Part shown: in pieces, positions 1 through 64,000 of the stretch | Position numbering within the stretch: position 1 is the first letter of the stretch | How the letters are laid out: the number at the start of each line of letters is the position of its first letter | Sequence record: LR756501.1 | Length of the DNA stretch: 64,000 bases | Direction: 5' to 3' (one strand) | Translations under genes and position numbers: made by a program | Notes under the pieces: model-generated | What the model was told of the DNA's origin: nothing | The model's input: only the letters and a program-made list of their open reading frames with translations | Database searches by the model: none

Positions 1-13
1 ATATCTTGACAGG

Positions 14-562
14 TTGGAAAAAGATACTCAAAATAAATTAATTGAGAATAAAAATGATTTAGATCCTTATGGTGAAGAAAATTGGGATGAGAAGAATCCA
101 AATGGTAATTTTCTTCTTAATTTTGAACAGCGTAGATTACAAGAAGCTGAGGATATGTTACCTAAAATACAACAATATTTACCTAACGCGTATATAGATC
201 AAGAAAATCAAAACTTTGCTGCTATATTATGTGACGCTGATGAATATTTAACATTAGATAGTTTTGATCCAGCAAATCCAGGTGTATCTTACGGTGAATT
301 TGCCAGTAACGCCTTTGAAGATTTAGAAGGATTAAGAGAAATTGTAACAAGTTTAAAAAATATTGGAGCTAAAAATATTTTAGTTGCTTCAATACTTATA
401 GATGATATACAAGTTGAGGAAAAACCATATCAAGTAATTACATCAGATACATTATATTTTGAAGGAATAAGTAGAAGACAAGCTAATGAAGACGTGGATT
501 GGGGAGTACATCCAAATGAATTAGATGGTGGTAATAGATCATGGAGAGCTTGGTGGGATTAA
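14..562 (+). CDS. Hypothetical protein with DPYGEENW tag (start uncertain, TTG)
   Basis: 182-aa ORF; NDLDPYGEENWDE near N-terminus. Confidence 0.75.
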   Translation: MEKDTQNKLIENKNDLDPYGEENWDEKNPNGNFLLNFEQRRLQEAEDMLPKIQQYLPNAYIDQENQNFAAILCDADEYLTLDSFDPANPGVSYGEFASNAFEDLEGLREIVTSLKNIGAKNILVASILIDDIQVEEKPYQVITSDTLYFEGISRRQANEDVDWGVHPNELDGGNRSWRAWWD

Positions 563-572
563 AAGAAAAGAT

Positions 573-1463
573 ATGATAACTAAATTTAAAATATTTGAGG
601 CTATATCGCTAGACTATCCACTACCTTTATTTAAGGTTGGGGATACTGTTTATTATCACGGAAGACTTAGAAAACATCATGGTTATTATAAAGTAAAAGA
701 ACGTTATCATTCTAGTTTATTTCAACAATCTGAATTAGAAAAAGGTGATACTGGATGGAGATATGATTTAAGTGAAGATGGTGTTCATATATTTATCAGA
801 GGTTCTTGGGAAATGTCGTCTTCACCAACAGAAGAGGAAGGTAAAAGAAAAGATAAAGAATATCAAGATAAAAAAGAAGAATTAAGAAAACTTCATATGG
901 ATTTTGATCCTTACGGTGAAGAGGTTTGGGAATCAATCAGACAGGATGATCCTTACGGTGAAGAAATTTGGGAAAATGAAGAAGTATTTAAAATAGGTGA
1001 TAAAGTTATATGTATGAACACTGAAAACGCCATTGGTGTAACATTACATAAAAAATATATTGTGTCTAATCCTAATCCACAGATATTTAATAATAATTGT
1101 GTAGAAATAATAAATGATTTTGATAAAAAAGGAATTTATATTAACAGTAGATTTAGAAAAGTTTTAAATGAAAATGTGAATATTTTAGATCCTTACGGTG
1201 AAGAAGATTGGGAAGATAAAAACAAAGCATCTGAATTTGATATATTTGATGATGACGACAGAGAAGAAAATCTTTATCATAGAGTGGGTGAATGTAGATT
1301 ATGTGGTAGATACGCTCCTCACGGATTGATGTTAGACGACGTTTGTCCAGCTTGTAGGTTCGAAGATGATCATTGCTATATGTGTGGAAGTTACGTACCA
1401 CACGAATTTCTACACGACGGTGCTTGCGATTTATGTTTAAAGGATCCAACATGGAATATGTAA
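573..1463 (+). CDS. Modular protein: CTS-like leader, two SH3/KOW-like segments, three DPYGEE tags, Cys-rich C-terminus
   Basis: ATG at 573 gives MITKFKIFE; FKVGDTVYY and FKIGDKVIC segments; four CxxC pairs at C-terminus. Confidence 0.8.
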   Translation: MITKFKIFEAISLDYPLPLFKVGDTVYYHGRLRKHHGYYKVKERYHSSLFQQSELEKGDTGWRYDLSEDGVHIFIRGSWEMSSSPTEEEGKRKDKEYQDKKEELRKLHMDFDPYGEEVWESIRQDDPYGEEIWENEEVFKIGDKVICMNTENAIGVTLHKKYIVSNPNPQIFNNNCVEIINDFDKKGIYINSRFRKVLNENVNILDPYGEEDWEDKNKASEFDIFDDDDREENLYHRVGECRLCGRYAPHGLMLDDVCPACRFEDDHCYMCGSYVPHEFLHDGACDLCLKDPTWNM

Positions 1464-1494
1464 AAAATAATTTTTTAATTTAATATATAGCGGT

Positions 1495-1830
1495 ATGTTA
1501 AAAAAATTCGATAAATTCGCAAATGAGAAACTGAACTCCGAACTTGACCCTTATGGTGAAGAAAGGGATGAAGACGACGTGTTTGAGGAATTTGATATTA
1601 ATGATGACTTATCGGTTGAAGATGTATGGGTTGAAACCACTTATACATACAATGTGAAATTAGGTAAATATAAATTGAAATATAAATTAGTATATGACGA
1701 TGATGGTTTTTCTTCGTTAGATAGAGTAGAAGAAAATGACGAAAAATTACCAGAACATGTTTTAGATTTCTGTGAAGAATATGACGAAGAAATAAAAGAA
1801 ATATTAGTGGCTGAGAGATATGGTAGATAA
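1495..1830 (+). CDS. Acidic hypothetical protein, CTS-like leader + DPYGEE
   Basis: MLKKFDKFANE...ELDPYGEE; TATATA motif upstream. Confidence 0.8.
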   Translation: MLKKFDKFANEKLNSELDPYGEERDEDDVFEEFDINDDLSVEDVWVETTYTYNVKLGKYKLKYKLVYDDDGFSSLDRVEENDEKLPEHVLDFCEEYDEEIKEILVAERYGR

Positions 1831-2197
1831 TTATAAAAAGTTTATAAAAGAAAACGACGAACATAAAGACGTTGATCCTTACGGTGAAGAAAACTGGAAG
1901 GAAAAACCTTATTTAGATTTTGATAAAGATAAAATGGTAAGTGATTGTCTTGATATGATTTATCAAGATATGAGTGGATATAGAGATTGGATAATGCAAG
2001 TTATAAATAACTATTTCAACGACCAATCTATTGATTATTTAAAAGAGTTCTTAAACTACGAATACGACGAACCCTGTGAAGGATGTGACGGAACAGGAAT
2101 AATACACGATGAAGTCACCGGCGCTGAGGTTGAATGTGGTGAATGTAACGGAGAAGGGGAAGTTGATATATATGAATACAAATATGGCAAAAAATAA
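1820..2197 (+). CDS. Hypothetical protein, CTS-like leader + DPYGEE + DnaJ-type zinc finger
   Basis: MVDNYKKFIKE; CEGCDGTG and CGECNGEG. Confidence 0.8.
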   Translation: MVDNYKKFIKENDEHKDVDPYGEENWKEKPYLDFDKDKMVSDCLDMIYQDMSGYRDWIMQVINNYFNDQSIDYLKEFLNYEYDEPCEGCDGTGIIHDEVTGAEVECGECNGEGEVDIYEYKYGKK

Positions 2198-2206
2198 ACG
2201 AATAAC

Positions 2207-3835
2207 ATGAAAAAAATGGAATTAAAAAATTTAACAGAATTTGAGCAATTTAGATTATTGATGAAGGAAAGTGTTTCAGGAACAGTGCGTTGCAGATTTG
2301 CCCCTTCACCTACCGGAGGCCTTCATATTGGGGGTGTTCGTACTGCTCTATATAATTATCTTTTCGCTAAGAAACATAACGGAGTATTTTACATTAGAAT
2401 TGAAGATACCGATCAAGGTAGATTCGTTTCAGGTGCAGAATCCTATATCCTTAAAGCTTTAGATTGGTGTGGTATTCATCACGAGGAAGGACCAGATGTT
2501 GGTGGACCTTACGCTCCTTACAGACAATCTGAAAGAAGTAATATCTATCCTAAATACGCTAAAGAGCTTATTGATAAAGGACACGCTTATTACTGTTTCG
2601 ATACACCAGATGATATTGAGAACATGAAAGCTAAATTGATCGAAAAAGGTGTACAATCACCTCAGTACGATCATATAACAAGAATGACCATGAAGAACTC
2701 GCTTACTCTAAAACCAGAGGAAGTAGAAGATTTAATGGCTAAAAAAGTTCCATTTGTAATTAGAGCAAAGTTCCCACCAGACGAGATTATAGTAGTCCAC
2801 GATATCATCAGAGGTAACGTTGAAGCTAACACGAATACTCTTGATGATAAAGTTCTATTCAAATCAGATGGTCTTCCAACATACCATTTAGCTAATATAG
2901 TTGACGACCATTTGATGAAAACAACTCACGTTATTCGTGGTGAAGAGTGGCTCCCAAGTGCTCCACTTCACGTATTTTTATACAAATCTTTAGGTTGGGA
3001 ACCACCTGAATTCGCTCACTTAGCCCTCCTACTTAACCCGGGCGGTCAAGGTAAACTATCGAAAAGAATGGGTGACGAATTAGGTTTCCCTATTTTCCCA
3101 TTAGCTTGGACTGATCCAAAGACTGGAAAAGAATCATTAGGTTATAAAGAAAAAGGTTATATACCTCAAGCTTTCATAAACTTCTTGGCTTTCTTAGGTT
3201 GGAATCCTGGCACAGAACAAGAAATGATGACTATGGACGAACTCATCCAATCATTCTCATTAGAGAGATGTGGTAAAGCTGGAGCCAAGTTTAATATTGA
3301 AAAAGCCAAATGGTATAACGGACAATATATGAAACAAATGTCTGACGAAGAAGTTACTGAACTTTTAAAACCTATTTTGAAAGAAAGAGGAATTGATCTT
3401 CCAGATAGAACCATAAAGAAAATGGTTGAAATGAATAAAGGTAAAGCTAACTTTATATCTGATATTTATGAGGCTTCACTATATTTATTTGAGCCACCAA
3501 AGGTCTATGACGAGAAAACAGTTGCTAAGAAATGGAATGATAAATGTCCTGCTCTTATGGCTCAAATAAAAGAAGCTTTGGCTCCTGTTCAAGATTGGAC
3601 ATCCGAAAGTATTCAAAAAGCATTTGAGGCTTATGTTAATCAAAATGGTTTGAATTTTGGTGAAATTTCAGCACCTTTAAGACTTGTTTTAACAGGTATG
3701 GGATTTGGACCTAATCTTTTTGATATTATGGAAATTATTGGTAAAGAAGGAACACTGGATCGTCTTACCAACTTCAAAATTAAAGCCAAGAAAAAGTTTG
3801 CACCTATGGTGTTACCTATTCCTGGAGCTGAATAA
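2207..3835 (+). CDS. gltX: Glutamyl-tRNA synthetase (class Ib) with short N-terminal extension
   Basis: RFAPSPTGGLHIGG (HIGH), RIEDTD, HVIRGEEW, KLSKR (KMSKS); resembles Bacteroidota GltX. Confidence 0.97.
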   Translation: MKKMELKNLTEFEQFRLLMKESVSGTVRCRFAPSPTGGLHIGGVRTALYNYLFAKKHNGVFYIRIEDTDQGRFVSGAESYILKALDWCGIHHEEGPDVGGPYAPYRQSERSNIYPKYAKELIDKGHAYYCFDTPDDIENMKAKLIEKGVQSPQYDHITRMTMKNSLTLKPEEVEDLMAKKVPFVIRAKFPPDEIIVVHDIIRGNVEANTNTLDDKVLFKSDGLPTYHLANIVDDHLMKTTHVIRGEEWLPSAPLHVFLYKSLGWEPPEFAHLALLLNPGGQGKLSKRMGDELGFPIFPLAWTDPKTGKESLGYKEKGYIPQAFINFLAFLGWNPGTEQEMMTMDELIQSFSLERCGKAGAKFNIEKAKWYNGQYMKQMSDEEVTELLKPILKERGIDLPDRTIKKMVEMNKGKANFISDIYEASLYLFEPPKVYDEKTVAKKWNDKCPALMAQIKEALAPVQDWTSESIQKAFEAYVNQNGLNFGEISAPLRLVLTGMGFGPNLFDIMEIIGKEGTLDRLTNFKIKAKKKFAPMVLPIPGAE

Positions 3836-3849
3836 AATAATATACGAAA

Positions 3850-4167
3850 ATGAAACACGTAGAAAAATTGAAATTAAACGAAGATTTTGGTCCTCAGAAT
3901 TGGCATAATCCATTCGATAAGAAGAATGATCCTTATGGTGAAGAGAAACCAGATCCAGTAAGACCACCATGTAAAATAGACGATAGTTTAATTGAAGCAG
4001 CTGGTCTTAAAAATTTGAAAGATCAAGTAGATGAATATATAACTAAACATGAAACTGGTGAGAGTTACGATGATAACGATTCAGATATGGAACATTATAT
4101 GTTTGAATCTGTAATGACCACTTTTTACGGTAGAGATATATGGAAATATCTACGTAAATTTGATTAA
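3850..4167 (+). CDS. Hypothetical protein, xNE leader + DPYGEE
   Basis: MKHVEKLKLNE; KNDPYGEEK. Confidence 0.75.
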   Translation: MKHVEKLKLNEDFGPQNWHNPFDKKNDPYGEEKPDPVRPPCKIDDSLIEAAGLKNLKDQVDEYITKHETGESYDDNDSDMEHYMFESVMTTFYGRDIWKYLRKFD

Positions 4168-4185
4168 TAAAATAAGTTAAATTAA

Positions 4186-4596
4186 ATGCCAAATAACATA
4201 ACAAAAGACTTCGAAGAATACAAACAGAAGAAAGTGGATAAGTTTAAGAAGGACAAAACCTTCGATCCACTTTCATCTGATATTGTAGCCTTGAGGGAAC
4301 TAGAAGACGGGAATATAGAAAAAGTTTCTGGACCGATTGAGATAATTCAAGTCACTGGCGTCATAACTGATAAAGATAGAATTGAAAAATTAGAAGAAGC
4401 CTCTGTTGTCGGACCTCAATTTAACGCTGATCTTGGTAATAAAGAAGTTAAAAGAGGTGACGTAATTTGGGTTACTGCTTTAGCACAAAGACCTGGCACT
4501 ACATCTTGGAACGCTCAACCATCTTATCACGTTTTAAAATGCCGTATTATGGATATTTTTTACGGTCTGAACAAACTAAAAACAATTGGAAAATAA
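4186..4596 (+). CDS. Hypothetical protein
   Basis: 136-aa ORF in operon context ending at a terminator. Confidence 0.7.
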   Translation: MPNNITKDFEEYKQKKVDKFKKDKTFDPLSSDIVALRELEDGNIEKVSGPIEIIQVTGVITDKDRIEKLEEASVVGPQFNADLGNKEVKRGDVIWVTALAQRPGTTSWNAQPSYHVLKCRIMDIFYGLNKLKTIGK

Positions 4597-4621
4597 AAAG
4601 TAAATTACTTACTTTATAGCA

Positions 4622-4657
4622 TAAAAAAAGATCCGATTCACTCGGATCTTTTTTTTA
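4622..4657. terminator. Bidirectional intrinsic terminator
   Basis: aagatccga-ttcac-tcggatctt hairpin with A and T tracts, between convergent genes. Confidence 0.85.
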
Positions 4658-4669
4658 TGATCGTTTCGA

Positions 4670-5185
4670 TTAATCTACATCTGGATCGACTTCTTCGGGT
4701 CCGTCAACTGTTTTACCCATTCCTTCCCAACCCGCTTCACCTTCTTCAGCGACTTCGACTGGTTTTATCTTATTCATTTCCCTAGACTTGGCTAATTCTT
4801 TATCTTCTAGTTCAAATCTATTTGGGAAGAACGTAAAAATCTTTTCAACGCCTGTTCCATCTGGTTCATTTTTAGAGATATGGCAACCAAGATCTAATTT
4901 ACCTTTATCATTTACTTTAATAACAGTAAATTTTTTATAGGTCATGAGAAAATCATAGGCGTCCATTGGTAACTTATTTGATTTCTTTGTATCCACAAGT
5001 ACAATGACGTCACCAACTTCAAAGTGTTTAAGTTCCTTTTCGGGTTTTCCGTCTTCGCCTTTACCTTTTTTACCTTTTTTTGGAGCTGGTACTGGTTCAT
5101 CTCCCCAATCGTCTCCACGTCCACCTGGTGCTTCTTCGTTGACTTTCTTCACTATTTTATCTTTTAAGAATTCTGTAAATTTCAT
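4670..5185 (-). CDS. Hypothetical protein, CTS-like leader, SH3-like core
   Basis: MKFTEFLKDKIVKKVNE; FEVGDVIVLVD. Confidence 0.75.
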   Translation of the reverse strand: MKFTEFLKDKIVKKVNEEAPGGRGDDWGDEPVPAPKKGKKGKGEDGKPEKELKHFEVGDVIVLVDTKKSNKLPMDAYDFLMTYKKFTVIKVNDKGKLDLGCHISKNEPDGTGVEKIFTFFPNRFELEDKELAKSREMNKIKPVEVAEEGEAGWEGMGKTVDGPEEVDPDVD

Positions 5186-5310
5186 ATCTCTTTTAATTCT
5201 TTTTTATGTACAAAGGTATATATTTTTAATAAAAAACCAAAATATTTCTAGATATATATTAAATTATAATTTTGGTTTTTTATATATAGCATAAAACAAA
5301 AAAGGTTTTT

Positions 5311-5883
5311 ATGGAAAAATTCACAAACGTTAAGAAGAACGAACCTAAAACAGAAGCCAACGAAGATCTCTTCAAGAACGACGAAATATCAATTATAAAG
5401 TTTGACGAGAAAGATATTATTATTAGTAACGCTCAAATAGTCATTCTACCTTATTTTAAAGACGAAGGCTTCTTCCTTCTTAAATACGAAAAATGTCCAG
5501 CCTTTAAATTCAAATATAAAGATAAATCAGAATATAACACACAAGACTACTATCTCACAAGTATTAAATCTGACTTTAATGACGATCAAACACCTACACA
5601 GAATGTTAGACGTATTCTACATGAAAAGACTGGAGTTGTTTTAAATCAACTATTTCCAATTGAAGTAGATAAAGTACTTTTCAAAGAAGATAATAACGTA
5701 GGACAATATCATATTTGTATATTACCAATAAACTATAACGATTATAAACAATCAAGTGTACAAGTAACAGAAGAAAATAGAGTTGTTAAGATTAGTCTTG
5801 GTGATATAGATAGTGTAAAAATATATGATTTGATTACAGATTACCTATTATTAAAGTTGAAATTTGAAAATAATATGAAATAA
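5311..5883 (+). CDS. Nudix-fold-like protein with degenerate Nudix box
   Basis: VILPY...DQTPTQNVRRILHEKTG resembles an eroded GX5EX7REUXEEXG. Confidence 0.45.
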   Translation: MEKFTNVKKNEPKTEANEDLFKNDEISIIKFDEKDIIISNAQIVILPYFKDEGFFLLKYEKCPAFKFKYKDKSEYNTQDYYLTSIKSDFNDDQTPTQNVRRILHEKTGVVLNQLFPIEVDKVLFKEDNNVGQYHICILPINYNDYKQSSVQVTEENRVVKISLGDIDSVKIYDLITDYLLLKLKFENNMK

Positions 5884-6341
5884 TGGATAAGTATAACAAT
5901 TTTATAAATGAAGCAGTTAACGAAGACGAATTTGCCGTAAAAAGATTAACCAATCTTGTAGATATGGCTATACCTTTATTTCATGAGGCAAGTCTAATAT
6001 ACCCAGCAATTAAAAAATATAAGAGGACAACAAAACTCACAACTGAACTAGGTGAGTCTTTAGTAAAAACATTTCCAAAACCAAAACCAAAAGCTGGCGA
6101 TTTAATACCTGGAAACATGTATGTTTACTCACCAGACGTTGATACAAAAATAGAATACACAAATGCTTATAATAAACAAAATGTTAGATTAATTGAAATT
6201 AGTACTCCAAGAAATTTTGAATATTGTGATTCAAAATATATAAAATGTTGTAATCATTTAGTAGAAGTAAAAGTAATGTACGGTGGACCAAGAAGATTCT
6301 GGACCAGGAAACATTGCCTTAAAACAATGAAAGCATATTAA
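5883..6341 (+). CDS. Hypothetical protein, CTS-like leader
   Basis: MDKYNNFINE. Confidence 0.75.
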   Translation: MDKYNNFINEAVNEDEFAVKRLTNLVDMAIPLFHEASLIYPAIKKYKRTTKLTTELGESLVKTFPKPKPKAGDLIPGNMYVYSPDVDTKIEYTNAYNKQNVRLIEISTPRNFEYCDSKYIKCCNHLVEVKVMYGGPRRFWTRKHCLKTMKAY

Positions 6342-6342
6342 T

Positions 6343-6531
6343 ATGGCAGAACAAGTAGATAGATACGAAGAAATCGTAAATGTTTTAATCCCTATACTGG
6401 ATGAAATGAATCATCTTAAAAAATATATGGACACTAAGACATTTAACGGAATAACAGACAAATTGAAAAAGTATATACAACAACCATCCAATCCACCACC
6501 AACAATTGGTACAGCAAAAATGTTTATGTGA
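6343..6531 (+). CDS. Small hypothetical protein
   Basis: 62-aa ORF tightly packed between neighbours. Confidence 0.6.
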   Translation: MAEQVDRYEEIVNVLIPILDEMNHLKKYMDTKTFNGITDKLKKYIQQPSNPPPTIGTAKMFM

Positions 6532-7169
6532 TGATAAAGAAATATATACAATTCATTAACGAAGCGTCCTCAGATATGTGGGACGACCTATATAAAAAAA
6601 TAGGTACAGATAAATATACTGAAAGTGTACCAGACCTATTAAATATAAATAGAATATCTGTTACTAAATCGGGCAAAGTGCTCGACGTTGGCGTCGGCGA
6701 CGGCTCTAATTCTAAATATTTTCTACAAAAAGGTTTTGATGTTTACGGTATAGACGTATCTAAAGTAGCCCTACAAAGAATGACCAACTATACCCAAAAA
6801 GGTCACTGGATCGAACACGACGTTACTAAAAAATTACCATTTGAAAATAAATTTTTCGATGTTATATTTTCAAGATTATCAATACATTACTTTGATGACG
6901 AACAAACTTCTGAAATTATAAAAGAATTTAGACGTGTAATTAAAGATGACGGTTTACTATTTATTTCAGTTAAAGTTGCTAATGTTGGTAATATTAATAC
7001 AGGTAAAGTCATGAGAACTAAAGATCAATGGGAAGAGATAATATCAGAATATTTTGGAATGATAGAAATGAATGAAGTTGTTAGAAAACCCTATGATTAC
7101 GATCCTGCTCCTTCTAATATGTTAGAGATATACGCTAAACCAGAACTTCGCCAGAAAATCCAACGTTAA
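6528..7169 (+). CDS. Class I SAM-dependent methyltransferase with CTS-like leader
   Basis: VLDVGVGDG motif I, GIDVS, FDVIFSRLSIHYF; MMIKKYIQFINE. Confidence 0.88.
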   Translation: MMIKKYIQFINEASSDMWDDLYKKIGTDKYTESVPDLLNINRISVTKSGKVLDVGVGDGSNSKYFLQKGFDVYGIDVSKVALQRMTNYTQKGHWIEHDVTKKLPFENKFFDVIFSRLSIHYFDDEQTSEIIKEFRRVIKDDGLLFISVKVANVGNINTGKVMRTKDQWEEIISEYFGMIEMNEVVRKPYDYDPAPSNMLEIYAKPELRQKIQR

Positions 7170-8007
7170 AGTTCTCACCATCAAATACAAGAATTTGTTT
7201 TAATTCAACGTTCTCAGTTCTCTTATTATAAACTCTTATTGGATCACCTAAATCTTTTGGTACATAAACCCAACCGTAACACTGGCATTTATTACCAAAT
7301 TTCCAGTGTTTTGTAAATACTAACCTCTCGTTCTTTAAATCTAAATCTTCAAATTTTACTTGATTATCTTCACAGTAATTATTTAAAGATATAAGAGTCA
7401 CAAACCCTACCCATGTTACATCTATCTTAGAAGCCTCATCTAAATATCTAAATACCTCCTTATCATTATCAATATAACCTTTAATAAGATTACAACTTAA
7501 ATTTAAAAGTCTTTTGTTTTCTAATTTAGAAGATATAGATTTAATTATTTCACCCGTAACTGATTTAAAACCAAGTATTTCGTCGTTTATTTTATCGTTA
7601 TAATGGTGTCTTGATAGTTGAATATTATCAACTATTTCGTGTAAATTTTCTTCGAACAGTTTTTCAAAATTATAACCATTTGTATTTATGGCTATTATAG
7701 ATTTTGGTAAAAGTTCTCTAGTTTTTATTACAAGACTTTTGAGTCTTTCTATATTTAGAGTTGGTTCACCACCAGTGAAATTGACTTTATTAATTGGTAT
7801 TCTTTCTGATATATCTTTAAGTTTTTCAAAATATTTATCTTCGTCAAATGTGCCAGATTCTTTACTGGTACAGAAAGAACAATCAGCGTTACAACCTTTT
7901 ATTTTAACTTGTACGTTTATATATGGAATTTCAACTTCGGTAGGATCGCTATCGAAAAGTTGGCAAAAATGTGTTCTGGGTTCTATTTCTTTATTGAAGA
8001 GTATCAT
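7135..8007 (-). CDS. Radical SAM protein
   Basis: CNADCSFC, FTGGEP, INTNG. Confidence 0.88.
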   Translation of the reverse strand: MILFNKEIEPRTHFCQLFDSDPTEVEIPYINVQVKIKGCNADCSFCTSKESGTFDEDKYFEKLKDISERIPINKVNFTGGEPTLNIERLKSLVIKTRELLPKSIIAINTNGYNFEKLFEENLHEIVDNIQLSRHHYNDKINDEILGFKSVTGEIIKSISSKLENKRLLNLSCNLIKGYIDNDKEVFRYLDEASKIDVTWVGFVTLISLNNYCEDNQVKFEDLDLKNERLVFTKHWKFGNKCQCYGWVYVPKDLGDPIRVYNKRTENVELKQILVFDGENFNVGFSGEVLV

Positions 8008-8008
8008 A

Positions 8009-8506
8009 TTAACACCCGCTATATGATGGTTTATTTACTTGTCTTTCAACTGCGTGACCACCGTGACGAACTTTACCCATACCTCCTCTTTTTGGTAGAT
8101 TTTTAAGAATATCAAGGGCTACTTCTTCTTCCCAATTTTCTTCACCATAGGGATCTATAGTTTTTTGTTTTGTTTTGAGGTTAGCTTCTTTTATAAATTG
8201 TTCTTTGGCTGATAAACTTAAATCACCGTCAGCCACCATTTGGTCTAATATTCTAAAGAGTCTTTCTATATTTTTTGGTTTACCTACTTTCTTAACAGAA
8301 GAAGGATCAGCGTAAAGAATAATATTATCTAATTTCAATTTAACTTTACCGTCGTCACGAACACCTTTATATGTGCCAACTTTACCGTGATGCTTTGAAC
8401 CAATTCTATTATAAGTGATTTCATCGCCTTCACCAAAATCAGTACCAGCATCTTCTGAATAGAAAACATATAATGTCTGTAATAATTCTTTTTCTTTAGC
8501 CGTCAT
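8009..8506 (-). CDS. Hypothetical protein, SH3-like segment + DPYGEENW
   Basis: FGEGDEITYNR; TIDPYGEENWEEE. Confidence 0.75.
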   Translation of the reverse strand: MTAKEKELLQTLYVFYSEDAGTDFGEGDEITYNRIGSKHHGKVGTYKGVRDDGKVKLKLDNIILYADPSSVKKVGKPKNIERLFRILDQMVADGDLSLSAKEQFIKEANLKTKQKTIDPYGEENWEEEVALDILKNLPKRGGMGKVRHGGHAVERQVNKPSYSGC

Positions 8507-8844
8507 AAGTCCATTCTTTCTATTTGATCAATAGGTACATTTTTCACTACCCAGTGATTACCTCTTGCTCTTCTCACGTTTCTATATCTGGTATCTATTT
8601 TCAATACTATTGGATGATGAATGGCTGCTTCTTCTGGTGTTTCTGTTAAATATATTTCACCATTTAAACCATCTCTCATTATACTATCTATCGCTTCAAT
8701 TTCAACAGCGTGATATAAAAAATCTGGAACACCGTTACCATCAACGTCATTCTCATTATCTGCTGGATCTGGTTCGTCTTTAACTAAAAGTTTTTTCAGC
8801 CAANNNNNNNNNNNNNNNNNNNNNGTACAAGATTTAATTCTCAT
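8503..8844 (-). CDS. Putative ART/Tpt1-fold small protein (spans assembly gap)
   Basis: LYHAV...GL...IYLT pattern; N run at 8804-8824. Confidence 0.45.
   Translation of the reverse strand: MRIKSCXXXXXXXXWLKKLLVKDEPDPADNENDVDGNGVPDFLYHAVEIEAIDSIMRDGLNGEIYLTETPEEAAIHHPIVLKIDTRYRNVRRARGNHWVVKNVPIDQIERMDL
8804..8824. other. Assembly gap
   Basis: 21 N bases. Confidence 1.
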
Positions 8845-8947
8845 CTCAGAATATTTTTATTTTATATATTAATTTTAAAAAATAGTTTTTCTGTAAAATC
8901 AAACCTTTACTGAAATTTTTAATATAAAGAAAAAATAATGTTCATCT

Positions 8948-9238
8948 ATGGCAAGGAAAAAAGATTTCCCATCATTACCAGGCTGGGGTGATAGTTCGTC
9001 AAATGAAAGTTACGAACTTAAATATCTCAGAATAGAAAACCAAAAACTTAAAGACGATAACGAAGCTTTAAGTCACAATAAAATGGATAAAAATATGGAA
9101 AGAGATATTGCCGCACTTCTACAAATTTCCATGAAAATGAAATATTTACTTGAACAATGTCGCTCACAAACAATGTTACCAATTGAGTTAGGTAGAAGCA
9201 TTGATAAAGTTATAAAAGAAATTGAAAATTATGGCTAG
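8948..9238 (+). CDS. Hypothetical coiled-coil protein
   Basis: 96-aa ORF starting an operon. Confidence 0.7.
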   Translation: MARKKDFPSLPGWGDSSSNESYELKYLRIENQKLKDDNEALSHNKMDKNMERDIAALLQISMKMKYLLEQCRSQTMLPIELGRSIDKVIKEIENYG

Positions 9239-9545
9239 TATTACAGAAAGATTAGAAGAACTAGAAGCTAGGATGGAACTAATAGAAAACACTATTGGTA
9301 TTGGTTCAAAACCTGAACCACATTCTAAAAAGAGACAACCGAAACAACAACAAGAACCAGAACCAGAAATGGAAAAGACTATAAATGGTTTTGGTAAAGA
9401 ACAACTTAGGGTAATGTTATCTTGGGCTAAAAGTATGAGATTAGATCAATTATCTAAAAATGATTTTGACGAGCTCAGAAAATGGGACATGTTAAAGGAT
9501 TTCTTTCCTAACGCCCCAGATAGATATGAAGATATAGTATTATAA
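9222..9545 (+). CDS. Hypothetical protein (probable start 9231)
   Basis: ORF overlapping the previous gene's stop region. Confidence 0.65.
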   Translation: MKIMASITERLEELEARMELIENTIGIGSKPEPHSKKRQPKQQQEPEPEMEKTINGFGKEQLRVMLSWAKSMRLDQLSKNDFDELRKWDMLKDFFPNAPDRYEDIVL

Positions 9546-9559
9546 AAAAAAGATAAAAT

Positions 9560-10114
9560 ATGAAAAATATTATAACAGATGATATGGTTCAAAAAGCTTT
9601 TGAACATATGAACAGTAAAGCGGACCCAATCTATGGTGAGTATAAAGAATTCCAGTTAGGTAATCCTTATATTAACGCTGGTTTTGCTGTAGCAATAAAA
9701 GAATTATTTGATATAGAAATATGCGAGAGTATGGTTCCAACTTTAGAAGAAATAAATAATCTTAGAGGAAAGAATGAAGTATATGTGATACACGAACAAG
9801 ATTACGACGTATTCTGGGTAGATGCAGTCTTAACCAAAGACAAATTCGAAGAATTCGTAGAAAAATTTGCGGAGAAAAATTTAGAAAAATATCAAGATGA
9901 TAAAAAAGTTAAATCTATCACACCTATAAGAAAAGACGGGCAAGTTCTCTGGGAAATAGAATATACTGACGAATACTTACAGAAAGTATATAGCGGATAT
10001 TTAGGAATAAGAGGCAATACTTTAGACGATTTGAAGAAACAAAGAAGTCATGTATCGCACGTTGGATTTGATTACTCTATATTTAAAATAAACGAATATA
10101 CAATATATGGCTAA
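9560..10114 (+). CDS. Hypothetical protein
   Basis: 184-aa ORF. Confidence 0.7.
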   Translation: MKNIITDDMVQKAFEHMNSKADPIYGEYKEFQLGNPYINAGFAVAIKELFDIEICESMVPTLEEINNLRGKNEVYVIHEQDYDVFWVDAVLTKDKFEEFVEKFAEKNLEKYQDDKKVKSITPIRKDGQVLWEIEYTDEYLQKVYSGYLGIRGNTLDDLKKQRSHVSHVGFDYSIFKINEYTIYG

Positions 10115-10979
10115 ACTATTTTTTAGATACAGCTCAATGGGAGCAGGTAAAAGTCTAGACCTCTTAAAGACTTGTTATAACTACGAAGAACACCACAAAC
10201 GTGTTCTAATTTTCACGTCAGCTAAAGACGATAGATACGGTAAAAATATAGTAAAATCTAGAACAGGACTAGAAAGACCAGCAGTTAGTGTTGATGACGA
10301 CATGAATGTTTTTGATTATATAAAAAAATATCATCGCCCAATAGATTGTGTACTTGTTGACGAAGTACAATTTTTCCAAAAACATCACATATACGAACTG
10401 GCAGATATAGTTGATAAAATGAACATACCTGTTATAGCCTACGGTCTAAGAAGCGATTTCAGAATCGAACCATTTGAAGGCTCAATATATATGCTCATAC
10501 TGGCAGACCAAATAGAAGAACTCAAAACCCTCTGCCATAACTGTGAAAAGAAAGCAGTCCTAAATATAAGATATTCAAAAGTGGAAGGCACTAGAGGATT
10601 CACTAAAATGATTTTAACAGAAGGCGAACAAGTGCAAGTAGGTGGTAATGAAAGTTATATACCACTATGTAGAAAATGTTATAAAGAGTTGTTAGATTTA
10701 ACAGCTAAAATGAAGGCTAAGGACACTTCAATTATTCCAGAAGGTCCTTATTGTTATATAGGATTAAGTTACGAAAAGGGAGTACTACATACAAAAGTAT
10801 GTCCTTATTTTGATCATATAGAAAAAGGTGGAAGTCAATCAGATGGATATTGCCATTTTCTCGAAGAAGGTGATTCTCATTTAGATGGCAGTGATAATAT
10901 GGAAGGTTGTGGACTTTTATGGGATCAGTGTAAATGTTGTGGAATAAATGACGAAATAAATGAAAGTGATATTAAATAA
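10107..10979 (+). CDS. tdk: Thymidine kinase with Cys-rich C-terminal extension
   Basis: YSSMGAGKS, VLVDEVQF, YGLRSDF, CHNC...CRKC zinc site. Confidence 0.95.
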   Translation: MAKLFFRYSSMGAGKSLDLLKTCYNYEEHHKRVLIFTSAKDDRYGKNIVKSRTGLERPAVSVDDDMNVFDYIKKYHRPIDCVLVDEVQFFQKHHIYELADIVDKMNIPVIAYGLRSDFRIEPFEGSIYMLILADQIEELKTLCHNCEKKAVLNIRYSKVEGTRGFTKMILTEGEQVQVGGNESYIPLCRKCYKELLDLTAKMKAKDTSIIPEGPYCYIGLSYEKGVLHTKVCPYFDHIEKGGSQSDGYCHFLEEGDSHLDGSDNMEGCGLLWDQCKCCGINDEINESDIK

Positions 10980-11988
10980 AACCAAAACGAAAATCAAAAC
11001 AAAACAATATGATTACCAAAAAACAAAACAAAACAAAATGGAAAAACAAATTGAATTGGGGTTATATAAAGTAACCCTCAGCGAAGAAGGATTAGTATTT
11101 ACTCCTAGGAGAGATATTATACCAAGGGAACAATGGAACACAAGATTGAACGCTACAGCAGGTGAAGTATGGTTAAAACCAGAATCAGTGAGTAAATTAA
11201 AAGATTGGTTAGATAATTCTGGATCAAGCGAACTCTATGGTGGTAAACAAATAGCCAAGAAAGAATACAAAGTTGACTACAAAGATAAGATGTACGTTGA
11301 AAAAAGAAAAATTCTACGTCAATTATCTATTAAAGACGAGATCAGGAATTGTCTTGATGTAGTTACAGATGAAATTTTTGATTGTATTATGTATAATTTT
11401 AGAAATTGTGCATATAAATCAATAAAAGATAGAATAGGAATAGAAATGAACGATCTTCATTTCTGGCATTATATAAGAACCTTTTTAGTTGATGGATTCT
11501 TAGCATTCGAAATCATATTTGACGGAGATAAACCCATCGATTTACACCCAGTAGATCCAAGCACTTTAGTGCCTCAATACGATCCAAAAACAAACAATAT
11601 GTTTTGGATTCAAAATCCAGATAAAGAAAGCGTGAAAAGAATATTAACAAATAAACAGATCATATATCTTGGATACTCTGGTAACGCTACTGAATTACAT
11701 ACTTCTTATGTAGAAGAACTCAAAGAATCATACGAAAGATTGAAAATGGCTGAAAGTTCAGTATTTTTTCCATCTGTGGATCCATCTATGAGACCTCCTA
11801 TTGAAGCTGTAAGATGGTTATACGAAGCATTTGAGAACATATCTAGGATTCCAAAATTACGCCCAGTTCAGTATAAAGTAGGAGAATGCTCTGAATCTGA
11901 TGTACTTAGGTACAATAAATTTATTGGAAGAATTGTGAAAATTTTTGATACAGAATTTTTCGATAAGATTAACTCGTTAAACAAATGA
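10960..11988 (+). CDS. Truncated T4 gp20-like portal paralog (probable start ~11038)
   Basis: RKILRQLSIKDEI..LDVVTDE, FLVDGFLAFEIIFD, SYVEEL resemble the N-terminal part of jumbo-phage portals (recalled, not searched). Confidence 0.6.
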   Translation: MKVILNKTKTKIKTKQYDYQKTKQNKMEKQIELGLYKVTLSEEGLVFTPRRDIIPREQWNTRLNATAGEVWLKPESVSKLKDWLDNSGSSELYGGKQIAKKEYKVDYKDKMYVEKRKILRQLSIKDEIRNCLDVVTDEIFDCIMYNFRNCAYKSIKDRIGIEMNDLHFWHYIRTFLVDGFLAFEIIFDGDKPIDLHPVDPSTLVPQYDPKTNNMFWIQNPDKESVKRILTNKQIIYLGYSGNATELHTSYVEELKESYERLKMAESSVFFPSVDPSMRPPIEAVRWLYEAFENISRIPKLRPVQYKVGECSESDVLRYNKFIGRIVKIFDTEFFDKINSLNK

Positions 11989-12170
11989 TATATTTTTTAA
12001 TATATTTAATATTAGCGACAGTATGGGCATTATATGCTGGTTATAGACAATACCAACTATGTAAGAATTTATATGGTAAATGGTCTAACACCCTCAAAGG
12101 ATTTGTAATTAACCTTCTATTATTCCCATACTGTTTCTATATTTCTATAAAAAATAAGAAAAATAAATAA
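11985..12170 (+). CDS. Small membrane protein
   Basis: Two hydrophobic stretches. Confidence 0.6.
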   Translation: MIYFLIYLILATVWALYAGYRQYQLCKNLYGKWSNTLKGFVINLLLFPYCFYISIKNKKNK

Positions 12171-12173
12171 AAT

Positions 12174-13301
12174 ATGTATAAGAAAATAAAATCACCTACC
12201 CCGATGTCTGGCTTTTACGTTGCCTACTACGGAAGCACTATGAACGAACGTAAAGGAATTTATGGAATATCACACCTTATGGAACACCTTGTCTGTAAAG
12301 GTATAGATAGTTTAATGGAAGATTTCGAAAGAGACGCTGTTAACTGGAACGCCTATACATCAGATAAGGAAATTGTTTTCTACATGACTGGTATGGATAA
12401 GAAAATTAAGAAATGGAAACAGAAATTTTACGAACACATTTTAAGCTTTGATCACGTTACAGAAGAAGTATTCCAAAACGAAAAGAAAATTGTTATAGAA
12501 GAATATAAAGATTCTTTTAATAAACAATCAGAAGCACACATGCAAAATCTTTTCAGAAAACTCTACGATTATTACGAAGCAATAGGTTTACTCGAAGATT
12601 TAGAAAGCTTAACTCTACAAGATTGTAAGGATTTCTTTGAATTACAATACAGAAAACCTACAATGATCATCGATATATCAAAGAGCACAGATACCAAAAT
12701 GGAAGAGTTCTTCTCTAAAGTGGAATACGATAAAAGAACATATAGCGATAATAGAATAGAACAAAATATCAACGAAAACTTCTTGTACGAAAAAGGAAAT
12801 AAATATAAAGATAAATCATCTATTATTAACCTTTCCCCAGTAATTTACGCTGATTTCCCATATATCACATTCATTAACAGAATGTTAGGTGCTGGTTTGA
12901 AATCGCCCATTTATAGAGAGATAAGGGAGAAGAACGGGTTAGTATATTATTTTCATTGTTACCAGAGAGAAATAACGAATAATTCTGTTGTGAGTATTTT
13001 ACAGACAGAAACTTCTAATAAGAATGTAGATAAGGTACAAAAGATATTAAAAGATATTTTAGGTAATCCTGATAAATATTTAACCAAAGAAAGGTTTGAT
13101 ATTATAAAGGAATATTACACTAATAAATACGAAAAGGAAAACATAATGCTTCATAACAACGGTTATAAGTTTATTGAGCAGGAACATTTCTCACTTGAGA
13201 AGATTTTACCAACTTTAACTTATGAAGACGTTAGAAGAGTATATGATAAATATTTTGATTTTTCTAAATTTTATCAATCAATAGATAAAAAAGAATTTTA
13301 A
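12174..13301 (+). CDS. M16-family (pitrilysin-like) zinc peptidase
   Basis: GISHLMEHL (HXXEH), NAYT, EKKIVIEE, YREIREKNGLVY. Confidence 0.92.
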   Translation: MYKKIKSPTPMSGFYVAYYGSTMNERKGIYGISHLMEHLVCKGIDSLMEDFERDAVNWNAYTSDKEIVFYMTGMDKKIKKWKQKFYEHILSFDHVTEEVFQNEKKIVIEEYKDSFNKQSEAHMQNLFRKLYDYYEAIGLLEDLESLTLQDCKDFFELQYRKPTMIIDISKSTDTKMEEFFSKVEYDKRTYSDNRIEQNINENFLYEKGNKYKDKSSIINLSPVIYADFPYITFINRMLGAGLKSPIYREIREKNGLVYYFHCYQREITNNSVVSILQTETSNKNVDKVQKILKDILGNPDKYLTKERFDIIKEYYTNKYEKENIMLHNNGYKFIEQEHFSLEKILPTLTYEDVRRVYDKYFDFSKFYQSIDKKEF

Positions 13302-13369
13302 TTATGGATTGGAACTGAAAGTGATATTTTTAGACGTCGTAATTTTTATATATAAAATAAAAAGAATAT

Positions 13370-14170
13370 ATGAAAATTAAAGATAAAAACGTGATACTGG
13401 ATCTATATAAAGAAAATTTATCACAGAAGGAAATATCTAAAAAATTGGGAATAACTCAAAGTTATGTCTCTAGAGTTATAAATCAATTTGGGTTAAAGAG
13501 AGATAAAAGTATTTTAAAACTAAATAGATTAGGTATAGATTTAGATTATTTTAAATGTATTGATAATGATGAAAAATCTTATTGGTTAGGTTTTATTTGT
13601 GCTGATGGCAACATTAACAAAAATGATAATAAAATGACTTTAACATCAAAAGATTTGGAAATAATTGAAAAATTTAAAAAATGTATAAAATCTGATCATC
13701 AAATAAATCATTATGAATATTTAGATAAAAGAACCAATAGAAGATATAAAAGACACACTATACAAATTACGACAAAACCTTTTACAACTAATCTAATAAA
13801 TCTAGGTGTGACTAAATACAAAACTGATAAGCTAGATTTTCCTAGCATAGATGAAAAATATATACATAGTTTTATTGCTGGATTATTTGACGGTGATGGC
13901 ACAATCTGTAATAGAAAAAAGAATAAACAATTATTACTCAGTTTAATATCTACTATGGAAATGTTAAATTTTATTCAAAATTATTTAGATAAGAATTTCA
14001 ATATAAATCGCACAGAAATTCAAAGAGTTACAAAAAGAAAAAATAATGTTTATAAAATGCCTTTATATAAAAGAGAAGATATACTTAAATTTTTAAATTT
14101 TATTTATAGTGGCAACAGTGATATGTATTTACAAAGAAAATATAACACATATAAAAAAGAAATAGTCTAA
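13370..14170 (+). CDS. LAGLIDADG homing endonuclease with N-terminal HTH
   Basis: YWLGFICADG and FIAGLFDGDG motifs. Confidence 0.9.
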   Translation: MKIKDKNVILDLYKENLSQKEISKKLGITQSYVSRVINQFGLKRDKSILKLNRLGIDLDYFKCIDNDEKSYWLGFICADGNINKNDNKMTLTSKDLEIIEKFKKCIKSDHQINHYEYLDKRTNRRYKRHTIQITTKPFTTNLINLGVTKYKTDKLDFPSIDEKYIHSFIAGLFDGDGTICNRKKNKQLLLSLISTMEMLNFIQNYLDKNFNINRTEIQRVTKRKNNVYKMPLYKREDILKFLNFIYSGNSDMYLQRKYNTYKKEIV

Positions 14171-14171
14171 T

Positions 14172-14525
14172 ATGGAAAATAAAGTCGTGTTCCTTGATAT
14201 AGATGGTTGTTTAGTCAAACATCACGGTGGACATTCATCTTCACTAATATCCCAGAAGACCCAACTTTTACCTGGTGTAAAAGAAAAATTAGATGAGTGG
14301 GAAGTAGCTGGATGCCAAATAATTATAACAACTGGTAGAAAAGAATCTTACAGAAAGTTTACTGAGGATCAGTTATTTAAAGCGGGTGTAGCTTACGAAC
14401 AGTTGGTGATGGGATTAGGTAGAGGAGAGAGAATTGTTATTAATGATAAAAAACCTGATGGTACACCGACGGCTAGGGCTATAATGGTAGATAGAAATGA
14501 AGGAATAGGAGGAATTGAGTTATGA
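14172..14525 (+). CDS. HAD-superfamily phosphatase
   Basis: VFLDIDGCL, ITTGR, INDKK. Confidence 0.85.
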   Translation: MENKVVFLDIDGCLVKHHGGHSSSLISQKTQLLPGVKEKLDEWEVAGCQIIITTGRKESYRKFTEDQLFKAGVAYEQLVMGLGRGERIVINDKKPDGTPTARAIMVDRNEGIGGIEL

Positions 14526-14827
14526 TATTAACACCGTTATTTGTAAAAAATTCTATTGATAATTATAACAATAAGATGAATAAGGATCGTGAGCAACAAG
14601 CAATACTTGTCGGTAAGATTAATGCTGCAGCTAATATTATAGCTAAATCTGGAAGAAGAGTGGGGGCAGCTAGTTATATAAATGGAGAATATATCAAAGA
14701 TTTATGTATGCCATTTACAAGGGAGTTAGATCCTAAAACAAATACATGGAGAGATTATAAACCAAAGGAAGTGAAAAGGATAGTATCTGCTTTAGATCCT
14801 TACGGTGAAGAAAATTGGGAGAACTAA
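14522..14827 (+). CDS. Small protein resembling a major-capsid-protein segment, C-terminal DPYGEENW
   Basis: KINAAANIIAKSGRRVGAASY resembles the gp23-like ILAAANxIAxRGRRG segment. Confidence 0.55.
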   Translation: MILTPLFVKNSIDNYNNKMNKDREQQAILVGKINAAANIIAKSGRRVGAASYINGEYIKDLCMPFTRELDPKTNTWRDYKPKEVKRIVSALDPYGEENWEN

Positions 14828-14830
14828 ATT

Positions 14831-15067
14831 ATGATAGGCAGAAAAGGAATAGAACAGGGTTACGTATATCTTCCATATAGATTGGAACAAACTGTTCCTA
14901 TAATAGTGGAAGGGAGATTTGCACCAAAAATGCTTCTTAAAAGTAGGTATAGCATGGTTGTTCCAAATGAAGGATTTTTTCAGAAGATTTCATCTGGAAT
15001 TAAAAAAGAAATAGTAAGAGTCTTTTCTGATTTAGATCCTTACGGCGAGGAAGATTGGAATAATTAA
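14831..15067 (+). CDS. Small protein resembling the major-capsid-protein C-terminal segment, C-terminal DPYGEEDW
   Basis: GYVYLPY...EGRFAPKMLLKSRY resembles T4 gp23 GIYYAPY...QPVMGFKTRY. Confidence 0.6.
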   Translation: MIGRKGIEQGYVYLPYRLEQTVPIIVEGRFAPKMLLKSRYSMVVPNEGFFQKISSGIKKEIVRVFSDLDPYGEEDWNN

Positions 15068-15068
15068 T

Positions 15069-16034
15069 ATGATAGGTTGTAAAACAAGCATAACTGGAAA
15101 TAGAATAGATGTTAATTGCACTAATACAGAGGGTGAGAAATCAGTCACACTAGAAATATATGAACTAGAAAGCAATTTCAAATTAGTAGATTATAAATTT
15201 AATATAGTTGATATAGCTAATATTTGGAATACGTTAATATTCAACACTTCACAATTTGAATTCATTAACGGTTTTAGAATTAAAATAATTAATAACGAAA
15301 CAAAAGATATTGAATACGACGATATTCTTTTAACTAAACCTTACACTAAAACTAAATTCGTGGATAAAGATAATATCCTATCTCATAGTATAATAGGTTC
15401 TCTCAGTTATAATTTTTTTGAATCTTTTATAACATTTAAAGACGATCCTCTAAATATTAAAAATGATAAAGTTCTTTTGGATTTAGGTAGCACTGTTGGA
15501 GTTTTTACAGCTTACGCTTTAGAACAAAATCCTAATTTGAAATCTATTTGCGTAGAAATGAATCCGAATCTTCATAAAGTTTGTGTAGATACATTTAAAG
15601 ATAATCCTAATATAATACCTATTCACGCAGCTATTTACAAAGAATCAGGTACAACAGTTCCTTTTAAATCATTAAGTGAGGATTTGTACGATTTAGGTAA
15701 TACCATAGTAGATAATCTTTATATTGATCAAACACACGTATTAAATGTAAGTACCATATCAGTTGAAGATATAATGAAAACATATGATATAGAAAGAATA
15801 TCTTTAATGAAAGTTGATATAGAAGGGTATGAATACGAATTATTTGAAAATTTAAGTGACGAAATATTAGATAAAACGGATAAAATCTTACTTGAATTTC
15901 ATAGAGTTCACGATCCAAATAGAAGATTGAATTTAATAAATAGATTACAAATAAAAGGATTTAAGATGCACGTTTACGATCAAAATATCAATATGTATTC
16001 TGATCATATGTTTACCTTACTCTTTACAAAATAA
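15069..16034 (+). CDS. FkbM-family methyltransferase
   Basis: LLDLGSTVG, CVEMNP, LMKVDIEGYE. Confidence 0.88.
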   Translation: MIGCKTSITGNRIDVNCTNTEGEKSVTLEIYELESNFKLVDYKFNIVDIANIWNTLIFNTSQFEFINGFRIKIINNETKDIEYDDILLTKPYTKTKFVDKDNILSHSIIGSLSYNFFESFITFKDDPLNIKNDKVLLDLGSTVGVFTAYALEQNPNLKSICVEMNPNLHKVCVDTFKDNPNIIPIHAAIYKESGTTVPFKSLSEDLYDLGNTIVDNLYIDQTHVLNVSTISVEDIMKTYDIERISLMKVDIEGYEYELFENLSDEILDKTDKILLEFHRVHDPNRRLNLINRLQIKGFKMHVYDQNINMYSDHMFTLLFTK

Positions 16035-16043
16035 TTTAAAATC

Positions 16044-16790
16044 ATGAGTAGAAAATTAGAAAAACTAGAATTTATCAAACTTCTTAAAGAGGTATCTGAT
16101 AAACTTGATGAGAAAGGAATTCGTAACGAAATACCTTTCGTGTATAAAGATAAACATACATTTGATTTTATTAAAATACTTATACCCCAAGAGACAGACG
16201 TTACCATACTCGAAGATATATTCAAAAGTAACGAATATAATGTCGTTAATAGACATATAGATTTCTATTACAAAGACTTTAGATTTATCTTTATTAGAAC
16301 TGCTGAGACTGAATTCTTCCCTACATTCTTTTATTATAGTTGGGATATTGTTCCAACTCTTATGAATGTTATGTTGAATAAAATGGGACTCAATCTTATA
16401 CCAAGTGGTTTACAATACGTAGCAGGAGAAAAATCATTTATGGTTTCTAATAACATTAAATTCATACTTGAATACTTGGGATTAGATTTTGAATTATACA
16501 TGAAAAAAGGATTTAAATCTTTGTTTGATGAAGTAAGTTTCTTAACTTTGTCCCCTTATTTTAACGTTAAAATATTTAAAGAATACCACTTAAACGAAAG
16601 AGATTTCTTTTATTTTGATAAAGAACCACAATATAAATACGCTTTAAGTCTATTTGATAATTTTGAAAATATTAGATTTGAAGGATACGACTATGATAAA
16701 GAACTAGATACATACCTACTGAATATAGACTTAATGTTTCCTGGTTCTAATTTCTTAGAAAACGTCACAAAATTAAAATTTGTTAAATAA
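16044..16790 (+). CDS. Degenerate phage nucleotidyltransferase-like protein
   Basis: Pattern resembles a jumbo-phage NTase family but lacks the GDxD acidic motif. Confidence 0.4.
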   Translation: MSRKLEKLEFIKLLKEVSDKLDEKGIRNEIPFVYKDKHTFDFIKILIPQETDVTILEDIFKSNEYNVVNRHIDFYYKDFRFIFIRTAETEFFPTFFYYSWDIVPTLMNVMLNKMGLNLIPSGLQYVAGEKSFMVSNNIKFILEYLGLDFELYMKKGFKSLFDEVSFLTLSPYFNVKIFKEYHLNERDFFYFDKEPQYKYALSLFDNFENIRFEGYDYDKELDTYLLNIDLMFPGSNFLENVTKLKFVK

Positions 16791-16808
16791 TATATAAAAA
16801 TAAACTGA

Positions 16809-17294
16809 ATGTCTTTAATAGGGGAAATAAATAATTATTTCATCAGATATGGTGATATGTTTGATCTTCAAACTATTAACTATACCAAACAAGTAGTTCA
16901 CAAAATAAAAACTTCTCCTGTGTTAAAGAATTTCTTAACAGAGAATCATATCTCTGCGTCCGTCCTTTTAAATGAAATCACTCCTTACAGTCAATTCAAG
17001 TTAAGACAATATGGTGACGAGAAACTTGATATGAAAGAAATTCAAAGCATCTTGAATATTATATTGTTCTCTAATGAAATAGAAAAACTAATGATGGAAG
17101 ATCATATAGAATTTTCGTCTATTGGTGAGGCTGGTGAATTATATTATTTAGCAGATGAGCACGCTGCTGAGTATTTCAATAATAAATACGAAATAGAAAT
17201 AGTAGAGGGTGAGGAATTTGATTTTACCATTCTTGATGGGCACGGTGGAGATAATAATTTGAATTTTGGTGGCGGTGGATTTGGAATTAACTAA
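16809..17294 (+). CDS. Hypothetical protein
   Basis: 161-aa ORF after a TATATA motif. Confidence 0.7.
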   Translation: MSLIGEINNYFIRYGDMFDLQTINYTKQVVHKIKTSPVLKNFLTENHISASVLLNEITPYSQFKLRQYGDEKLDMKEIQSILNIILFSNEIEKLMMEDHIEFSSIGEAGELYYLADEHAAEYFNNKYEIEIVEGEEFDFTILDGHGGDNNLNFGGGGFGIN

Positions 17295-17337
17295 ATCATT
17301 TTTTATTTTTAATATATACAAAAAACAATTTTAAGCA

Positions 17338-17721
17338 ATGGCTAGATTAACACTTTGGTATTCAGTAGGTAATGGTGGTGATGGATCAGCTTATCCACAA
17401 TTCTTTGAGAATGAAAGATTAACAGAAATGGAACAGGAGTTAATGCCTGAGGGTTGGGGCGAATGTTGTAATGGCTCTATTGTTATAGAAGGTGGTGAAG
17501 ATATGAGAGTTGTTAGACCTCATGTTGTAACAAAAGAAGAATTCATTAAAGAATTAGATTCTCAAATAAATAGTAAAGGTAACTATTACAATAAAAAATT
17601 AGCAAAGAAATTCAGGGACGAATTAAAACCTGAACCCATTATAAGAAATATTGGACCAGATGATCCTTATGGCGAAGAATTAGTCGAAGAGAAGATCAAA
17701 AAATACAAAGACTTCAAATGA
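17338..17721 (+). CDS. Hypothetical protein with DPYGEE
   Basis: IIRNIGPDDPYGEE. Confidence 0.75.
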   Translation: MARLTLWYSVGNGGDGSAYPQFFENERLTEMEQELMPEGWGECCNGSIVIEGGEDMRVVRPHVVTKEEFIKELDSQINSKGNYYNKKLAKKFRDELKPEPIIRNIGPDDPYGEELVEEKIKKYKDFK

Positions 17722-18398
17722 AGATAAAGAAAATTAGTGAACAATTAGAAGAGGAAGAAAGAGTGCCAAAAACCAGAGAAGAAATTCTGGATAGTATGAT
17801 ATTCCTTAATAAAATTGAAATTATTAAGGACGTCAATCCACTCAAAAAAGGTTTAACTATTGATATAAAAAGACCTATTCTTTTTTTGGTTGGTGATAAT
17901 GGTGCTGGTAAATCTACCATTATGGAATGTCTTGCAGATACTTTTGGGTTCCAAGATGATACTTATATGAAAAGACAAGGCATGAAGAAAAATATACAAT
18001 TAACTGGTAAGAAATGTAAAGTTAACTATATTGATTTTCATGGGGGAGATAAGAAATTCGCTTCAGCTTTTGGATCCAATATGGAGTTACAATTAAGACA
18101 AATGAAAGCATCTGCTGGTGAATCTACCATTGTTCAAATGTTACAAATGGCTAAATTTACAGATGGTTTACTTATTCTTGACGAACCATGTAGAGGATTA
18201 TCTATTAAGAACCAAATACAGATTGGTAGAATAATTGAGAAGAAATTCTTTATTGATGGATGCCAAGTTATTTGCACAACCCACTCTGATATTATATTAA
18301 AGAAGTTTAGAAATATCGCTCAGTATTTTGAAGTGAAAGCTGGAACAGATACTTCTTATAAAGAATATGTAAAAGAACAAGGATTGGAGGTAGAATAA
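17718..18398 (+). CDS. ABC-type ATPase (AAA_21-like)
   Basis: GDNGAGKST, SAGE signature, LILDEP, THS. Confidence 0.9.
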   Translation: MKIKKISEQLEEEERVPKTREEILDSMIFLNKIEIIKDVNPLKKGLTIDIKRPILFLVGDNGAGKSTIMECLADTFGFQDDTYMKRQGMKKNIQLTGKKCKVNYIDFHGGDKKFASAFGSNMELQLRQMKASAGESTIVQMLQMAKFTDGLLILDEPCRGLSIKNQIQIGRIIEKKFFIDGCQVICTTHSDIILKKFRNIAQYFEVKAGTDTSYKEYVKEQGLEVE

Positions 18399-18610
18399 TG
18401 ACGCTAGAAGAAATGTTAAGAACAAACGCAAACGAATGGGGAGTTGTAGCTTCTGAATATATTGTTAGAGTTCAACGTGATTTAAATGAAGATGGATTAC
18501 AAATTTATATTCGCCCCTCTGATAGAGGTGGGGATACACTGGATTTAATTGTTAAAGGAGATGATATAAAAATACCAGATTGGGATAAGTTGAATAAAAT
18601 AAACTTTTAA
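18398..18610 (+). CDS. Small hypothetical protein
   Basis: 70-aa ORF coupled to the previous gene. Confidence 0.65.
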   Translation: MTLEEMLRTNANEWGVVASEYIVRVQRDLNEDGLQIYIRPSDRGGDTLDLIVKGDDIKIPDWDKLNKINF

Positions 18611-18671
18611 AAACAATTGAATGTAATAAGTATGATCAAAATATTCTTAATAACAATAACGTAAACATGCG

Positions 18672-18703
18672 AAGGGTGGAGAAATTCCACCCTTTTTTGT
18701 TTT
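18672..18703 (+). terminator. Intrinsic terminator
   Basis: aagggtgga-gaaat-tccaccctt + T tract. Confidence 0.85.
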
Positions 18704-18722
18704 AAAAAATAAATGAAAAATT

Positions 18723-19718
18723 ATGTATAAATATGAATATGTGTGGTTAGACGGTTATAAACCAGAACCTAATTTAAGATCAAAAACAAAAGTAATTAAA
18801 GAACTTACACCATTAGAAGGACTCCCAGTGTGGAGTTTCGATGGTAGTTCCACTAAACAAGCAGACGGACATACATCTGATTGTCTTATAAAACCAGTTA
18901 GAATGATTACAGATCCACAAAGAAAAAACGCTTTTCTCGTTATGTGTGAAGTTCTTAATCCAGATGGAACACCCCACCCATCAAATAAAAGAGCAACATA
19001 CGAAGAAGACGAAGATTTTTGGTTTGGTTTCGAACAAGAATATACTTTAATAAATCCTTTAACTAACCGACCAGCAGGATTTCCAGATAACGGTTATCCC
19101 GAAGGACAAGGAATGTATTATTGCTCAGTTGGTTACGGACACGTTGAGGCAAGAAATTTAGTAGAAGAACATCTTGATGTTTGTTTAGAAGCAGGATTAG
19201 ATGTGACTGGTATAAATTCAGAAGTTCTTTTAGGACAATGGGAATATCAACTTTTTGGAAAAGGAGCGAAGAAAACATCTGATGATCTATGGTTGAGTAG
19301 ATTTTTATTGAATAGACTATCTGAAAAATATAAATTGAGAATTGAACTTCATCCTAAACCAGTTAAGGGTAATTGGAACGGTAGTGGATGCCACGTTAAT
19401 TTTTCTAATACTCAAATGAGAGAAATTGGTGGAGAAGAATACTTTGTTTCTATTTGTGAAGCTTTAAGAACTACTCACTTAGATCACATTAAGGTATATG
19501 GTTCTTCAAACGCTGAAAGATTGACTGGTGAACACGAAACACAGAAGATAGACACTTTTAGTTACGGTTTATCAGATAGAGGAGCATCAATAAGAATTCC
19601 TATTGCTGTACCTTTAAATGGTTGGAAAGGTTATCTCGAGGACAGACGTCCAGCTTCAAATATGGACCCTTATAGAGTAACAAGAAAGATTCTAAAAACT
19701 ATGAAAACATTGGAATAA
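18723..19718 (+). CDS. glnII: Glutamine synthetase type II
   Basis: EYVWLDG, WSFDGSST, GFEQEY, WNGSGCH, GYLEDRRPASN. Confidence 0.95.
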   Translation: MYKYEYVWLDGYKPEPNLRSKTKVIKELTPLEGLPVWSFDGSSTKQADGHTSDCLIKPVRMITDPQRKNAFLVMCEVLNPDGTPHPSNKRATYEEDEDFWFGFEQEYTLINPLTNRPAGFPDNGYPEGQGMYYCSVGYGHVEARNLVEEHLDVCLEAGLDVTGINSEVLLGQWEYQLFGKGAKKTSDDLWLSRFLLNRLSEKYKLRIELHPKPVKGNWNGSGCHVNFSNTQMREIGGEEYFVSICEALRTTHLDHIKVYGSSNAERLTGEHETQKIDTFSYGLSDRGASIRIPIAVPLNGWKGYLEDRRPASNMDPYRVTRKILKTMKTLE

Positions 19719-19748
19719 CAAAAAGGGGAACTAAGTTCCCCTTTTTTT
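19719..19748. terminator. Bidirectional intrinsic terminator
   Basis: aaaaaggggaac-taa-gttcccctttttt. Confidence 0.85.
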
Positions 19749-20049
19749 ATGATTTGAAAAATCTTTCAAATTGATCTGGTCTTCTATTTTTAACCATATC
19801 CCTTTCTTGTTTTGTAGATTCTAAAATTTCAGCGTGGTCTATGTGAATAGCAAGTCCTATAAGCTCTCCTGATGGCTTTTCATTAAAAAGTTTTTCGTGT
19901 ACTTCTCTGAAATTCTTTACTTCGTAATTTGTGCCAATATATCTTGTCACAACGTCGACTTCAAATTCTTGACCGACTAAATTCTTGTACCACTCACCTG
20001 GTTTAGTTATTTTTATTTTCATTTTTCTTGTATTTAAAATATTGAACAA
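19747..20049 (-). CDS. Hypothetical protein
   Basis: ORF ending at a terminator. Confidence 0.6.
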   Translation of the reverse strand: MFNILNTRKMKIKITKPGEWYKNLVGQEFEVDVVTRYIGTNYEVKNFREVHEKLFNEKPSGELIGLAIHIDHAEILESTKQERDMVKNRRPDQFERFFKS

Positions 20050-20108
20050 TTTTATCAGTAGTATATAAAAAACTGATAGATAATAATATAATTATAAATA
20101 GCGACATA

Positions 20109-20600
20109 TTAATTTGATCCTAATAATTTTTGTATGTAAGAATATTTATTGGTTTCGTAATTCTCCTGAGGTAAATATATTGTGTACTGAACACCAGTAT
20201 TGAAATTAGATACTATCCAAGCGTAAACCCATGTGCCTTGATTCCATATTTTCCAAACATCTGTTTTCTTATTCTGAGTACATGGATCGTCAAAAGCTCT
20301 ATGATATCTCTCGTCAAAATACTTACAAGTGGCAAAATAGTTTTCACCGTAATATCTTTCTACAATAATATAGAAATAACATATATTTTCATCTGTGAAG
20401 GAATATGAAGTCGAATAATTCTGGAATTTGGCGGTTATAGAATAAAATCCGTTCTCAGCTTTTTCTGGTTTATCTATTTTCATAGCCTTTTCTTTAATGC
20501 TACTCATAATCTGGTTTTTAGTCATACCTAAATATGTTTGACTAAATACACTTGTTATCATAAAGATAACACCAATAACTGTTAATAATAATTTCCTCAT
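20109..20600 (-). CDS. Putative exported protein
   Basis: Signal peptide MRKLLLTVIGVIFMITSVFS-Q. Confidence 0.7.
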   Translation of the reverse strand: MRKLLLTVIGVIFMITSVFSQTYLGMTKNQIMSSIKEKAMKIDKPEKAENGFYSITAKFQNYSTSYSFTDENICYFYIIVERYYGENYFATCKYFDERYHRAFDDPCTQNKKTDVWKIWNQGTWVYAWIVSNFNTGVQYTIYLPQENYETNKYSYIQKLLGSN

Positions 20601-20610
20601 AAATTTAGTT

Positions 20611-21078
20611 TTAATTTGTATAATCCTTTTCTTTACATTCTACATATATAGACATTTGATTTGAATCCAATGATCTTAGAGTTAATTCCATATCGTAATC
20701 TCCACCATCAAAAGTCCATTTTAAGTTGCCTTTCTTTTTTAATAATCTGTTATAAAAATCATAATAATCCCAATATTCTTCTATATCATCAAATAGAAGA
20801 AAATACTTAACAGTCTTATCTGTCTTATTATCAAATACAAAAAGTGCTTTTACGTTCTCGTAATATACTAACCAAGTGTAGTAATCATCACTTAATGCCC
20901 ATTTACCATTTGAATCAACGTCTACATATAATTTTTGTTCAAATTTATATTTGATACCATCTTCCTTAAAGAAACCCTTTATTTCTTTTTTGGTAGAGTT
21001 TTCGTAAAAATTGTAATCAACCTGTGAGTAAACTAGTGATGATAACAGTAAAAATAGTATAACAAGAAACTTTTTCAT
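20611..21078 (-). CDS. Putative exported protein
   Basis: Signal peptide MKKFLVILFLLLSSLVYS-Q. Confidence 0.7.
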   Translation of the reverse strand: MKKFLVILFLLLSSLVYSQVDYNFYENSTKKEIKGFFKEDGIKYKFEQKLYVDVDSNGKWALSDDYYTWLVYYENVKALFVFDNKTDKTVKYFLLFDDIEEYWDYYDFYNRLLKKKGNLKWTFDGGDYDMELTLRSLDSNQMSIYVECKEKDYTN

Positions 21079-21161
21079 TTATCTTTTTATAAATTTATAT
21101 CAATGAAGTTTAAATTTTAGAAAAATTTATTTTATATATAGTAAAAAATGATAATACGTTA

Positions 21162-22376
21162 ATGATTAGCAACTACGATAATTTCATGAACGAAAGCCTA
21201 AAGAAAGAATTTACTAAGCTTCTTCATAACATCACCAAACACTTTGGCAACGAAGATAATATGGAAAAACTTGAAGCTGATCTTATTAGATTACTCAACG
21301 GTTACAAGAATAATATATTGTCTGGTCAAATCAGAAAAATAGATAATAATTTCATAGAAGGTATTAAACACGAAGTTAATAAAGACGTTGTTGAATTACT
21401 TAACATTGATACATTTTTTAGAGGTATAAACAACCTTAAAGTTAAAGGCAAAGACAAGAAAATAGAAGAATATTTTAACGATTATATCGCTTCTATTCCT
21501 AATAGATTAAAGACATTATATAATTCAGAGCAAGATGTTAAACTTGACGATCCACACGACGTAGATACAGAAGATATGTATTACGATCCTTATCTTGACG
21601 ATAACGAATTTTCAGAATGGCGTAAAGTTGTTTCTACAGCACCAAGATTCAGAGTTAAAAGAAGAAGATTTGAAATAGAAAAGGCCTCTTTACATATCGA
21701 ATTACTTAAAATGAGAGATTGGTTAGCTGAGAACGACAAGAAATTAGTGATAGTTCTAGAAGGTAGAGACGCTGCAGGTAAAGGTTCTTTCATTAGAACA
21801 GCAACAGAAAATCTAGCACCAGCTTATTATAAAATAAATACATTTGGTGTTCCAACACAAGAAGAGAAAGAACATTGGTTTGAAAGATACGAAAAGGTTT
21901 TACCTACAACACAACAGATCGCTTTTTACGATAGAAGTTGGTACAATAGAGCTGTAGTTGAACCAGTTATGGGTTATTGTACAACAGATCAATATTCAGA
22001 ATTTATGAGAGACGTTGTGCCATTTGAAGAAAGTTTAATTGATAGTGGTATTTATCTTATCAAATTATGGTTCTCTATTACTGATAAAACACAAGAATTA
22101 AGATTTAAATTAAGACAAACAAGCCCTATTAAATATTGGAAGTTCTCACCAAATGACGCCAAGGCAATGGAAAAATGGGACGCCTATACCGCTTATAAAG
22201 AAGAAATGTTTAGAACAACATCGACTGAAAAATCTCCTTGGGTTATAGTAGATTCAAATGATAAGAGAGTGGCAAAACTTAACGCTATGAGATATATCTT
22301 AAATCAAATTCCTTACGATAATAAGAAAGAAGAGATATTAGAAGTATATCCCGAAGTTGTATATCCTATTATATAA
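21162..22376 (+). CDS. ppk2: Polyphosphate kinase 2 with ~170-aa N-terminal extension
   Basis: LEGRDAAGKG, YDRSWYNRAVVEPVMG; starts MISNYDNFMNE. Confidence 0.95.
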   Translation: MISNYDNFMNESLKKEFTKLLHNITKHFGNEDNMEKLEADLIRLLNGYKNNILSGQIRKIDNNFIEGIKHEVNKDVVELLNIDTFFRGINNLKVKGKDKKIEEYFNDYIASIPNRLKTLYNSEQDVKLDDPHDVDTEDMYYDPYLDDNEFSEWRKVVSTAPRFRVKRRRFEIEKASLHIELLKMRDWLAENDKKLVIVLEGRDAAGKGSFIRTATENLAPAYYKINTFGVPTQEEKEHWFERYEKVLPTTQQIAFYDRSWYNRAVVEPVMGYCTTDQYSEFMRDVVPFEESLIDSGIYLIKLWFSITDKTQELRFKLRQTSPIKYWKFSPNDAKAMEKWDAYTAYKEEMFRTTSTEKSPWVIVDSNDKRVAKLNAMRYILNQIPYDNKKEEILEVYPEVVYPII

Positions 22377-22598
22377 TTACCAAATAAAATAATTATCAGG
22401 ATATTTTGTATTATTAGAATTATAGTTTATAAGATTCTTCAATTTGACTACGGCCCAATATATTGGATAACAAGCGAATATCAAAGCGTAACCAATGAAA
22501 AAGAATAATATGCCCACAATTCCTAAAATCATGTAATGAAAAAAGAAAAATAGATCTCTCATATTTTTAAAATATTTGTTTAAATCTTTCACACGCAA
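22377..22598 (-). CDS. Small membrane protein
   Basis: Long hydrophobic segment. Confidence 0.5.
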   Translation of the reverse strand: MRVKDLNKYFKNMRDLFFFFHYMILGIVGILFFFIGYALIFACYPIYWAVVKLKNLINYNSNNTKYPDNYFIW

Positions 22599-23748
22599 TC
22601 TTAATATCTTCCAAATTAACAGCAGAATAAGATATTCTTATATTATCAAGGAAGTAACCGTGTTTTGTAAATCCCCAACCTGGTACCACACATATACCGT
22701 TTTCCATTAAAACATCTAATACTAATCTACCAGGATATTTTTTCATACCTTCAGCCACATTAGGATAGAAGTAAAAAGCGCCTTCTGGTTTTGTAACATT
22801 CATTCCTTTAACGTCTTTTAAACCGTCGTAAAATAAATCCCTTCTCTTTTGGAATTCTGTTTGTTGTGGTTTTAAATCAACGTCTCCAAAATTACAAAGT
22901 CCGTACTGTAAAAATGTAGGAACACCAGCGGTATGTGTATATTGAACACCATTCATTAATTTTATAACGACACTATTCTTAGATACTATATATCCAACAC
23001 GAATACCTGTAGCTGAGAAGGTTTTTGAGAATGTGAAACAAGTTATTATATCACTATAATTTTGAGCTTCGTAAACAGACATTGTACTTATATGTTTCTT
23101 ACCATCAAATATAACGTCTTCGTAAGCTTCATCTGAAATAATAAATACACCATATTTCTTACAGAGTCTTACCACATTAGATATTTCTTCGTAAGAAAAG
23201 ACTTTACCACTTGGATTCTGTGGGTTGTTAAAATAAAAGAATTTAATCTCGTGTAATATATTCTCAAAGACTTTCCAATCGATACTAAAATCTTCATTAA
23301 GAGGAACCTCTAAGAATGTTACATTAGAATAAGGTACAAAATTTTCAACTGCCACACTCCAAATAGGTGAAAAACCTGCGCCCGTTTGATTTGCAAACAA
23401 ATTGAAAGCCATGTTAAGTGCTTCTTGACCACCCGCTGTTACAACTATATCGTGTGTAGTGATATCAGGGATTTTATTTTTAGTCTCTAGTTTCTTACAT
23501 ATGGCTTCTTTGAATGCTAATTCACCACCAGACTTTGGGTATTTTGTTTTACCGTCATCAAGTGATTTTTTAATATTATCAATGAGTAATTTAGGAGTAG
23601 ATAAATTCAATTCACCTCTTTCGAGATGAATAAATTTCTGACCTGTTCTTTCCTGGTATTGTGGTTCAATAACCCTAGCCTGTTCAGCGATTCTAACAAT
23701 AGGTGATATTTCTATTTTATGTAGTGGTGAAAAGAATTTTTCTTGCAT
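22567..23748 (-). CDS. PLP-dependent aminotransferase, class I/II
   Basis: NNPQNPSG, SDEAY, FSKTFSATGIRVG. Confidence 0.93.
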   Translation of the reverse strand: MQEKFFSPLHKIEISPIVRIAEQARVIEPQYQERTGQKFIHLERGELNLSTPKLLIDNIKKSLDDGKTKYPKSGGELAFKEAICKKLETKNKIPDITTHDIVVTAGGQEALNMAFNLFANQTGAGFSPIWSVAVENFVPYSNVTFLEVPLNEDFSIDWKVFENILHEIKFFYFNNPQNPSGKVFSYEEISNVVRLCKKYGVFIISDEAYEDVIFDGKKHISTMSVYEAQNYSDIITCFTFSKTFSATGIRVGYIVSKNSVVIKLMNGVQYTHTAGVPTFLQYGLCNFGDVDLKPQQTEFQKRRDLFYDGLKDVKGMNVTKPEGAFYFYPNVAEGMKKYPGRLVLDVLMENGICVVPGWGFTKHGYFLDNIRISYSAVNLEDIKIACERFKQIF

Positions 23749-23802
23749 ATTATTATTATTTTTTATTGTTATAAATAATAAATGAAGAAAAGTTTAACCC
23801 AA

Positions 23803-26800
23803 TCACTTAAATTCCTCATATGATTTTTTAACAATTTCAGCTAGTTCCTCTTTACTCATAAAAGGATCATCAAGGTACATTTCACCGAGAACCTTTAATA
23901 TCTTACCAACTATCGGTCCTTTTTTTATACCCAATATATCCATTACGTCGTCACCGCTCAACGGTGATTTTGGAGGAGCGGTCTTATCCTTTTCCTCTAA
24001 CTCTGCAAACCTTCTCCTTATATTAGATACCTGGTTTGGCATATTAGAGTCATCTGAGTGTGATACGTTATCAGCGTGTATCACATCAAGAGTGTGTTGA
24101 AGATGTGGACCTAAATCCTGTTTCATCTTTCTTAACGACCTATCACTTATAACACCTTCATCACCAGTCTGTTTTGTTCTCATGTGATGTTCGACAGCAG
24201 TTGCCACAGCGTCAATTATATCACTGGGGTACCTTAATCTTTTCATTATATCCCTAGCCATAAAAGCACCCAACTCTTCGTGTCTGTAAAAATGTACTTC
24301 ATTATCTATTATTTCTCTAGCCTTAGACTTACCTACGTCGTGTAAAAGAGCAGATAATCTTGTAACTAAATCAGGTGGAGTATTCTTTAACACTTCCAAA
24401 GTGTGACGCATAGCGTCGTACTTATGAAACTTATTCTGTTTCATCTTGATAAGTTTATCAAGCTCAGGAAAAATATATTTAGATAATCCTAATATTTGCA
24501 ATAATCTAATTGCCTTATCTGGAGTTTTAGTTAGAAGCATTTTATCTAATTCTTCTCTTATCCTTTCGGAAGAAATGTTTTGTAATTTCTTAGCGTTTCT
24601 CTTTAAACTCCTTATCATAAAGAGTGGCAACTTCCAACCGTATTTTGTTGCAAATCTTACAGCCCTTAACATTCTTAAAGGATCATCCGTGAAAATAACA
24701 TCAGGATCAAGTGGTGTTCTAACTATACCAGCCTTGATATCATCCTTACCCATACCTGTTAAATCTAATATTTCGTCAGTAGATAAATCTTTTAAAAGCG
24801 AATTTACGGAAAAATCGCGACGAAAAACATCATCTTTCAATGTCCCTTGTGATACATCTGGTTTACGATCCCCTTCAAAATATGTTTCCTTTCTTGGCAT
24901 AACACATTCAATATCAATATCTGATAAGTCTTCACCGTTGAATTTTTGTCTTCTAAGTGAGAATTTAGCTGTGCCGAATCTAGGGTATATAACAGGGTTT
25001 CCTTTTGTGTGTATTCCTAATTCTTTTGTAATCCAATCTGCGAATTTGATTCCACCGTCGGGAACGTTTATAAGTAGGTCAACGTCTTTAGGATCGTTGC
25101 CCATAAGTTCGTCGCGTACGGCTCCACCAGCAATAAAAACTTTGCCTTCCCATTCAGTTCCTTTGATAGTTTGTTTTATCAATCCTACTGCTGCTTTTAC
25201 TTTTTCTGGTGTTATTGCTTCATTTAACATATTATGATTTTCTTGTATTATTTTCTTTTTAACTTTTCCAGAACGCGAAGATAGTGAAAATTTTTCATTT
25301 ACTCCGTATAAACCAGTGATTTTACTTTCTCCTCTTTCTCCCCATCCCATGTCTTTATCATTATTTTTAAAATGATAAGTGACTACATATTCTTGTTCAA
25401 CTGGTTCTTCTGGTTCATCGTCTTCCACATTAAATTCATCGTCATGGTACTGGTGAGGCCAAAATGGATTTTCATATCTTTCAACGTATTTTGGTTTTAC
25501 TTCTCTAATTATAGCGTATAATTGTTTATCACCAAATTCGACTTTATCTCCCACTTTATATTTTGGTTCTTCCCAATCTTCTTCACCATATGGATCTAAT
25601 TCATCTACATTTTCATTTACACCGTTTTTTTCTAATCTATCTTCATCCATTAAACCATAACCTAAATATCTGTGTGAATTTTTAAAATAATAATCAACAG
25701 TATATTCTCTTTTATATGGATCGAATTCTTTAATAATAGCGTATTTATCGTGACTAATATTGATCTTATCACCATTTTTATATTTAGGTCCATCTTCCCA
25801 TCTTTCTTCGCCATAAGGATCTAATTCGTCTAATTCTACTGGTTCGTATTTTTTAAAAGCCCACTCTGAATACCACCCTGGAAAACCTTTGATAGAAATA
25901 CCAGATTTACTTATACCAGATACTTCGTAATTATTATATCTACTGAAAATAGTACTGCCAGCAATAACGAAATCTTTATCAACCCTAACTATATCTCCAA
26001 CTTTAATTTCATTATCTACATTCTCTCCCAACCAGTCTTCTTCTCCATATGGGTCATTGGGATTAAAAACTCTTGGTAATGGATTGTTAGTGAAATATTC
26101 TCTCATTTCATCTAAATTAAATTGCAGTGCACTTGCGTTATTACTAGCAACAAAGAATTTTTTATCTTTTATACTATAACCAGTTATAACATATCCTTTA
26201 CCTCTTGTGAAACAATCTCCAAAATTGGCTTTTAGAGTTTTTTTACATATTATTTTACTAGACACTTTAAAATCTTCTAAAGATTCATCCACATTTTCAT
26301 TCAATGCTCCTATTCTCCTCATTATTTCTCTTGCTCTTTTACTACCACCTTTAGGATAATTCATCATAGAATTATATCTACCCTTATCATATGCTATATC
26401 CTGTCCTTCAAATTGTCCTGCTGTTGGATCTAATATTTCACCTTTACTGTCTCTCATAAACCAATGGGTTTCACCTTCGTCAAGTCCTTCAGGCCAAGAA
26501 AGATGACTTAATACATAAGTTTTCCAATCACTGGATGGACCTCCAAGCATCCAATAAAGAGCTTCTGTAGCAGCGTAACAATGTCCTGCTAATGGATTAT
26601 CAAACTCTTTATTCCACATACCTTTCAAAAGATCTTTAGTTAAGACTGATTGAATCTTTTTTATCAAATTATCGTACTCAAAATTTTCTTTTAAGAGACC
26701 GATCTTATAATCACCTATAAGATATTTCAATCTATCTTGATGTATTTGTCCCTTCTTAAATAATTGAGAATCTTCTATACATTCATCTATTGTTCTAGGA

Positions 26801-27504
26801 TTCCAACGATCTGGTAAAGGTACAAAAATATGTTGAATATTAAATTTCTTAAAATAAGGAATACATAACTTACAGGTAAATTGTGTCTTAAAGAACAATG
26901 TTCCTGTTTTTGGAAAATAACCAGCTACATAAATATCTGCACCATCTATATTATAACCTTTAGCAAGGGCATCATTCATTGCTTCAACCTCGGCGTGATT
27001 AGCGTATCCTTGTTTAAGTATTCTATCCAATTTGAATTTAGCGTGAGCAATACCTCTATTATAACCTTCCCCAAGTATCTCGCCACCCTTAACTAAAACT
27101 GCTCCGTATCTTTCAGAATCACTTTTACATTTACGAGCGTTAGTTAAACATATTTTATAGTAAGGATCTTTTATTATAGAAGCAGCCGATTCATTTACTT
27201 CCCAATCTTCTTCACCGTAAGGATCTTCTGCTGTGAATTTTCTTACCCTTTTTCTACCCATTCTTAATCTATCAGTCGAACACCAATAAGAGGAACTAGT
27301 CCCGTCAAGGCCTTCCCCGTCGTGTAAAAGATCAGACCACATGTTATCAAATAAAACTAAAATCGAATTACCATCGTCTTCAACTTGTGTTACTACACCA
27401 GGTTCCCAAGCGTCTACTCTATCGTAATCGATGTATTCTACTCTGTCTCCGATTTCGAAACCAGTTAAATCGTTATATTCAAATAATTTAAATTTAGTTA
27501 TCAC
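23803..27504 (-). CDS. 1233-aa polyprotein: SH3-like modules, 4 DPYGEE tags, CMP/dCMP-type deaminase, HC..H..D domain, CCA tRNA nucleotidyltransferase + HD domain
   Basis: GTG start MITKFKLFE; HAEVEA..CKLC; GGAVRD..KDVDL, RRDFSVN, LRMLRAVRF, LLHDVGK. Confidence 0.9.
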   Translation of the reverse strand: MITKFKLFEYNDLTGFEIGDRVEYIDYDRVDAWEPGVVTQVEDDGNSILVLFDNMWSDLLHDGEGLDGTSSSYWCSTDRLRMGRKRVRKFTAEDPYGEEDWEVNESAASIIKDPYYKICLTNARKCKSDSERYGAVLVKGGEILGEGYNRGIAHAKFKLDRILKQGYANHAEVEAMNDALAKGYNIDGADIYVAGYFPKTGTLFFKTQFTCKLCIPYFKKFNIQHIFVPLPDRWNPRTIDECIEDSQLFKKGQIHQDRLKYLIGDYKIGLLKENFEYDNLIKKIQSVLTKDLLKGMWNKEFDNPLAGHCYAATEALYWMLGGPSSDWKTYVLSHLSWPEGLDEGETHWFMRDSKGEILDPTAGQFEGQDIAYDKGRYNSMMNYPKGGSKRAREIMRRIGALNENVDESLEDFKVSSKIICKKTLKANFGDCFTRGKGYVITGYSIKDKKFFVASNNASALQFNLDEMREYFTNNPLPRVFNPNDPYGEEDWLGENVDNEIKVGDIVRVDKDFVIAGSTIFSRYNNYEVSGISKSGISIKGFPGWYSEWAFKKYEPVELDELDPYGEERWEDGPKYKNGDKINISHDKYAIIKEFDPYKREYTVDYYFKNSHRYLGYGLMDEDRLEKNGVNENVDELDPYGEEDWEEPKYKVGDKVEFGDKQLYAIIREVKPKYVERYENPFWPHQYHDDEFNVEDDEPEEPVEQEYVVTYHFKNNDKDMGWGERGESKITGLYGVNEKFSLSSRSGKVKKKIIQENHNMLNEAITPEKVKAAVGLIKQTIKGTEWEGKVFIAGGAVRDELMGNDPKDVDLLINVPDGGIKFADWITKELGIHTKGNPVIYPRFGTAKFSLRRQKFNGEDLSDIDIECVMPRKETYFEGDRKPDVSQGTLKDDVFRRDFSVNSLLKDLSTDEILDLTGMGKDDIKAGIVRTPLDPDVIFTDDPLRMLRAVRFATKYGWKLPLFMIRSLKRNAKKLQNISSERIREELDKMLLTKTPDKAIRLLQILGLSKYIFPELDKLIKMKQNKFHKYDAMRHTLEVLKNTPPDLVTRLSALLHDVGKSKAREIIDNEVHFYRHEELGAFMARDIMKRLRYPSDIIDAVATAVEHHMRTKQTGDEGVISDRSLRKMKQDLGPHLQHTLDVIHADNVSHSDDSNMPNQVSNIRRRFAELEEKDKTAPPKSPLSGDDVMDILGIKKGPIVGKILKVLGEMYLDDPFMSKEELAEIVKKSYEEFK

Positions 27505-28069
27505 TCCCTGTATATACTATTTTTTCGTTATCTTTTCTTACTATACTTGCACCGTCTTCTGATACCTTGTAATTTTTTTGATTATATAAATAAAAATAAC
27601 CTTTAGTCTTATCATCCATCATGTAATTAACTTGTATATAATTATATAAAAATTTCTCTACACAATAATGATAAACTCTATATCTATCTTCTGTACAATC
27701 AAAACTAATTATCCAAGGATTTACTTCATTCTGTAACTCTAAAAGTAAAGCAAATACAGTATTAATAACTTTAACTGCGTCTTTTTTATCTGTATTTTTA
27801 AATTTAATTTCGTAGTGAACGTCCTTATTCTGTAAGTACTGTTCTTCGTCCATAAAATCAAGTGTTAAAAAATTATTCCAATATTCAGTATCTTTCAATT
27901 TATTAAAGAAACTTAACCTAGCGTAATAAGTGGTATCTTTACCAGTGAACCTATAAAGATATAAATCGAAGTTATCTCCTTCTTCTGTGCCGTGTTCTAC
28001 ACTAACCAATTCATAGTCATAGATATTGGTTTGGTCAAATAATTCAAATAATTTAAATTTCTTTATCAT
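27494..28069 (-). CDS. Hypothetical protein, CTS-like leader
   Basis: MIKKFKLFE. Confidence 0.75.
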   Translation of the reverse strand: MIKKFKLFELFDQTNIYDYELVSVEHGTEEGDNFDLYLYRFTGKDTTYYARLSFFNKLKDTEYWNNFLTLDFMDEEQYLQNKDVHYEIKFKNTDKKDAVKVINTVFALLLELQNEVNPWIISFDCTEDRYRVYHYCVEKFLYNYIQVNYMMDDKTKGYFYLYNQKNYKVSEDGASIVRKDNEKIVYTGSDN

Positions 28070-28929
28070 AATTCTTCTAATATTGTTCTTGCGGATTCAA
28101 TTGCTTCATCGTATTCGTATGAAACACCATCTGGTCCTTCAGCACCGTCAACTCCGTTTATTTCAAAATCAAACCAATTATTATCAGTCATCCACATACA
28201 ATCGGCTAAATCTTGATCTGTCCATCCTAGTTCAGTTGCTTTTACTACTGCGTCTCTATTATAATAATATTTGCCATTTTCTTCGAATCTTATTCTAATA
28301 TCACCAGTTGGATAAACTGTTACCCAATTCTCACCTTTTTTTAGTTCGGCTATTGCTTCGCCGTAATACCAAAAGGCGTCTTGTTTATTATCTGCTATTT
28401 TATCGTGAAGATAAATCACTTCAATTTCGTACTGTTTATCTTCCCAATTTTCTTCACCGTACGGATCTAATTCACTATTATCAGCGTTTTCTCTTACATC
28501 AGCCCACACGTTGATTTCTCTTTTTCTACCTTTTTCTGTTCCAGTCATATTCATTCCTCTCCTTTTATAAAATTCATTTGATTTAATATTATCTTGTGTA
28601 GTCTTCAATCTTCTTGGTTTTGGTACCATTTCAAATAATGCTTTACCTATACCCATTGATTGAAAATCTTTTCTTACTCCTATTTCATGTATAGTATTCC
28701 AACCATCTCTTCTCTCGTGAAAATGAACAAAACCAATAACCACACCATCAGATTCAGCTACCATAAGTTCGTCATATTTCATAGCATCTATAAGAGCCAC
28801 GTTCATAACAAAACCAAGTTCGTCTCTGAGTTGATTAGTTATCTTTTTAATATCTTTAAGGTCAGACTCTTTACCTAATCTATAAGATATATTATTAAAT
28901 TGTTCGTACAGTCTGAACTCTGTTATCAT
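28066..28929 (-). CDS. GNAT acetyltransferase domain + DPYGEE + unknown domain
   Basis: MITEFRLYE; IGVRKDFQSMGIGKALF acetyl-CoA motif. Confidence 0.8.
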   Translation of the reverse strand: MITEFRLYEQFNNISYRLGKESDLKDIKKITNQLRDELGFVMNVALIDAMKYDELMVAESDGVVIGFVHFHERRDGWNTIHEIGVRKDFQSMGIGKALFEMVPKPRRLKTTQDNIKSNEFYKRRGMNMTGTEKGRKREINVWADVRENADNSELDPYGEENWEDKQYEIEVIYLHDKIADNKQDAFWYYGEAIAELKKGENWVTVYPTGDIRIRFEENGKYYYNRDAVVKATELGWTDQDLADCMWMTDNNWFDFEINGVDGAEGPDGVSYEYDEAIESARTILEEL

Positions 28930-29756
28930 ACTTTCTTAATTTTTTCTAAATCGTTTTCTATTTTACCACATAAATCACATTGTAAAAAATATTTCATTAC
29001 TCTTTCAAAATTTTCAGGATTACGCATTACTCTACTTCTCAAAGACCATTTATGTTCACATTCTTTTATTTTAACTTTTTCTGCTGGTTCTAATTTACCG
29101 TTCCTAAACCATCTTGTTCCTTCTGATAATCTACCTTTACTGTACCATCTTATTTTTACCAACTTATTAACTTCAAGTGGTGTTATCTCCTCGGGTGATA
29201 CGTTATAACAATATCCGTCTTTACCATTCCCGTTACAATCGTGACCGTCGTCAAACGTTTTATCAAATTGCACACCAATTTCTTGACCACCGCTTCTTAC
29301 CCTTATAACAGTACCCTCAAATCCTTCTATTTCTCTATTGGCTCCGTGATAACCGTTATTAACGTAGTGATATATAACTCTTTGACCCAATTCAAAATTA
29401 TCGTTTTTTCCTTCGTTTAATAATTTTCCTTTTTTGTACCATCTTATTTTAGGAGGAGTTTTATCTTCTAATTCAACAAAATTGCTAGTTAAATAATAAG
29501 AAGATCTTGTTGGATCTTCATTATTATCACCAGCCATCAAATTAGTATTGAATCTATTATCAAATTTAATGAGTATTTCTCTCTTTTGTGATTTATCCCC
29601 AGCCTCGTAAAAATTTATAATATTTCCAACTTCCCCTTTAAAAGTAATATCATTATATTTACCAGTAACAATTACTCTATCCCCAGCACTGAAATTACCA
29701 TCTGGATCGTAATCTGTATATTGATTGGACTCGAATATTTTAAACTTTCTTATCAT
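28926..29756 (-). CDS. Tandem SH3-like protein with three RW[YF]xxG[KR]L motifs
   Basis: MIRKFKIFE; FSAGDRVIV, FELGQRVIY. Confidence 0.75.
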   Translation of the reverse strand: MIRKFKIFESNQYTDYDPDGNFSAGDRVIVTGKYNDITFKGEVGNIINFYEAGDKSQKREILIKFDNRFNTNLMAGDNNEDPTRSSYYLTSNFVELEDKTPPKIRWYKKGKLLNEGKNDNFELGQRVIYHYVNNGYHGANREIEGFEGTVIRVRSGGQEIGVQFDKTFDDGHDCNGNGKDGYCYNVSPEEITPLEVNKLVKIRWYSKGRLSEGTRWFRNGKLEPAEKVKIKECEHKWSLRSRVMRNPENFERVMKYFLQCDLCGKIENDLEKIKKV

Positions 29757-29793
29757 CTTTTCTATATATAAAAATAAAAAAGAGATAGTTTGA

Positions 29794-30822
29794 ATGGACT
29801 TTAATAAAAATTATTACGCCACCCTAGGTGTTAACAAAGAAGCTACAGCAGAAGAAATCAAAAGTAATTATAGAAAATTAGCTAAAGAGCACCACCCAGA
29901 CGCTAAAGAGGGTTCTGACGATACTGTGATTAAAGAATTAAATGAAGCCTACGGTGTTATTGGTGACGAAGGCGAACGTCAAAAATACGACATACAAAGC
30001 CCTCACGGTAAGAATTTCCAACCAGGATTTGGTAATCAATTCTTCCACATGAATATTAATGGACAAGACTTCAATCCATTTGGAGGAGGATTTGGTTTTA
30101 ATCCTTTTGGCGGTAGTCCTTTTAACGACCCTTTCTTCAACGATATATTTAACAGGAAAGAAGAATTTATAGAAAATTTAGATATACACTATCCTGTAAA
30201 TGTTACACTTAAAGATATTTATAACAATTCTAATATACCTATAAAATTTAAACACGACGTAAAATGTGACGCTTGTAACTTCACTGGATTTGATCCAAAT
30301 AGTGAAGAGTTCCAATGTGACGCTTGTGACGGTAAGGGTGGAGATAAATTCACTAAATGTAAATATTGTAACGGTACAGGTAAGATTCACTCTGGTCCTT
30401 GTACTAAATGTAATACAACTAAAGTCATATCCAGAGAGGAAGAACTAGCTTTTTCAAATACTTTTCAAATAGACAAGAGTTTCATTAAATATATGAGAGG
30501 ACTTGGACACCAATCTAAACATTACGCCAATAAAGTTGGCACTCTTATAATTGAAGCCAATTATCAACACGACGATAGGTACGTAAGAGAAGGACCAAAT
30601 TTAGTTTATCTATTAAACTTACATTATCAACATGCTATAGATGGTTATATGTTTGAACACGAACATCTTGACGGTAAGAAATATTCACTTAAAATCCCAC
30701 CTAAAACAAAAGACGGTGATATACTAAGAGTTGCTGGTAAAGGACTTTTAGCTAACGCTCAACAAAGAGGAGATTTACTTGTTAAAGTAAATGTTATTAT
30801 CGATTACGAACTTTTGAAGTAA
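29794..30822 (+). CDS. dnaJ: DnaJ-class chaperone
   Basis: J domain with HPD, G/F region, CxxCxGxG repeats, C-terminal domain. Confidence 0.93.
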   Translation: MDFNKNYYATLGVNKEATAEEIKSNYRKLAKEHHPDAKEGSDDTVIKELNEAYGVIGDEGERQKYDIQSPHGKNFQPGFGNQFFHMNINGQDFNPFGGGFGFNPFGGSPFNDPFFNDIFNRKEEFIENLDIHYPVNVTLKDIYNNSNIPIKFKHDVKCDACNFTGFDPNSEEFQCDACDGKGGDKFTKCKYCNGTGKIHSGPCTKCNTTKVISREEELAFSNTFQIDKSFIKYMRGLGHQSKHYANKVGTLIIEANYQHDDRYVREGPNLVYLLNLHYQHAIDGYMFEHEHLDGKKYSLKIPPKTKDGDILRVAGKGLLANAQQRGDLLVKVNVIIDYELLK

Positions 30823-30841
30823 TATTTTTATATATAGGTTT

Positions 30842-32428
30842 ATGTCTATAATATCAAAATATTCTGATTTCTTAAATGAAACTTTAAAATCTTACGAGAT
30901 AGAAGTAGTAGTTAAAAAATTAGCTAATTTCTTTGATAATCTTGGGTTCACTAGAAAATATAATTTCACAGAAACAAAGTCGCCTTATTACCAATTAGTC
31001 ACGGATAGGGAGTATATGAAACGTGAACTCCTTAAATATAAAACAGGAGAAGGGGCTGGTGATATAGAATTAAAGTACATTAAGAAATTACCAAAGGATA
31101 AAAGAGAATTAATGGTTAATTCATATGAGAGAGCTCTAGAAGAATTTAAATATGGTGATATAACTATTTTTACTGATAAAAATTCACCAGAGATAACGGA
31201 TTCATTATTACATTTAATAAACACATCTGGTTATTTTGTATCTACTATAATGAAAACAGGATTGAAAATTGATAAAAAAGACATAAGGAATCATCTTATA
31301 AATCAAGATAGAATATCAATTATGATAGAACCAAATTTTGATTCTAAAGTGGATTTCAAAGGGGAATATCTTTATCATTCAACTGAAAAACAATATTTAG
31401 AAAAAATATTAAAAATTGGACTGGCCCCAAAATCAAAAAACACAAGAAGTTTCTATCCCGAGAGAATATATTTATCTCCAAATATTGAATATTTAAAAGC
31501 TATAAAGGATCAATTATCAATAGATAAATTTGGTGACTATGTAGATTTAAAGATTAAAAATTTTTCAGGTCTAGAACTCTATAAAGATGTTAGATATAAA
31601 GGAGGATTCTTTACTTATAATAATATACATCCTAAATATATTGAAGTCATTAATAGTGCCAATGAATCTGTTTTTTTAAATGAAAGTGATAGGGGTATGG
31701 AAATATATCTAAGAATGAAGAAAGCCTTCGAATCATTTGATATTGGAGATAGAGTTGTTTATAAAGGCAGAGGATTACAACTAAAAGATAGAGTTGGAGA
31801 AGAATGTGAAATTATAGATAAATCTCGTTCTCACACTCAAGTTAAAGTTAGATTTGATGATAATTTTAAAACATGGATAGATGCTATAGCTCTAAAGAAG
31901 GTAACACATAAAGCCAAAGTTAAGTGGTATTCTAAGGGTAAATTAGAAGAAGAAGGATGGGAAAATGAATCAAAAGATTTTACTGGAATGCCTGTTATAT
32001 CAAAAACTGATAAGTATATGAATCTATCTTACGAATTAGAACCTTTAAAGGATTTAGAAGAGATGGCTAGTAATCTTACCGCTGAACAATATGCTGGATA
32101 TATTTTCGAAAATGTGAACAGAGTATTTGAACATTTAATACACAGAAGAGTGGTACTAGTTGCCAAAAAATGTAAAGATGTGTCTAAATCTTTTGTAGAT
32201 CCAGATAGATGGGATCAAGAAAAGAAACATTCCATATATATTTATTCTTATTTACCACGACCAGATGGAGGTTTAATAATAAGAGGTGATGATATGGGAG
32301 GCGATATTTATTCAGTTGATTTAGTGAAATGTGCAAACGACCCTGAAAAATATCCAATATTATTAAGAAATGTTAGAATATTCTCAAATGACGATTCCTA
32401 CGGTGAAGAAGAGTGGAGTGACGAATAA
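30842..32428 (+). CDS. Modular protein: CTS-like leader, ART/Tpt1-like domain, SH3-like domain, terminal DSYGEEEW
   Basis: MSIISKYSDFLNE; YLYHSTE..GLAPKS..RIYLS; FDIGDRVVY. Confidence 0.7.
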   Translation: MSIISKYSDFLNETLKSYEIEVVVKKLANFFDNLGFTRKYNFTETKSPYYQLVTDREYMKRELLKYKTGEGAGDIELKYIKKLPKDKRELMVNSYERALEEFKYGDITIFTDKNSPEITDSLLHLINTSGYFVSTIMKTGLKIDKKDIRNHLINQDRISIMIEPNFDSKVDFKGEYLYHSTEKQYLEKILKIGLAPKSKNTRSFYPERIYLSPNIEYLKAIKDQLSIDKFGDYVDLKIKNFSGLELYKDVRYKGGFFTYNNIHPKYIEVINSANESVFLNESDRGMEIYLRMKKAFESFDIGDRVVYKGRGLQLKDRVGEECEIIDKSRSHTQVKVRFDDNFKTWIDAIALKKVTHKAKVKWYSKGKLEEEGWENESKDFTGMPVISKTDKYMNLSYELEPLKDLEEMASNLTAEQYAGYIFENVNRVFEHLIHRRVVLVAKKCKDVSKSFVDPDRWDQEKKHSIYIYSYLPRPDGGLIIRGDDMGGDIYSVDLVKCANDPEKYPILLRNVRIFSNDDSYGEEEWSDE

Positions 32429-32477
32429 AAACGACATTTATAAATTAATATATAACGCAAAAATAAATTAGAATAAG

Positions 32478-33149
32478 ATGGACATTTTAAGAAAATATAG
32501 ACACTTTATAAATGAAGCTGTCGATTCAGATAAAGAGATCAAAACATTGAACGATGTCCCAGGTGAAGTCATTGAATCAGCTAAAAAAATAGCTGGTGAT
32601 ATGTTTGATAGAGTTAGAAAACCTGTATTCGAATTATCACCCGAAGGACTGATTATGAAATTTCAAGTTACTCAACAAGATTTCAATTATATAGATGAGA
32701 ACGAAACTCTTAAATTAGATATGACCGAAGGAGCTAGAAAGAAAAGAACTTATGATGTTACACTTTCTTATTTAGATAGAATATCAGAAACATTTGAGGT
32801 TACTTATTTAGTCAATTTTGAAATTTTTGAATTCGTTCCAGAAGACGACGAAGACGAAATTGTGGACGACGATATTGAAGACGAAATTGAATACGACGAC
32901 GTTGACGACGCTGTAATGACTAAATATCAAGAATTACTCGCTAAATGGAAAAAAGAACAAATCAAAAACAACGCCAATACCAATCCAGGTGAAGGAACAA
33001 GAAGAAGATTAATGGATCAAGCAAAGAAAGAACTTGGTGAAGACGAAGAATATTTCGATGAAGACGTTGCAGATCAAAACATTAAAAAAGGTAAAATTAA
33101 AATTCAGGACGTGGATCTAGAAGAAGATATAGATGACGAAGATGAATAA
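32478..33149 (+). CDS. Acidic protein, CTS-like leader
   Basis: MDILRKYRHFINE; D/E-rich C-terminal half. Confidence 0.75.
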   Translation: MDILRKYRHFINEAVDSDKEIKTLNDVPGEVIESAKKIAGDMFDRVRKPVFELSPEGLIMKFQVTQQDFNYIDENETLKLDMTEGARKKRTYDVTLSYLDRISETFEVTYLVNFEIFEFVPEDDEDEIVDDDIEDEIEYDDVDDAVMTKYQELLAKWKKEQIKNNANTNPGEGTRRRLMDQAKKELGEDEEYFDEDVADQNIKKGKIKIQDVDLEEDIDDEDE

Positions 33150-33169
33150 TAAAAAATAATATAACAACA

Positions 33170-33631
33170 ATGAAGAAATTTAATAATTTGATGACGTATG
33201 AATCATACAATATGGTAAATGAAGGGATTAAAGTTCCTGAACTTAGTCAACAAATGAAAGCAGATATCGACGCTTTTGTAGCTAAAAACAAAGCTTGGTT
33301 ACAAAAGGTTCTGATTAACTTTAAAGGTAAGTCGGCACAAGAAATAACAACTATGTTGGCCACACCTAGCGCTCCAACTTCACCTGTAACAGAAGGTGTT
33401 ATAACTGATAAACTAAAAGAGGTTGGCAATAAAATTAAATCAAATATTGGTAACTGGTTAACAAGTTTATCAACAGGTGTATCTGTGGCTTCATTTGGTA
33501 CAATGTTATTTGGATTATTCCAATTAGCCCAATCTGGTGCAGTAACTAACTTTCTATCAGGTGGTGCACTCGCGTTATTAGCTTCTGTTGTTATATACGC
33601 AGTGGGTAAAGTTTTCGGTGGACAAAATTAA
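33170..33631 (+). CDS. Protein with xNE leader and two C-terminal transmembrane helices
   Basis: MKKFNNL..MVNE; VNE/ITE motifs; hydrophobic hairpin. Confidence 0.75.
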   Translation: MKKFNNLMTYESYNMVNEGIKVPELSQQMKADIDAFVAKNKAWLQKVLINFKGKSAQEITTMLATPSAPTSPVTEGVITDKLKEVGNKIKSNIGNWLTSLSTGVSVASFGTMLFGLFQLAQSGAVTNFLSGGALALLASVVIYAVGKVFGGQN

Positions 33632-33649
33632 ATTGGTCTTAATATAAAC

Positions 33650-33681
33650 AAAAAAATCGCACATTAATGTGCGATTTTTTT
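33650..33681. terminator. Bidirectional intrinsic terminator
   Basis: aaaaaatcgcacat-ta-atgtgcgattttt. Confidence 0.85.
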
Positions 33682-33698
33682 ATGCAAATATTTTTATA

Positions 33699-33896
33699 TC
33701 AAGATGTTGCTTTGATAAATCCTAATCCTCTAGTGAGTTCGTAAGAAACAGGCCAAAAGACTAACATAAATATAATATAATCCATTCTATTTACATAGAT
33801 GGTTGTAGCAATCAGAAATACTATTAAAAAAAATCCAAGTGAATAACAAAGAAACGTGATAAACTCGGCCATGGTGAATTTTCTGAATGTTTTCAT
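33699..33896 (-). CDS. Small membrane protein
   Basis: Two hydrophobic stretches; TAnnTTTG promoter upstream. Confidence 0.65.
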   Translation of the reverse strand: MKTFRKFTMAEFITFLCYSLGFFLIVFLIATTIYVNRMDYIIFMLVFWPVSYELTRGLGFIKATS

Positions 33897-33933
33897 GGGA
33901 TTACATGTGTTGAGGGTTTTTACTTTTCTAAAA

Positions 33934-33941
33934 CAAAGATA
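33934..33941 (-). promoter_or_regulatory. Bacteroidota-type -7 promoter element
   Basis: TATCTTTG = TAnnTTTG, with an upstream AATTTTTTA tract. Confidence 0.65.
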
Positions 33942-33964
33942 ATAAATTTTTCTGATATAAAAAA

Positions 33965-34309
33965 TTAATGATAAAATTTAAACCTCACTGGATCACCAAC
34001 TTCGACAAATTTTAAAACTAATCTTTTATCGTCTTCGTGGCAAACGAGATCTCTGAAATATGGGAGCTTTTCAAATAAAAATTTCTTAATCTTGGTAATG
34101 TTTTTTTCACTATCATCTGATTTTTGGAAATATTCGAATGATATACTATTTTGATTATTATATATGAACCAACAACTCATATCGAAGTCTTTCAAAGCTT
34201 CTATGATTACATCTATATCTATGTGAATATCGTTAAGAACAAATCTATAAAATTCTTTCTTCTTAACCTCTTCTAATAAAAATTCATTATAATTCTTGTA
34301 CGCCGTCAT
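33965..34309 (-). CDS. Hypothetical protein, CTS-like leader
   Basis: MTAYKNYNEFLLE. Confidence 0.72.
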   Translation of the reverse strand: MTAYKNYNEFLLEEVKKKEFYRFVLNDIHIDIDVIIEALKDFDMSCWFIYNNQNSISFEYFQKSDDSEKNITKIKKFLFEKLPYFRDLVCHEDDKRLVLKFVEVGDPVRFKFYH

Positions 34310-35015
34310 TAGATTGCTTTGGTTTTATTTTAACATAAAATGTTACTTTATCATCATCTTCACTATCAATGTAATAAAAGACTTTATTAAACCATTTGAA
34401 TTTTTCACACCATTTTTCGTACCTGTGAAGTAAACCGTTCACGTTTTCTAAGTCTTCTTTACAATCTTCTTTACTAATAGATTTTTTTACTATTGTTTCA
34501 TTTAAAATTAATATATCCCCTTTACCTTCAAACCAAGTTTTTAAATGACTTTTAATTTCTTGTAACATATTAAGATTCACCAAATTAGAATTTTTTAATA
34601 TGCCTTCTATAAGAGCTATACATTTATAAGATTTAAGACTTCTAACGTATTTTGTATCTACTTTGAATAATCCAGTTTTATAAATTTCTCTGGTCATATC
34701 ATTTTGGAGACCGTATTCTAAATTATTACTCTTTATACCAAAATAAAAAGATAATCTATTGTCTTTTATTTGATTAGCTGTTTCACATGTGGTTTTAAGG
34801 GACATTGAATCGCTGAAATATCCAAGGAGATCTTCTTTATTTTTTATATGATCAGTTGTGAAGAAGTACTGATATTTACCAGTGTTAAGATAATGACTTG
34901 TCTTTATAAAATGCATCTTCATATCATCAAGTAGTTTAAGGAACATAAAGAACCCGTGCTTTCCATCTAATCTAGGACCTTCATTTTCTTTTATGTATTC
35001 GTAGTAACTTCTCAT
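34287..35015 (-). CDS. Hypothetical protein, CTS-like leader
   Basis: MRSYYEYIKE. Confidence 0.72.
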   Translation of the reverse strand: MRSYYEYIKENEGPRLDGKHGFFMFLKLLDDMKMHFIKTSHYLNTGKYQYFFTTDHIKNKEDLLGYFSDSMSLKTTCETANQIKDNRLSFYFGIKSNNLEYGLQNDMTREIYKTGLFKVDTKYVRSLKSYKCIALIEGILKNSNLVNLNMLQEIKSHLKTWFEGKGDILILNETIVKKSISKEDCKEDLENVNGLLHRYEKWCEKFKWFNKVFYYIDSEDDDKVTFYVKIKPKQSNDGVQEL

Positions 35016-35644
35016 TAATTCATATATTTTTTATAAAAGTGCTTAAACGCACTATCAAATTGTTCTCTTGATATTTTATGATATGTATCAGGTAATATTA
35101 ATATTTCACCACCTTTTTCTTCAAAATTAATCTTCTTTAAATCTTCTATTGTTAAAGCACCATCTACTCCAAAATCGGCTTTAGTGTCTTTATCACCAAT
35201 TATAATCAACTGTTTTGGAAATAAAGGTAGATTTTTCATATCATCTGGTAAAGGTTGAAGCGTTGGAGCTTCACTTGTAGCACACATTGCTGGATTAATC
35301 CCCATAGACGGAATCTTATATTTGTTAGCCAAATAAAATGAAGCGTAACCACCAGCAGAATTACCTACAATTGCTTCAACGTTGTGACTTTCAATTATTT
35401 CCCTCATATCTTCAAATATAATTTCGCCTGCTCTCCAATAAACACTACCAGTTATAACGTGATGACCAAATTGTGATAATATATTAGATGTATCTTGATT
35501 TCTCCTATATATATTTAAAGATAAATCGTCTTTTAACCACCCTCTAGAACCGTTGATAAATAATATACATGGTTTATCCCCAGGATCTTTTAGTTGGGTA
35601 TGAATCTCGTTTATAAAAGAATTAAATTTTTTCATCTTAGGCAT
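35015..35644 (-). CDS. Alpha/beta hydrolase (YqiA-like esterase), CTS-like leader
   Basis: GNSAGG nucleophile elbow; MKKFNSFINE. Confidence 0.78.
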   Translation of the reverse strand: MPKMKKFNSFINEIHTQLKDPGDKPCILFINGSRGWLKDDLSLNIYRRNQDTSNILSQFGHHVITGSVYWRAGEIIFEDMREIIESHNVEAIVGNSAGGYASFYLANKYKIPSMGINPAMCATSEAPTLQPLPDDMKNLPLFPKQLIIIGDKDTKADFGVDGALTIEDLKKINFEEKGGEILILPDTYHKISREQFDSAFKHFYKKYMN

Positions 35645-35704
35645 ATATATAAAAAAACGATTTCCAGTTTTTTATATATAACTGTGAAAAATAATAAAAA
35701 TATT

Positions 35705-36283
35705 ATGAGCCAAATATTAAGATTCAATGATTTTGTGAAAGAGGCTAACGCTTCTTACGCAGGTGATTGGCCACTAAATAAACAACAGATTGGAATGGAC
35801 GACGGTGATGTTGCTAATAATCAAGAATACGCCAAGAAAGAGAATAAGTTTCAAGAGGTACAAGAACATATGAAAGCAATATTAAAACCTATTCTTTTAA
35901 AGAAAAATCCAAACGCCAACGATAGTGATATAGAAAAAGTATCTGATTCATTTTTCAATTTAGGTGATAACAAGGCTCAAGAAGTCAGGAAAATGGTTGA
36001 TAATTGTAAAGACGCAAAACAATGTGCTCAGGATATAGTTAATAGATATTTGAGATACGTTAAGATTAATTTCAATTCAAAAGATAACGTAAATGACGTA
36101 GAACAAGATTCTGTAATGGCATCAGAAGGAATGGATAGTAATATGGCTGGCGTATGTGAAGAATGTGATGGTAAAGGATATACCGATAAAGGTAGATGTA
36201 AAGCTTGTAACGGCACTGGTTTAACACCAGGGGTTAAAAAGAAAAGGAGATCAACAAAATCATTTAAACAATACAATGGATAA
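35705..36283 (+). CDS. Hypothetical protein, CTS-like leader, C-terminal DnaJ-type zinc finger
   Basis: ATG at 35705 gives MSQILRFNDFVKE; CEECDGKG, CKACNGTG. Confidence 0.75.
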   Translation: MSQILRFNDFVKEANASYAGDWPLNKQQIGMDDGDVANNQEYAKKENKFQEVQEHMKAILKPILLKKNPNANDSDIEKVSDSFFNLGDNKAQEVRKMVDNCKDAKQCAQDIVNRYLRYVKINFNSKDNVNDVEQDSVMASEGMDSNMAGVCEECDGKGYTDKGRCKACNGTGLTPGVKKKRRSTKSFKQYNG

Positions 36284-36554
36284 TATACTAAAATATGATA
36301 AATTCGTTATGATCAACGAAGGGAAAATTAAAGATGTTGAGAGCTTCGGTAACTATATTTTATATCACAAAGAACAATTTCCTGGTATGAACTTCCCTAA
36401 AAGATATATTGGAAAAGGAAAATTTAGATATAGAGTTCTTGCTAGGGAAGGTGATAAAGTGAAACCTATTAATTTTGGTGATAGAACTGCTAAGATAAAG
36501 CCATTTAACAGATTGAGTAAAAAATACTGGGAAGCACTCCCACATTATAAGTGA
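36276..36554 (+). CDS. Small basic protein, CTS-like leader
   Basis: MDNILKYDKFVMINE. Confidence 0.72.
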   Translation: MDNILKYDKFVMINEGKIKDVESFGNYILYHKEQFPGMNFPKRYIGKGKFRYRVLAREGDKVKPINFGDRTAKIKPFNRLSKKYWEALPHYK

Positions 36555-36555
36555 T

Positions 36556-37314
36556 ATGGAAAATTTAAGGAATTACGATAATTTTTTATCTGGATTAAAT
36601 TTCGCTAAAATTAAATCAGATAAGAATACCACTTTGTTTCTAGAAGGCATGATGACCGAGAAAGAGTGGAAAGAATACTGCAATGATTCACTAAACGAGA
36701 GTTGGTGGGACGATATGAAAAATTGGTTTAGTGAAAAAATTATATCTAAACTTAAATCAATATACGAAGCAGTAATGAATGGTGTAGCGGGTGCTTATTT
36801 GAAAATAAAAGCTATCATAGATACTATTGTAAATGGAATTTCAGGATTTAAACAAAAACACCCTATTCTATTTAAAGTTATAGTTACTTTTATAGTTGCA
36901 GCCTTGGTTATTATATTTTTTATAATAACGTCTAATAGTGCAAAAGCAGGTGAACCAGCTAAAAATTCAACAATGATGTGGGAATACGCAAACGGTATAA
37001 TAAATAACTATTCTAACGATCCAAGTTCGACTGTTGATAAGAATTTATTAATGCACGCACAAGCTTATTGTATGGATATGAAAGACGGTATTCTTGGTAA
37101 CGAAGGTATTGATTGGGCAAAAGAGAAATTACCAGAAATAGAAAAAATTGTAAATATCGCTACTAAAAACTTTGATACTTTAAGTCAAGAGGCTATGAAG
37201 GGCGATAAAAACGCTGGATCATTTATTATTAAAATGTGTGAACAAGGTAAAGAATTTATCTCATTTATACACGAACATATTGGTGGCAGAGAAAGAATCG
37301 CTTTAGGAAAATAA
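36556..37314 (+). CDS. Protein with central transmembrane segment, CTS-like leader
   Basis: MENLRNYDNFL; SLNE; VIVTFIVAALVIIFFII. Confidence 0.72.
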   Translation: MENLRNYDNFLSGLNFAKIKSDKNTTLFLEGMMTEKEWKEYCNDSLNESWWDDMKNWFSEKIISKLKSIYEAVMNGVAGAYLKIKAIIDTIVNGISGFKQKHPILFKVIVTFIVAALVIIFFIITSNSAKAGEPAKNSTMMWEYANGIINNYSNDPSSTVDKNLLMHAQAYCMDMKDGILGNEGIDWAKEKLPEIEKIVNIATKNFDTLSQEAMKGDKNAGSFIIKMCEQGKEFISFIHEHIGGRERIALGK

Positions 37315-37315
37315 T

Positions 37316-37558
37316 TTATCTATTAATAACGTTGTTAATAGCGTATAAATTAAACAAAGTCATTAAAGGTTCCAATTTTTCCTTGCCCCAAATATACACC
37401 ATCACGAAAGGTGATAATAAGAAGTAAAAAACTTGTGATAAAATATTATTCAACATCATAGGGACGTAGAATAATATTTTACCAACAAGTTTGAATTCAT
37501 CCATAGACGTATCCCATTTATTCATTATGAATAATATAGATTTTATCAGAATTTCCAT
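37316..37558 (-). CDS. Small membrane protein
   Basis: Hydrophobic 80-aa ORF. Confidence 0.6.
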   Translation of the reverse strand: MEILIKSILFIMNKWDTSMDEFKLVGKILFYVPMMLNNILSQVFYFLLSPFVMVYIWGKEKLEPLMTLFNLYAINNVINR

Positions 37559-37559
37559 T

Positions 37560-38723
37560 TTAGTTATATTTTTTATTATCAGTCAATCTTGGAATTTCAG
37601 AGTCTGGAACTAGTCCTTTCTCTACTTGTGCCCAAAGTTTCTTGAATGTATCTTTAGCTTCTTCTCTTCTATCAGACCAGTAACAAGATATATTATGTAA
37701 ATCATATATCTTCCAGTTGTATATATCTGCTTCGTAGAATAAGAAATTATTATTTCCTTTTTCAGCAAATCTCATAGCGTATGATGAATAAATATAAGCT
37801 ATATCAAATTCTTTCATAATATGATAATAGAAAATTATAGGAATTAAATGCTCACATCTATTCATATTTAATTTACCACATTTTAAAAAAGAATCAGCAA
37901 TATCCCACATAGGATATCTCATCAATTCTTTTATTCTGGCAATTTTTAACTGAGATACATAGAGTTCTTCTTGGTTACCGTGACCAATATCCATTCTTTT
38001 CTCAAACCACTGTAAAGCTTTCTTCAAATTCTTTTCTGTTCCAGCGTCAAAATAAGAACAAGCTAAATAAAAAGTCCACCTAGGATGACCAGCGTTTTGT
38101 TCTCTTGAAAGGTATCTTTCTAAAGCTCTAGCGTGATCCTCATATTTTTCTTGTTTAGTCATTGTGGTCCAAGACATACCATCTTCTGTCTGTATAACAG
38201 AAAGACCTTTAACTAAATTATTAGCTTCCACTTTGGCCCCATCGTATATACCGCCACATAATAAAATTTCGTGTCTTGGACCGTACCATTTCCAAGGTTT
38301 ATCTGTGGATATAAAAGATATGCGATTAAAAGTTTCCGAACCCTTTGTATATAGAAGTTCTATACTGTTAAAATCTAACATTTTCGTTTTAAATTCATCA
38401 ACATCAAAAGATGGATCTATAACAAGTATATCGTCAGCGTCCATAATAAAATTATAGTCAGCTTTACCAACAGCTGCTTCCAAAGCCAAATTTCTTGGTT
38501 CTTCAGCGATAAAAAAATCCATAGGACGATCTATTACGACTCCTTCTACATTCTTTTCTTTAAAAAATTCTCTGATAATTTCTTGTGTTCCGTCGTTTGA
38601 TCCAGTATCTACTACCACAAAATAATCTATTATTGGGAGTACTGAATTTAACATGTTAAGAATTACTCTGGATTCGTTCTTAACAATAGTGGATAGGGAT
38701 ATTTTTGCCTTTTTGTCTGCCAT
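37560..38723 (-). CDS. Family 2 glycosyltransferase with helical C-terminus
   Basis: STIVKNE, VDTGSNDGT, MDADD. Confidence 0.88.
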   Translation of the reverse strand: MADKKAKISLSTIVKNESRVILNMLNSVLPIIDYFVVVDTGSNDGTQEIIREFFKEKNVEGVVIDRPMDFFIAEEPRNLALEAAVGKADYNFIMDADDILVIDPSFDVDEFKTKMLDFNSIELLYTKGSETFNRISFISTDKPWKWYGPRHEILLCGGIYDGAKVEANNLVKGLSVIQTEDGMSWTTMTKQEKYEDHARALERYLSREQNAGHPRWTFYLACSYFDAGTEKNLKKALQWFEKRMDIGHGNQEELYVSQLKIARIKELMRYPMWDIADSFLKCGKLNMNRCEHLIPIIFYYHIMKEFDIAYIYSSYAMRFAEKGNNNFLFYEADIYNWKIYDLHNISCYWSDRREEAKDTFKKLWAQVEKGLVPDSEIPRLTDNKKYN

Positions 38724-38783
38724 TGTTATATTGATTGTTTTTCTATTTTATATAGAATATAACAAATAGTTTAAAAAAAGCAT

Positions 38784-38812
38784 AAAAAAACAGGACGTAA
38801 AGTCCTGTTTTC
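38784..38812 (-). terminator. Terminator after the tRNA-Glu trio
   Basis: aacaggac-gtaaa-gtcctgtt with A tract on +. Confidence 0.8.
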
Positions 38813-38815
38813 TAG

Positions 38816-38887
38816 TCACCCCAACGGAAGTCGAATCCGTATCTTCGCTGTGAGAGAGCGATTACCTAACCATTAGTAGATGGGGCG
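38816..38887 (-). tRNA. tRNA-Glu(CTC)
   Basis: Cloverleaf; anticodon arm tcgct-CTCTCAC-agcga. Confidence 0.88.
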
Positions 38888-38899
38888 TTATGTAATTTG

Positions 38900-38974
38900 T
38901 ACTCCCGACGAGACTCGAACTCGCAAATCTTCGCCGTGAAAGGGCGATGTCCTAACCAATTAGACGACAGGAGC
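38900..38974 (-). tRNA. tRNA-Glu(TTC)
   Basis: tcgcc-CTTTCAC-ggcga. Confidence 0.92.
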
Positions 38975-38990
38975 ATTTAGTTTCATTGTG

Positions 38991-39064
38991 TGACGCTATG
39001 GGGATTCGAACCCCAGATTTCAAGGATGAAAACCTTGCGTCCTGACCAACTAGACGATAGCGCC
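38991..39064 (-). tRNA. tRNA-Glu(TTC)
   Basis: caagg-TTTTCAT-ccttg. Confidence 0.9.
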
Positions 39065-39114
39065 AAAAATCTTAAAAACTTCTTAATATATATATTGAAA
39101 TAGAAATTGTTTAT

Positions 39115-39540
39115 TTAAACACTATCCTTGATATTCTTTTGTTCTACCGTCAATATTTGCCCTCTGAACCAAGGAGATAAGAAAATCTCTTTATCATCGT
39201 CATACATAACAGCTTCTTGTTCGAAGCCTTCACCAATGCCGTCAGACATTTGACCTTGAGTATAACTTTTCAGAACTTCTACTTCTTCGTCATTTAAGAG
39301 TTCTCTTGATTGGTACTCAATAATAGCGTAGAGAATACCAGCCTTGTAAGCGAACCTCATATATCCACCTTTAACACCTCTGTCTATAAGACATTGCTGA
39401 CCCGGATAATGTTTATCTCCAATTCTAAATGCTTCGTGGAAATATTCTGAAAAACAATCTTGGCAATCTATACCGTCTAATTTGCTTCTATCGTCGATGT
39501 TTGACGAACCAGCTGGTCCTTTTACTGTGATTTTATACAT
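39115..39540 (-). CDS. Hypothetical protein
   Basis: 141-aa ORF. Confidence 0.7.
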   Translation of the reverse strand: MYKITVKGPAGSSNIDDRSKLDGIDCQDCFSEYFHEAFRIGDKHYPGQQCLIDRGVKGGYMRFAYKAGILYAIIEYQSRELLNDEEVEVLKSYTQGQMSDGIGEGFEQEAVMYDDDKEIFLSPWFRGQILTVEQKNIKDSV

Positions 39541-39817
39541 TTTCTAGTTTGTTTTTTGCTTCATTTAAAACTTTTATAAGAACGTCTATTGATTTAGGAT
39601 TTGTAAAAGTCAATACTGCCTCAGGTTTAATATCTTCAAATTTACCTTGTGGTCCGTCTTCGTCATATTCACCAATTTCAAAAGGTTCAGTATTCTTAAA
39701 AAGAACAATCACTTTATTTTCATCCAAAGATTTGTTGTTCATTATAGATATATCACCTTTACCAAATTCTGCCAGTGTACAAATTATTCCATTAACTTTA
39801 GCGTTGAGATATACCAT
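39533..39817 (-). CDS. Hypothetical protein
   Basis: 94-aa ORF. Confidence 0.7.
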   Translation of the reverse strand: MVYLNAKVNGIICTLAEFGKGDISIMNNKSLDENKVIVLFKNTEPFEIGEYDEDGPQGKFEDIKPEAVLTFTNPKSIDVLIKVLNEAKNKLENV

Positions 39818-39818
39818 T

Positions 39819-40082
39819 TTACCTTTTCTTTTTAGTATCTTTCTTGGATTCTTTCTTGTCTTTCCTTACTTCTTTCTTTTCAGATTTAGCTTCTTTCTTA
39901 GCTTCTTTCTTAGCTTCGGCTTTGGCTTCAGTTGCAGTCTTTTCAGCCTTGAAGGCGTCTTTATAATCTTTCTTAGCTGCGTAAGCCCAACCTCTTTCAG
40001 TCATGGAATTGATTTTGATAATGTCTTCCATAGTCTTGTCGTTAACTTTAACGAATTCATCACCTTTTCTGAGAACCTTCAT
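39819..40082 (-). CDS. Small protein with K/E/A-rich repetitive tail
   Basis: AKAEAKKEAKKEAKSEKK. Confidence 0.7.
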   Translation of the reverse strand: MKVLRKGDEFVKVNDKTMEDIIKINSMTERGWAYAAKKDYKDAFKAEKTATEAKAEAKKEAKKEAKSEKKEVRKDKKESKKDTKKKR

Positions 40083-40117
40083 ACTTTTCGTGTTTTTTAA
40101 GATTAGTAAATAAAAAT

Positions 40118-40244
40118 ACAGTTCCAGTTAGATCAGTCACGCGTCTCTACTGCCTTAATTATTCCCTCTTTGTCCTCTTTCGAGATTAGGCTACAGACTC
40201 GATGCCTGTAGCACGCCCAACGCGTAGGGAAGCTGGTTTACTGC
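40118..40244 (-). ncRNA. Candidate structured ncRNA
   Basis: Closing pairing gcagt..ccag/ctgg..actgt; gctacag/ctgtagc hairpin; ctc-GAAA-gag. Confidence 0.45.
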
Positions 40245-40250
40245 ATTTAG

Positions 40251-40323
40251 TAGCAATGGAGGGACTTGAACCCCCAACCTCGAAGGTATAAGCTTCTTGC
40301 GCTAACCATTGCGCCACATTGCT
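40251..40323 (-). tRNA. tRNA-Ile(TAT)
   Basis: gaag-CTTATAC-cttc; normal D and T arms. Confidence 0.85.
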
Positions 40324-40329
40324 ATTTAG

Positions 40330-40401
40330 TTGCGGAGGAGGGGATCGAACCCTCGACCTTCAGATTATGAGCCTGACGAGCTACCGCTGCTCTACTCCAC
40401 G
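40330..40401 (-). tRNA. tRNA-Met(CAT), initiator-like (C1xA72)
   Basis: tcagg-CTCATAA-tctga; D arm gagcagcggtagctc. Confidence 0.88.
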
Positions 40402-40416
40402 ATATATTTTTCCTTG

Positions 40417-40489
40417 TAGCGGAAGAGGGATTCGAACCCCCGACCTACGGGTTATGAGCCCGGCGAGCTGGCCACTGCTCTATTCCGCA
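40417..40489 (-). tRNA. tRNA-fMet(CAT)
   Basis: GGG/CCC anticodon stem, 1:72 mismatch. Confidence 0.9.
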
Positions 40490-40503
40490 ATATTTCTTAT
40501 TAG

Positions 40504-40593
40504 TAGCGGGGATCCGATTCGGACGGATGATGACTTTTCACAAGCCATTTTGGGTTATGAGCCCAATGAGTTAGTCCACTACTCTACCCCGCG
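40504..40593 (-). tRNA. tRNA-Met(CAT), initiator-like with long variable arm
   Basis: ttggg-CTCATAA-cccaa; ~21-nt variable region; T loop TCCGAAT. Confidence 0.7.
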
Positions 40594-40705
40594 ATATATT
40601 TTAAATTGTGTTACCCAATCACTTTCGTGAATACAGCCTCTCTGTCTATAAGGAGTAACCACAATTTATTTTTTAGTCAAAATTTCAAAGTACAATTTCA
40701 CTATG

Positions 40706-40713
40706 CAAATATA
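40706..40713 (-). promoter_or_regulatory. Bacteroidota-type -7 element for the Met/Ile tRNA block
   Basis: TATATTTG; boxA-like GTACTTTGAA at 40684-40693. Confidence 0.6.
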
Positions 40714-40740
40714 CGATAATCATTTCAATTAAAAAAATTT

Positions 40741-41271
40741 TTAAAAATCTTTTATACACCTTAAAGAATATCCATATTTCTTATCACCATCAATCTTTCC
40801 TACACTCGACACTCCATCAAATAAGAAGTAAACCCAAGCTGTTGAAGCGTCTCTTTCTGTTGAACTCCAGTAATAAGAATGAGTATTCATATTTTCTCTT
40901 ATCTTCTTATCAGCGTTATACCTACCATTAAACAAAGAATTAAAACCATTCTTATCTTCTAACTTATCTGCAGCAAACTGTTTACCTATTGTGAGAAACA
41001 ATTTATTCCATTCACTTACTCTTGGAATATGCCAACCATCTGGACAGATACCTTTCATTTGTGAAGTATCTGGTTTTCTTTCATTTAGAATGGTTGTATA
41101 GTTATATAAAGTTGTATCATTATATTTCAAATTTTCACCCATCCAAGTTTGTTCTCCGATTTTGATCCACTTGTAAGATTTGTTATCCCTATTATCAATG
41201 AACGTTCCTTTTGTTTGTGCATTCAATAAGAATGTAGTTAAGACAAACAATAATGTAATTAACCTTTTCAT
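40741..41271 (-). CDS. FISUMP-domain exported protein
   Basis: Signal peptide; TWMGENLKY, ICPDGWHIP, GYSLRCIKD. Confidence 0.85.
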   Translation of the reverse strand: MKRLITLLFVLTTFLLNAQTKGTFIDNRDNKSYKWIKIGEQTWMGENLKYNDTTLYNYTTILNERKPDTSQMKGICPDGWHIPRVSEWNKLFLTIGKQFAADKLEDKNGFNSLFNGRYNADKKIRENMNTHSYYWSSTERDASTAWVYFLFDGVSSVGKIDGDKKYGYSLRCIKDF

Positions 41272-41292
41272 ATTATTCCGATTTTTAATGAG

Positions 41293-41364
41293 TTGCCCCT
41301 AATGGATTCGAACCATTACACCGAGCTCCAAAAACTCGTGTGCTAACCGTTACACTAAAGAGCA
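41293..41364 (-). tRNA. tRNA-Gln(TTG)
   Basis: cgagt-TTTTGGA-gctcg; U1-A72. Confidence 0.88.
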
Positions 41365-41506
41365 ATATATCTTTAACTATATATTGTTTTATTATCTTTA
41401 AGTTTAGAGATAATTTTTTTTAATCTTTCGTCCCTAGTTTTAATGTACTTCATAAGTCTTTCTTTTCCTTCTGTTGATATGCTCAAAACAGTAAATGTTA
41501 TACCTT

Positions 41507-41761
41507 TCATAATTTAAATTTTTTTAAGTCTAATAATCTTACGTTGCCTTCACCCATTGATAAAACTTTATCTAAAGCTTCTTTATCACCAGGTACCCAT
41601 CCAACGAAGTTATTTTTTAATTTTTCCTCTAACTCGACTAATTTATTTAAGTCGTGGTCACAAAGTTCAAAAAGATATTCTGTTTGTCCTCTGGACCTAT
41701 TAGTTGCTGATGTGAATTCTTCAAAGAACTCTTTACCGTAAGTATCTTGTAGTGTTTTCAT
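41507..41761 (-). CDS. Hypothetical protein
   Basis: 84-aa ORF. Confidence 0.65.
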   Translation of the reverse strand: MKTLQDTYGKEFFEEFTSATNRSRGQTEYLFELCDHDLNKLVELEEKLKNNFVGWVPGDKEALDKVLSMGEGNVRLLDLKKFKL

Positions 41762-41774
41762 AGTTTTATATCTT

Positions 41775-42464
41775 TCATCTTAATTTCATTATTTTAAATA
41801 TGTTACTAATAGTTCCTTTACTAACTTCAAAATGTTTTGATATTTCTTTTTGGTTCATTCCTCCATCATGTAATTCTTTAATTTTTATCTTATCCAATTT
41901 ATACTTGATTTCTTTTATGTTTTTTGATTTTTCTAAAATTTCTTCATAATTATTATCAAAAAATCCATCGTTGAAGTGTAAATCCATATGGCAATTTTTA
42001 CATAAAACAATACATTTCTGTAGTTCTTCTTCTAAATCTCTTTTTATATCACTAATCCCACTATCTAACAACAACCTGGATATGGTGATAATTTTATTTT
42101 TTGGTTCTATGTGATGAAAATCTAATGATCCGCTACATTTATCATACCCACATTTTTCACATTTTATATTATTAACATACTCTAATAATATTTTCTTATT
42201 TCTTGTTCTATAACCGTCAATATCGTAATGCAATTCGTGATGGCAATTATAACATAATAAAGAACATTTTTTTAATTCTTTCTCTATTATAGACCATCTC
42301 AGAATTTCTGATATATTCAAATCCTTATCTTCTCCCTCTTTATGATGAAAACATAATTTATAATAACTATTTTCACCACATTTCTCACATTTGCCCCCCA
42401 AATAATTTATAGCTTTAAATTTTTTAGAATATCTATCTATTTTTAACCATCTAATTTTATCCAT
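41775..42464 (-). CDS. HNH homing endonuclease, tandem HNH + HTH
   Basis: Two CxxC..FHH..LCxNCH units. Confidence 0.88.
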   Translation of the reverse strand: MDKIRWLKIDRYSKKFKAINYLGGKCEKCGENSYYKLCFHHKEGEDKDLNISEILRWSIIEKELKKCSLLCYNCHHELHYDIDGYRTRNKKILLEYVNNIKCEKCGYDKCSGSLDFHHIEPKNKIITISRLLLDSGISDIKRDLEEELQKCIVLCKNCHMDLHFNDGFFDNNYEEILEKSKNIKEIKYKLDKIKIKELHDGGMNQKEISKHFEVSKGTISNIFKIMKLR

Positions 42465-42523
42465 TAGTTGTAATCTTTTTTATTATATATATAAATAAAA
42501 AATACAACTTTTTCTCGTTTTTG

Positions 42524-42594
42524 TAGTTCCATCTGGTCATGATCCAGAACCTTTAGTTTCAGAAACTAACTTGCATCCGTTACAACATGGAACT
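42524..42594 (-). tRNA. tRNA-Gln(CTG), atypical T loop
   Basis: ttagt-TTCTGAA-actaa; T loop ATCATGA. Confidence 0.7.
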
Positions 42595-42599
42595 TTTTG

Positions 42600-42672
42600 C
42601 AGCCCCAACTGGATTCGAACCAATACCCGCTCCTTCAAAGGGAGAAATGCTCAACCATTACACTATGGGGCC
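42600..42672 (-). tRNA. tRNA-Gln(TTG)
   Basis: ctcc-CTTTGAA-ggag; G73. Confidence 0.88.
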
Positions 42673-42681
42673 ATGTTTTTG

Positions 42682-42753
42682 TACCGTGAGGAAATTTCGA
42701 AATTCCGGCCTAGCGAATATGAGTCGCTTGCTCTGCCTCTGAGCTACCACGGC
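42682..42753 (-). tRNA. tRNA with CAT anticodon, Ile2-like (or elongator Met)
   Basis: gagcaagcga-CTCATAT-tcgct resembles E. coli ileX. Confidence 0.8.
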
Positions 42754-42758
42754 GTTTG

Positions 42759-42897
42759 TTGGAAGGGGATGAATCGAACATCCGGTCACGGCTTATGATG
42801 CTTGGTTTGTGTTGCTGTACGTAATTTTTATCCGTTTAAAGTCGAATATCAAATTACGGTTTTTGTTTACGTCGTGTTACCACTACACTACCTTCCA
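42759..42897 (-). ncRNA. tRNA-like element with ~65-70-nt insertion in the anticodon arm
   Basis: Acceptor tggaagg/ccttcca, intact D and T arms; insert holds a cgtaattt/aaattacg hairpin and TACAGCAA. Confidence 0.65.
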
Positions 42898-42914
42898 ATT
42901 TCTATTTCAATACG

Positions 42915-42923
42915 TCAAAGAAC
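42915..42923 (-). promoter_or_regulatory. boxA-like element
   Basis: GTTCTTTGAcgTATTGAAATA. Confidence 0.65.
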
Positions 42924-42940
42924 TTAATCTTTATTATTTG

Positions 42941-43011
42941 AACTCCCAACGGATCCCGAGACCGTATCCAGACTGTGAAAAAGTCTAATCCTTCCTTTAG
43001 ACGATAGGAGC
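42941..43011 (-). tRNA. tRNA-Glu(TTC), atypical T loop
   Basis: agact-TTTTCAC-agtct. Confidence 0.7.
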
Positions 43012-43020
43012 ATATGTAAA

Positions 43021-43052
43021 ACAAAAAACCCAATCATTTCTGATTGGGTTCC
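43021..43052 (-). terminator. Attenuator terminator before the Glu/Met/Ile/Gln array
   Basis: aacccaatca-GAAA-tgattgggtt + U tract. Confidence 0.88.
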
Positions 43053-43073
43053 TCGAATATCTTATTAACATTC

Positions 43074-43154
43074 TTAATATGATATAGTCCCTCCAATCAG
43101 GTTTTGAATCTGTTGCATCTGTTCTTGTATCATATTAATTATTCGAAAGTTCAT
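43074..43154 (-). CDS. Leader peptide MNFRIINMIQEQMQQIQNLIGGTISY
   Basis: 27-codon uORF; contains CTGATTGG (43093-43100), complementary to the terminator 5' arm. Confidence 0.8.
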   Translation of the reverse strand: MNFRIINMIQEQMQQIQNLIGGTISY

Positions 43155-43196
43155 AATATTTATTTTTTACTATTTCTATATATTAGACTAAAAAAG

Positions 43197-43379
43197 TCAT
43201 TTTTTTCTATTTTCAGCAGGATAACCTTTTTCTGTTATCGCCTTCATCAATTCATTTAATGTTACTCCAAACCCTTTATCCTTTAAAACCTCTTGTACTA
43301 CTTCTGTTGGTGCTTCTGATGTAAAACTAACATTCTGTAAGTTAGTGTAATCCATATTCGTAAGATAGTATGCAGTCAT
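43197..43379 (-). CDS. Small hypothetical protein
   Basis: 60-aa ORF; TAATTTTG promoter at 43407-43414. Confidence 0.65.
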   Translation of the reverse strand: MTAYYLTNMDYTNLQNVSFTSEAPTEVVQEVLKDKGFGVTLNELMKAITEKGYPAENRKK

Positions 43380-43443
43380 ATAGTTTTTGTTTTTCTAATT
43401 ATAACACAAAATTAAGAAAAGTTTGCGATATAAAAAAATTTAT

Positions 43444-43740
43444 TTATACTTTTTTAAAAATAGTTTGTGTCCTACCATTGTTAGATACGTACCTAGCTGT
43501 TAGAGTACCATTCTTTAGAAGTCCGTGTAGAAATCCTGAAATCAAATTAAAGTGATAGTAGTAATTAGGTATTAAAGTAATTACTGGTCTATACTTACCC
43601 CAATTTGATGTTCTATAACCACGATTAATTTTATTGAACTGGTTAATAAACTGTTCAACAGTGAATTCACCTGTTAATTCTACTTTTGGAAAAATATAAT
43701 ATTCGAAATAATTCGGCTCCCATTCCCAATACATTTTCAT
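43444..43740 (-). CDS. Hypothetical protein
   Basis: 98-aa ORF. Confidence 0.6.
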   Translation of the reverse strand: MKMYWEWEPNYFEYYIFPKVELTGEFTVEQFINQFNKINRGYRTSNWGKYRPVITLIPNYYYHFNLISGFLHGLLKNGTLTARYVSNNGRTQTIFKKV

Positions 43741-43817
43741 AACTTTAAGATTTATGAAAACTGTCGTGTTTCTGTTACGCCGCCACCTATTTTTAATCAG
43801 ACTAGGAACTGTTTAAT

Positions 43818-44057
43818 TTACCAAGGCATTTCTGCCAAAGCTGCTGAAGTCATATCTTCAGGTATGTTTTTAATTCTCTGATACGTTGCCACATCTTTCA
43901 TTTCAACAAATCCCAAACCCTTCAAATGTGAAATATAAGATCCAATGGTTCCAGTGATTTTCACACCAATTGCTTCTTTCATTTCTTTCTTGGTGAAGAC
44001 TTCGTCGTGTTTGTTAATAAAGTCTTTGGTTAATTGCCATTTATTTACTTTCGCCAT
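43818..44057 (-). CDS. Small winged-HTH-like protein
   Basis: 79-aa helical pattern; TATCTTTG promoter at 44087-44094. Confidence 0.55.
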   Translation of the reverse strand: MAKVNKWQLTKDFINKHDEVFTKKEMKEAIGVKITGTIGSYISHLKGLGFVEMKDVATYQRIKNIPEDMTSAALAEMPW

Positions 44058-44118
44058 CTTGAATAGTTTTTAACTGTTTAACTATACAAAGATACTGCGA
44101 TTTTATCAAATAAAAAAA

Positions 44119-44352
44119 TTATACTACTTCAAATCCTAATCTTTTTATCCAATTCTGGCAATCTTTTTCAGTTGGCATCGAGACAAGATCTATTTCAAAA
44201 TTCTTATCCATCACATGATAACCAACATACTTACCGTCAACTTCCTTCACTTTGATCTTACCACCACCTTCGAGTGTCCAATTCCAAAGTTTCTCAAGTT
44301 CTTCCTTTGAAAACCATTCATTGTAGAACCAATCATTTCTAAAATCTACCAT
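44119..44352 (-). CDS. Hypothetical protein
   Basis: 77-aa ORF. Confidence 0.65.
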   Translation of the reverse strand: MVDFRNDWFYNEWFSKEELEKLWNWTLEGGGKIKVKEVDGKYVGYHVMDKNFEIDLVSMPTEKDCQNWIKRLGFEVV

Positions 44353-44353
44353 A

Positions 44354-44824
44354 TTACCAATTTTTATAAGGATTGTTAATTAAATTTGAATTCAAATATC
44401 TTACTTGTTCTGTAACTTCTTCTGCTACCCAACTTGGTTTTTCAAACCTTTCGTCCACTGAATCCAATTCAATTTCAGCGACAATCAATCCGTCATTATC
44501 ATCCAAGAAAACATCCACTTCCCAAATGTGTCCCTTGAAAGGGATTTTAGTTCTTATTTTCTTGATAACTTTATCACAGAATAAATCAACCATTCTTTTA
44601 CCATCTTCTTCTGGTATAGAGTATTCAAACTCTTCACGAGATATGGTTCCATTACCTTTTATGGTTATGAAACATTCTTTATCTTCTATGATTCTTATTC
44701 TGACTGTCTTTTCAACACTATTGAGAATATATCCTTGAATGTATAATTCACTTGGATATAGTGTTAAGACGTTGTTTAGGAAGGCGTCTGTTTTAGGGAT
44801 TAAAAATTTTCTTTCTATTTCCAT
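44354..44824 (-). CDS. CYTH-domain protein
   Basis: EIERKFL, VRIRI, TIKG, WEVDVF, VAEIEL. Confidence 0.93.
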   Translation of the reverse strand: MEIERKFLIPKTDAFLNNVLTLYPSELYIQGYILNSVEKTVRIRIIEDKECFITIKGNGTISREEFEYSIPEEDGKRMVDLFCDKVIKKIRTKIPFKGHIWEVDVFLDDNDGLIVAEIELDSVDERFEKPSWVAEEVTEQVRYLNSNLINNPYKNW

Positions 44825-44860
44825 TTCGCTAATATAAATAAAAATGTTGAAATTAAAAAA

Positions 44861-45145
44861 TTATCTGCGTTGATTTACGAGAAATTCTATACTGTAAATT
44901 TCTTCTCCTCTTTCTTCACAATCTAAACAATAATATTCGTAGTGCATTTCATCAGCAAAAATATCTTGGTCCCCCCAATCTATATTTTCACTACCACAAT
45001 TTGCACAGACTCCTTGTCTGTCGCTATATTTGTTTGGATTATCACTCCAGTTCTCTTCACCGTAAGGATCTATCTTGCTTCTATCCACTGGTTCTGGTCC
45101 TTGCTCAGGAGTATCTAATTGTTCGTTAAATTTTTTTATTTTCAT
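44861..45145 (-). CDS. Zinc-ribbon protein, xNE leader + DPYGEENW
   Basis: MKIKKFNE; CANC, CLDC. Confidence 0.75.
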   Translation of the reverse strand: MKIKKFNEQLDTPEQGPEPVDRSKIDPYGEENWSDNPNKYSDRQGVCANCGSENIDWGDQDIFADEMHYEYYCLDCEERGEEIYSIEFLVNQRR

Positions 45146-45146
45146 A

Positions 45147-45497
45147 TTAATAATTTGGTTTTAATTCTTCCGCTAAATCTGTATAAGCGTCAACGAATTC
45201 TCTTTCAGTTAATTCCCTTAAAACCTTAATCATATGGTTAGGAACGCCAAATCTTATAGTCATTGTGGTCACATTTTTCCTGAGATCATCAATAATATAA
45301 TAATATAAAATTCCTCTATGTGGATAATCAATAGTAAAAATGAATTCTTTTATGTATTGACTATGTACCTTAATTTCAGTAGGATTTAAATTGAGATTTA
45401 CTGCTATTTCCCTTATAATTTCTATATTATCTCTATCGTCCCATCTTTCTTCACCGTACGGGTCAAATTTATTGAAATTATCAAATTTTTTAATCAT
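45147..45497 (-). CDS. Hypothetical protein, CTS-like leader + DPYGEERW
   Basis: MIKKFDNFNKFDPYGEERW. Confidence 0.75.
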   Translation of the reverse strand: MIKKFDNFNKFDPYGEERWDDRDNIEIIREIAVNLNLNPTEIKVHSQYIKEFIFTIDYPHRGILYYYIIDDLRKNVTTMTIRFGVPNHMIKVLRELTEREFVDAYTDLAEELKPNY

Positions 45498-45501
45498 GAA
45501 A

Positions 45502-45711
45502 CTATATATTAAAAATAGTTTTAATATAATTTCTTATTGGTAATTGCTGTTCGTCTGGTAAAAGTTTAATGGATTCAACCGTAACCTCAAATTCGTCTTC
45601 ACGTAATATTCCAAGAAATAATCTTATTCTTGGCGATGTGTTATTGTAAAGGATCATGTGATGGTCGAGTTTTTCGATATCAACGTAAAGAATGTTATCT
45701 TCGTAAGTCAT
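45502..45711 (-). CDS. Small hypothetical protein
   Basis: 69-aa ORF. Confidence 0.6.
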   Translation of the reverse strand: MTYEDNILYVDIEKLDHHMILYNNTSPRIRLFLGILREDEFEVTVESIKLLPDEQQLPIRNYIKTIFNI

Positions 45712-45740
45712 AATATTTTTTTATTTTTATATCACAAAAA

Positions 45741-46961
45741 TTAAGCTTTTGTTTCAGCTTTCTTTAAATTTTGTGAAGTATATTTTCTCAATTCTTTTAC
45801 CTTCTTATCAAAGTGTTGAATTATCTTACTATTCACTTCGTAATTGGTTTCATCCGTCGTATCTAATATGTGAACAATATAACTCGTTAACTCATCATCA
45901 TTACCCTTCAACGAATCCAAAAATCTTAACATATTGGCAAATTGATATTCTTCCAACGTCCTTAAATCCATATGTCTCAGATTACTAATGAGTTCTGATA
46001 TTCTAGCTCTACCAAACCCTGATACTTCTTTTTTAACTTCGTCCCATTTTATTAGAATATCGTTTATGTTTATATTTGATACGTCTTGGCAATATCTAAC
46101 GAAATTAGTTATACTATGTCCAACGAAATATCTACCGTTATCCAATAAGAATTTGATTATTTCCTTAAAATCTTCTGGGTTCTTTCCCCACTTGTGAATT
46201 ATAAATTTAGATAAGTTAGTCCAACTTCTTGGAGTAGCGTAACGTAATTCTTTCTCATTTGGAAGTTTATAATATTCACCTGGGTTTGCTCTAATATAAT
46301 CTATAATTATATTCCAAACGTGGTACTGAGCGTATTCACTTATCCACTCTTCAAATGGAAGGTCGTGATCAACGATAACAAGTCTATTAGACAGAGCCAA
46401 ATCCATCTCATCTACTTCTGTACCGTCTTCTTCGCCGAGGTTACCAGAACTCATTAGAAACACATTATCATTCAATTTTAAGTCACCAATCTGTCTCTCA
46501 TTAAGTAATTGTAAGGCTGCGTTTCGAACGTGTACGTTTGCTCTATTTAATTCTTCTAAGTGAATTATAGTTGGCTCGACATTAGCGTTGAAAGCCCACT
46601 CGGGAACAGCAAAGTGGAGAAGGTCAACTTGTCCTTCTTTTATGGTTTTAAGTAGAGGTTCTTTAAGTTCAATAAATTCTTTTTCTGTAATATAGTCAAG
46701 TTCTCTTAATTTACCAGCTTTTTCTAGTTTTGTAAAAGCGTCATTTAAAACTGGGTACAAACCAATATCAGTTTCGTCGATTTGGCTAAGGCGTCTATCA
46801 ATATATTTTATTCCTAATTTCTTGGTCATGGACAATCCCATAGCTGATTTTGCCATACCTGGCTTTCCTCTGAGGTAGAGGCAATTTCCTGAGTTCATTA
46901 TATCAAAGTATAATCGCTCGCGTTTAGATAGTTTACTTAATAATTTTTCATTAATTTTCAT
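45741..46961 (-). CDS. MoxR-like AAA+ ATPase
   Basis: GKPGMAKS, LEELNRA, LMSSGN, ATPRSW. Confidence 0.9.
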   Translation of the reverse strand: MKINEKLLSKLSKRERLYFDIMNSGNCLYLRGKPGMAKSAMGLSMTKKLGIKYIDRRLSQIDETDIGLYPVLNDAFTKLEKAGKLRELDYITEKEFIELKEPLLKTIKEGQVDLLHFAVPEWAFNANVEPTIIHLEELNRANVHVRNAALQLLNERQIGDLKLNDNVFLMSSGNLGEEDGTEVDEMDLALSNRLVIVDHDLPFEEWISEYAQYHVWNIIIDYIRANPGEYYKLPNEKELRYATPRSWTNLSKFIIHKWGKNPEDFKEIIKFLLDNGRYFVGHSITNFVRYCQDVSNININDILIKWDEVKKEVSGFGRARISELISNLRHMDLRTLEEYQFANMLRFLDSLKGNDDELTSYIVHILDTTDETNYEVNSKIIQHFDKKVKELRKYTSQNLKKAETKA

Positions 46962-47220
46962 AAGTTTTGTCGATCCACTTATTTCTTTTTATATTTTTTA
47001 TTTCGTCTTCTGTTGCTGGTTGTCCGTCTATCCAGTACTCTATAAACTCATTTTTACCAACAATAGCAGGACCGTTATCTCTATGAAGTTTACCTTTTTG
47101 TAAATACCAAAGATTTCCATTTTTAAAATCGATAGCTGGTCCATCCACTCTATGAAGATAGGTTCTTCTCCTAACTTCATCTAAATAAAAAATATCTCCA
47201 CATATATCAATACTCTTCAT
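46951..47220 (-). CDS. LHRxDGPA-repeat protein
   Basis: LHRVDGPAI, LHRDNGPAI. Confidence 0.75.
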   Translation of the reverse strand: MKSIDICGDIFYLDEVRRRTYLHRVDGPAIDFKNGNLWYLQKGKLHRDNGPAIVGKNEFIEYWIDGQPATEDEIKNIKRNKWIDKTYEN

Positions 47221-47255
47221 ATTTAATATATTCTATTTTTCTTAATTTGTTTTTC

Positions 47256-48563
47256 TTAATCTTTCACTACAATTTGTTTAGCGTTTCCTACTACTTTACA
47301 TTTATCGTGATGACTTATAATCATGCATTTTTTCAAAAGAGTTACATTCAATTCATCAGTCATACCGTCAGTTAATATCAACGTATTCATTTTATTAATC
47401 TTTTTATTAGAAGCTATAAAATTAATACCAGTTTGTAAGGTGGTTCCACCTAATCCAAATATTGCTAATTTTCTAAACTCCGCTTTACTCCTAATCACTT
47501 TGAAATCCTTTACCTCTGTATCACATTGAACTAGATTAATTCTTATACCGTTTTGAAAAATATAAGATAAAGATTTCTCAAAATATCCTTCCATACTACC
47601 AGACACATCCAACATCACATTAAGAGCGTAAGATTCTTTCCTTTTACCTTTAACACCAGGAATACTTCTTCTATTCCTTTTAGTCATAGACTTTTGTTTG
47701 AAATTACCAAATAACTCGTTTATACCAATTTTTATATCTTTAATATAATCTTTCTTTGATTTAGTAATTTTATCAAGAGTTGCTTGTATATCACCTGTAA
47801 GTAATCCTCTGTTCTTCAGTGCGTTCTTCACGTTCTCAATTATACTTTTTCTATATTCTGCTGGTAAATCACAAGGTAAATGGCAGTCTAAAAATTCACA
47901 TAATCCCAATTCTAATTGATCAAATATCCTTCTAAGATAATCACTTACTGGACAATCTGGACAACTACATGGTGCCTTACCGTGCATTCTGTTACATTTA
48001 CATTCTAAATCTTTATCACACTGGCAGTTAGCTTTCCATTCGTCGTACTTTTGTTTTTCAATTATTATCCATTCGTACATTTCTTCAAAAGAAAGTGTAC
48101 CTTTATATTCCTCTGGTTTATGAAGAACCCAAACTTTATTAGTTTCTCTATCGATGGGTATTTCGGCGAATCTAAGGTTTCTTTTATTGATTTTGTTATG
48201 TTGATTCATTTTATCAACGATATCTGTCTTGATAACGTCGTTAATGATCATATCTTGTACGACGTTACTAAGTTCGTGATCGTAACCACATCTTCTTGTT
48301 CTAGCTTGGTGGTCCCAAAGTAGGTGGAATATTTCGTGTAACATAATGAAATTCATTTCTTCTTGGGTAAGAGTATCAATAAACTCTTCGTTGAAATAGA
48401 ATCTCATTCCGTGAATATCAACTGTAACACCACATGTCTTGATATTTTGGAATTTCTTAAAATTTATGAATTGGCAGAACTCTCCGTAATATTGAAGTCC
48501 TAACATAGCGTCAGAAATCATTACGTCAACAGAGTTAATTATTTTTTGATGATTTTCAGCCAT
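47256..48563 (-). CDS. Metallopeptidase-like + VWA domain protein (DUF2201-like)
   Basis: HEIFH (HEXXH); DVSGSM MIDAS, GGGT-like GLGGT, LTDG. Confidence 0.88.
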   Translation of the reverse strand: MAENHQKIINSVDVMISDAMLGLQYYGEFCQFINFKKFQNIKTCGVTVDIHGMRFYFNEEFIDTLTQEEMNFIMLHEIFHLLWDHQARTRRCGYDHELSNVVQDMIINDVIKTDIVDKMNQHNKINKRNLRFAEIPIDRETNKVWVLHKPEEYKGTLSFEEMYEWIIIEKQKYDEWKANCQCDKDLECKCNRMHGKAPCSCPDCPVSDYLRRIFDQLELGLCEFLDCHLPCDLPAEYRKSIIENVKNALKNRGLLTGDIQATLDKITKSKKDYIKDIKIGINELFGNFKQKSMTKRNRRSIPGVKGKRKESYALNVMLDVSGSMEGYFEKSLSYIFQNGIRINLVQCDTEVKDFKVIRSKAEFRKLAIFGLGGTTLQTGINFIASNKKINKMNTLILTDGMTDELNVTLLKKCMIISHHDKCKVVGNAKQIVVKD

Positions 48564-48597
48564 AGCTAGTTATATATGGCTACTAGTAAATTAAGTT

Positions 48598-48638
48598 TAA
48601 AAAAAAAACCGAACTATTGGTGTATAGTTCGGTTATTT
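48598..48638 (-). terminator. Intrinsic terminator
   Basis: aaccgaacta..tagttcggtt hairpin with A tract on +. Confidence 0.75.
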
Positions 48639-48680
48639 AAAAAGAAAGGGACGCATTAGAGGGACACCACCATATTTTTA

Positions 48681-48854
48681 TTAGTTTTCACCGCTACTTT
48701 CACCTTCATATTTAGTGACTTTAGCGTCAATCTCATCAAGTTTTCTCATGATGTCTTTTAACATTTCTCCTATATTTGGATTAACATTTCTTAACCATTT
48801 ATCAACTAAACCTTCGTTGACCTTATCATTTATAATATCGTCAAAACTTTTCAT
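48681..48854 (-). CDS. Small protein with xNE leader (below ORF-track cutoff)
   Basis: 57 aa, MKSFDDIINDKVNEGLVDKW... Confidence 0.65.
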   Translation of the reverse strand: MKSFDDIINDKVNEGLVDKWLRNVNPNIGEMLKDIMRKLDEIDAKVTKYEGESSGEN

Positions 48855-48869
48855 GGTACCTATTTTTTA

Positions 48870-49349
48870 TTAATCTTCAGCTCTTTCCTTGAGTGCATTG
48901 TAGATAGCTGTAGCTTCACCCTTTGCAATTGGAATAGTTACTTCGATTTCTTCACGTGTTTTGGTACGTTTCTTCTCTTCTTTCTTACGTCCACCTTCAT
49001 CTGTGTAAGTTTTTCTGAAAGAATTAGCTTTAGTTCTCCAAAGAGTTAACGATCCTTCGTTCTTGTTGATTTTATGTTTACGTCCACGAATAGTGAAAGT
49101 AACACTTGAATCGGTCACACTAATATCTTTTATTTGATTTTCGTTAACAGACTTCATAATTTGTTGAATGAACTTTGTGCAATTTTCTTTCCAACCTGCA
49201 GCTGTTTGATCCATAACCTTCATGTAAAGGTTTTCGTTAACTACATCAAGACCAACTTCTGTTCTCTTGGTAGATTTTTGTTCTTTTGCCTTCCAACCCG
49301 ATTTATCAAAATCGTCAAAACTTAAAAGGTTTTCTAACTTGTTTCCCAT
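48870..49349 (-). CDS. Basic hypothetical protein
   Basis: 159-aa ORF after a TATATA motif; VVNE site. Confidence 0.72.
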   Translation of the reverse strand: MGNKLENLLSFDDFDKSGWKAKEQKSTKRTEVGLDVVNENLYMKVMDQTAAGWKENCTKFIQQIMKSVNENQIKDISVTDSSVTFTIRGRKHKINKNEGSLTLWRTKANSFRKTYTDEGGRKKEEKKRTKTREEIEVTIPIAKGEATAIYNALKERAED

Positions 49350-49399
49350 ATCTTTAATTGTTATTTTTTTAGTATATATTAATATTTTTTTCCCATTTT

Positions 49400-49597
49400 T
49401 TATTTGCTTGGGTAAAAGAATCTATCGTTGACGAAATTAAATATTCTTTCTTGAACGTCATCGTCTAAATCACCAAATTCGTTTTCTATTTGACGATTTA
49501 AGTCCTCTTGTTCTTCTTCCGAGAATTGAAATGGACCACCTTTTTTATCCACAACTTCTTCCTCACTCATATATTCTAACAACTTTTTAACTTTCAT
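49400..49597 (-). CDS. Small acidic protein
   Basis: MKVKKLLE; TATATA motif upstream. Confidence 0.65.
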   Translation of the reverse strand: MKVKKLLEYMSEEEVVDKKGGPFQFSEEEQEDLNRQIENEFGDLDDDVQERIFNFVNDRFFYPSK

Positions 49598-49643
49598 AAC
49601 GATAAATTATTTTTTCGTATATATTATTTATAAAAATCCGTTT

Positions 49644-50177
49644 TTATTCAGATAAAACATAAAGATCTTCATCAGGTGGCATCGGACAATCTGTAATCCA
49701 CTTAGTACTCCTTACGTCCCAATCCCCCATATCACCAAATTTTTTCACACTAAATACCTTGAGTCTCATATCTTTACCTGGGAATTTCATCTTATCGTAA
49801 CCGTTATCATAAAATAACATTCTATCAAGGGCTGCGTGTAAAGTGAGAGTAACACCATCTAAATGTTTCAAAACTTCTAAAAATTTCTTCTTTGGGTGTG
49901 GCCAAGCGGTATAAAGAAATATCTTTTTATTTCCGTTGCTTCTTAAAATATCTATAACTTGTATTAATCTATCTGGATATAACATTGGTTCACCCCCTGT
50001 TACAAAGACTTCTTCGTAACCCTTTATTTCTTCTACTTTGGCAAGTATGTGGTCGAAATCCATTATTTGATTGCAACAACCTTTACATTTTCTATTACAT
50101 TTAAAGCTCATTACAACTCTTGCAAATCGCTTTTGTGTTTTGTTCTCAAATAGGAATTCGTTAAATTTTGTTTTCAT
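49644..50177 (-). CDS. Radical SAM protein with CTS-like leader
   Basis: ATG at 50177 gives MKTKFNEFLFE; CNRKCKGC, VTGGEP. Confidence 0.85.
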   Translation of the reverse strand: MKTKFNEFLFENKTQKRFARVVMSFKCNRKCKGCCNQIMDFDHILAKVEEIKGYEEVFVTGGEPMLYPDRLIQVIDILRSNGNKKIFLYTAWPHPKKKFLEVLKHLDGVTLTLHAALDRMLFYDNGYDKMKFPGKDMRLKVFSVKKFGDMGDWDVRSTKWITDCPMPPDEDLYVLSE

Positions 50178-50203
50178 ATTACGTATATATAAAAATATAA
50201 AAA

Positions 50204-50240
50204 CAAAAAAGGGGTACTGATTTCTCAATACCCCTTTTTA
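50204..50240 (-). terminator. Terminator after RNase P RNA
   Basis: aaggggta(t/c)tga hairpin + U tract on -. Confidence 0.8.
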
Positions 50241-50251
50241 TGGTTCTTCAC

Positions 50252-50478
50252 GTAATTATCTCGTAGCCGCGATCCTGTTTCTAATCTTACATTTATCTAA
50301 GTCTTTCGACTTCCTTTCCAATGAAAGGTGCACCAACCCGTTCTCATAGACCAGCTCACCGTCTCGAACTGTTTGGCTTGCAACCTCAGTTGTGCAAACG
50401 ACTGATTAGGTCTCCAACTTTAAGCTGTGTTGTCGCGAACTTCCTCTAGTTTTCACCAGCGTAAGATCGAATAACTAC
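50252..50478 (-). ncRNA. rnpB: Minimal RNase P RNA (catalytic domain, reduced specificity domain)
   Basis: P1 gtagttattcg/cgagataattac; P2 atcttac/gtaagat; P3 with GAAA loop; GAGGAAGUUCGCGA pairs with UCGCGGCU (P4, bulged U); P5 caac/gttg then CAAGCCAAA; UAGAUAAAUG; ACAGGA. Confidence 0.85.
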
Positions 50479-50479
50479 C

Positions 50480-51508
50480 TTACTCCCCATACTTTAACAA
50501 GAACTCTGGATTAATAGCCTTGAAAGATACTCTTCCATTCACTAAATCAAAGTCATTCAAAATTGTAATGTCGAAGTCTTGCAACTCAACCAATGGTCTA
50601 ATAACAATACCTTCACGAGGTCCATTACCATTATCTACAACTGTCTTACCCTTTGATAATTCCACAAGTTCGTCAATGTTATTTGTAATAACAAAATCTG
50701 TGAAAAGAACTGGAACAGTTTCCAAACCAAGGCTTTCAATGAAGTTAATAAACTCATCGAAATTGTAGTACTTTTGATCGTCAATGTCGAACACATTGAA
50801 GAATCTAATATTCTGACCCTTGATCTTGTACTTATTGCTTTGGATTCCTTCGCCGTAAATTTCACCTTGTAAACTTACGTTCTTTCCAATACTTCTTAAC
50901 TTGTTCTCGATGTCGAACTTTCTTGTTAACTTCCACAAAGAATTGCCCTCTGTTTCGTTTAACTCTAAGTTCCTCGAACATACACCAAATTCACCGTTAT
51001 TTAAGTAAACTGTGTATGACGAACCGTCAACCTTTTCTGTGTAGTAACACTTTACACCGTTGTACTTATCAAGCAATGCTTGTAAAACTTGTACTCTGGT
51101 TTCATCACTCTTAACGATGAATGAAGGGAACTTACCCTTTGTATCACCACCCAAACAAGCAGGCTCGGCTGGTTCGTACTTGGTAACACCAAGAATTTCT
51201 GTTACATCCATTTCCTCTACAATTTCAATTCCTTCTGGAAGAATTGAAAGAGGGAAACAGATACCTTGACTGATAGCACCACGTAAACGAATTGTACGAA
51301 TACGGAATCCTACCTTTCTCAAGAATTCAAACTTTGGTGAATCTGGAAGTAAACTATCAATCTCACAGTAAACACAAAGATCACCAATATTAAATTCTCC
51401 CTTTTGCACGACTACGTGCCACCCTAAAACTCTTGCCAATTCTAATTGATCTGCGTTAGGGATTGATCTCAAGTCTGAGATCCTCTGAATTGAAGCTAAA
51501 TTTCTCAT
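50480..51508 (-). CDS. ATP-dependent RNA ligase (DRB0094-like)
   Basis: TEKVDGSS motif I, QGEIYG, FFNVF, REGIV, FKAIN; TATATTTG promoter at 51595-51602. Confidence 0.92.
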   Translation of the reverse strand: MRNLASIQRISDLRSIPNADQLELARVLGWHVVVQKGEFNIGDLCVYCEIDSLLPDSPKFEFLRKVGFRIRTIRLRGAISQGICFPLSILPEGIEIVEEMDVTEILGVTKYEPAEPACLGGDTKGKFPSFIVKSDETRVQVLQALLDKYNGVKCYYTEKVDGSSYTVYLNNGEFGVCSRNLELNETEGNSLWKLTRKFDIENKLRSIGKNVSLQGEIYGEGIQSNKYKIKGQNIRFFNVFDIDDQKYYNFDEFINFIESLGLETVPVLFTDFVITNNIDELVELSKGKTVVDNGNGPREGIVIRPLVELQDFDITILNDFDLVNGRVSFKAINPEFLLKYGE

Positions 51509-51626
51509 CTCTTTTCTTATTTTTTAGTTACTGATTATTCTTGGGGAATGTAGCTCAGTAGCCAAAAAATAGTAAGTCGAGTGATACAAGACTACAAATA
51601 TACTATAATTTTTCTGAAATAAAAAA

Positions 51627-51809
51627 TTACCAATTAATAATTTTAAAATTTACACCCTTACTCTTTACTATCTTTCCATCAGCCTCAAGTTCAGCAGTTA
51701 TATTTTTAACCAAAACCTCACTTAAACCTGTGACGTCCCAGTAGTAATGTAAATCACCTTTCTTCGCGCTTTTTAAGATTTCTCTCTTAATTTTCTTAAT
51801 ATCATCCAT
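51627..51809 (-). CDS. Small hypothetical protein
   Basis: 60-aa ORF in operon. Confidence 0.6.
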   Translation of the reverse strand: MDDIKKIKREILKSAKKGDLHYYWDVTGLSEVLVKNITAELEADGKIVKSKGVNFKIINW

Positions 51810-52001
51810 TTAATCTACCTCCCTAAATCTTTTTATTATTCTCTTAAGCTCCTTATAAGCTTTATCTTTAGTTGATTCTTTTACAACAAGTCTTTCATTT
51901 AGTTTCAGATATGCTGTAAAAGAATCTTCTAAAGTGTTTTGAATGTATATAATGTTACCTAACTTCTCATCGTTTTCTTCTGTTACTCTTATATAATTCA
52001 T
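51810..52001 (-). CDS. Small hypothetical protein
   Basis: 63-aa ORF in operon. Confidence 0.6.
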   Translation of the reverse strand: MNYIRVTEENDEKLGNIIYIQNTLEDSFTAYLKLNERLVVKESTKDKAYKELKRIIKRFREVD

Positions 52002-52019
52002 TAATTTATATATTTATTT

Positions 52020-54047
52020 TTAAACCTCCATTCTTTCGTAATGCGAAAATGTTAAATTATTTATCGCTCTCCCCTGTGATAAAGTTCTTAAAGTTGTTAT
52101 AAACCCAAACTTCTCAGATAAAGGCGATTTAACCTTTAATATCACAGTTGAATCAGCTAAAGTATCTATTGATACTACCTGCGAACGACGCCTATTCAAC
52201 TCTCCTATTATATTACTTAAATATTCTTCTGGTGTCGCAACTTCTTCATCCATAATTGGTTCCAATAAAACTGGATTGCCTTTCATGTAAGCTGTTGGAA
52301 ATGAAAGTTTAACACAAGTTTCAAAAGCCAACGGACTAGAATCCACAACGTGAATTGCTCCGTCTATAATAGTTACTTTCAAACTTTCAATTTCATTACC
52401 AGCTAAAGGTCCGCTAACCATACAATCTTTGAAAGCTTTTTCAATAGTTGGCATATATTCTCTTGGAATATTTCCACCTTTGACTTCGTTAACAAAGATT
52501 AAACCTTTAGTATCATCAAGAACTGGCTCCATTCTATATTCGATTTCAGCAAACATACCTTTACCACCAGTTTGTCTTGATAATCTTTCTCTATGTGTTA
52601 CTGGTCTTGTAATAGTTTCTCTATAAGAAACTTTAGGTTGACCAGTATTACAATCAACGTTAAATTCAGTTCCTAATCTACTAACTATAACATCAAGATA
52701 GAGTTCACCCATTCCACTAACAACAGTTTGTCCGTTTTCATCAACCTTTACAGAGAAAGTGGGATCTTCTTCAGCCAATTTTTGTAAAGCAAATCCTAAT
52801 TTATCGTTATCTTTATTAGTTAAAGGTTCAATAGTAATTGATATAACCGGTTTAGCATTTGTTATACTTTCAAGTGTAAAGACGTTCTTATCTCCACATA
52901 AAGTATCACCTGTCCAAATATCTTTCATACCAACTATTGCACAAATATCACCAGCACTAGCCGATTTAATATCTGACTTTTTATCAGCCTGAATTGAGAA
53001 CAATCTTGATATTCTCTCAGCCTTTTTAGTTCTAGCGTTGTAAATAGTCTGTCCAACTTTAATAGTGCCAGAGTAAATTCTAATCATAGATAATTTACCA
53101 GCGTTCTTATCAGACATTATCTTAAACACAAGAGCAGATAAAACTTCATTTTCATTTGTTTTAATTTCTATATCTTCTTCGTCTTTCACTGCTGAAATTG
53201 TACTTCTATCCATTGGTGAAGGAAGAAAATTTACAACCGCGTCCAGTAAAGTTTGTACTCCTTTATTTTTCTTAGCTGTTCCACATAAAACTGGAACTAC
53301 TTTAAAATCAAGAGTTAACTTGCGAATTTTATTGAATATATCTTCTTTGGTTATTGTTTCTATTGCTTCAAAATATTGATGCATGAAATCACTATCGTAA
53401 TCACAAATAGTTTCAAGTATTTGTTCGTGATAGTATATTGCGTTAACCAAATATTCTTCTGGTATTTCAGATACTTCGTATTCTTCGCCTAACGTTTCAC
53501 TATTCCAAGTGATATATTTCATATTGATTAAATCAATAACTCCTTTGAAATTATCTTCACTACCAACAGGTAATTGTATAATAAGAGGTTTTGATTTTAA
53601 TCTATTTTCAATTTGTTCAACAACTTTAAAGAAATCAGCACCAGTTCTATCCATTTTATTAATGAAAGCGATTCTTGGAACTTTATATCTATTAGCTTGA
53701 CGCCAAACTGTTTCAGATTGTGGTTGTACACCGCCAACACCACAGAACACTACAACTGCACCATCTAATATTCTAAGTGAACGTTCTACTTCACCAGTAA
53801 AATCAATATGTCCAGGAGTATCTATAATTGTAATTTTATGATCGTTCCATTCGCAAGTAACTGCAGCAGACATAATTGTAATGCCTCTTTCTCTTTCTTG
53901 TGGCATGGAATCTGTGGTTGTATTACCGTCGTGGACTTCGCCCATTTTATGATTTTGTCCAGTATAATACAATACGCGCTCAGTCAACGTGGTTTTACCA
54001 GCGTCGATGTGTGCTATAATTCCTATATTTCTATTTTTTAAGTTCAT
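52020..54047 (-). CDS. fusA: Elongation factor G
   Basis: [35 protein letters not shown], domain V. Confidence 0.97.
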
Positions 54048-54232
54048 TTTATTTCTATTTTTTTCAACCAGTGTTTTGTGTACACTGTTGTTTTATCTTT
54101 ATCATCGAAACTTACTTTTGTACCGTCCCAGATGCCAACAAGTTCGATATGGATCGTAATCCAACCTTTTCCTCCCCAACCAGACTTAGCATCAATGTAA
54201 ACGACAGTATCACCCGCTTGTATATCATCCAA
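54044..54232 (-). CDS. Small hypothetical protein
   Basis: [11 protein letters not shown]3-like start. Confidence 0.6.
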
Positions 54233-54304
54233 TATGGTCCCTATGGGTTTCCCATATGAATTATACTTCTTATTTATGTATTCAGTATTTGCGGCACATG
54301 TCTC

Positions 54305-54601
54305 CTATAATTTAGATTTTAAAATAGCAATCTCTTTTGAACTTCCTATCTTTCTGTATAATTCATCGGGATGAAATCCATCAGCCCAAGTTTTTCCGCA
54401 AGATTCGTGATATTTTTCAGCAAGTCTGTGATGCTCACCACATAAAGATATACCATTTTCTTTTACGTAACCACCTTCAGGCATTTCATTTCTATCTGTA
54501 ATGTGGTGAGCGTCAACTGCCTCCTTATCACAAAAGACACATTTATATCCGTCTCTTTTAAAGACTTCTGTGCGGAAAATATGTCTAATCAATTTCTTCA
54601 T
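54305..54601 (-). CDS. HNH endonuclease
   Basis: RDGYKCVFC, DAHHI, NGISLCGEHH. Confidence 0.85.
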   Translation of the reverse strand: MKKLIRHIFRTEVFKRDGYKCVFCDKEAVDAHHITDRNEMPEGGYVKENGISLCGEHHRLAEKYHESCGKTWADGFHPDELYRKIGSSKEIAILKSKL

Positions 54602-54605
54602 CCTT

Positions 54606-54773
54606 TTATTCTGTTCCTAATCCGAAATTTGTTTCGTCAATTACGTCTTCAATCAACTCCATTATTTCGTCTTTGATATTCTGCTTGTAAACTTCAGTTC
54701 CTTCCCAGGGATGTTCGATACAGTTTCTATCAATTATTTTTTCAATTTTAGCTTCTAATTTCCATCTGTCCAT
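54606..54773 (-). CDS. Small hypothetical protein (start 54773)
   Basis: MDRWKLEAK...; aggagg-like RBS upstream. Confidence 0.6.
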   Translation of the reverse strand: MDRWKLEAKIEKIIDRNCIEHPWEGTEVYKQNIKDEIMELIEDVIDETNFGLGTE

Positions 54774-54792
54774 AACATCCTCCTTTCTTAAT

Positions 54793-54868
54793 TGGCGGCC
54801 CATACGGGAGTTGAACCCGCTCCATACTCCGTGACAGGGAGACATCTTAACCGTTTGACCTATGAGCC
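54793..54868 (-). tRNA. tRNA-Asp(GTC), CCA encoded
   Basis: ctcc-CTGTCAC-ggag. Confidence 0.92.
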
Positions 54869-54873
54869 ATTTG

Positions 54874-54944
54874 CAGTACCGGCAGGATTCGAACCTACAA
54901 CCCCCGCCTCACTGGCGGTACACGTCCAATTGTGCTTCAATACT
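54874..54944 (-). tRNA. Atypical tRNA, possible GTG (His) anticodon in an aberrant loop
   Basis: Acceptor, D and T arms present; ccgcc-AGTGA-ggcgg, no U33. Confidence 0.5.
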
Positions 54945-55004
54945 AACACATTGATTTTATTAGCTCTTATTACAATGTGACTTATACTTTTGATATAAGA
55001 TTTG

Positions 55005-55078
55005 CAGTATGGACGGGATTCGAACCCGCGACCTTCGCCGTGACAGGGCGACATTCTAACCAACTGAACTACCAAACT
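55005..55078 (-). tRNA. tRNA-Asp(GTC)
   Basis: tcgcc-CTGTCAC-ggcga. Confidence 0.92.
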
Positions 55079-55083
55079 ATTTG

Positions 55084-55164
55084 TGGGAGTAGAAGGACTC
55101 GAACCTCCGAACTCTATGAGAACAGATTTACAGTCTGCTGCAATTGCCGCTATGCGATACTCCC
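55084..55164 (-). tRNA. tRNA-Tyr(GTA)
   Basis: gcaga-CTGTAAA-tctgt; long variable arm. Confidence 0.92.
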
Positions 55165-55169
55165 ATTTG

Positions 55170-55242
55170 TCGTGATGATTGGATTCGAACCAACGGTCGC
55201 CTGTTTATCCGACAGGTGCTCTAACCTCTGAGCTACACCACA
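55170..55242 (-). tRNA. tRNA-Ile(GAT), G33 variant
   Basis: cctgt-CGGATAA-acagg. Confidence 0.75.
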
Positions 55243-55331
55243 TCGCCCTGTTTTATTAAGCTTTTATGTGCACTTATTACTTTTTTATTCAGAACGTATT
55301 AACACCTTCCGATGTTAAATATTTTAAAGAA

Positions 55332-55391
55332 CAGAATACATTTGTTGTTTCAATTTACAGTTGAGTCGTTTTTGTTTGCTGTAAGTATTCT
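55332..55391 (-). ncRNA. UUACAGCAA stem element with a Tyr-type anticodon loop
   Basis: agaatac/gtattct stem; tcaa-CTGTAAA-ttga. Confidence 0.55.
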
Positions 55392-55402
55392 TTAATCTCT
55401 TG

Positions 55403-55476
55403 CGGGCCCAGTGAGAGTCGAACTCACATCTGATCGGTTAACAGCCGAGGGTTTTATCCATTAGTACTACAGGCCC
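55403..55476 (-). tRNA. tRNA-Asn(GTT)
   Basis: tcgg-CTGTTAA-ccga. Confidence 0.9.
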
Positions 55477-55491
55477 ATTATGCTTTAATCT

Positions 55492-55566
55492 TGGAGGACG
55501 AGGGGAATATCGAAATCCCGACCCATTGGTTAACAGCCAATCGCTCTGCCTCTGAGCTACTCATCC
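55492..55566 (-). tRNA. tRNA-Asn(GTT), CCA encoded
   Basis: attgg-CTGTTAA-ccaat. Confidence 0.9.
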
Positions 55567-55568
55567 AT

Positions 55569-55645
55569 TGGCTCCCCAGACAGGACTTGAACCTGTGACC
55601 CTTTGATTAACAGTCAAATGCTCTAACCAACTGAGCTACTGAGGA
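55569..55645 (-). tRNA. tRNA-Asn(GTT), CCA encoded
   Basis: tttga-CTGTTAA-tcaaa. Confidence 0.93.
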
Positions 55646-55653
55646 ATATTTTG

Positions 55654-55730
55654 CGGACCCAAAGGGATTCGAACCCTCCTGTTTGTACTGAGTGACAGTC
55701 AGACGGCCACGCCTAGCAGCCCCTGAGTCC
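55654..55730 (-). tRNA. tRNA-Asp(GTC)
   Basis: ctga-CTGTCAC-tcag. Confidence 0.85.
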
Positions 55731-55734
55731 ATTT

Positions 55735-55825
55735 AGTAGTATGTGTATTGTGTAGTTGCATCCGTTGATCAGGCTTTATTACGTAATTATCCTGTAGGAC
55801 TCGGCCGCACATAACCCACACTACT
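55735..55825 (-). ncRNA. Candidate structured ncRNA inside the tRNA array
   Basis: Closing stem agtagtgtg/cacatactact; internal cagg/cctg. Confidence 0.4.
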
Positions 55826-55830
55826 TTTTG

Positions 55831-55905
55831 TCGGCGAGGGAGGACTTGAACCTCCAACCTCGAAGTTATCAGCTTCGCCATCTAACCAATTGATAATACA
55901 CGCCG
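55831..55905 (-). tRNA. tRNA-Ile(GAT)
   Basis: cgaag-CTGATAA-cttcg. Confidence 0.9.
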
Positions 55906-55911
55906 TTGTTG

Positions 55912-55983
55912 AGGTAGTGGAGGGATTTGAACCCCCGTCTCTGGTTTTGCAGACCATCGCCTAAGCCACTCGGCCACACTACC
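55912..55983 (-). tRNA. tRNA-Cys(GCA)
   Basis: tggt-CTGCAAA-acca; U73. Confidence 0.92.
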
Positions 55984-56003
55984 CTATAATAATATTTCAA
56001 TAC

Positions 56004-56013
56004 TTCAAAGAAC
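56004..56013 (-). promoter_or_regulatory. boxA-like element
   Basis: GTTCTTTGAAgTATTGAAATA. Confidence 0.65.
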
Positions 56014-56400
56014 TAATTTATATTCATCATATTTCTTACTAAGAGTAAGTGTACTTTTAGCGTTTATTTCACAACTAGGTATCGAATAAGCATCACCTAT
56101 ATCTGTTAAAATAAACAAAATATCACAATTTCTATTATCAAAGTAATGAATATTGTGATTACTTTTATTTCCACCACACGTTTTAATATTTACATTGTAA
56201 GAACCATATTTAGTCTTATATTGAGTTGTTTTAACTTGAACTTTTTTTAATTCACCATCATCTAATATCAAATCATATTTTTGATTCTCACTTATCGGTA
56301 AAGATACTGTAAATCCCATTTTTTGATATTCATATAGTGCTTTACATAATCCTATATTACCTTGGTCAGTTGTTGTTAAACAGTTTTTAAATAATTCCAT
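56005..56400 (-). CDS. Free-standing PD-(D/E)XK endonuclease (PDDEXK_5-like)
   Basis: GNIG..A, YDLILDD, KVQVKT. Confidence 0.82.
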   Translation of the reverse strand: MELFKNCLTTTDQGNIGLCKALYEYQKMGFTVSLPISENQKYDLILDDGELKKVQVKTTQYKTKYGSYNVNIKTCGGNKSNHNIHYFDNRNCDILFILTDIGDAYSIPSCEINAKSTLTLSKKYDEYKLVL

Positions 56401-56453
56401 TTTCGTTTTTATATTTATATATAAAAAACGGTATGGCCTACCTTTGTAAATAT

Positions 56454-56463
56454 TTCAAAGAAC
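56454..56463 (-). promoter_or_regulatory. boxA-like element
   Basis: GTTCTTTGAAATATT. Confidence 0.6.
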
Positions 56464-56473
56464 TCTTTTTTTG

Positions 56474-56541
56474 TGCCGCCGGAAGGAATTGAACCTTCTC
56501 GCTAAGCTTTTACAGAGCTGTCGTCTCCCTGGATCGTCGGC
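56474..56541 (-). tRNA. Atypical short tRNA with GTA (Tyr) anticodon, no long variable arm, reduced D arm
   Basis: agct-CTGTAAA-agct; gaagg-TTCAATT-ccttc; 68 nt. Confidence 0.55.
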
Positions 56542-56596
56542 TTATAAATTTCTACGCACTATTAGATGCTGCCTATGAAATTTTAACAGTCTGCTG

Positions 56597-56671
56597 TGGG
56601 TATGGCAGGACTTGAACCTACAACCTTGTCGGTATCAGCGACATGCTCTCAACCAATTGAGCTACACACCC
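56597..56671 (-). tRNA. tRNA-Ile(GAT)
   Basis: tgtcg-CTGATAC-cgaca. Confidence 0.92.
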
Positions 56672-56674
56672 GTT

Positions 56675-56806
56675 TAAGATAAGTAATAATGTGGTCTAGT
56701 AATTTATCTTTGAAAGTCCTGATGGGAAGCCAGGCGGGAATCTGTCCTTGTGGGCCAGCCCCCTATTCTCACTAAGTTTCTATACGCGTTTACCAAACTT
56801 ATCTTA
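56675..56806 (-). ncRNA. Candidate rod-shaped ncRNA
   Basis: 10-bp closing stem taagataagt/acttatctta; GC-rich inner stem. Confidence 0.45.
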
Positions 56807-56898
56807 TTTTTAAAGATATTGTTTTCTTTACAATCAGACCTAAATGTTATAGGGTTGAAATCTAATCAACTTTTACAATATCTTATTTTTTCAATATA

Positions 56899-57270
56899 TT
56901 AAAGAACTTCTACTTCTGCACCTATTTCCTTTAAAGAAGCCTCAAGTGCTACTGCCTCTTCCTGACTTATATTCTCTTTCAATTTACTTGGAACATTATC
57001 AACTAATGTTTTTGCTTCCATTAATGTGTTTCCAATCATTTCCTTTACAGTTTTAACAAGTGTTAATTTACTTCCTGTACCAATTGATTTCAATACTACT
57101 GTAAAACTTGTCTTATCTGCGACTAAAGTAGGAATTGGTATTACATTTACTCCTAGAATCTTAGTCTTGGGTGATATACCATACTCTTCTTTCATTATCT
57201 TCGCCAATTGATAACATTCGAGTACAGTAAGATTACTTAATTTCTCGGCGAACTCTTTTATATTTTCCAT
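56899..57270 (-). CDS. rplL: Ribosomal protein bL12 (L7/L12)
   Basis: LTVLE..LAKIMKEEYGI; KTSFTVVL, KLTLVKTVK, LMEAKTLVD, LKEIGAEVEV. Confidence 0.93.
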   Translation of the reverse strand: MENIKEFAEKLSNLTVLECYQLAKIMKEEYGISPKTKILGVNVIPIPTLVADKTSFTVVLKSIGTGSKLTLVKTVKEMIGNTLMEAKTLVDNVPSKLKENISQEEAVALEASLKEIGAEVEVL

Positions 57271-57295
57271 TTCAATTTTTCTATTTTATTTTTAT

Positions 57296-57305
57296 TTCAA
57301 AGAAC
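57296..57305 (-). promoter_or_regulatory. boxA-like element just past the attenuator terminator
   Basis: GTTCTTTGAAAT. Confidence 0.7.
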
Positions 57306-57317
57306 CAAACCCCCTAA

Positions 57318-57352
57318 AAACACAAAACCCCATTCATTTCTGATTGGGGTTA
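57318..57352 (-). terminator. Attenuator terminator before rplL and the Ile/Tyr/Cys/Asp/Asn array
   Basis: aaccccaatca-GAAA-tgaatggggtt + U-rich tract. Confidence 0.85.
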
Positions 57353-57376
57353 GCCGTGTTCCGTAATAAACAAAGT

Positions 57377-57445
57377 TCATCCAATCAGCATTTTCAGCTT
57401 ATCATTAATACAATAATCATTATATTTGCGAACCATGTTTTTCAT
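57377..57445 (-). CDS. Leader peptide MKNMVRKYNDYCINDKLKMLIG
   Basis: 23-codon uORF ending CTG ATT GGA TGA; CTGATTGG (57381-57388) complementary to the terminator 5' arm. Confidence 0.85.
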   Translation of the reverse strand: MKNMVRKYNDYCINDKLKMLIG

Positions 57446-57549
57446 ATCTTTGTTTCCTTATATATTTTATAAAAATAGTCTGTTTTTTCCATTTTCAATT
57501 ACACCGCGAACTTAATGAAAGTTCGCGGTATAATCAAATTATTTCAACT

Positions 57550-57798
57550 TTATTTTCGACTTATATCTAACTTTAGTCGGATTAAGTCAGGAAAACACCT
57601 TACACATCCTACATTACCACAATGACCGTAATGATGATCTTCCAAAATTGTGCTTCTTTTCTTACGTTGGAATCTTTTAGATTTACCATTGATCCCTAAC
57701 CTCTTCAATTCAGCATATTTTGCTTTATTGGCGGCCTTACGATTACGTTTTTCCTGTAAACGTTTTTCCCTGTTATTTAACTTAGCTTTCTTACTCAT
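57550..57798 (-). CDS. Highly basic small protein with His/Cys motif
   Basis: Start 57798 gives MSKKAKL; HHYGHCGNVGCVRC. Confidence 0.65.
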   Translation of the reverse strand: MSKKAKLNNREKRLQEKRNRKAANKAKYAELKRLGINGKSKRFQRKKRSTILEDHHYGHCGNVGCVRCFPDLIRLKLDISRK

Positions 57799-57994
57799 AG
57801 TTTTATGTGTTATTTTGGTTAAACTAAACACTGGATTTTCCAGTGTGGACCCAAGGTAGCGAATCCTGTGTCCAAGTAGTCCGACCAAATCGCACTAAAA
57901 ACCACTAATAAAAAGAACAACTGTTATGTATTATATAATGAAATTATTAAAAGTTTTAATAATCTCAAAAAAATTTTGTTTCTGATTTAGATTA

Positions 57995-58002
57995 CAAAGA
58001 TA
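57995..58002 (-). promoter_or_regulatory. Bacteroidota-type -7 promoter element
   Basis: TATCTTTG with upstream AATTTTTTTA. Confidence 0.65.
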
Positions 58003-58026
58003 CGAAAAGTGTACGATATAAAAAAA

Positions 58027-58230
58027 TTATTCCAATATTCTTTTAATCTTTTTTAAATCTCTGTCTTCGAACACACTAGCAAAAGTTTTATTTGGCATTA
58101 CTCTAATCCAAATAAGTTTCAATCTTTTAAGTTCTTTAACTTTCTCGATGTCCTCTACAAAAATTACTTCACCACTAGGTATTCCTATTATAATATCTTT
58201 TTCTATTCTATCCTCTAAAGTTTTCACCAC
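58027..58230 (-). CDS. Small hypothetical protein
   Basis: 67-aa ORF. Confidence 0.6.
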   Translation of the reverse strand: MVKTLEDRIEKDIIIGIPSGEVIFVEDIEKVKELKRLKLIWIRVMPNKTFASVFEDRDLKKIKRILE

Positions 58231-58490
58231 GACTTAATTAAAGCGATTAATATGATCATTGCTAGTCCCATTATTGTTAACAATCCACCAATATAAAAAG
58301 CCATCGAAATCAAGTAAAATATACATTCAATATTCAAAGGCATTGTTGGTAGATTCGTTCCTAATCTATAGCTCCAAAAAGAAGTCATGATAAGATAACA
58401 AACGAAACTAATTGAAATCCATGAGATTCCCAATTTTAAGAAAAATTGTTTCCAAGTCATTTTCATCACTTTAAGTATTAACCTGCGCAA
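58224..58490 (-). CDS. Membrane protein
   Basis: Two transmembrane segments. Confidence 0.65.
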   Translation of the reverse strand: MRRLILKVMKMTWKQFFLKLGISWISISFVCYLIMTSFWSYRLGTNLPTMPLNIECIFYLISMAFYIGGLLTIMGLAMIILIALIKSW

Positions 58491-58738
58491 TATGAATCTA
58501 ATATAACTCCTCTTGGTTGATCAATATTTGCTACACCTATTTCAGTAACATCAATTTCAGATAGTTTATCAACCCAACCCCAATTCTTTCTTCCTGTTCC
58601 GTCCCATTCTATGAATTCACTTCCGTTGGGTTGAATTTTCTTAGCGTCCTCTGGGGATTCAGCTACCACAATAGCACCAATCCAAACGTCCCAGTCTGGA
58701 CCACTTTTTCTATTATCTTCTATTTTATAGATGTTCAT
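58478..58738 (-). CDS. Small phage protein
   Basis: WDVWIGAIVVAESPEDAK, a pattern common in phage ORFs. Confidence 0.7.
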   Translation of the reverse strand: MNIYKIEDNRKSGPDWDVWIGAIVVAESPEDAKKIQPNGSEFIEWDGTGRKNWGWVDKLSEIDVTEIGVANIDQPRGVILDSYCAG

Positions 58739-58997
58739 ATTTTGTCTAATATATTCTGGTAAAATTTAATCTTTGAATTTAAAGCGTCTCTTATTTCTTT
58801 TTTCAAGGATTCAACAGTTTTACCTTTAAGGTTGAATTCTTTTTTAATCTCCACTTTCCATCCAGTGAAATGTGCCATCAAGCACATTTTCAATATAGTT
58901 ATCTAACTCTGTTCGATCTTTAATATCTTGATCAATCTTAGCGATAGTTTCGTAATAGTCCATTTTGTAATTTTTAACAATTTAAAAAAAATAAGAA

Positions 58998-59178
58998 AGG
59001 AAACCCTGTCCAATTTTCCAGGGAACGGGTCGGGGACATGACCACCACTACACCATCTCTACAACAAACATCGACTACTGGAATAGTCTATAACAACCAG
59101 TCTATACTGCTATTAGTGTATTCCACCGGAGAGTCTTGCACCCTCAATTGTTACTGCTGTCTTCAAGCAGGGTTTCCT
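58998..59178 (-). ncRNA. Candidate ~180-nt structured ncRNA
   Basis: 11-bp closing helix aggaaaccctg/cagggtttcct; GCAA-capped hairpin; ggaata/tattcc. Confidence 0.5.
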
Positions 59179-59183
59179 GTACG

Positions 59184-59473
59184 TACCGAGGATGGGAATC
59201 GAACCCACACTCCCCAAAGGGGAACGGGATTTTCTTACTACTATAACTTTCGTTACCTTTTACAGTTTGTAGTCTGGACTTTACCTTTACCTTGTCATTT
59301 CTGATTTAGGTATGCTCCGTCAAGTCTCTACACCTTCTTCATTTCTGAAGCTTGGCTCGGTATTACCATTTTAAAGGTTTCACCGAATTTGAAGCATTCT
59401 ACATTTAGAGTTTCCTCCAAAGCACTCAAATTATCCATAAGTCCCGCGCGTCTACCAGTTCCGCCACCTCGGC
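59184..59473 (-). tRNA. tRNA-Leu(TAA) interrupted by a group I intron
   Basis: Exons 59439-59473 and 59184-59233 join to gggac-TTAAAA-tccc with a long variable arm. Confidence 0.9.
59234..59438 (-). ncRNA. Group I intron (trnL-UAA/IC3-like), 205 nt, no ORF
   Basis: Follows exon U, ends in G; P AAATTCGGTGAAA, Q AATACCGAGC, R GTAGAGACTTGACGG, S AAAGTCC. Confidence 0.88.
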
Positions 59474-59478
59474 ATTTT

Positions 59479-59501
59479 TTCAAAGAACTACGTCAAAATT
59501 A
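59479..59501 (-). promoter_or_regulatory. TAnnTTTG promoter plus boxA for the intron-containing tRNA
   Basis: TAATTTTG at 59494-59501; GTTCTTTGAA at 59479-59488. Confidence 0.65.
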
Positions 59502-59581
59502 CGACTTTTTTATATATTAAAAAAATTATTCAATATCTTTTTTCCTATTTTTATAAATATGTTTATTTAATCCTCTATAAG

Positions 59582-59608
59582 AAAAAACCCCGATTTCTCG
59601 GGGTCCTT
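59582..59608 (-). terminator. Terminator after csp
   Basis: acccc-ga..tc-ggggt hairpin with A tract on +. Confidence 0.75.
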
Positions 59609-59634
59609 TAGATAAATGTTTATGTTGATTACTA

Positions 59635-59829
59635 TTATATTAGCTTAACATCAATTGCATTTAATCCTTTTTTACCTTGAGTTAATTCAAACTCAACCTC
59701 GTCATTTTCTTGTATTCTGTCGACTAAACCTGTGGCGTGTACAAAATACTCTTTTCCTGTTTCATTTTCTAAAATAAAACCAAAACCTTTAGCTTCATTG
59801 AAGAACTTTACTTTTCCATTCATATTCAT
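59635..59829 (-). CDS. csp: Cold-shock protein
   Basis: GKVKFFNEAKGFGFI, YFVHATG. Confidence 0.95.
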   Translation of the reverse strand: MNMNGKVKFFNEAKGFGFILENETGKEYFVHATGLVDRIQENDEVEFELTQGKKGLNAIDVKLI

Positions 59830-59915
59830 TATTGTATTTATTTTTTTATCGCAGAACAACATGTCCTACGATATACATATTATATATAATAGGAAAAGTT
59901 TGATATTTATCCATT

Positions 59916-60626
59916 TTAATAATTGTAAGCCTGCTCACATTTCCTACATATTACATCACTATCACTAACTACACACTTTGATATAACATCTAACCTGTTC
60001 TTCATAAAAGAATCGTAATGTCCTTCATAAATATTTCCTATCCAATGTTTCAAAGACCAATCATTACAACATAAATATAAATCACCGCTAGGCAAAACAA
60101 CATTAGAAAAATATCTATTAGTCGTACATTTTATAGGTCCAAGTTTCTTTGCGACCTCCCAATTATTACCACTCCTAGACACAGGATTAGTAATCCTAGT
60201 TGTATTAAAAGATTTTGACTTTATACTATCGACGAATTTCTTTTTAACTGATTCAAATTTTTCCAAATTAAAACCGTTACCTTTATATTCGTGAAAATCA
60301 ACGTGTGAAAATACTATTCCAGATTTTGATAATTTCTCAATCTTTTCATCTGTTAAGCTTTCTAACGTTGTATAAAGAACAACTGAAAATCCTCTTCTAT
60401 ACGATTCAATCATCATATCCTCAGCTTCATCTGTTAGAAAAGCCTCTGAGAACCCAGAGAAATGTACTTGTGTTTTAGTAGGATTGATATGACTTAAAAT
60501 GATTCTAAAATCATCAAGAGTCATTACCTTTTTTGTATGTTTATAAGAATCCGATAAAGATTTCTGTGGGCAGTAAACACACATATTTTTACAACCTATT
60601 CTTGTAGTTATTTCAATCCAATTCAT
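59916..60626 (-). CDS. Radical SAM/SPASM protein
   Basis: CKNMCVYC; GDLYLCC..WIGNI; CRKC. Confidence 0.88.
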   Translation of the reverse strand: MNWIEITTRIGCKNMCVYCPQKSLSDSYKHTKKVMTLDDFRIILSHINPTKTQVHFSGFSEAFLTDEAEDMMIESYRRGFSVVLYTTLESLTDEKIEKLSKSGIVFSHVDFHEYKGNGFNLEKFESVKKKFVDSIKSKSFNTTRITNPVSRSGNNWEVAKKLGPIKCTTNRYFSNVVLPSGDLYLCCNDWSLKHWIGNIYEGHYDSFMKNRLDVISKCVVSDSDVICRKCEQAYNY

Positions 60627-60656
60627 TGATTATATATGAAAGAGTAACTTATAAGT

Positions 60657-60863
60657 TTATTTCTTCTTACTCTTTAACCAATCAATGAATTTGAAAATAT
60701 ATTCAACATCAAATTCTGCCCAATATATTATACCACCAAAGGCGAATAAAGCAACTAAGAAATCAGCAAAATGGAAAGGTAATGTATCTATACTCTGACC
60801 AATAGCCCAGAGAACAACCAATAGATAAAATATAACTAATAAAATTTTAACAAAAACTTTCAT
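60657..60863 (-). CDS. Small membrane protein
   Basis: Two transmembrane segments. Confidence 0.65.
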   Translation of the reverse strand: MKVFVKILLVIFYLLVVLWAIGQSIDTLPFHFADFLVALFAFGGIIYWAEFDVEYIFKFIDWLKSKKK

Positions 60864-60891
60864 AATTTATTTTTATCTCTATATATATTTT

Positions 60892-62418
60892 TTACATTCT
60901 GAATCCTGGTGCAATTGGTTCCATCGCGTCCATAATCGCATCATAACCATCCTTCCAGATGTTTATATCTGTTGTCTTCGATATAGCGTTATAAGTTTCC
61001 ATAGCAGTCGAAACTATCGTGTTAAACTTATAAGTCCTCTCATATACATCCTTTGTTCTCTGCTTCATCACTTCAATCCTATTCTTCGCCCAATCTTCGT
61101 TCTTCTTGTTCTCTACGTAAACCATTCCTTTGGTTCTTTCAAATCCGTTCTTAAATTTCTTAAAGAACCTGTTACAACCCGATATATTATCATCTATCCA
61201 CTCAAAATCTTGATCAGGAGGACCAGCAAACATTATATACATTCTTATCACATCACTTCCGTACTTCTCTACCATTTCATCTGGCGATACACCGTTACCA
61301 AAGTTCTTAGACATCTTCTTACCATCCTTCTTTACCATACCCTGTGTGATAACCTTACCAAATGGTTCAGTAGGAGCGTCCTCTGGAATATATCCCATCT
61401 TCTTAAACATTCTCCAAAAAAATCTAGCATATATCATATGACCAGTAGCGTGCTCAGCTCCACCAATATAATAATCAATTGGAAACCAATGTTTTATCTT
61501 ATCCCAATCAAATCTTTTTCCGTTAAAATCTGAAATATATCTGATGAAGTACCAGCTTGATTGAACGAATGTGTCCATAGTATCTGTTTCCTTTTCAGCT
61601 TCTCCACCACAAACTGGACATTCAATATGTTTCCAAGTTGGGTGATTTGATATAGGATTACCTTTGCCGTTAAATTCTACATCGTGAGGGGCAATAACTG
61701 GTATTTGTTCGTTTGGAACAGTACCACATTTTGGACAATTGATCATAGGTATTGGTGTTCCCCAAAATCTTTGTCTTGAGATGCACCAGTCCGTGAAGGG
61801 TCTAACTTCATCACCTTCTCTAATACCATTCTTAATAAATTGTTTCTGCTGTTTTGTAATAATTTCAGGCCAATCTTTCTCAATGTCTTTTATAGATTCA
61901 TACATTTCATCTGCAAACATAGTTGTTTTGAAATAATATTGAACCATCTCTTTCTTCTCAATCTTAGCTCCTGATCTCCACCCCTTTCCATCAATAACTT
62001 GATTCGACGCCATAACTGTTTGATCTACAGGGTCCCAATTTACAATACCAACTTTCTTTTCGATGAAACCAGCTTTCCAAGCGTCTATGAAAAATCTCTG
62101 CTCATGTTTCCAATAATCAACTTCACAAGTTGAAATTTCTTTATCCCAATCGAAAGACATATTCATTCTTTTCATTTGGTCTCGCATGTTATCAATATTG
62201 GCATCAGTCCATTCCATAGGATGAATGTTATTTTTGATAGCTGCGTTTTCTGCTGGCATACCAAAGGAATCCCAACCGATAGGGTGGCAAACTTCGTAAC
62301 CTTTATTTCTCCAGTACCTGGCTATTGCGTCAGATATTGTATAGTTTCTCATATGACCCATGTGGATATTACCGGATGGGTAGGGTATCATAGGAACAAC
62401 AAACATTTTTTTCTTCAT
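60892..62418 (-). CDS. leuS: Minimal leucyl-tRNA synthetase (no CP1 editing domain, no C-terminal domain)
   Basis: MIPYPSGNIHMGH, GWDSFGMPAENAA, DWCISRQRFWGTPIP, TDTMDTF, KMSKN; only 508 aa. Confidence 0.92.
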   Translation of the reverse strand: MKKKMFVVPMIPYPSGNIHMGHMRNYTISDAIARYWRNKGYEVCHPIGWDSFGMPAENAAIKNNIHPMEWTDANIDNMRDQMKRMNMSFDWDKEISTCEVDYWKHEQRFFIDAWKAGFIEKKVGIVNWDPVDQTVMASNQVIDGKGWRSGAKIEKKEMVQYYFKTTMFADEMYESIKDIEKDWPEIITKQQKQFIKNGIREGDEVRPFTDWCISRQRFWGTPIPMINCPKCGTVPNEQIPVIAPHDVEFNGKGNPISNHPTWKHIECPVCGGEAEKETDTMDTFVQSSWYFIRYISDFNGKRFDWDKIKHWFPIDYYIGGAEHATGHMIYARFFWRMFKKMGYIPEDAPTEPFGKVITQGMVKKDGKKMSKNFGNGVSPDEMVEKYGSDVIRMYIMFAGPPDQDFEWIDDNISGCNRFFKKFKNGFERTKGMVYVENKKNEDWAKNRIEVMKQRTKDVYERTYKFNTIVSTAMETYNAISKTTDINIWKDGYDAIMDAMEPIAPGFRM

Positions 62419-63185
62419 TTCTTTTCCTTTCTCGTGAAATGATCTATATTTATATTATATTTTTTTATAGAATAATAAACGTAATGTTTCACTTTACTAT
62501 TATAATTAACATTCAAATTATCAGCTATATCTCGATATGATTTTGATTTTTTAACAACAGTTTCTAAAAATTCTTTATCTAAACTTTTATCAAAATTTCC
62601 ATAATTTCTTTTATTTACATAATCTTTCCAGTTTTCATTTTCAAGAATATCCAATTTGTCTTCGTCATATCTAAAATAACAACTTCCCGCACTACCTTTT
62701 AAATCACAACTAAATTTTATTTGTTGTCTAAATATTCCAGTTTCTCTCTCGGCTCCTCTTATGCTAATGAATTTTTTTATTGGATTTAAATTTAAATCAT
62801 ACATTATTATTGATCTTTTTCTGGTGTTAGATATTTTCATCAATTTTTTACTCTCTTCGCTGTGTTTTTTACCCAACCAAGATACTCCGTCACCACCATC
62901 AGTTTGATTTTTTAACTTAAACCCCCAAACTTTAAATTGGCATATCCAATATTTTTCTAAGCTATTGATATTATTATCATCACCTATATCCAATATTTCT
63001 ATAATTGGAACCAATTTTTTATTTTTTAAATATTTTAACCATTTATTCTTTTTTGTCCAAGGTTCCAATTGAATATAATAATCAGAATAATGTCTTTTAA
63101 CTCTTTTTTCAATATTGTTAGTTTTCCCAATATATTTTATATCACCGTCTTCTGGATCTGTTAAAGTGTAAATGAATTGTTCCAT
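62415..63185 (-). CDS. GIY-YIG homing endonuclease with NUMOD3/NUMOD1-like modules
   Basis: FIYTL..KYIGKT; GKKHSEESK; KKFISIRGAERETG. Confidence 0.88.
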   Translation of the reverse strand: MEQFIYTLTDPEDGDIKYIGKTNNIEKRVKRHYSDYYIQLEPWTKKNKWLKYLKNKKLVPIIEILDIGDDNNINSLEKYWICQFKVWGFKLKNQTDGGDGVSWLGKKHSEESKKLMKISNTRKRSIIMYDLNLNPIKKFISIRGAERETGIFRQQIKFSCDLKGSAGSCYFRYDEDKLDILENENWKDYVNKRNYGNFDKSLDKEFLETVVKKSKSYRDIADNLNVNYNSKVKHYVYYSIKKYNINIDHFTRKEKK

Positions 63186-63240
63186 AATAAGTTTTTATCT
63201 TTATATATAAAAATTATATGGTCCCATTGTTTCATATTTG

Positions 63241-63314
63241 TGGCCCTACCCAGACTCGAACTGGGACATCAAGTTTCTAAGACTTGCGCGACTACGCTAT
63301 TACGCCATAGAGCC
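63241..63314 (-). tRNA. tRNA with TAG (Leu) anticodon, short variable loop
   Basis: caagt-CTTAGAA-acttg; 4-5-nt variable loop. Confidence 0.8.
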
Positions 63315-63319
63315 ATTTG

Positions 63320-63392
63320 TAACCCTGCACGGAGTCGAACCGAGATATTCTGGTTTTAAGCCAGACGCCACTACCAATTAGGCTACAGAGTC
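63320..63392 (-). tRNA. tRNA with TAA (Leu) anticodon, short variable loop
   Basis: tctgg-CTTAAAA-ccaga; 4-5-nt variable loop. Confidence 0.8.
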
Positions 63393-63402
63393 ATTTTTAT
63401 TG

Positions 63403-63486
63403 TACCGAGGATGGGAGTCGAACCCACACGTCCGTAAGGACACTGGTTTTTGAGACCAGCGCGTCTACCAGTTCCGCCACCTCGGC
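63403..63486 (-). tRNA. tRNA-Leu(CAA)
   Basis: ctggt-CTCAAAA-accag; long variable arm. Confidence 0.93.
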
Positions 63487-63489
63487 ATG

Positions 63490-63610
63490 TGATGAAGTAA
63501 TAGGATTCGAACCTATATGACTGATTTCTCAGCGGTTAGCCCTTGTACTTCGGTCTTTCCCATTTTCACCCTAAACGGGTGATACGTTTCCATTTTAGTC
63601 CTACTTCATC
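63490..63610 (-). ncRNA. tRNA-like element, up to 9-bp acceptor, expanded body
   Basis: gatgaagta/tacttcatc; atagg-TTCGAAT-cctat; tcaccc/gggtga; ctga-GAAA-tcag. Confidence 0.55.
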
Positions 63611-63612
63611 TG

Positions 63613-63696
63613 TGCGGTTAAGGGGACTCGAACCCCTACGTCCTTGCGGACACCAGCCCCTCAAGCTGGCGCGTCTACCAATTCCGCCATAACCGC
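63613..63696 (-). tRNA. tRNA-Leu(GAG)
   Basis: ccagc-TTGAGGG-gctgg. Confidence 0.93.
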
Positions 63697-63702
63697 GTTG
63701 TG

Positions 63703-63784
63703 TGCCCTTGACAGGACTCGAACCTGCACATCCGAAGACACTAGATCCTAAGTCTAGCGCGTCTACCAATTCCGCCACAAGGGC
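63703..63784 (-). tRNA. tRNA-Leu(TAG)
   Basis: ctaga-CTTAGGA-tctag. Confidence 0.93.
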
Positions 63785-63790
63785 ATAAAC

Positions 63791-63928
63791 AGATTGCCTT
63801 TTTAAAATAAGGTTGGATTCGAACCAACATTCTCCATCTTTGCTTTTTCTCTGCGTCCAATGGTGTGTTACCCTTACACTACTCTCCCAATTTTTGGCGG
63901 GAGCCGTTTTGTTTGCTGTAAGCAATCT
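63791..63928 (-). ncRNA. UUACAGCAA stem element enclosing a degenerate tRNA body
   Basis: agattgc/gcaatct stem; D arm gtgt/acac; T arm gttgg-TTCGAAT-ccaac. Confidence 0.55.
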
Positions 63929-63944
63929 TTATTATTTCAAAATG

Positions 63945-63953
63945 TTAAAGAAC
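63945..63953 (-). promoter_or_regulatory. boxA-like element
   Basis: TGTTCTTTAACA, one base from E. coli boxA TGCTCTTTAACA. Confidence 0.7.
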
Positions 63954-63954
63954 A

Positions 63955-63990
63955 TAAAAACAAAAAACCCAATCATTGCTGATTGGGTCT
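63955..63990 (-). terminator. Third attenuator-type terminator, before the Leu array
   Basis: acccaatca-GCAA-tgattgggt + U tract. Confidence 0.85.
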
Positions 63991-64000
63991 CTGTGACTTC

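What the first reader, a model, noticed from the sequence alone, without database searches (positions are those of the whole stretch)
60892..62418. LeuRS stripped of the CP1 editing domain and the C-terminal domain
Seen: only about 15 residues join WPEIITKQQKQFI to DWCISRQ, and the protein ends at EPIAP-GFRM, 508 aa in total. Established: bacterial LeuRS is about 800-950 aa; CP1 edits mischarged norvaline, Ile and Met; the C-terminal domain contacts the tRNA elbow; some Mycoplasma LeuRSs lack CP1. Inference: a minimal, probably error-prone enzyme tuned to unusual tRNAs.
Basis: partly seen in the sequence, partly recalled or inferred. Interest (0 to 1): 0.7.

Follow-up and report, generated by a model that had tools for sequence, protein, structure and literature searches.

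The report
Leucine-free minimal phage leucyl-tRNA synthetase
A 735-kb phage encodes a stripped-down leucyl-tRNA synthetase that contains no leucine at all and sits beside its own leucine tRNAs. The enzyme can therefore probably be made even when the cell has no charged leucine tRNA, and other phage synthetases show the same trick.

Summary
ORF 60892-62418 (-) encodes a 508-aa bacterial-type LeuRS. A 14-residue linker replaces the CP1 editing domain and the C-terminal tRNA-binding domain is gone. The N-terminal helix and the leucine-specific domain are also missing. The stop is TAA with no read-through, and the 735-kb genome (LR756501.1) holds no CP1, C-terminal-domain, Trbp111-like or YbaK-like substitute.

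The gene is not decaying. Its catalytic motifs are intact, its AF2 model is confident (pLDDT 91), and it is under strong purifying selection.

All 46 members of its clade have 0 or 1 Leu, against 57-74 in bacterial LeuRS.

All five tRNA-Leu genes of the genome lie directly upstream of leuS. Two of them are short, type I-like tRNAs.

Other metagenomic synthetases, some on phage contigs, are depleted in exactly their own amino acid (Val, Ser, Ala, Tyr, Gly, Ile), and most are truncated.

Best reading: this is a self-starting leucine-charging module whose enzyme can be translated without Leu-tRNALeu. Activity, fidelity and tRNA preference remain untested. I found no report of this in nine literature searches.

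The parts
60892..62418 (-). leuS: 508-aa bacterial-type leucyl-tRNA synthetase with no leucine codon (none of TTA, TTG, CTN); stop TAA at 60892-60894
62353..62364 (-). HIGH signature (HMGH, residues 19-22)
61930..62064 (-). ZN domain (residues ~119-163, equal to E. coli 149-193). It is the zinc-less Asp type (D129, D132, G146, S149). W147 and R148 are kept; E. coli E169 is N139 here.
61792..61833 (-). 14-residue linker (KNGIREGDEVRPFT, residues 196-209) in place of the ~186-residue CP1 editing domain
61759..61791 (-). DWCISRQRFWG motif (residues 210-220). The two arginines just upstream that contact tRNA A73 in E. coli (R416, R418) are Pro and Thr here.
61573..61746 (-). Second zinc-knuckle insertion after the CP1 site (residues 225-282). 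C228, C231, C267 and C270 are invariant in 46 of 46 clade members. The ~420-aa phage clade lacks this module.
61303..61332 (-). KKDG tetrapeptide in place of the leucine-specific domain, followed by the KMSKS signature (KMSKN, residues 363-372)
60919..61203 (-). Helix bundle of the anticodon-binding domain (residues 406-500; model pLDDT 91-98 over blocks 401-500). The protein ends 8 residues later, before the C-terminal domain.
63240..63314 (-). tRNA-Leu(UAG), 75 nt, short variable loop (type I-like), A73; D-loop reads UGCGUAG instead of UGGUAG
63319..63392 (-). tRNA-Leu(UAA), 74 nt, short variable loop (type I-like), A73. It is the only phage tRNA for UUA, which makes up 48 % of Leu codons.
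63402..63486 (-). tRNA-Leu(CAA), 85 nt, type II (long variable arm), A73
63612..63696 (-). tRNA-Leu(GAG), 85 nt, type II, A73
63702..63784 (-). tRNA-Leu(UAG), 83 nt, type II, A73
62415..63185 (-). GIY-YIG/NUMOD homing-endonuclease-like ORF (256 aa) inserted between the tRNA-Leu cluster and leuS. It overlaps the leuS start by 4 nt, is absent in the closest relative, and is probably a selfish insertion rather than part of the module.
63963..63992 (-). Terminator-like hairpin (13-bp stem plus T run) upstream of the tRNA-Leu cluster. It is consistent with the cluster and leuS starting a new transcription unit, but this is weak evidence.

Best explanation
This is a working but radically reduced leucyl-tRNA synthetase of a huge, probably Bacteroidota-infecting, freshwater phage. 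It forms one module with the phage's five leucine tRNA genes just upstream. The enzyme keeps the Rossmann catalytic core, the ZN lid, a second zinc knuckle, the KMSKS loop and the helix bundle. It has lost the editing domain, the leucine-specific domain, the N-terminal helix and the C-terminal elbow-binding domain. It is therefore expected to activate leucine and charge tRNA-Leu without post-transfer proofreading and without gripping the tRNA elbow or long variable arm. Its clade has been purged of every leucine codon. Ribosomes can therefore make the enzyme when Leu-tRNALeu is scarce or absent, for example after a host defence or a phage-made shut-off disables host tRNA-Leu or LeuRS, or in a starved host. 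The enzyme would then recharge the co-encoded tRNAs, including two short type I species, and restart leucine decoding. Shown here: the architecture, intact motifs, purifying selection, zero leucine, tRNA linkage, lack of substitutes in the genome, and the same cognate depletion in other metagenomic synthetases, some on phage contigs. Inferred: catalytic activity, lack of fidelity, preference for the short tRNAs, and the condition that selects for a leucine-free enzyme.
For: Identity and fold:
- TIGR00396 scores above its cut-off.
- The AF2 model has pLDDT 91.3 and pTM 0.90 and matches LeuRS structures at TM 0.85-0.90 of the query.

Active-site residues:
- HMGH, GWDSFGMPAE, YIGG.EHA..H..Y.RFF, QGMV and KMSK[S/N] are conserved.
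- The E. coli positions Y43, W177, R178, F493, H533, H537, Y540, K619 and K622 are conserved.

Selection:
- pN is 0.08-0.21 while synonymous sites are saturated at pS 0.72-0.87.
- The helix bundle and four zinc-ligand cysteines are retained.

No leucine:
- The protein has 0 Leu in 508 residues against 7.8-7.9 % in the genome (P about 9e-19). It is the only ORF of at least 150 aa among 558 with 2 or fewer Leu.
- Of 46 clade members, 41 have 0 Leu and 5 have 1, each at a different position. Bacterial homologues have 57-74.

Generality of cognate depletion:
- A blind screen of 637 ORFs puts these leuS genes on top. It also finds a Val-free truncated ValRS-like protein and an Ile-poor IleRS.
- A SerRS family has 1-3 Ser against a 5 % median.
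- On two further contigs, the most depleted residue is the cognate one in 8 of 8 synthetases.

tRNA linkage:
- All 5 of the genome's 59 tRNAs that are tRNA-Leu lie within 1.4 kb upstream on the same strand.
- tRNA-Leu is the nearest tRNA in 12 of 28 related loci, and 77 of 254 flanking tRNAs are Leu.
- The short tRNA-Leu genes keep A73 (28 of 30) and are 96-98 % identical in a relative whose leuS is saturated at synonymous sites.

Precedents:
- M. mobile LeuRS is active without CP1 and the leucine-specific domain, using a nonapeptide and a GKDG linker (PMC3643597).
- The catch-22 logic of cognate bias is described in PMC4209129.
Against: - No activity data exist.
- The two arginines that contact A73 in E. 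coli are lost.
- I found no compensating gain of positive charge.
- In P0001-P0003 the residue matching E. coli E169 is Asn. The E169G mutant of N. gonorrhoeae LeuRS loses 24-fold in activation efficiency.
- No transcript evidence: two metatranscriptomes from samples that hold the phage DNA gave nothing on leuS, though DNA depth there is only 2-5x.
- The GluRS of the same genome has normal Glu content, so purging is not universal.
- A larger sister group of ~420-aa phage LeuRS is even more reduced yet has normal Leu content. Domain loss and purging are therefore separate traits.
Confidence: 0.6

Rival explanations
1. The protein binds leucine, ATP or tRNA-Leu but no longer charges tRNA. It would then be a sensor, a tRNA sequestering factor or an adenylate-forming enzyme for another acceptor, like the archaeal LeuRS-I and halobacterial LeuRS2 paralogues.
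For: C-terminal-domain deletion abolishes charging in model bacterial LeuRS. The A73-contacting arginines are lost. LeuRS-I has a disrupted CP1 and a divergent C-terminus, makes Leu-AMP and binds tRNA, but cannot aminoacylate (PMC9437257).
Against: A leucine-free composition makes most sense for a protein whose job is to restore Leu-tRNALeu. The gene is tightly linked to tRNA-Leu genes in many phages. The KMSKS loop, ZN lid residues and helix bundle are conserved. The same purging occurs in Ser, Val, Ala, Tyr, Gly and Ile enzymes. That argues for a common translational role rather than a leucine-specific moonlighting one.
Confidence: 0.15
2. Leucine codons were purged to protect an editing-less enzyme from its own mistakes. 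If it mischarges tRNA-Leu, leucine positions in its own sequence would be mistranslated and errors would feed forward.
For: Many of the purged enzymes lack editing domains. These include the CP1-less LeuRS, the CP1-less ValRS-like protein and AlaRS cut down to its catalytic part.
Against: Clade members that keep a 112-residue mini-CP1, with the threonine-rich and Asp342/Asp345 editing motifs intact, are just as leucine-free. A full-length IleRS is Ile-depleted. TyrRS, SerRS and the GlyRS-like protein are also purged, and from general knowledge these enzymes have little or no need for editing. Every other phage protein still uses the codons.
Confidence: 0.1
3. The missing editing and tRNA-binding functions are supplied in trans, by a separate phage protein too diverged to recognise or by a host factor.
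For: Small domains such as the ~60-residue C-terminal domain are hard to detect. Most genes of this phage have no known function. From memory, Aquifex LeuRS shows that LeuRS can be split.
Against: Whole-genome searches found no second LeuRS piece, no CP1 (E up to 10), no match to the E. coli C-terminal 90 residues, no Trbp111-type tRNA_bind domain and no YbaK-type editing domain. No neighbouring gene is conserved across relatives apart from a cold-shock-domain protein in one close relative.
Confidence: 0.05
4. The gene is a decaying fragment of a captured bacterial leuS.
For: Only its shortness.
Against: Purifying selection is strong. The architecture is conserved over at least 46 sequence clusters on contigs up to 549 kb. 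The fold is confident. Removing about 60 leucines while keeping the catalytic residues cannot be neutral decay.
Confidence: 0.01

Closest known systems
Mycoplasma mobile LeuRS (PDB 3ZIU), the known natural minimal LeuRS
   Same: CP1 is replaced by a short linker (nonapeptide there, 14 residues here). The leucine-specific domain is replaced by a tetrapeptide ending in DG just before KMSKS (GKDG there, KKDG here). That enzyme is active in charging (PMC3643597). Its structure matches the model at TM 0.84-0.85 of the query and 0.70-0.76 of the target.
   Different: M. mobile keeps the C-terminal domain: its residues 554-637 align with the E. coli C-terminus. It also keeps the N-terminal helix (its alignment starts at residue 35). 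It is a cellular enzyme and a weaker match than proteobacterial LeuRS (E 4.7e-84 against 3.6e-134). The phage enzyme is shorter (508 against 637 aa), is virus-encoded and contains no leucine.
[quoted passage not shown]
   Same: They lack the elbow-binding C-terminal domain.
   Different: The engineered deletions lose aminoacylation and post-transfer editing (PMC3561953). The phage form is a naturally selected, conserved architecture that co-occurs with short-variable-loop tRNA-Leu genes.
Non-charging LeuRS paralogues (Sulfolobaceae LeuRS-I, halobacterial LeuRS2)
   Same: They have a disrupted or absent CP1 and an altered C-terminus (PMC9437257).
   Different: They are archaeal-type cellular duplicates alongside a canonical LeuRS. 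No cognate-residue purging or tRNA-gene linkage is reported for them.
Cognate bias in amino-acid biosynthetic enzymes (Alves and Savageau; Fasani and Savageau 2014, PMC4209129), e.g. the tryptophan synthase alpha subunit without Trp
   Same: A protein needed to supply amino acid X avoids X in its own sequence, which removes a catch-22 when X is missing.
   Different: That bias is described as a statistical trend in biosynthetic pathways of cells. Here it is an all-or-nothing purge of a common residue (about 40-60 positions) in a tRNA-charging enzyme of a virus, and it recurs in several synthetase families.
Type I tRNA-Leu systems (Streptomyces coelicolor; animal mitochondria)
   Same: [quoted passage not shown] In S. 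coelicolor, elbow stability matters less for the type I species (PMC6614811).
   Different: Those LeuRS are long and, from memory, keep CP1 and the C-terminal domain. S. coelicolor needs its leucine-specific domain to charge type I tRNA, whereas the phage enzyme has none.

Membership tests
Bacterial-type leucyl-tRNA synthetase (class Ia; NCBIfam TIGR00396 leuS_bact) | Profile score above the curated cut-off, and better than Val/Ile/Met models | tested here: met
   557.9 bits against the 548.4 cut-off. The next best families are ValRS at 192 and IleRS at 165 bits.
Bacterial-type leucyl-tRNA synthetase (class Ia; NCBIfam TIGR00396 leuS_bact) | HIGH and KMSKS signatures and residues of the leucine/ATP pocket | tested here: met
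   HMGH and KMSKN are present. Y43, W177, R178, F493, H533, H537, Y540, K619 and K622 (E. coli numbering) are conserved. E169 is Asn and S623 is Asn.
Bacterial-type leucyl-tRNA synthetase (class Ia; NCBIfam TIGR00396 leuS_bact) | LeuRS fold | tested here: met
   The AF2 model has pLDDT 91.3. Foldseek's top 50 hits are all LeuRS, with query TM 0.81-0.90.
Bacterial-type leucyl-tRNA synthetase (class Ia; NCBIfam TIGR00396 leuS_bact) | CP1 editing domain inserted in the Rossmann fold | tested here: not met
   Replaced by 14 residues. There is no PF13603 hit in the protein or anywhere in the 735-kb genome.
Bacterial-type leucyl-tRNA synthetase (class Ia; NCBIfam TIGR00396 leuS_bact) | C-terminal tRNA-elbow-binding domain | tested here: not met
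   The protein ends at the position of E. coli residue ~778. The stop is TAA with no read-through, and the genome has no match to the E. coli C-terminal domain.
Bacterial-type leucyl-tRNA synthetase (class Ia; NCBIfam TIGR00396 leuS_bact) | Leucylation of tRNA-Leu | not testable with these tools
   Inferred only, from conservation, tRNA-Leu linkage and the leucine-free composition.
Mycoplasma mobile-type minimal LeuRS | CP1 and the leucine-specific domain replaced by short linkers | tested here: met
   A 14-residue linker and KKDG.
Mycoplasma mobile-type minimal LeuRS | C-terminal domain retained; common descent with the Mycoplasma enzyme | tested here: not met
   3ZIU keeps the domain and the phage protein does not. 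The phage clade is an isolated lineage with a long stem, whose nearest hits are Campylobacterota-like LeuRS at 44-48 % identity.
Proteins showing cognate bias (avoidance of the amino acid they supply) | Cognate residue significantly below the proteome level, conserved in relatives | tested here: met
   0 of 508 against 7.8 % (P~9e-19). The clade has 0-1 Leu. It is unique among 558 long ORFs of the genome.

The most novel reading that the evidence does not exclude
Huge phages carry self-starting, host-independent charging modules. Each module would be a synthetase trimmed to its catalytic core and purged of its own amino acid, so that it can be translated when that aminoacyl-tRNA is absent. It would be paired with phage tRNAs, including leucine tRNAs that have lost the long variable arm. 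Together they would act as a near-orthogonal pair that restores decoding after host tRNAs or synthetases are disabled, whether by a defence toxin that reads the long variable arm or by the phage's own shut-off. The leucine-free LeuRS of this window would be the clearest example of a general design rule of viral translation takeover.
Probability: 0.35. Interest if true: 0.9.

Novelty: new variant of a known kind. Interest (0 to 1): 0.85.

Why it matters
- **Minimal size of a LeuRS.** If the enzyme is active, it is smaller than the M. mobile record holder. It would show that the C-terminal domain, essential in model bacteria, can be dispensed with in nature, perhaps together with a switch to short-arm tRNA-Leu.
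- **A testable rule for phage synthetases.** Complete removal of a common amino acid from the enzyme that charges it, repeated for Val, Ser, Ala, Tyr, Gly and Ile enzymes, gives a simple rule for why phages carry synthetases. It suggests that loss of specific aminoacyl-tRNAs is a recurrent battleground or bottleneck in infected cells.
- **A candidate tool.** A compact synthetase and tRNA pair that starts from zero is also a natural candidate for orthogonal translation engineering.

Tried and rejected
- **Read-through or alternative start:** rejected. The stop is TAA, downstream frames are closed, and only 12 codons are open upstream.
- **Missing domains elsewhere in the genome:** nothing found for TIGR00396, PF13603, PF00133, the E. 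coli C-terminal 90 residues, PF01588 or PF04073.
- **Conserved neighbour as partner:** none. Downstream genes differ among relatives, and only a cold-shock-domain gene recurs, in one close relative.
- **Electrostatic compensation for the lost tRNA-binding domain:** not seen. Core pI is 6.8 against about 6.5 in bacteria.
- **A wider leucine-free set of genes in the phage:** none. leuS is the only long ORF with 2 or fewer Leu. The other hits that lack an amino acid are low-complexity giant ORFs, or ordinary cases such as a Trp-free GroEL.
- **Cognate purging in the genome's other synthetases:** GluRS is normal. A truncated TrpRS-like protein has 0 Trp, but that is not significant.
- **Expression evidence:** inconclusive. 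Metatranscriptome contigs from two samples that hold the phage DNA cover only conserved tRNA pieces from other organisms.
- **Sigma-70 promoter scan:** uninformative, with 26 sites against 21 expected.
- **IMG/VR search for the Ser-poor SerRS family:** only one weak relative, so context came from other metagenome contigs. No tRNA genes lie next to those clusters, so no short tRNA-Ser counterpart could be shown.
- **Literature:** nine full-text searches found no report of a leucine-free LeuRS, of cognate-purged phage synthetases or of phage type I tRNA-Leu. The library is incomplete, so prior description cannot be excluded.
Full report
**1. The observation**

- The window holds an ORF at 60892-62418 on the - strand, 508 codons, with an ATG start and a TAA stop.
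- It is a bacterial-type leucyl-tRNA synthetase. NCBIfam TIGR00396 scores 557.9 bits, above the curated 548.4, and far ahead of the Val, Ile and Met models. Pfam finds the class I catalytic domain.
- Against Neisseria gonorrhoeae LeuRS the protein aligns in three pieces: 2-196 to 33-226, 207-364 to 429-586, and 364-483 to 631-759.
- Against E. coli LeuRS, taken from NC_000913, four segments are absent:
  - residues 1-30, the N-terminal helix;
  - residues 227-412, CP1, replaced by a 14-residue linker;
  - residues 574-617, the leucine-specific domain, replaced by KKDG;
  - residues 779-860, the last helix of the anticodon-binding domain plus the C-terminal domain.
- The leucine-specific domain is also absent from some bacterial LeuRS, for example Nautilia and Bacillus subtilis (PMC3643597). 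That loss is not special to this protein.

**2. Is the truncation real, and are the pieces elsewhere?**

- The window is an exact part of LR756501.1, the 735,411-bp 'uncultured phage' genome. Al-Shayeb et al. 2020 reported a 735-kb genome as the largest phage genome known, placed it in the Mahaphage clade and predicted a Bacteroidetes host (PMC7162821).
- The stop-to-stop frame is 520 codons, the stop is TAA, and all downstream frames are closed or belong to the next gene.
- Searching all 735 kb gave these results:
  - this gene is the only match to the LeuRS model and to PF00133;
  - there is no CP1 domain, even at E up to 10;
  - there is no match to the last 90 residues of E. coli LeuRS;
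  - there is no Trbp111-type tRNA-binding domain and no YbaK-type trans-editing domain.

**3. Is it a live gene?**

- An AlphaFold2 model built on 46 sequences has mean pLDDT 91.3 and pTM 0.90.
- Its best structural matches are all LeuRS. TM normalised to the model is 0.85-0.90. Normalised to full-length targets it is about 0.55, and 0.70-0.76 to the CP1-less M. mobile enzyme.
- The HIGH signature (HMGH), the GWDSFGMPAE and YIGG.EHA..H..Y.RFF blocks, QGMV and KMSK(N) are intact.
- The residues a 2026 structural study names in the E. coli pocket and ZN lid are also intact: Y43, W177, R178, F493, H533, H537, Y540, K619 and K622 (PMC13454842; site table).
- The ZN domain (E. coli 149-193) is kept in the zinc-less Asp/Asp form also seen in Neisseria.
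- A second four-cysteine knuckle after the CP1 site (C228, C231, C267, C270) is invariant in all 46 relatives.
- Against its closest orthologues, synonymous sites are saturated (pS 0.72-0.87) while pN is 0.08-0.21.
- Points against full activity:
  - R416 and R418, which contact the discriminator A73 in E. coli (PMC6614811), are Pro and Thr here, and are lost in every CP1-less member;
  - in the P0001-P0003 subgroup, E169 is Asn, paired with Ser623 to Asn;
  - the E169G mutant of the Neisseria enzyme loses 24-fold in activation efficiency.

**4. The family**

- About 45 protein clusters of 508-547 aa share 61-86 % identity. They lie on contigs up to 549 kb and have the same architecture.
- The four closest, including ours, also lack the N-terminal helix.
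- Three 645-647-aa members keep a 112-residue mini-CP1. Its threonine-rich motif, Asp342 and Asp345 are intact.
- In a tree the clade is monophyletic with a long stem, and the mini-CP1 forms are nested inside it. This suggests repeated loss of CP1.
- At 50 % clustering the clade is a single representative. It scores 858 bits, and the next hit drops to 546 bits.
- IMG/VR also holds a second, much larger clade of ~405-435-aa LeuRS-like proteins on contigs up to 608 kb, at 31-42 % identity. This clade additionally lacks the second zinc knuckle and ends at the same ..APGF.. point.
- One phage LeuRS of 645 aa lacks CP1 but keeps the C-terminal domain.
- Domain loss in huge-phage LeuRS is thus widespread. 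M. mobile LeuRS, the known natural minimal enzyme, keeps its C-terminal domain, so these phage forms go beyond it.

**5. The unexpected feature: no leucine**

- Counting leucine codons showed that leuS has none of the six.
- Leucine is 7.8-7.9 % of residues in the phage's long ORFs, so about 40 are expected (P about 9e-19).
- Among 558 ORFs of at least 150 aa in the genome, leuS is the only one with 2 or fewer Leu. It is also the only protein of normal complexity that lacks exactly one common amino acid at such significance.
- Of the 46 clade members, 41 have 0 Leu and 5 have 1, each at a different position. This includes the mini-CP1 forms.
- Bacterial homologues have 57-74 Leu, and the ~420-aa phage clade has a normal 6.5 %.
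- At 32 columns where bacteria keep Leu, the clade uses Ile (28 %), Met (23 %), Phe (13 %) and Val (8 %).
- Other Leu-depleted LeuRS lineages exist, each measured against its own contig:
  - 6 of 503, against 10.4 %;
  - 14 of 507, with 47.8 expected;
  - 20 of 681, against 10.8 %;
  - 28 of 768, against 8.7 %.

**6. Generality of the purge**

- A blind screen of 637 long ORFs in 85 fetched loci, most of them huge-phage, looked for depletion of any single common residue. The P0001-type leuS genes came out on top.
- The same screen picked out a truncated, CP1-less ValRS-like protein. It has no Val from its first Met, and a 66 %-identical relative also has none. It also picked out a full-length IleRS with Ile at 3.0 % against 7.0 % locally.
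- Next to one Leu-poor LeuRS lies a SerRS without its N-terminal tRNA-binding arm and with a single Ser. Its family has 1-3 Ser, against a 5.0 % median in 114 other SerRS.
- Two further metagenomic contigs (220 and 93 kb) carry clusters of miniature AlaRS, SerRS, LeuRS, TyrRS and GlyRS-like genes. The 220-kb contig carries one phage-type gene. Their viral origin was not otherwise checked. In 8 of 8 of these genes the most depleted residue is the cognate one.
- In the present genome the GluRS is normal. A truncated TrpRS-like protein has no Trp, which is not significant.
- Purging is therefore frequent but not universal. It is also separable from domain loss: the ~420-aa clade is reduced but not purged, and the IleRS is depleted but full-length.

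**7. The tRNA partners**

- ARAGORN and Rfam find five tRNA-Leu genes at 63240-63784 on the same strand, directly upstream of leuS. They are all the tRNA-Leu genes among the genome's 59 tRNAs.
- Three are ordinary type II tRNAs of 83-85 nt with a long variable arm. Two, with anticodons UAG and UAA, are 74-75 nt with a 4-5-nt variable loop. All five have A73.
- The only phage tRNA for UUA, which makes up 48 % of Leu codons, is a short one.
- The short genes are 96-98 % identical in a relative whose leuS is saturated at synonymous sites, so they are functional genes.
- Across 57 non-redundant LeuRS loci, 28 have tRNAs within 8 kb, and in 12 of those the nearest is tRNA-Leu. Of 254 flanking tRNAs, 77 are Leu, against 5 of 59 genome-wide. 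Of the 77 tRNA-Leu, 30 are short, while all 15 tRNA-Ser genes called in the 65 scanned sequences (before de-duplication) are long. Relatedness of the phages inflates these counts.
- Short tRNA-Leu genes accompany both phage clades that lack the C-terminal domain.
- Type I tRNA-Leu is known in Streptomyces coelicolor and in mitochondria. In S. coelicolor, elbow stability matters less for the type I species (PMC6614811).

**8. Most likely mechanism**

- The tRNA-Leu cluster and leuS form a leucine-decoding module. A homing-endonuclease gene has inserted between them in this genome only.
- The enzyme should activate leucine and transfer it to tRNA-Leu without post-transfer editing and without the elbow grip.
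- Because it has no leucine codon, its synthesis does not depend on its own product. This is the catch-22 logic proposed for cognate bias in biosynthetic enzymes (PMC4209129), applied here to the charging step and carried to completion.
- What empties the Leu-tRNALeu pool is not known. The candidates are:
  - a host toxin or nuclease aimed at type II tRNAs; MenT3 is a precedent, since it selects tRNA-Ser through its long variable loop and ignores the arm-deleted tRNA (PMC11541572);
  - a phage-made shut-off of host translation genes, as Al-Shayeb et al. suggest;
  - starvation.
- The window also encodes an RNA ligase and an EF-G homologue. That fits a phage investing in tRNA repair and translation.

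**9. Caveats**

- Activity, fidelity and tRNA preference are inferred, not shown.
- The co-occurrence of short tRNA-Leu with LeuRS lacking the C-terminal domain lacks a control set of phages without such a LeuRS.
- The tree uses bacterial sequences chosen by similarity to the query and is unrooted.
- Two of the purged-synthetase contigs are not in IMG/VR.
- The 21 masked N positions of the window (8804-8824) were left alone:
  - the public record fetched for whole-genome scans necessarily contains that stretch;
  - I printed only its position, re-masked it for the ORF screens, and did not read or use its letters;
  - the one tRNA scan run on the unmasked record reported nothing there.

**10. 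Verdict**

- The finding is real and more interesting than stated.
- As an enzyme it is a new variant of a known kind: a LeuRS lacking CP1, the leucine-specific domain, the C-terminal domain and the N-terminal helix.
- Its leucine-free composition, the linked short tRNA-Leu genes and the parallel purging in other metagenomic synthetases, some on phage contigs, point to a design principle that I could not find described.

Noticed in passing
window 63487-63611 (-): A 125-nt tRNA-like structured RNA lies between tRNA-Leu(CAA) and tRNA-Leu(GAG). It has a 9-bp acceptor-like stem, a T-arm-like hairpin and extra hairpins (MFE -35.5 kcal/mol, z = -3.96). Neither ARAGORN (even allowing introns) nor Rfam calls it.
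   Followed up: partly
window 63804-63888 (-): A weak tRNA match (38.5 bits) with a 24-nt insert in the anticodon arm and a poor acceptor stem. It may be a degenerate or unusual tRNA.
   Followed up: partly
window 62415-63185 (-): A GIY-YIG/NUMOD homing-endonuclease-like gene is wedged between the tRNA-Leu cluster and leuS and overlaps the leuS start by 4 nt. The closest relative (L011) has the tRNAs abutting leuS with no such gene.
   Followed up: partly
window 2207-3835 (+): A full-length GluRS (TIGR00464, 475 bits against a 290 cut-off) with normal glutamate content. It is an exception to the cognate-depletion pattern within the same genome.
   Followed up: yes
window 50480-51508 (-) and 52020-54047 (-): An RNA ligase (PHA02142 OB-fold plus RNA_ligase domains) and a complete EF-G homologue lie among the tRNA clusters. 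They suggest tRNA repair and a phage-encoded translation factor.
   Followed up: partly
window 38815-56671 (-): 22 further tRNA genes are grouped by identity (Glu x3, Met/Ile, Gln, Asp/Asn/Tyr/Ile/Cys). They include tRNA-Ile(UAU) and a 91-nt tRNA-Met. In related phages several normally short tRNA types are 82-91 nt long; I did not examine the inserts.
   Followed up: no
window 59635-59862 (-) and 59916-60626 (-): A cold-shock-domain protein and a radical SAM protein lie downstream of leuS. The cold-shock-domain gene also directly follows leuS in relative L011.
   Followed up: partly
LR756501.1 690585-690738 (outside the window): Two tRNAs with anticodon CUA (amber-suppressor type) are present, and TAG is the rarest stop of long ORFs (12 of 242). 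leuS itself ends in TAA. I did not examine possible TAG read-through in this phage.
   Followed up: no
LR756501.1 204434-205147 (-) (outside the window): A truncated TrpRS-like protein of 237 aa (model positions 7-218 of 328) has no tryptophan (3 expected, not significant). It lies next to a 91-nt tRNA for which ARAGORN calls a 4-nt anticodon.
   Followed up: partly
L020 2548-3918; L134 5001-6359: A truncated ValRS-like protein without CP1 contains no valine. It is 442 aa from its first Met (the 456-aa ORF listed starts at an upstream alternative start codon). Its 66 %-identical relative is 456 aa and also has none. It lies on 132-kb and 80-kb phage contigs, 5 kb from a ~420-aa LeuRS gene.
   Followed up: yes
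L136 6994-16152; L137 637-4945; L129 383-3028: Clusters of miniature synthetase genes: AlaRS 301/449 aa, SerRS 321/352/357 aa without the N-terminal arm, LeuRS 503/507 aa, TyrRS 235/380 aa and a GlyRS-like protein of 208 aa. On L136 and L137, the most depleted residue is the cognate one in 8 of 8 genes; the L129 pair (SerRS, LeuRS) is cognate-poor too.
   Followed up: yes
L077 7842-10526: A full-length IleRS (894 aa) on a 332-kb phage contig has isoleucine at 3.0 % against 7.0 % locally (P about 1e-7).
   Followed up: partly
LR756501.1 ~392-419 kb and 102.9-111.3 kb (outside the window): Giant low-complexity ORFs (2816-3487 aa) are strongly depleted in many residues at once. They are unrelated to the synthetase pattern.
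   Followed up: no
window 8804-8824: A 21-base stretch written N (operators' mask). I left it unread and re-masked it in the genome-wide ORF screens.
   Followed up: no
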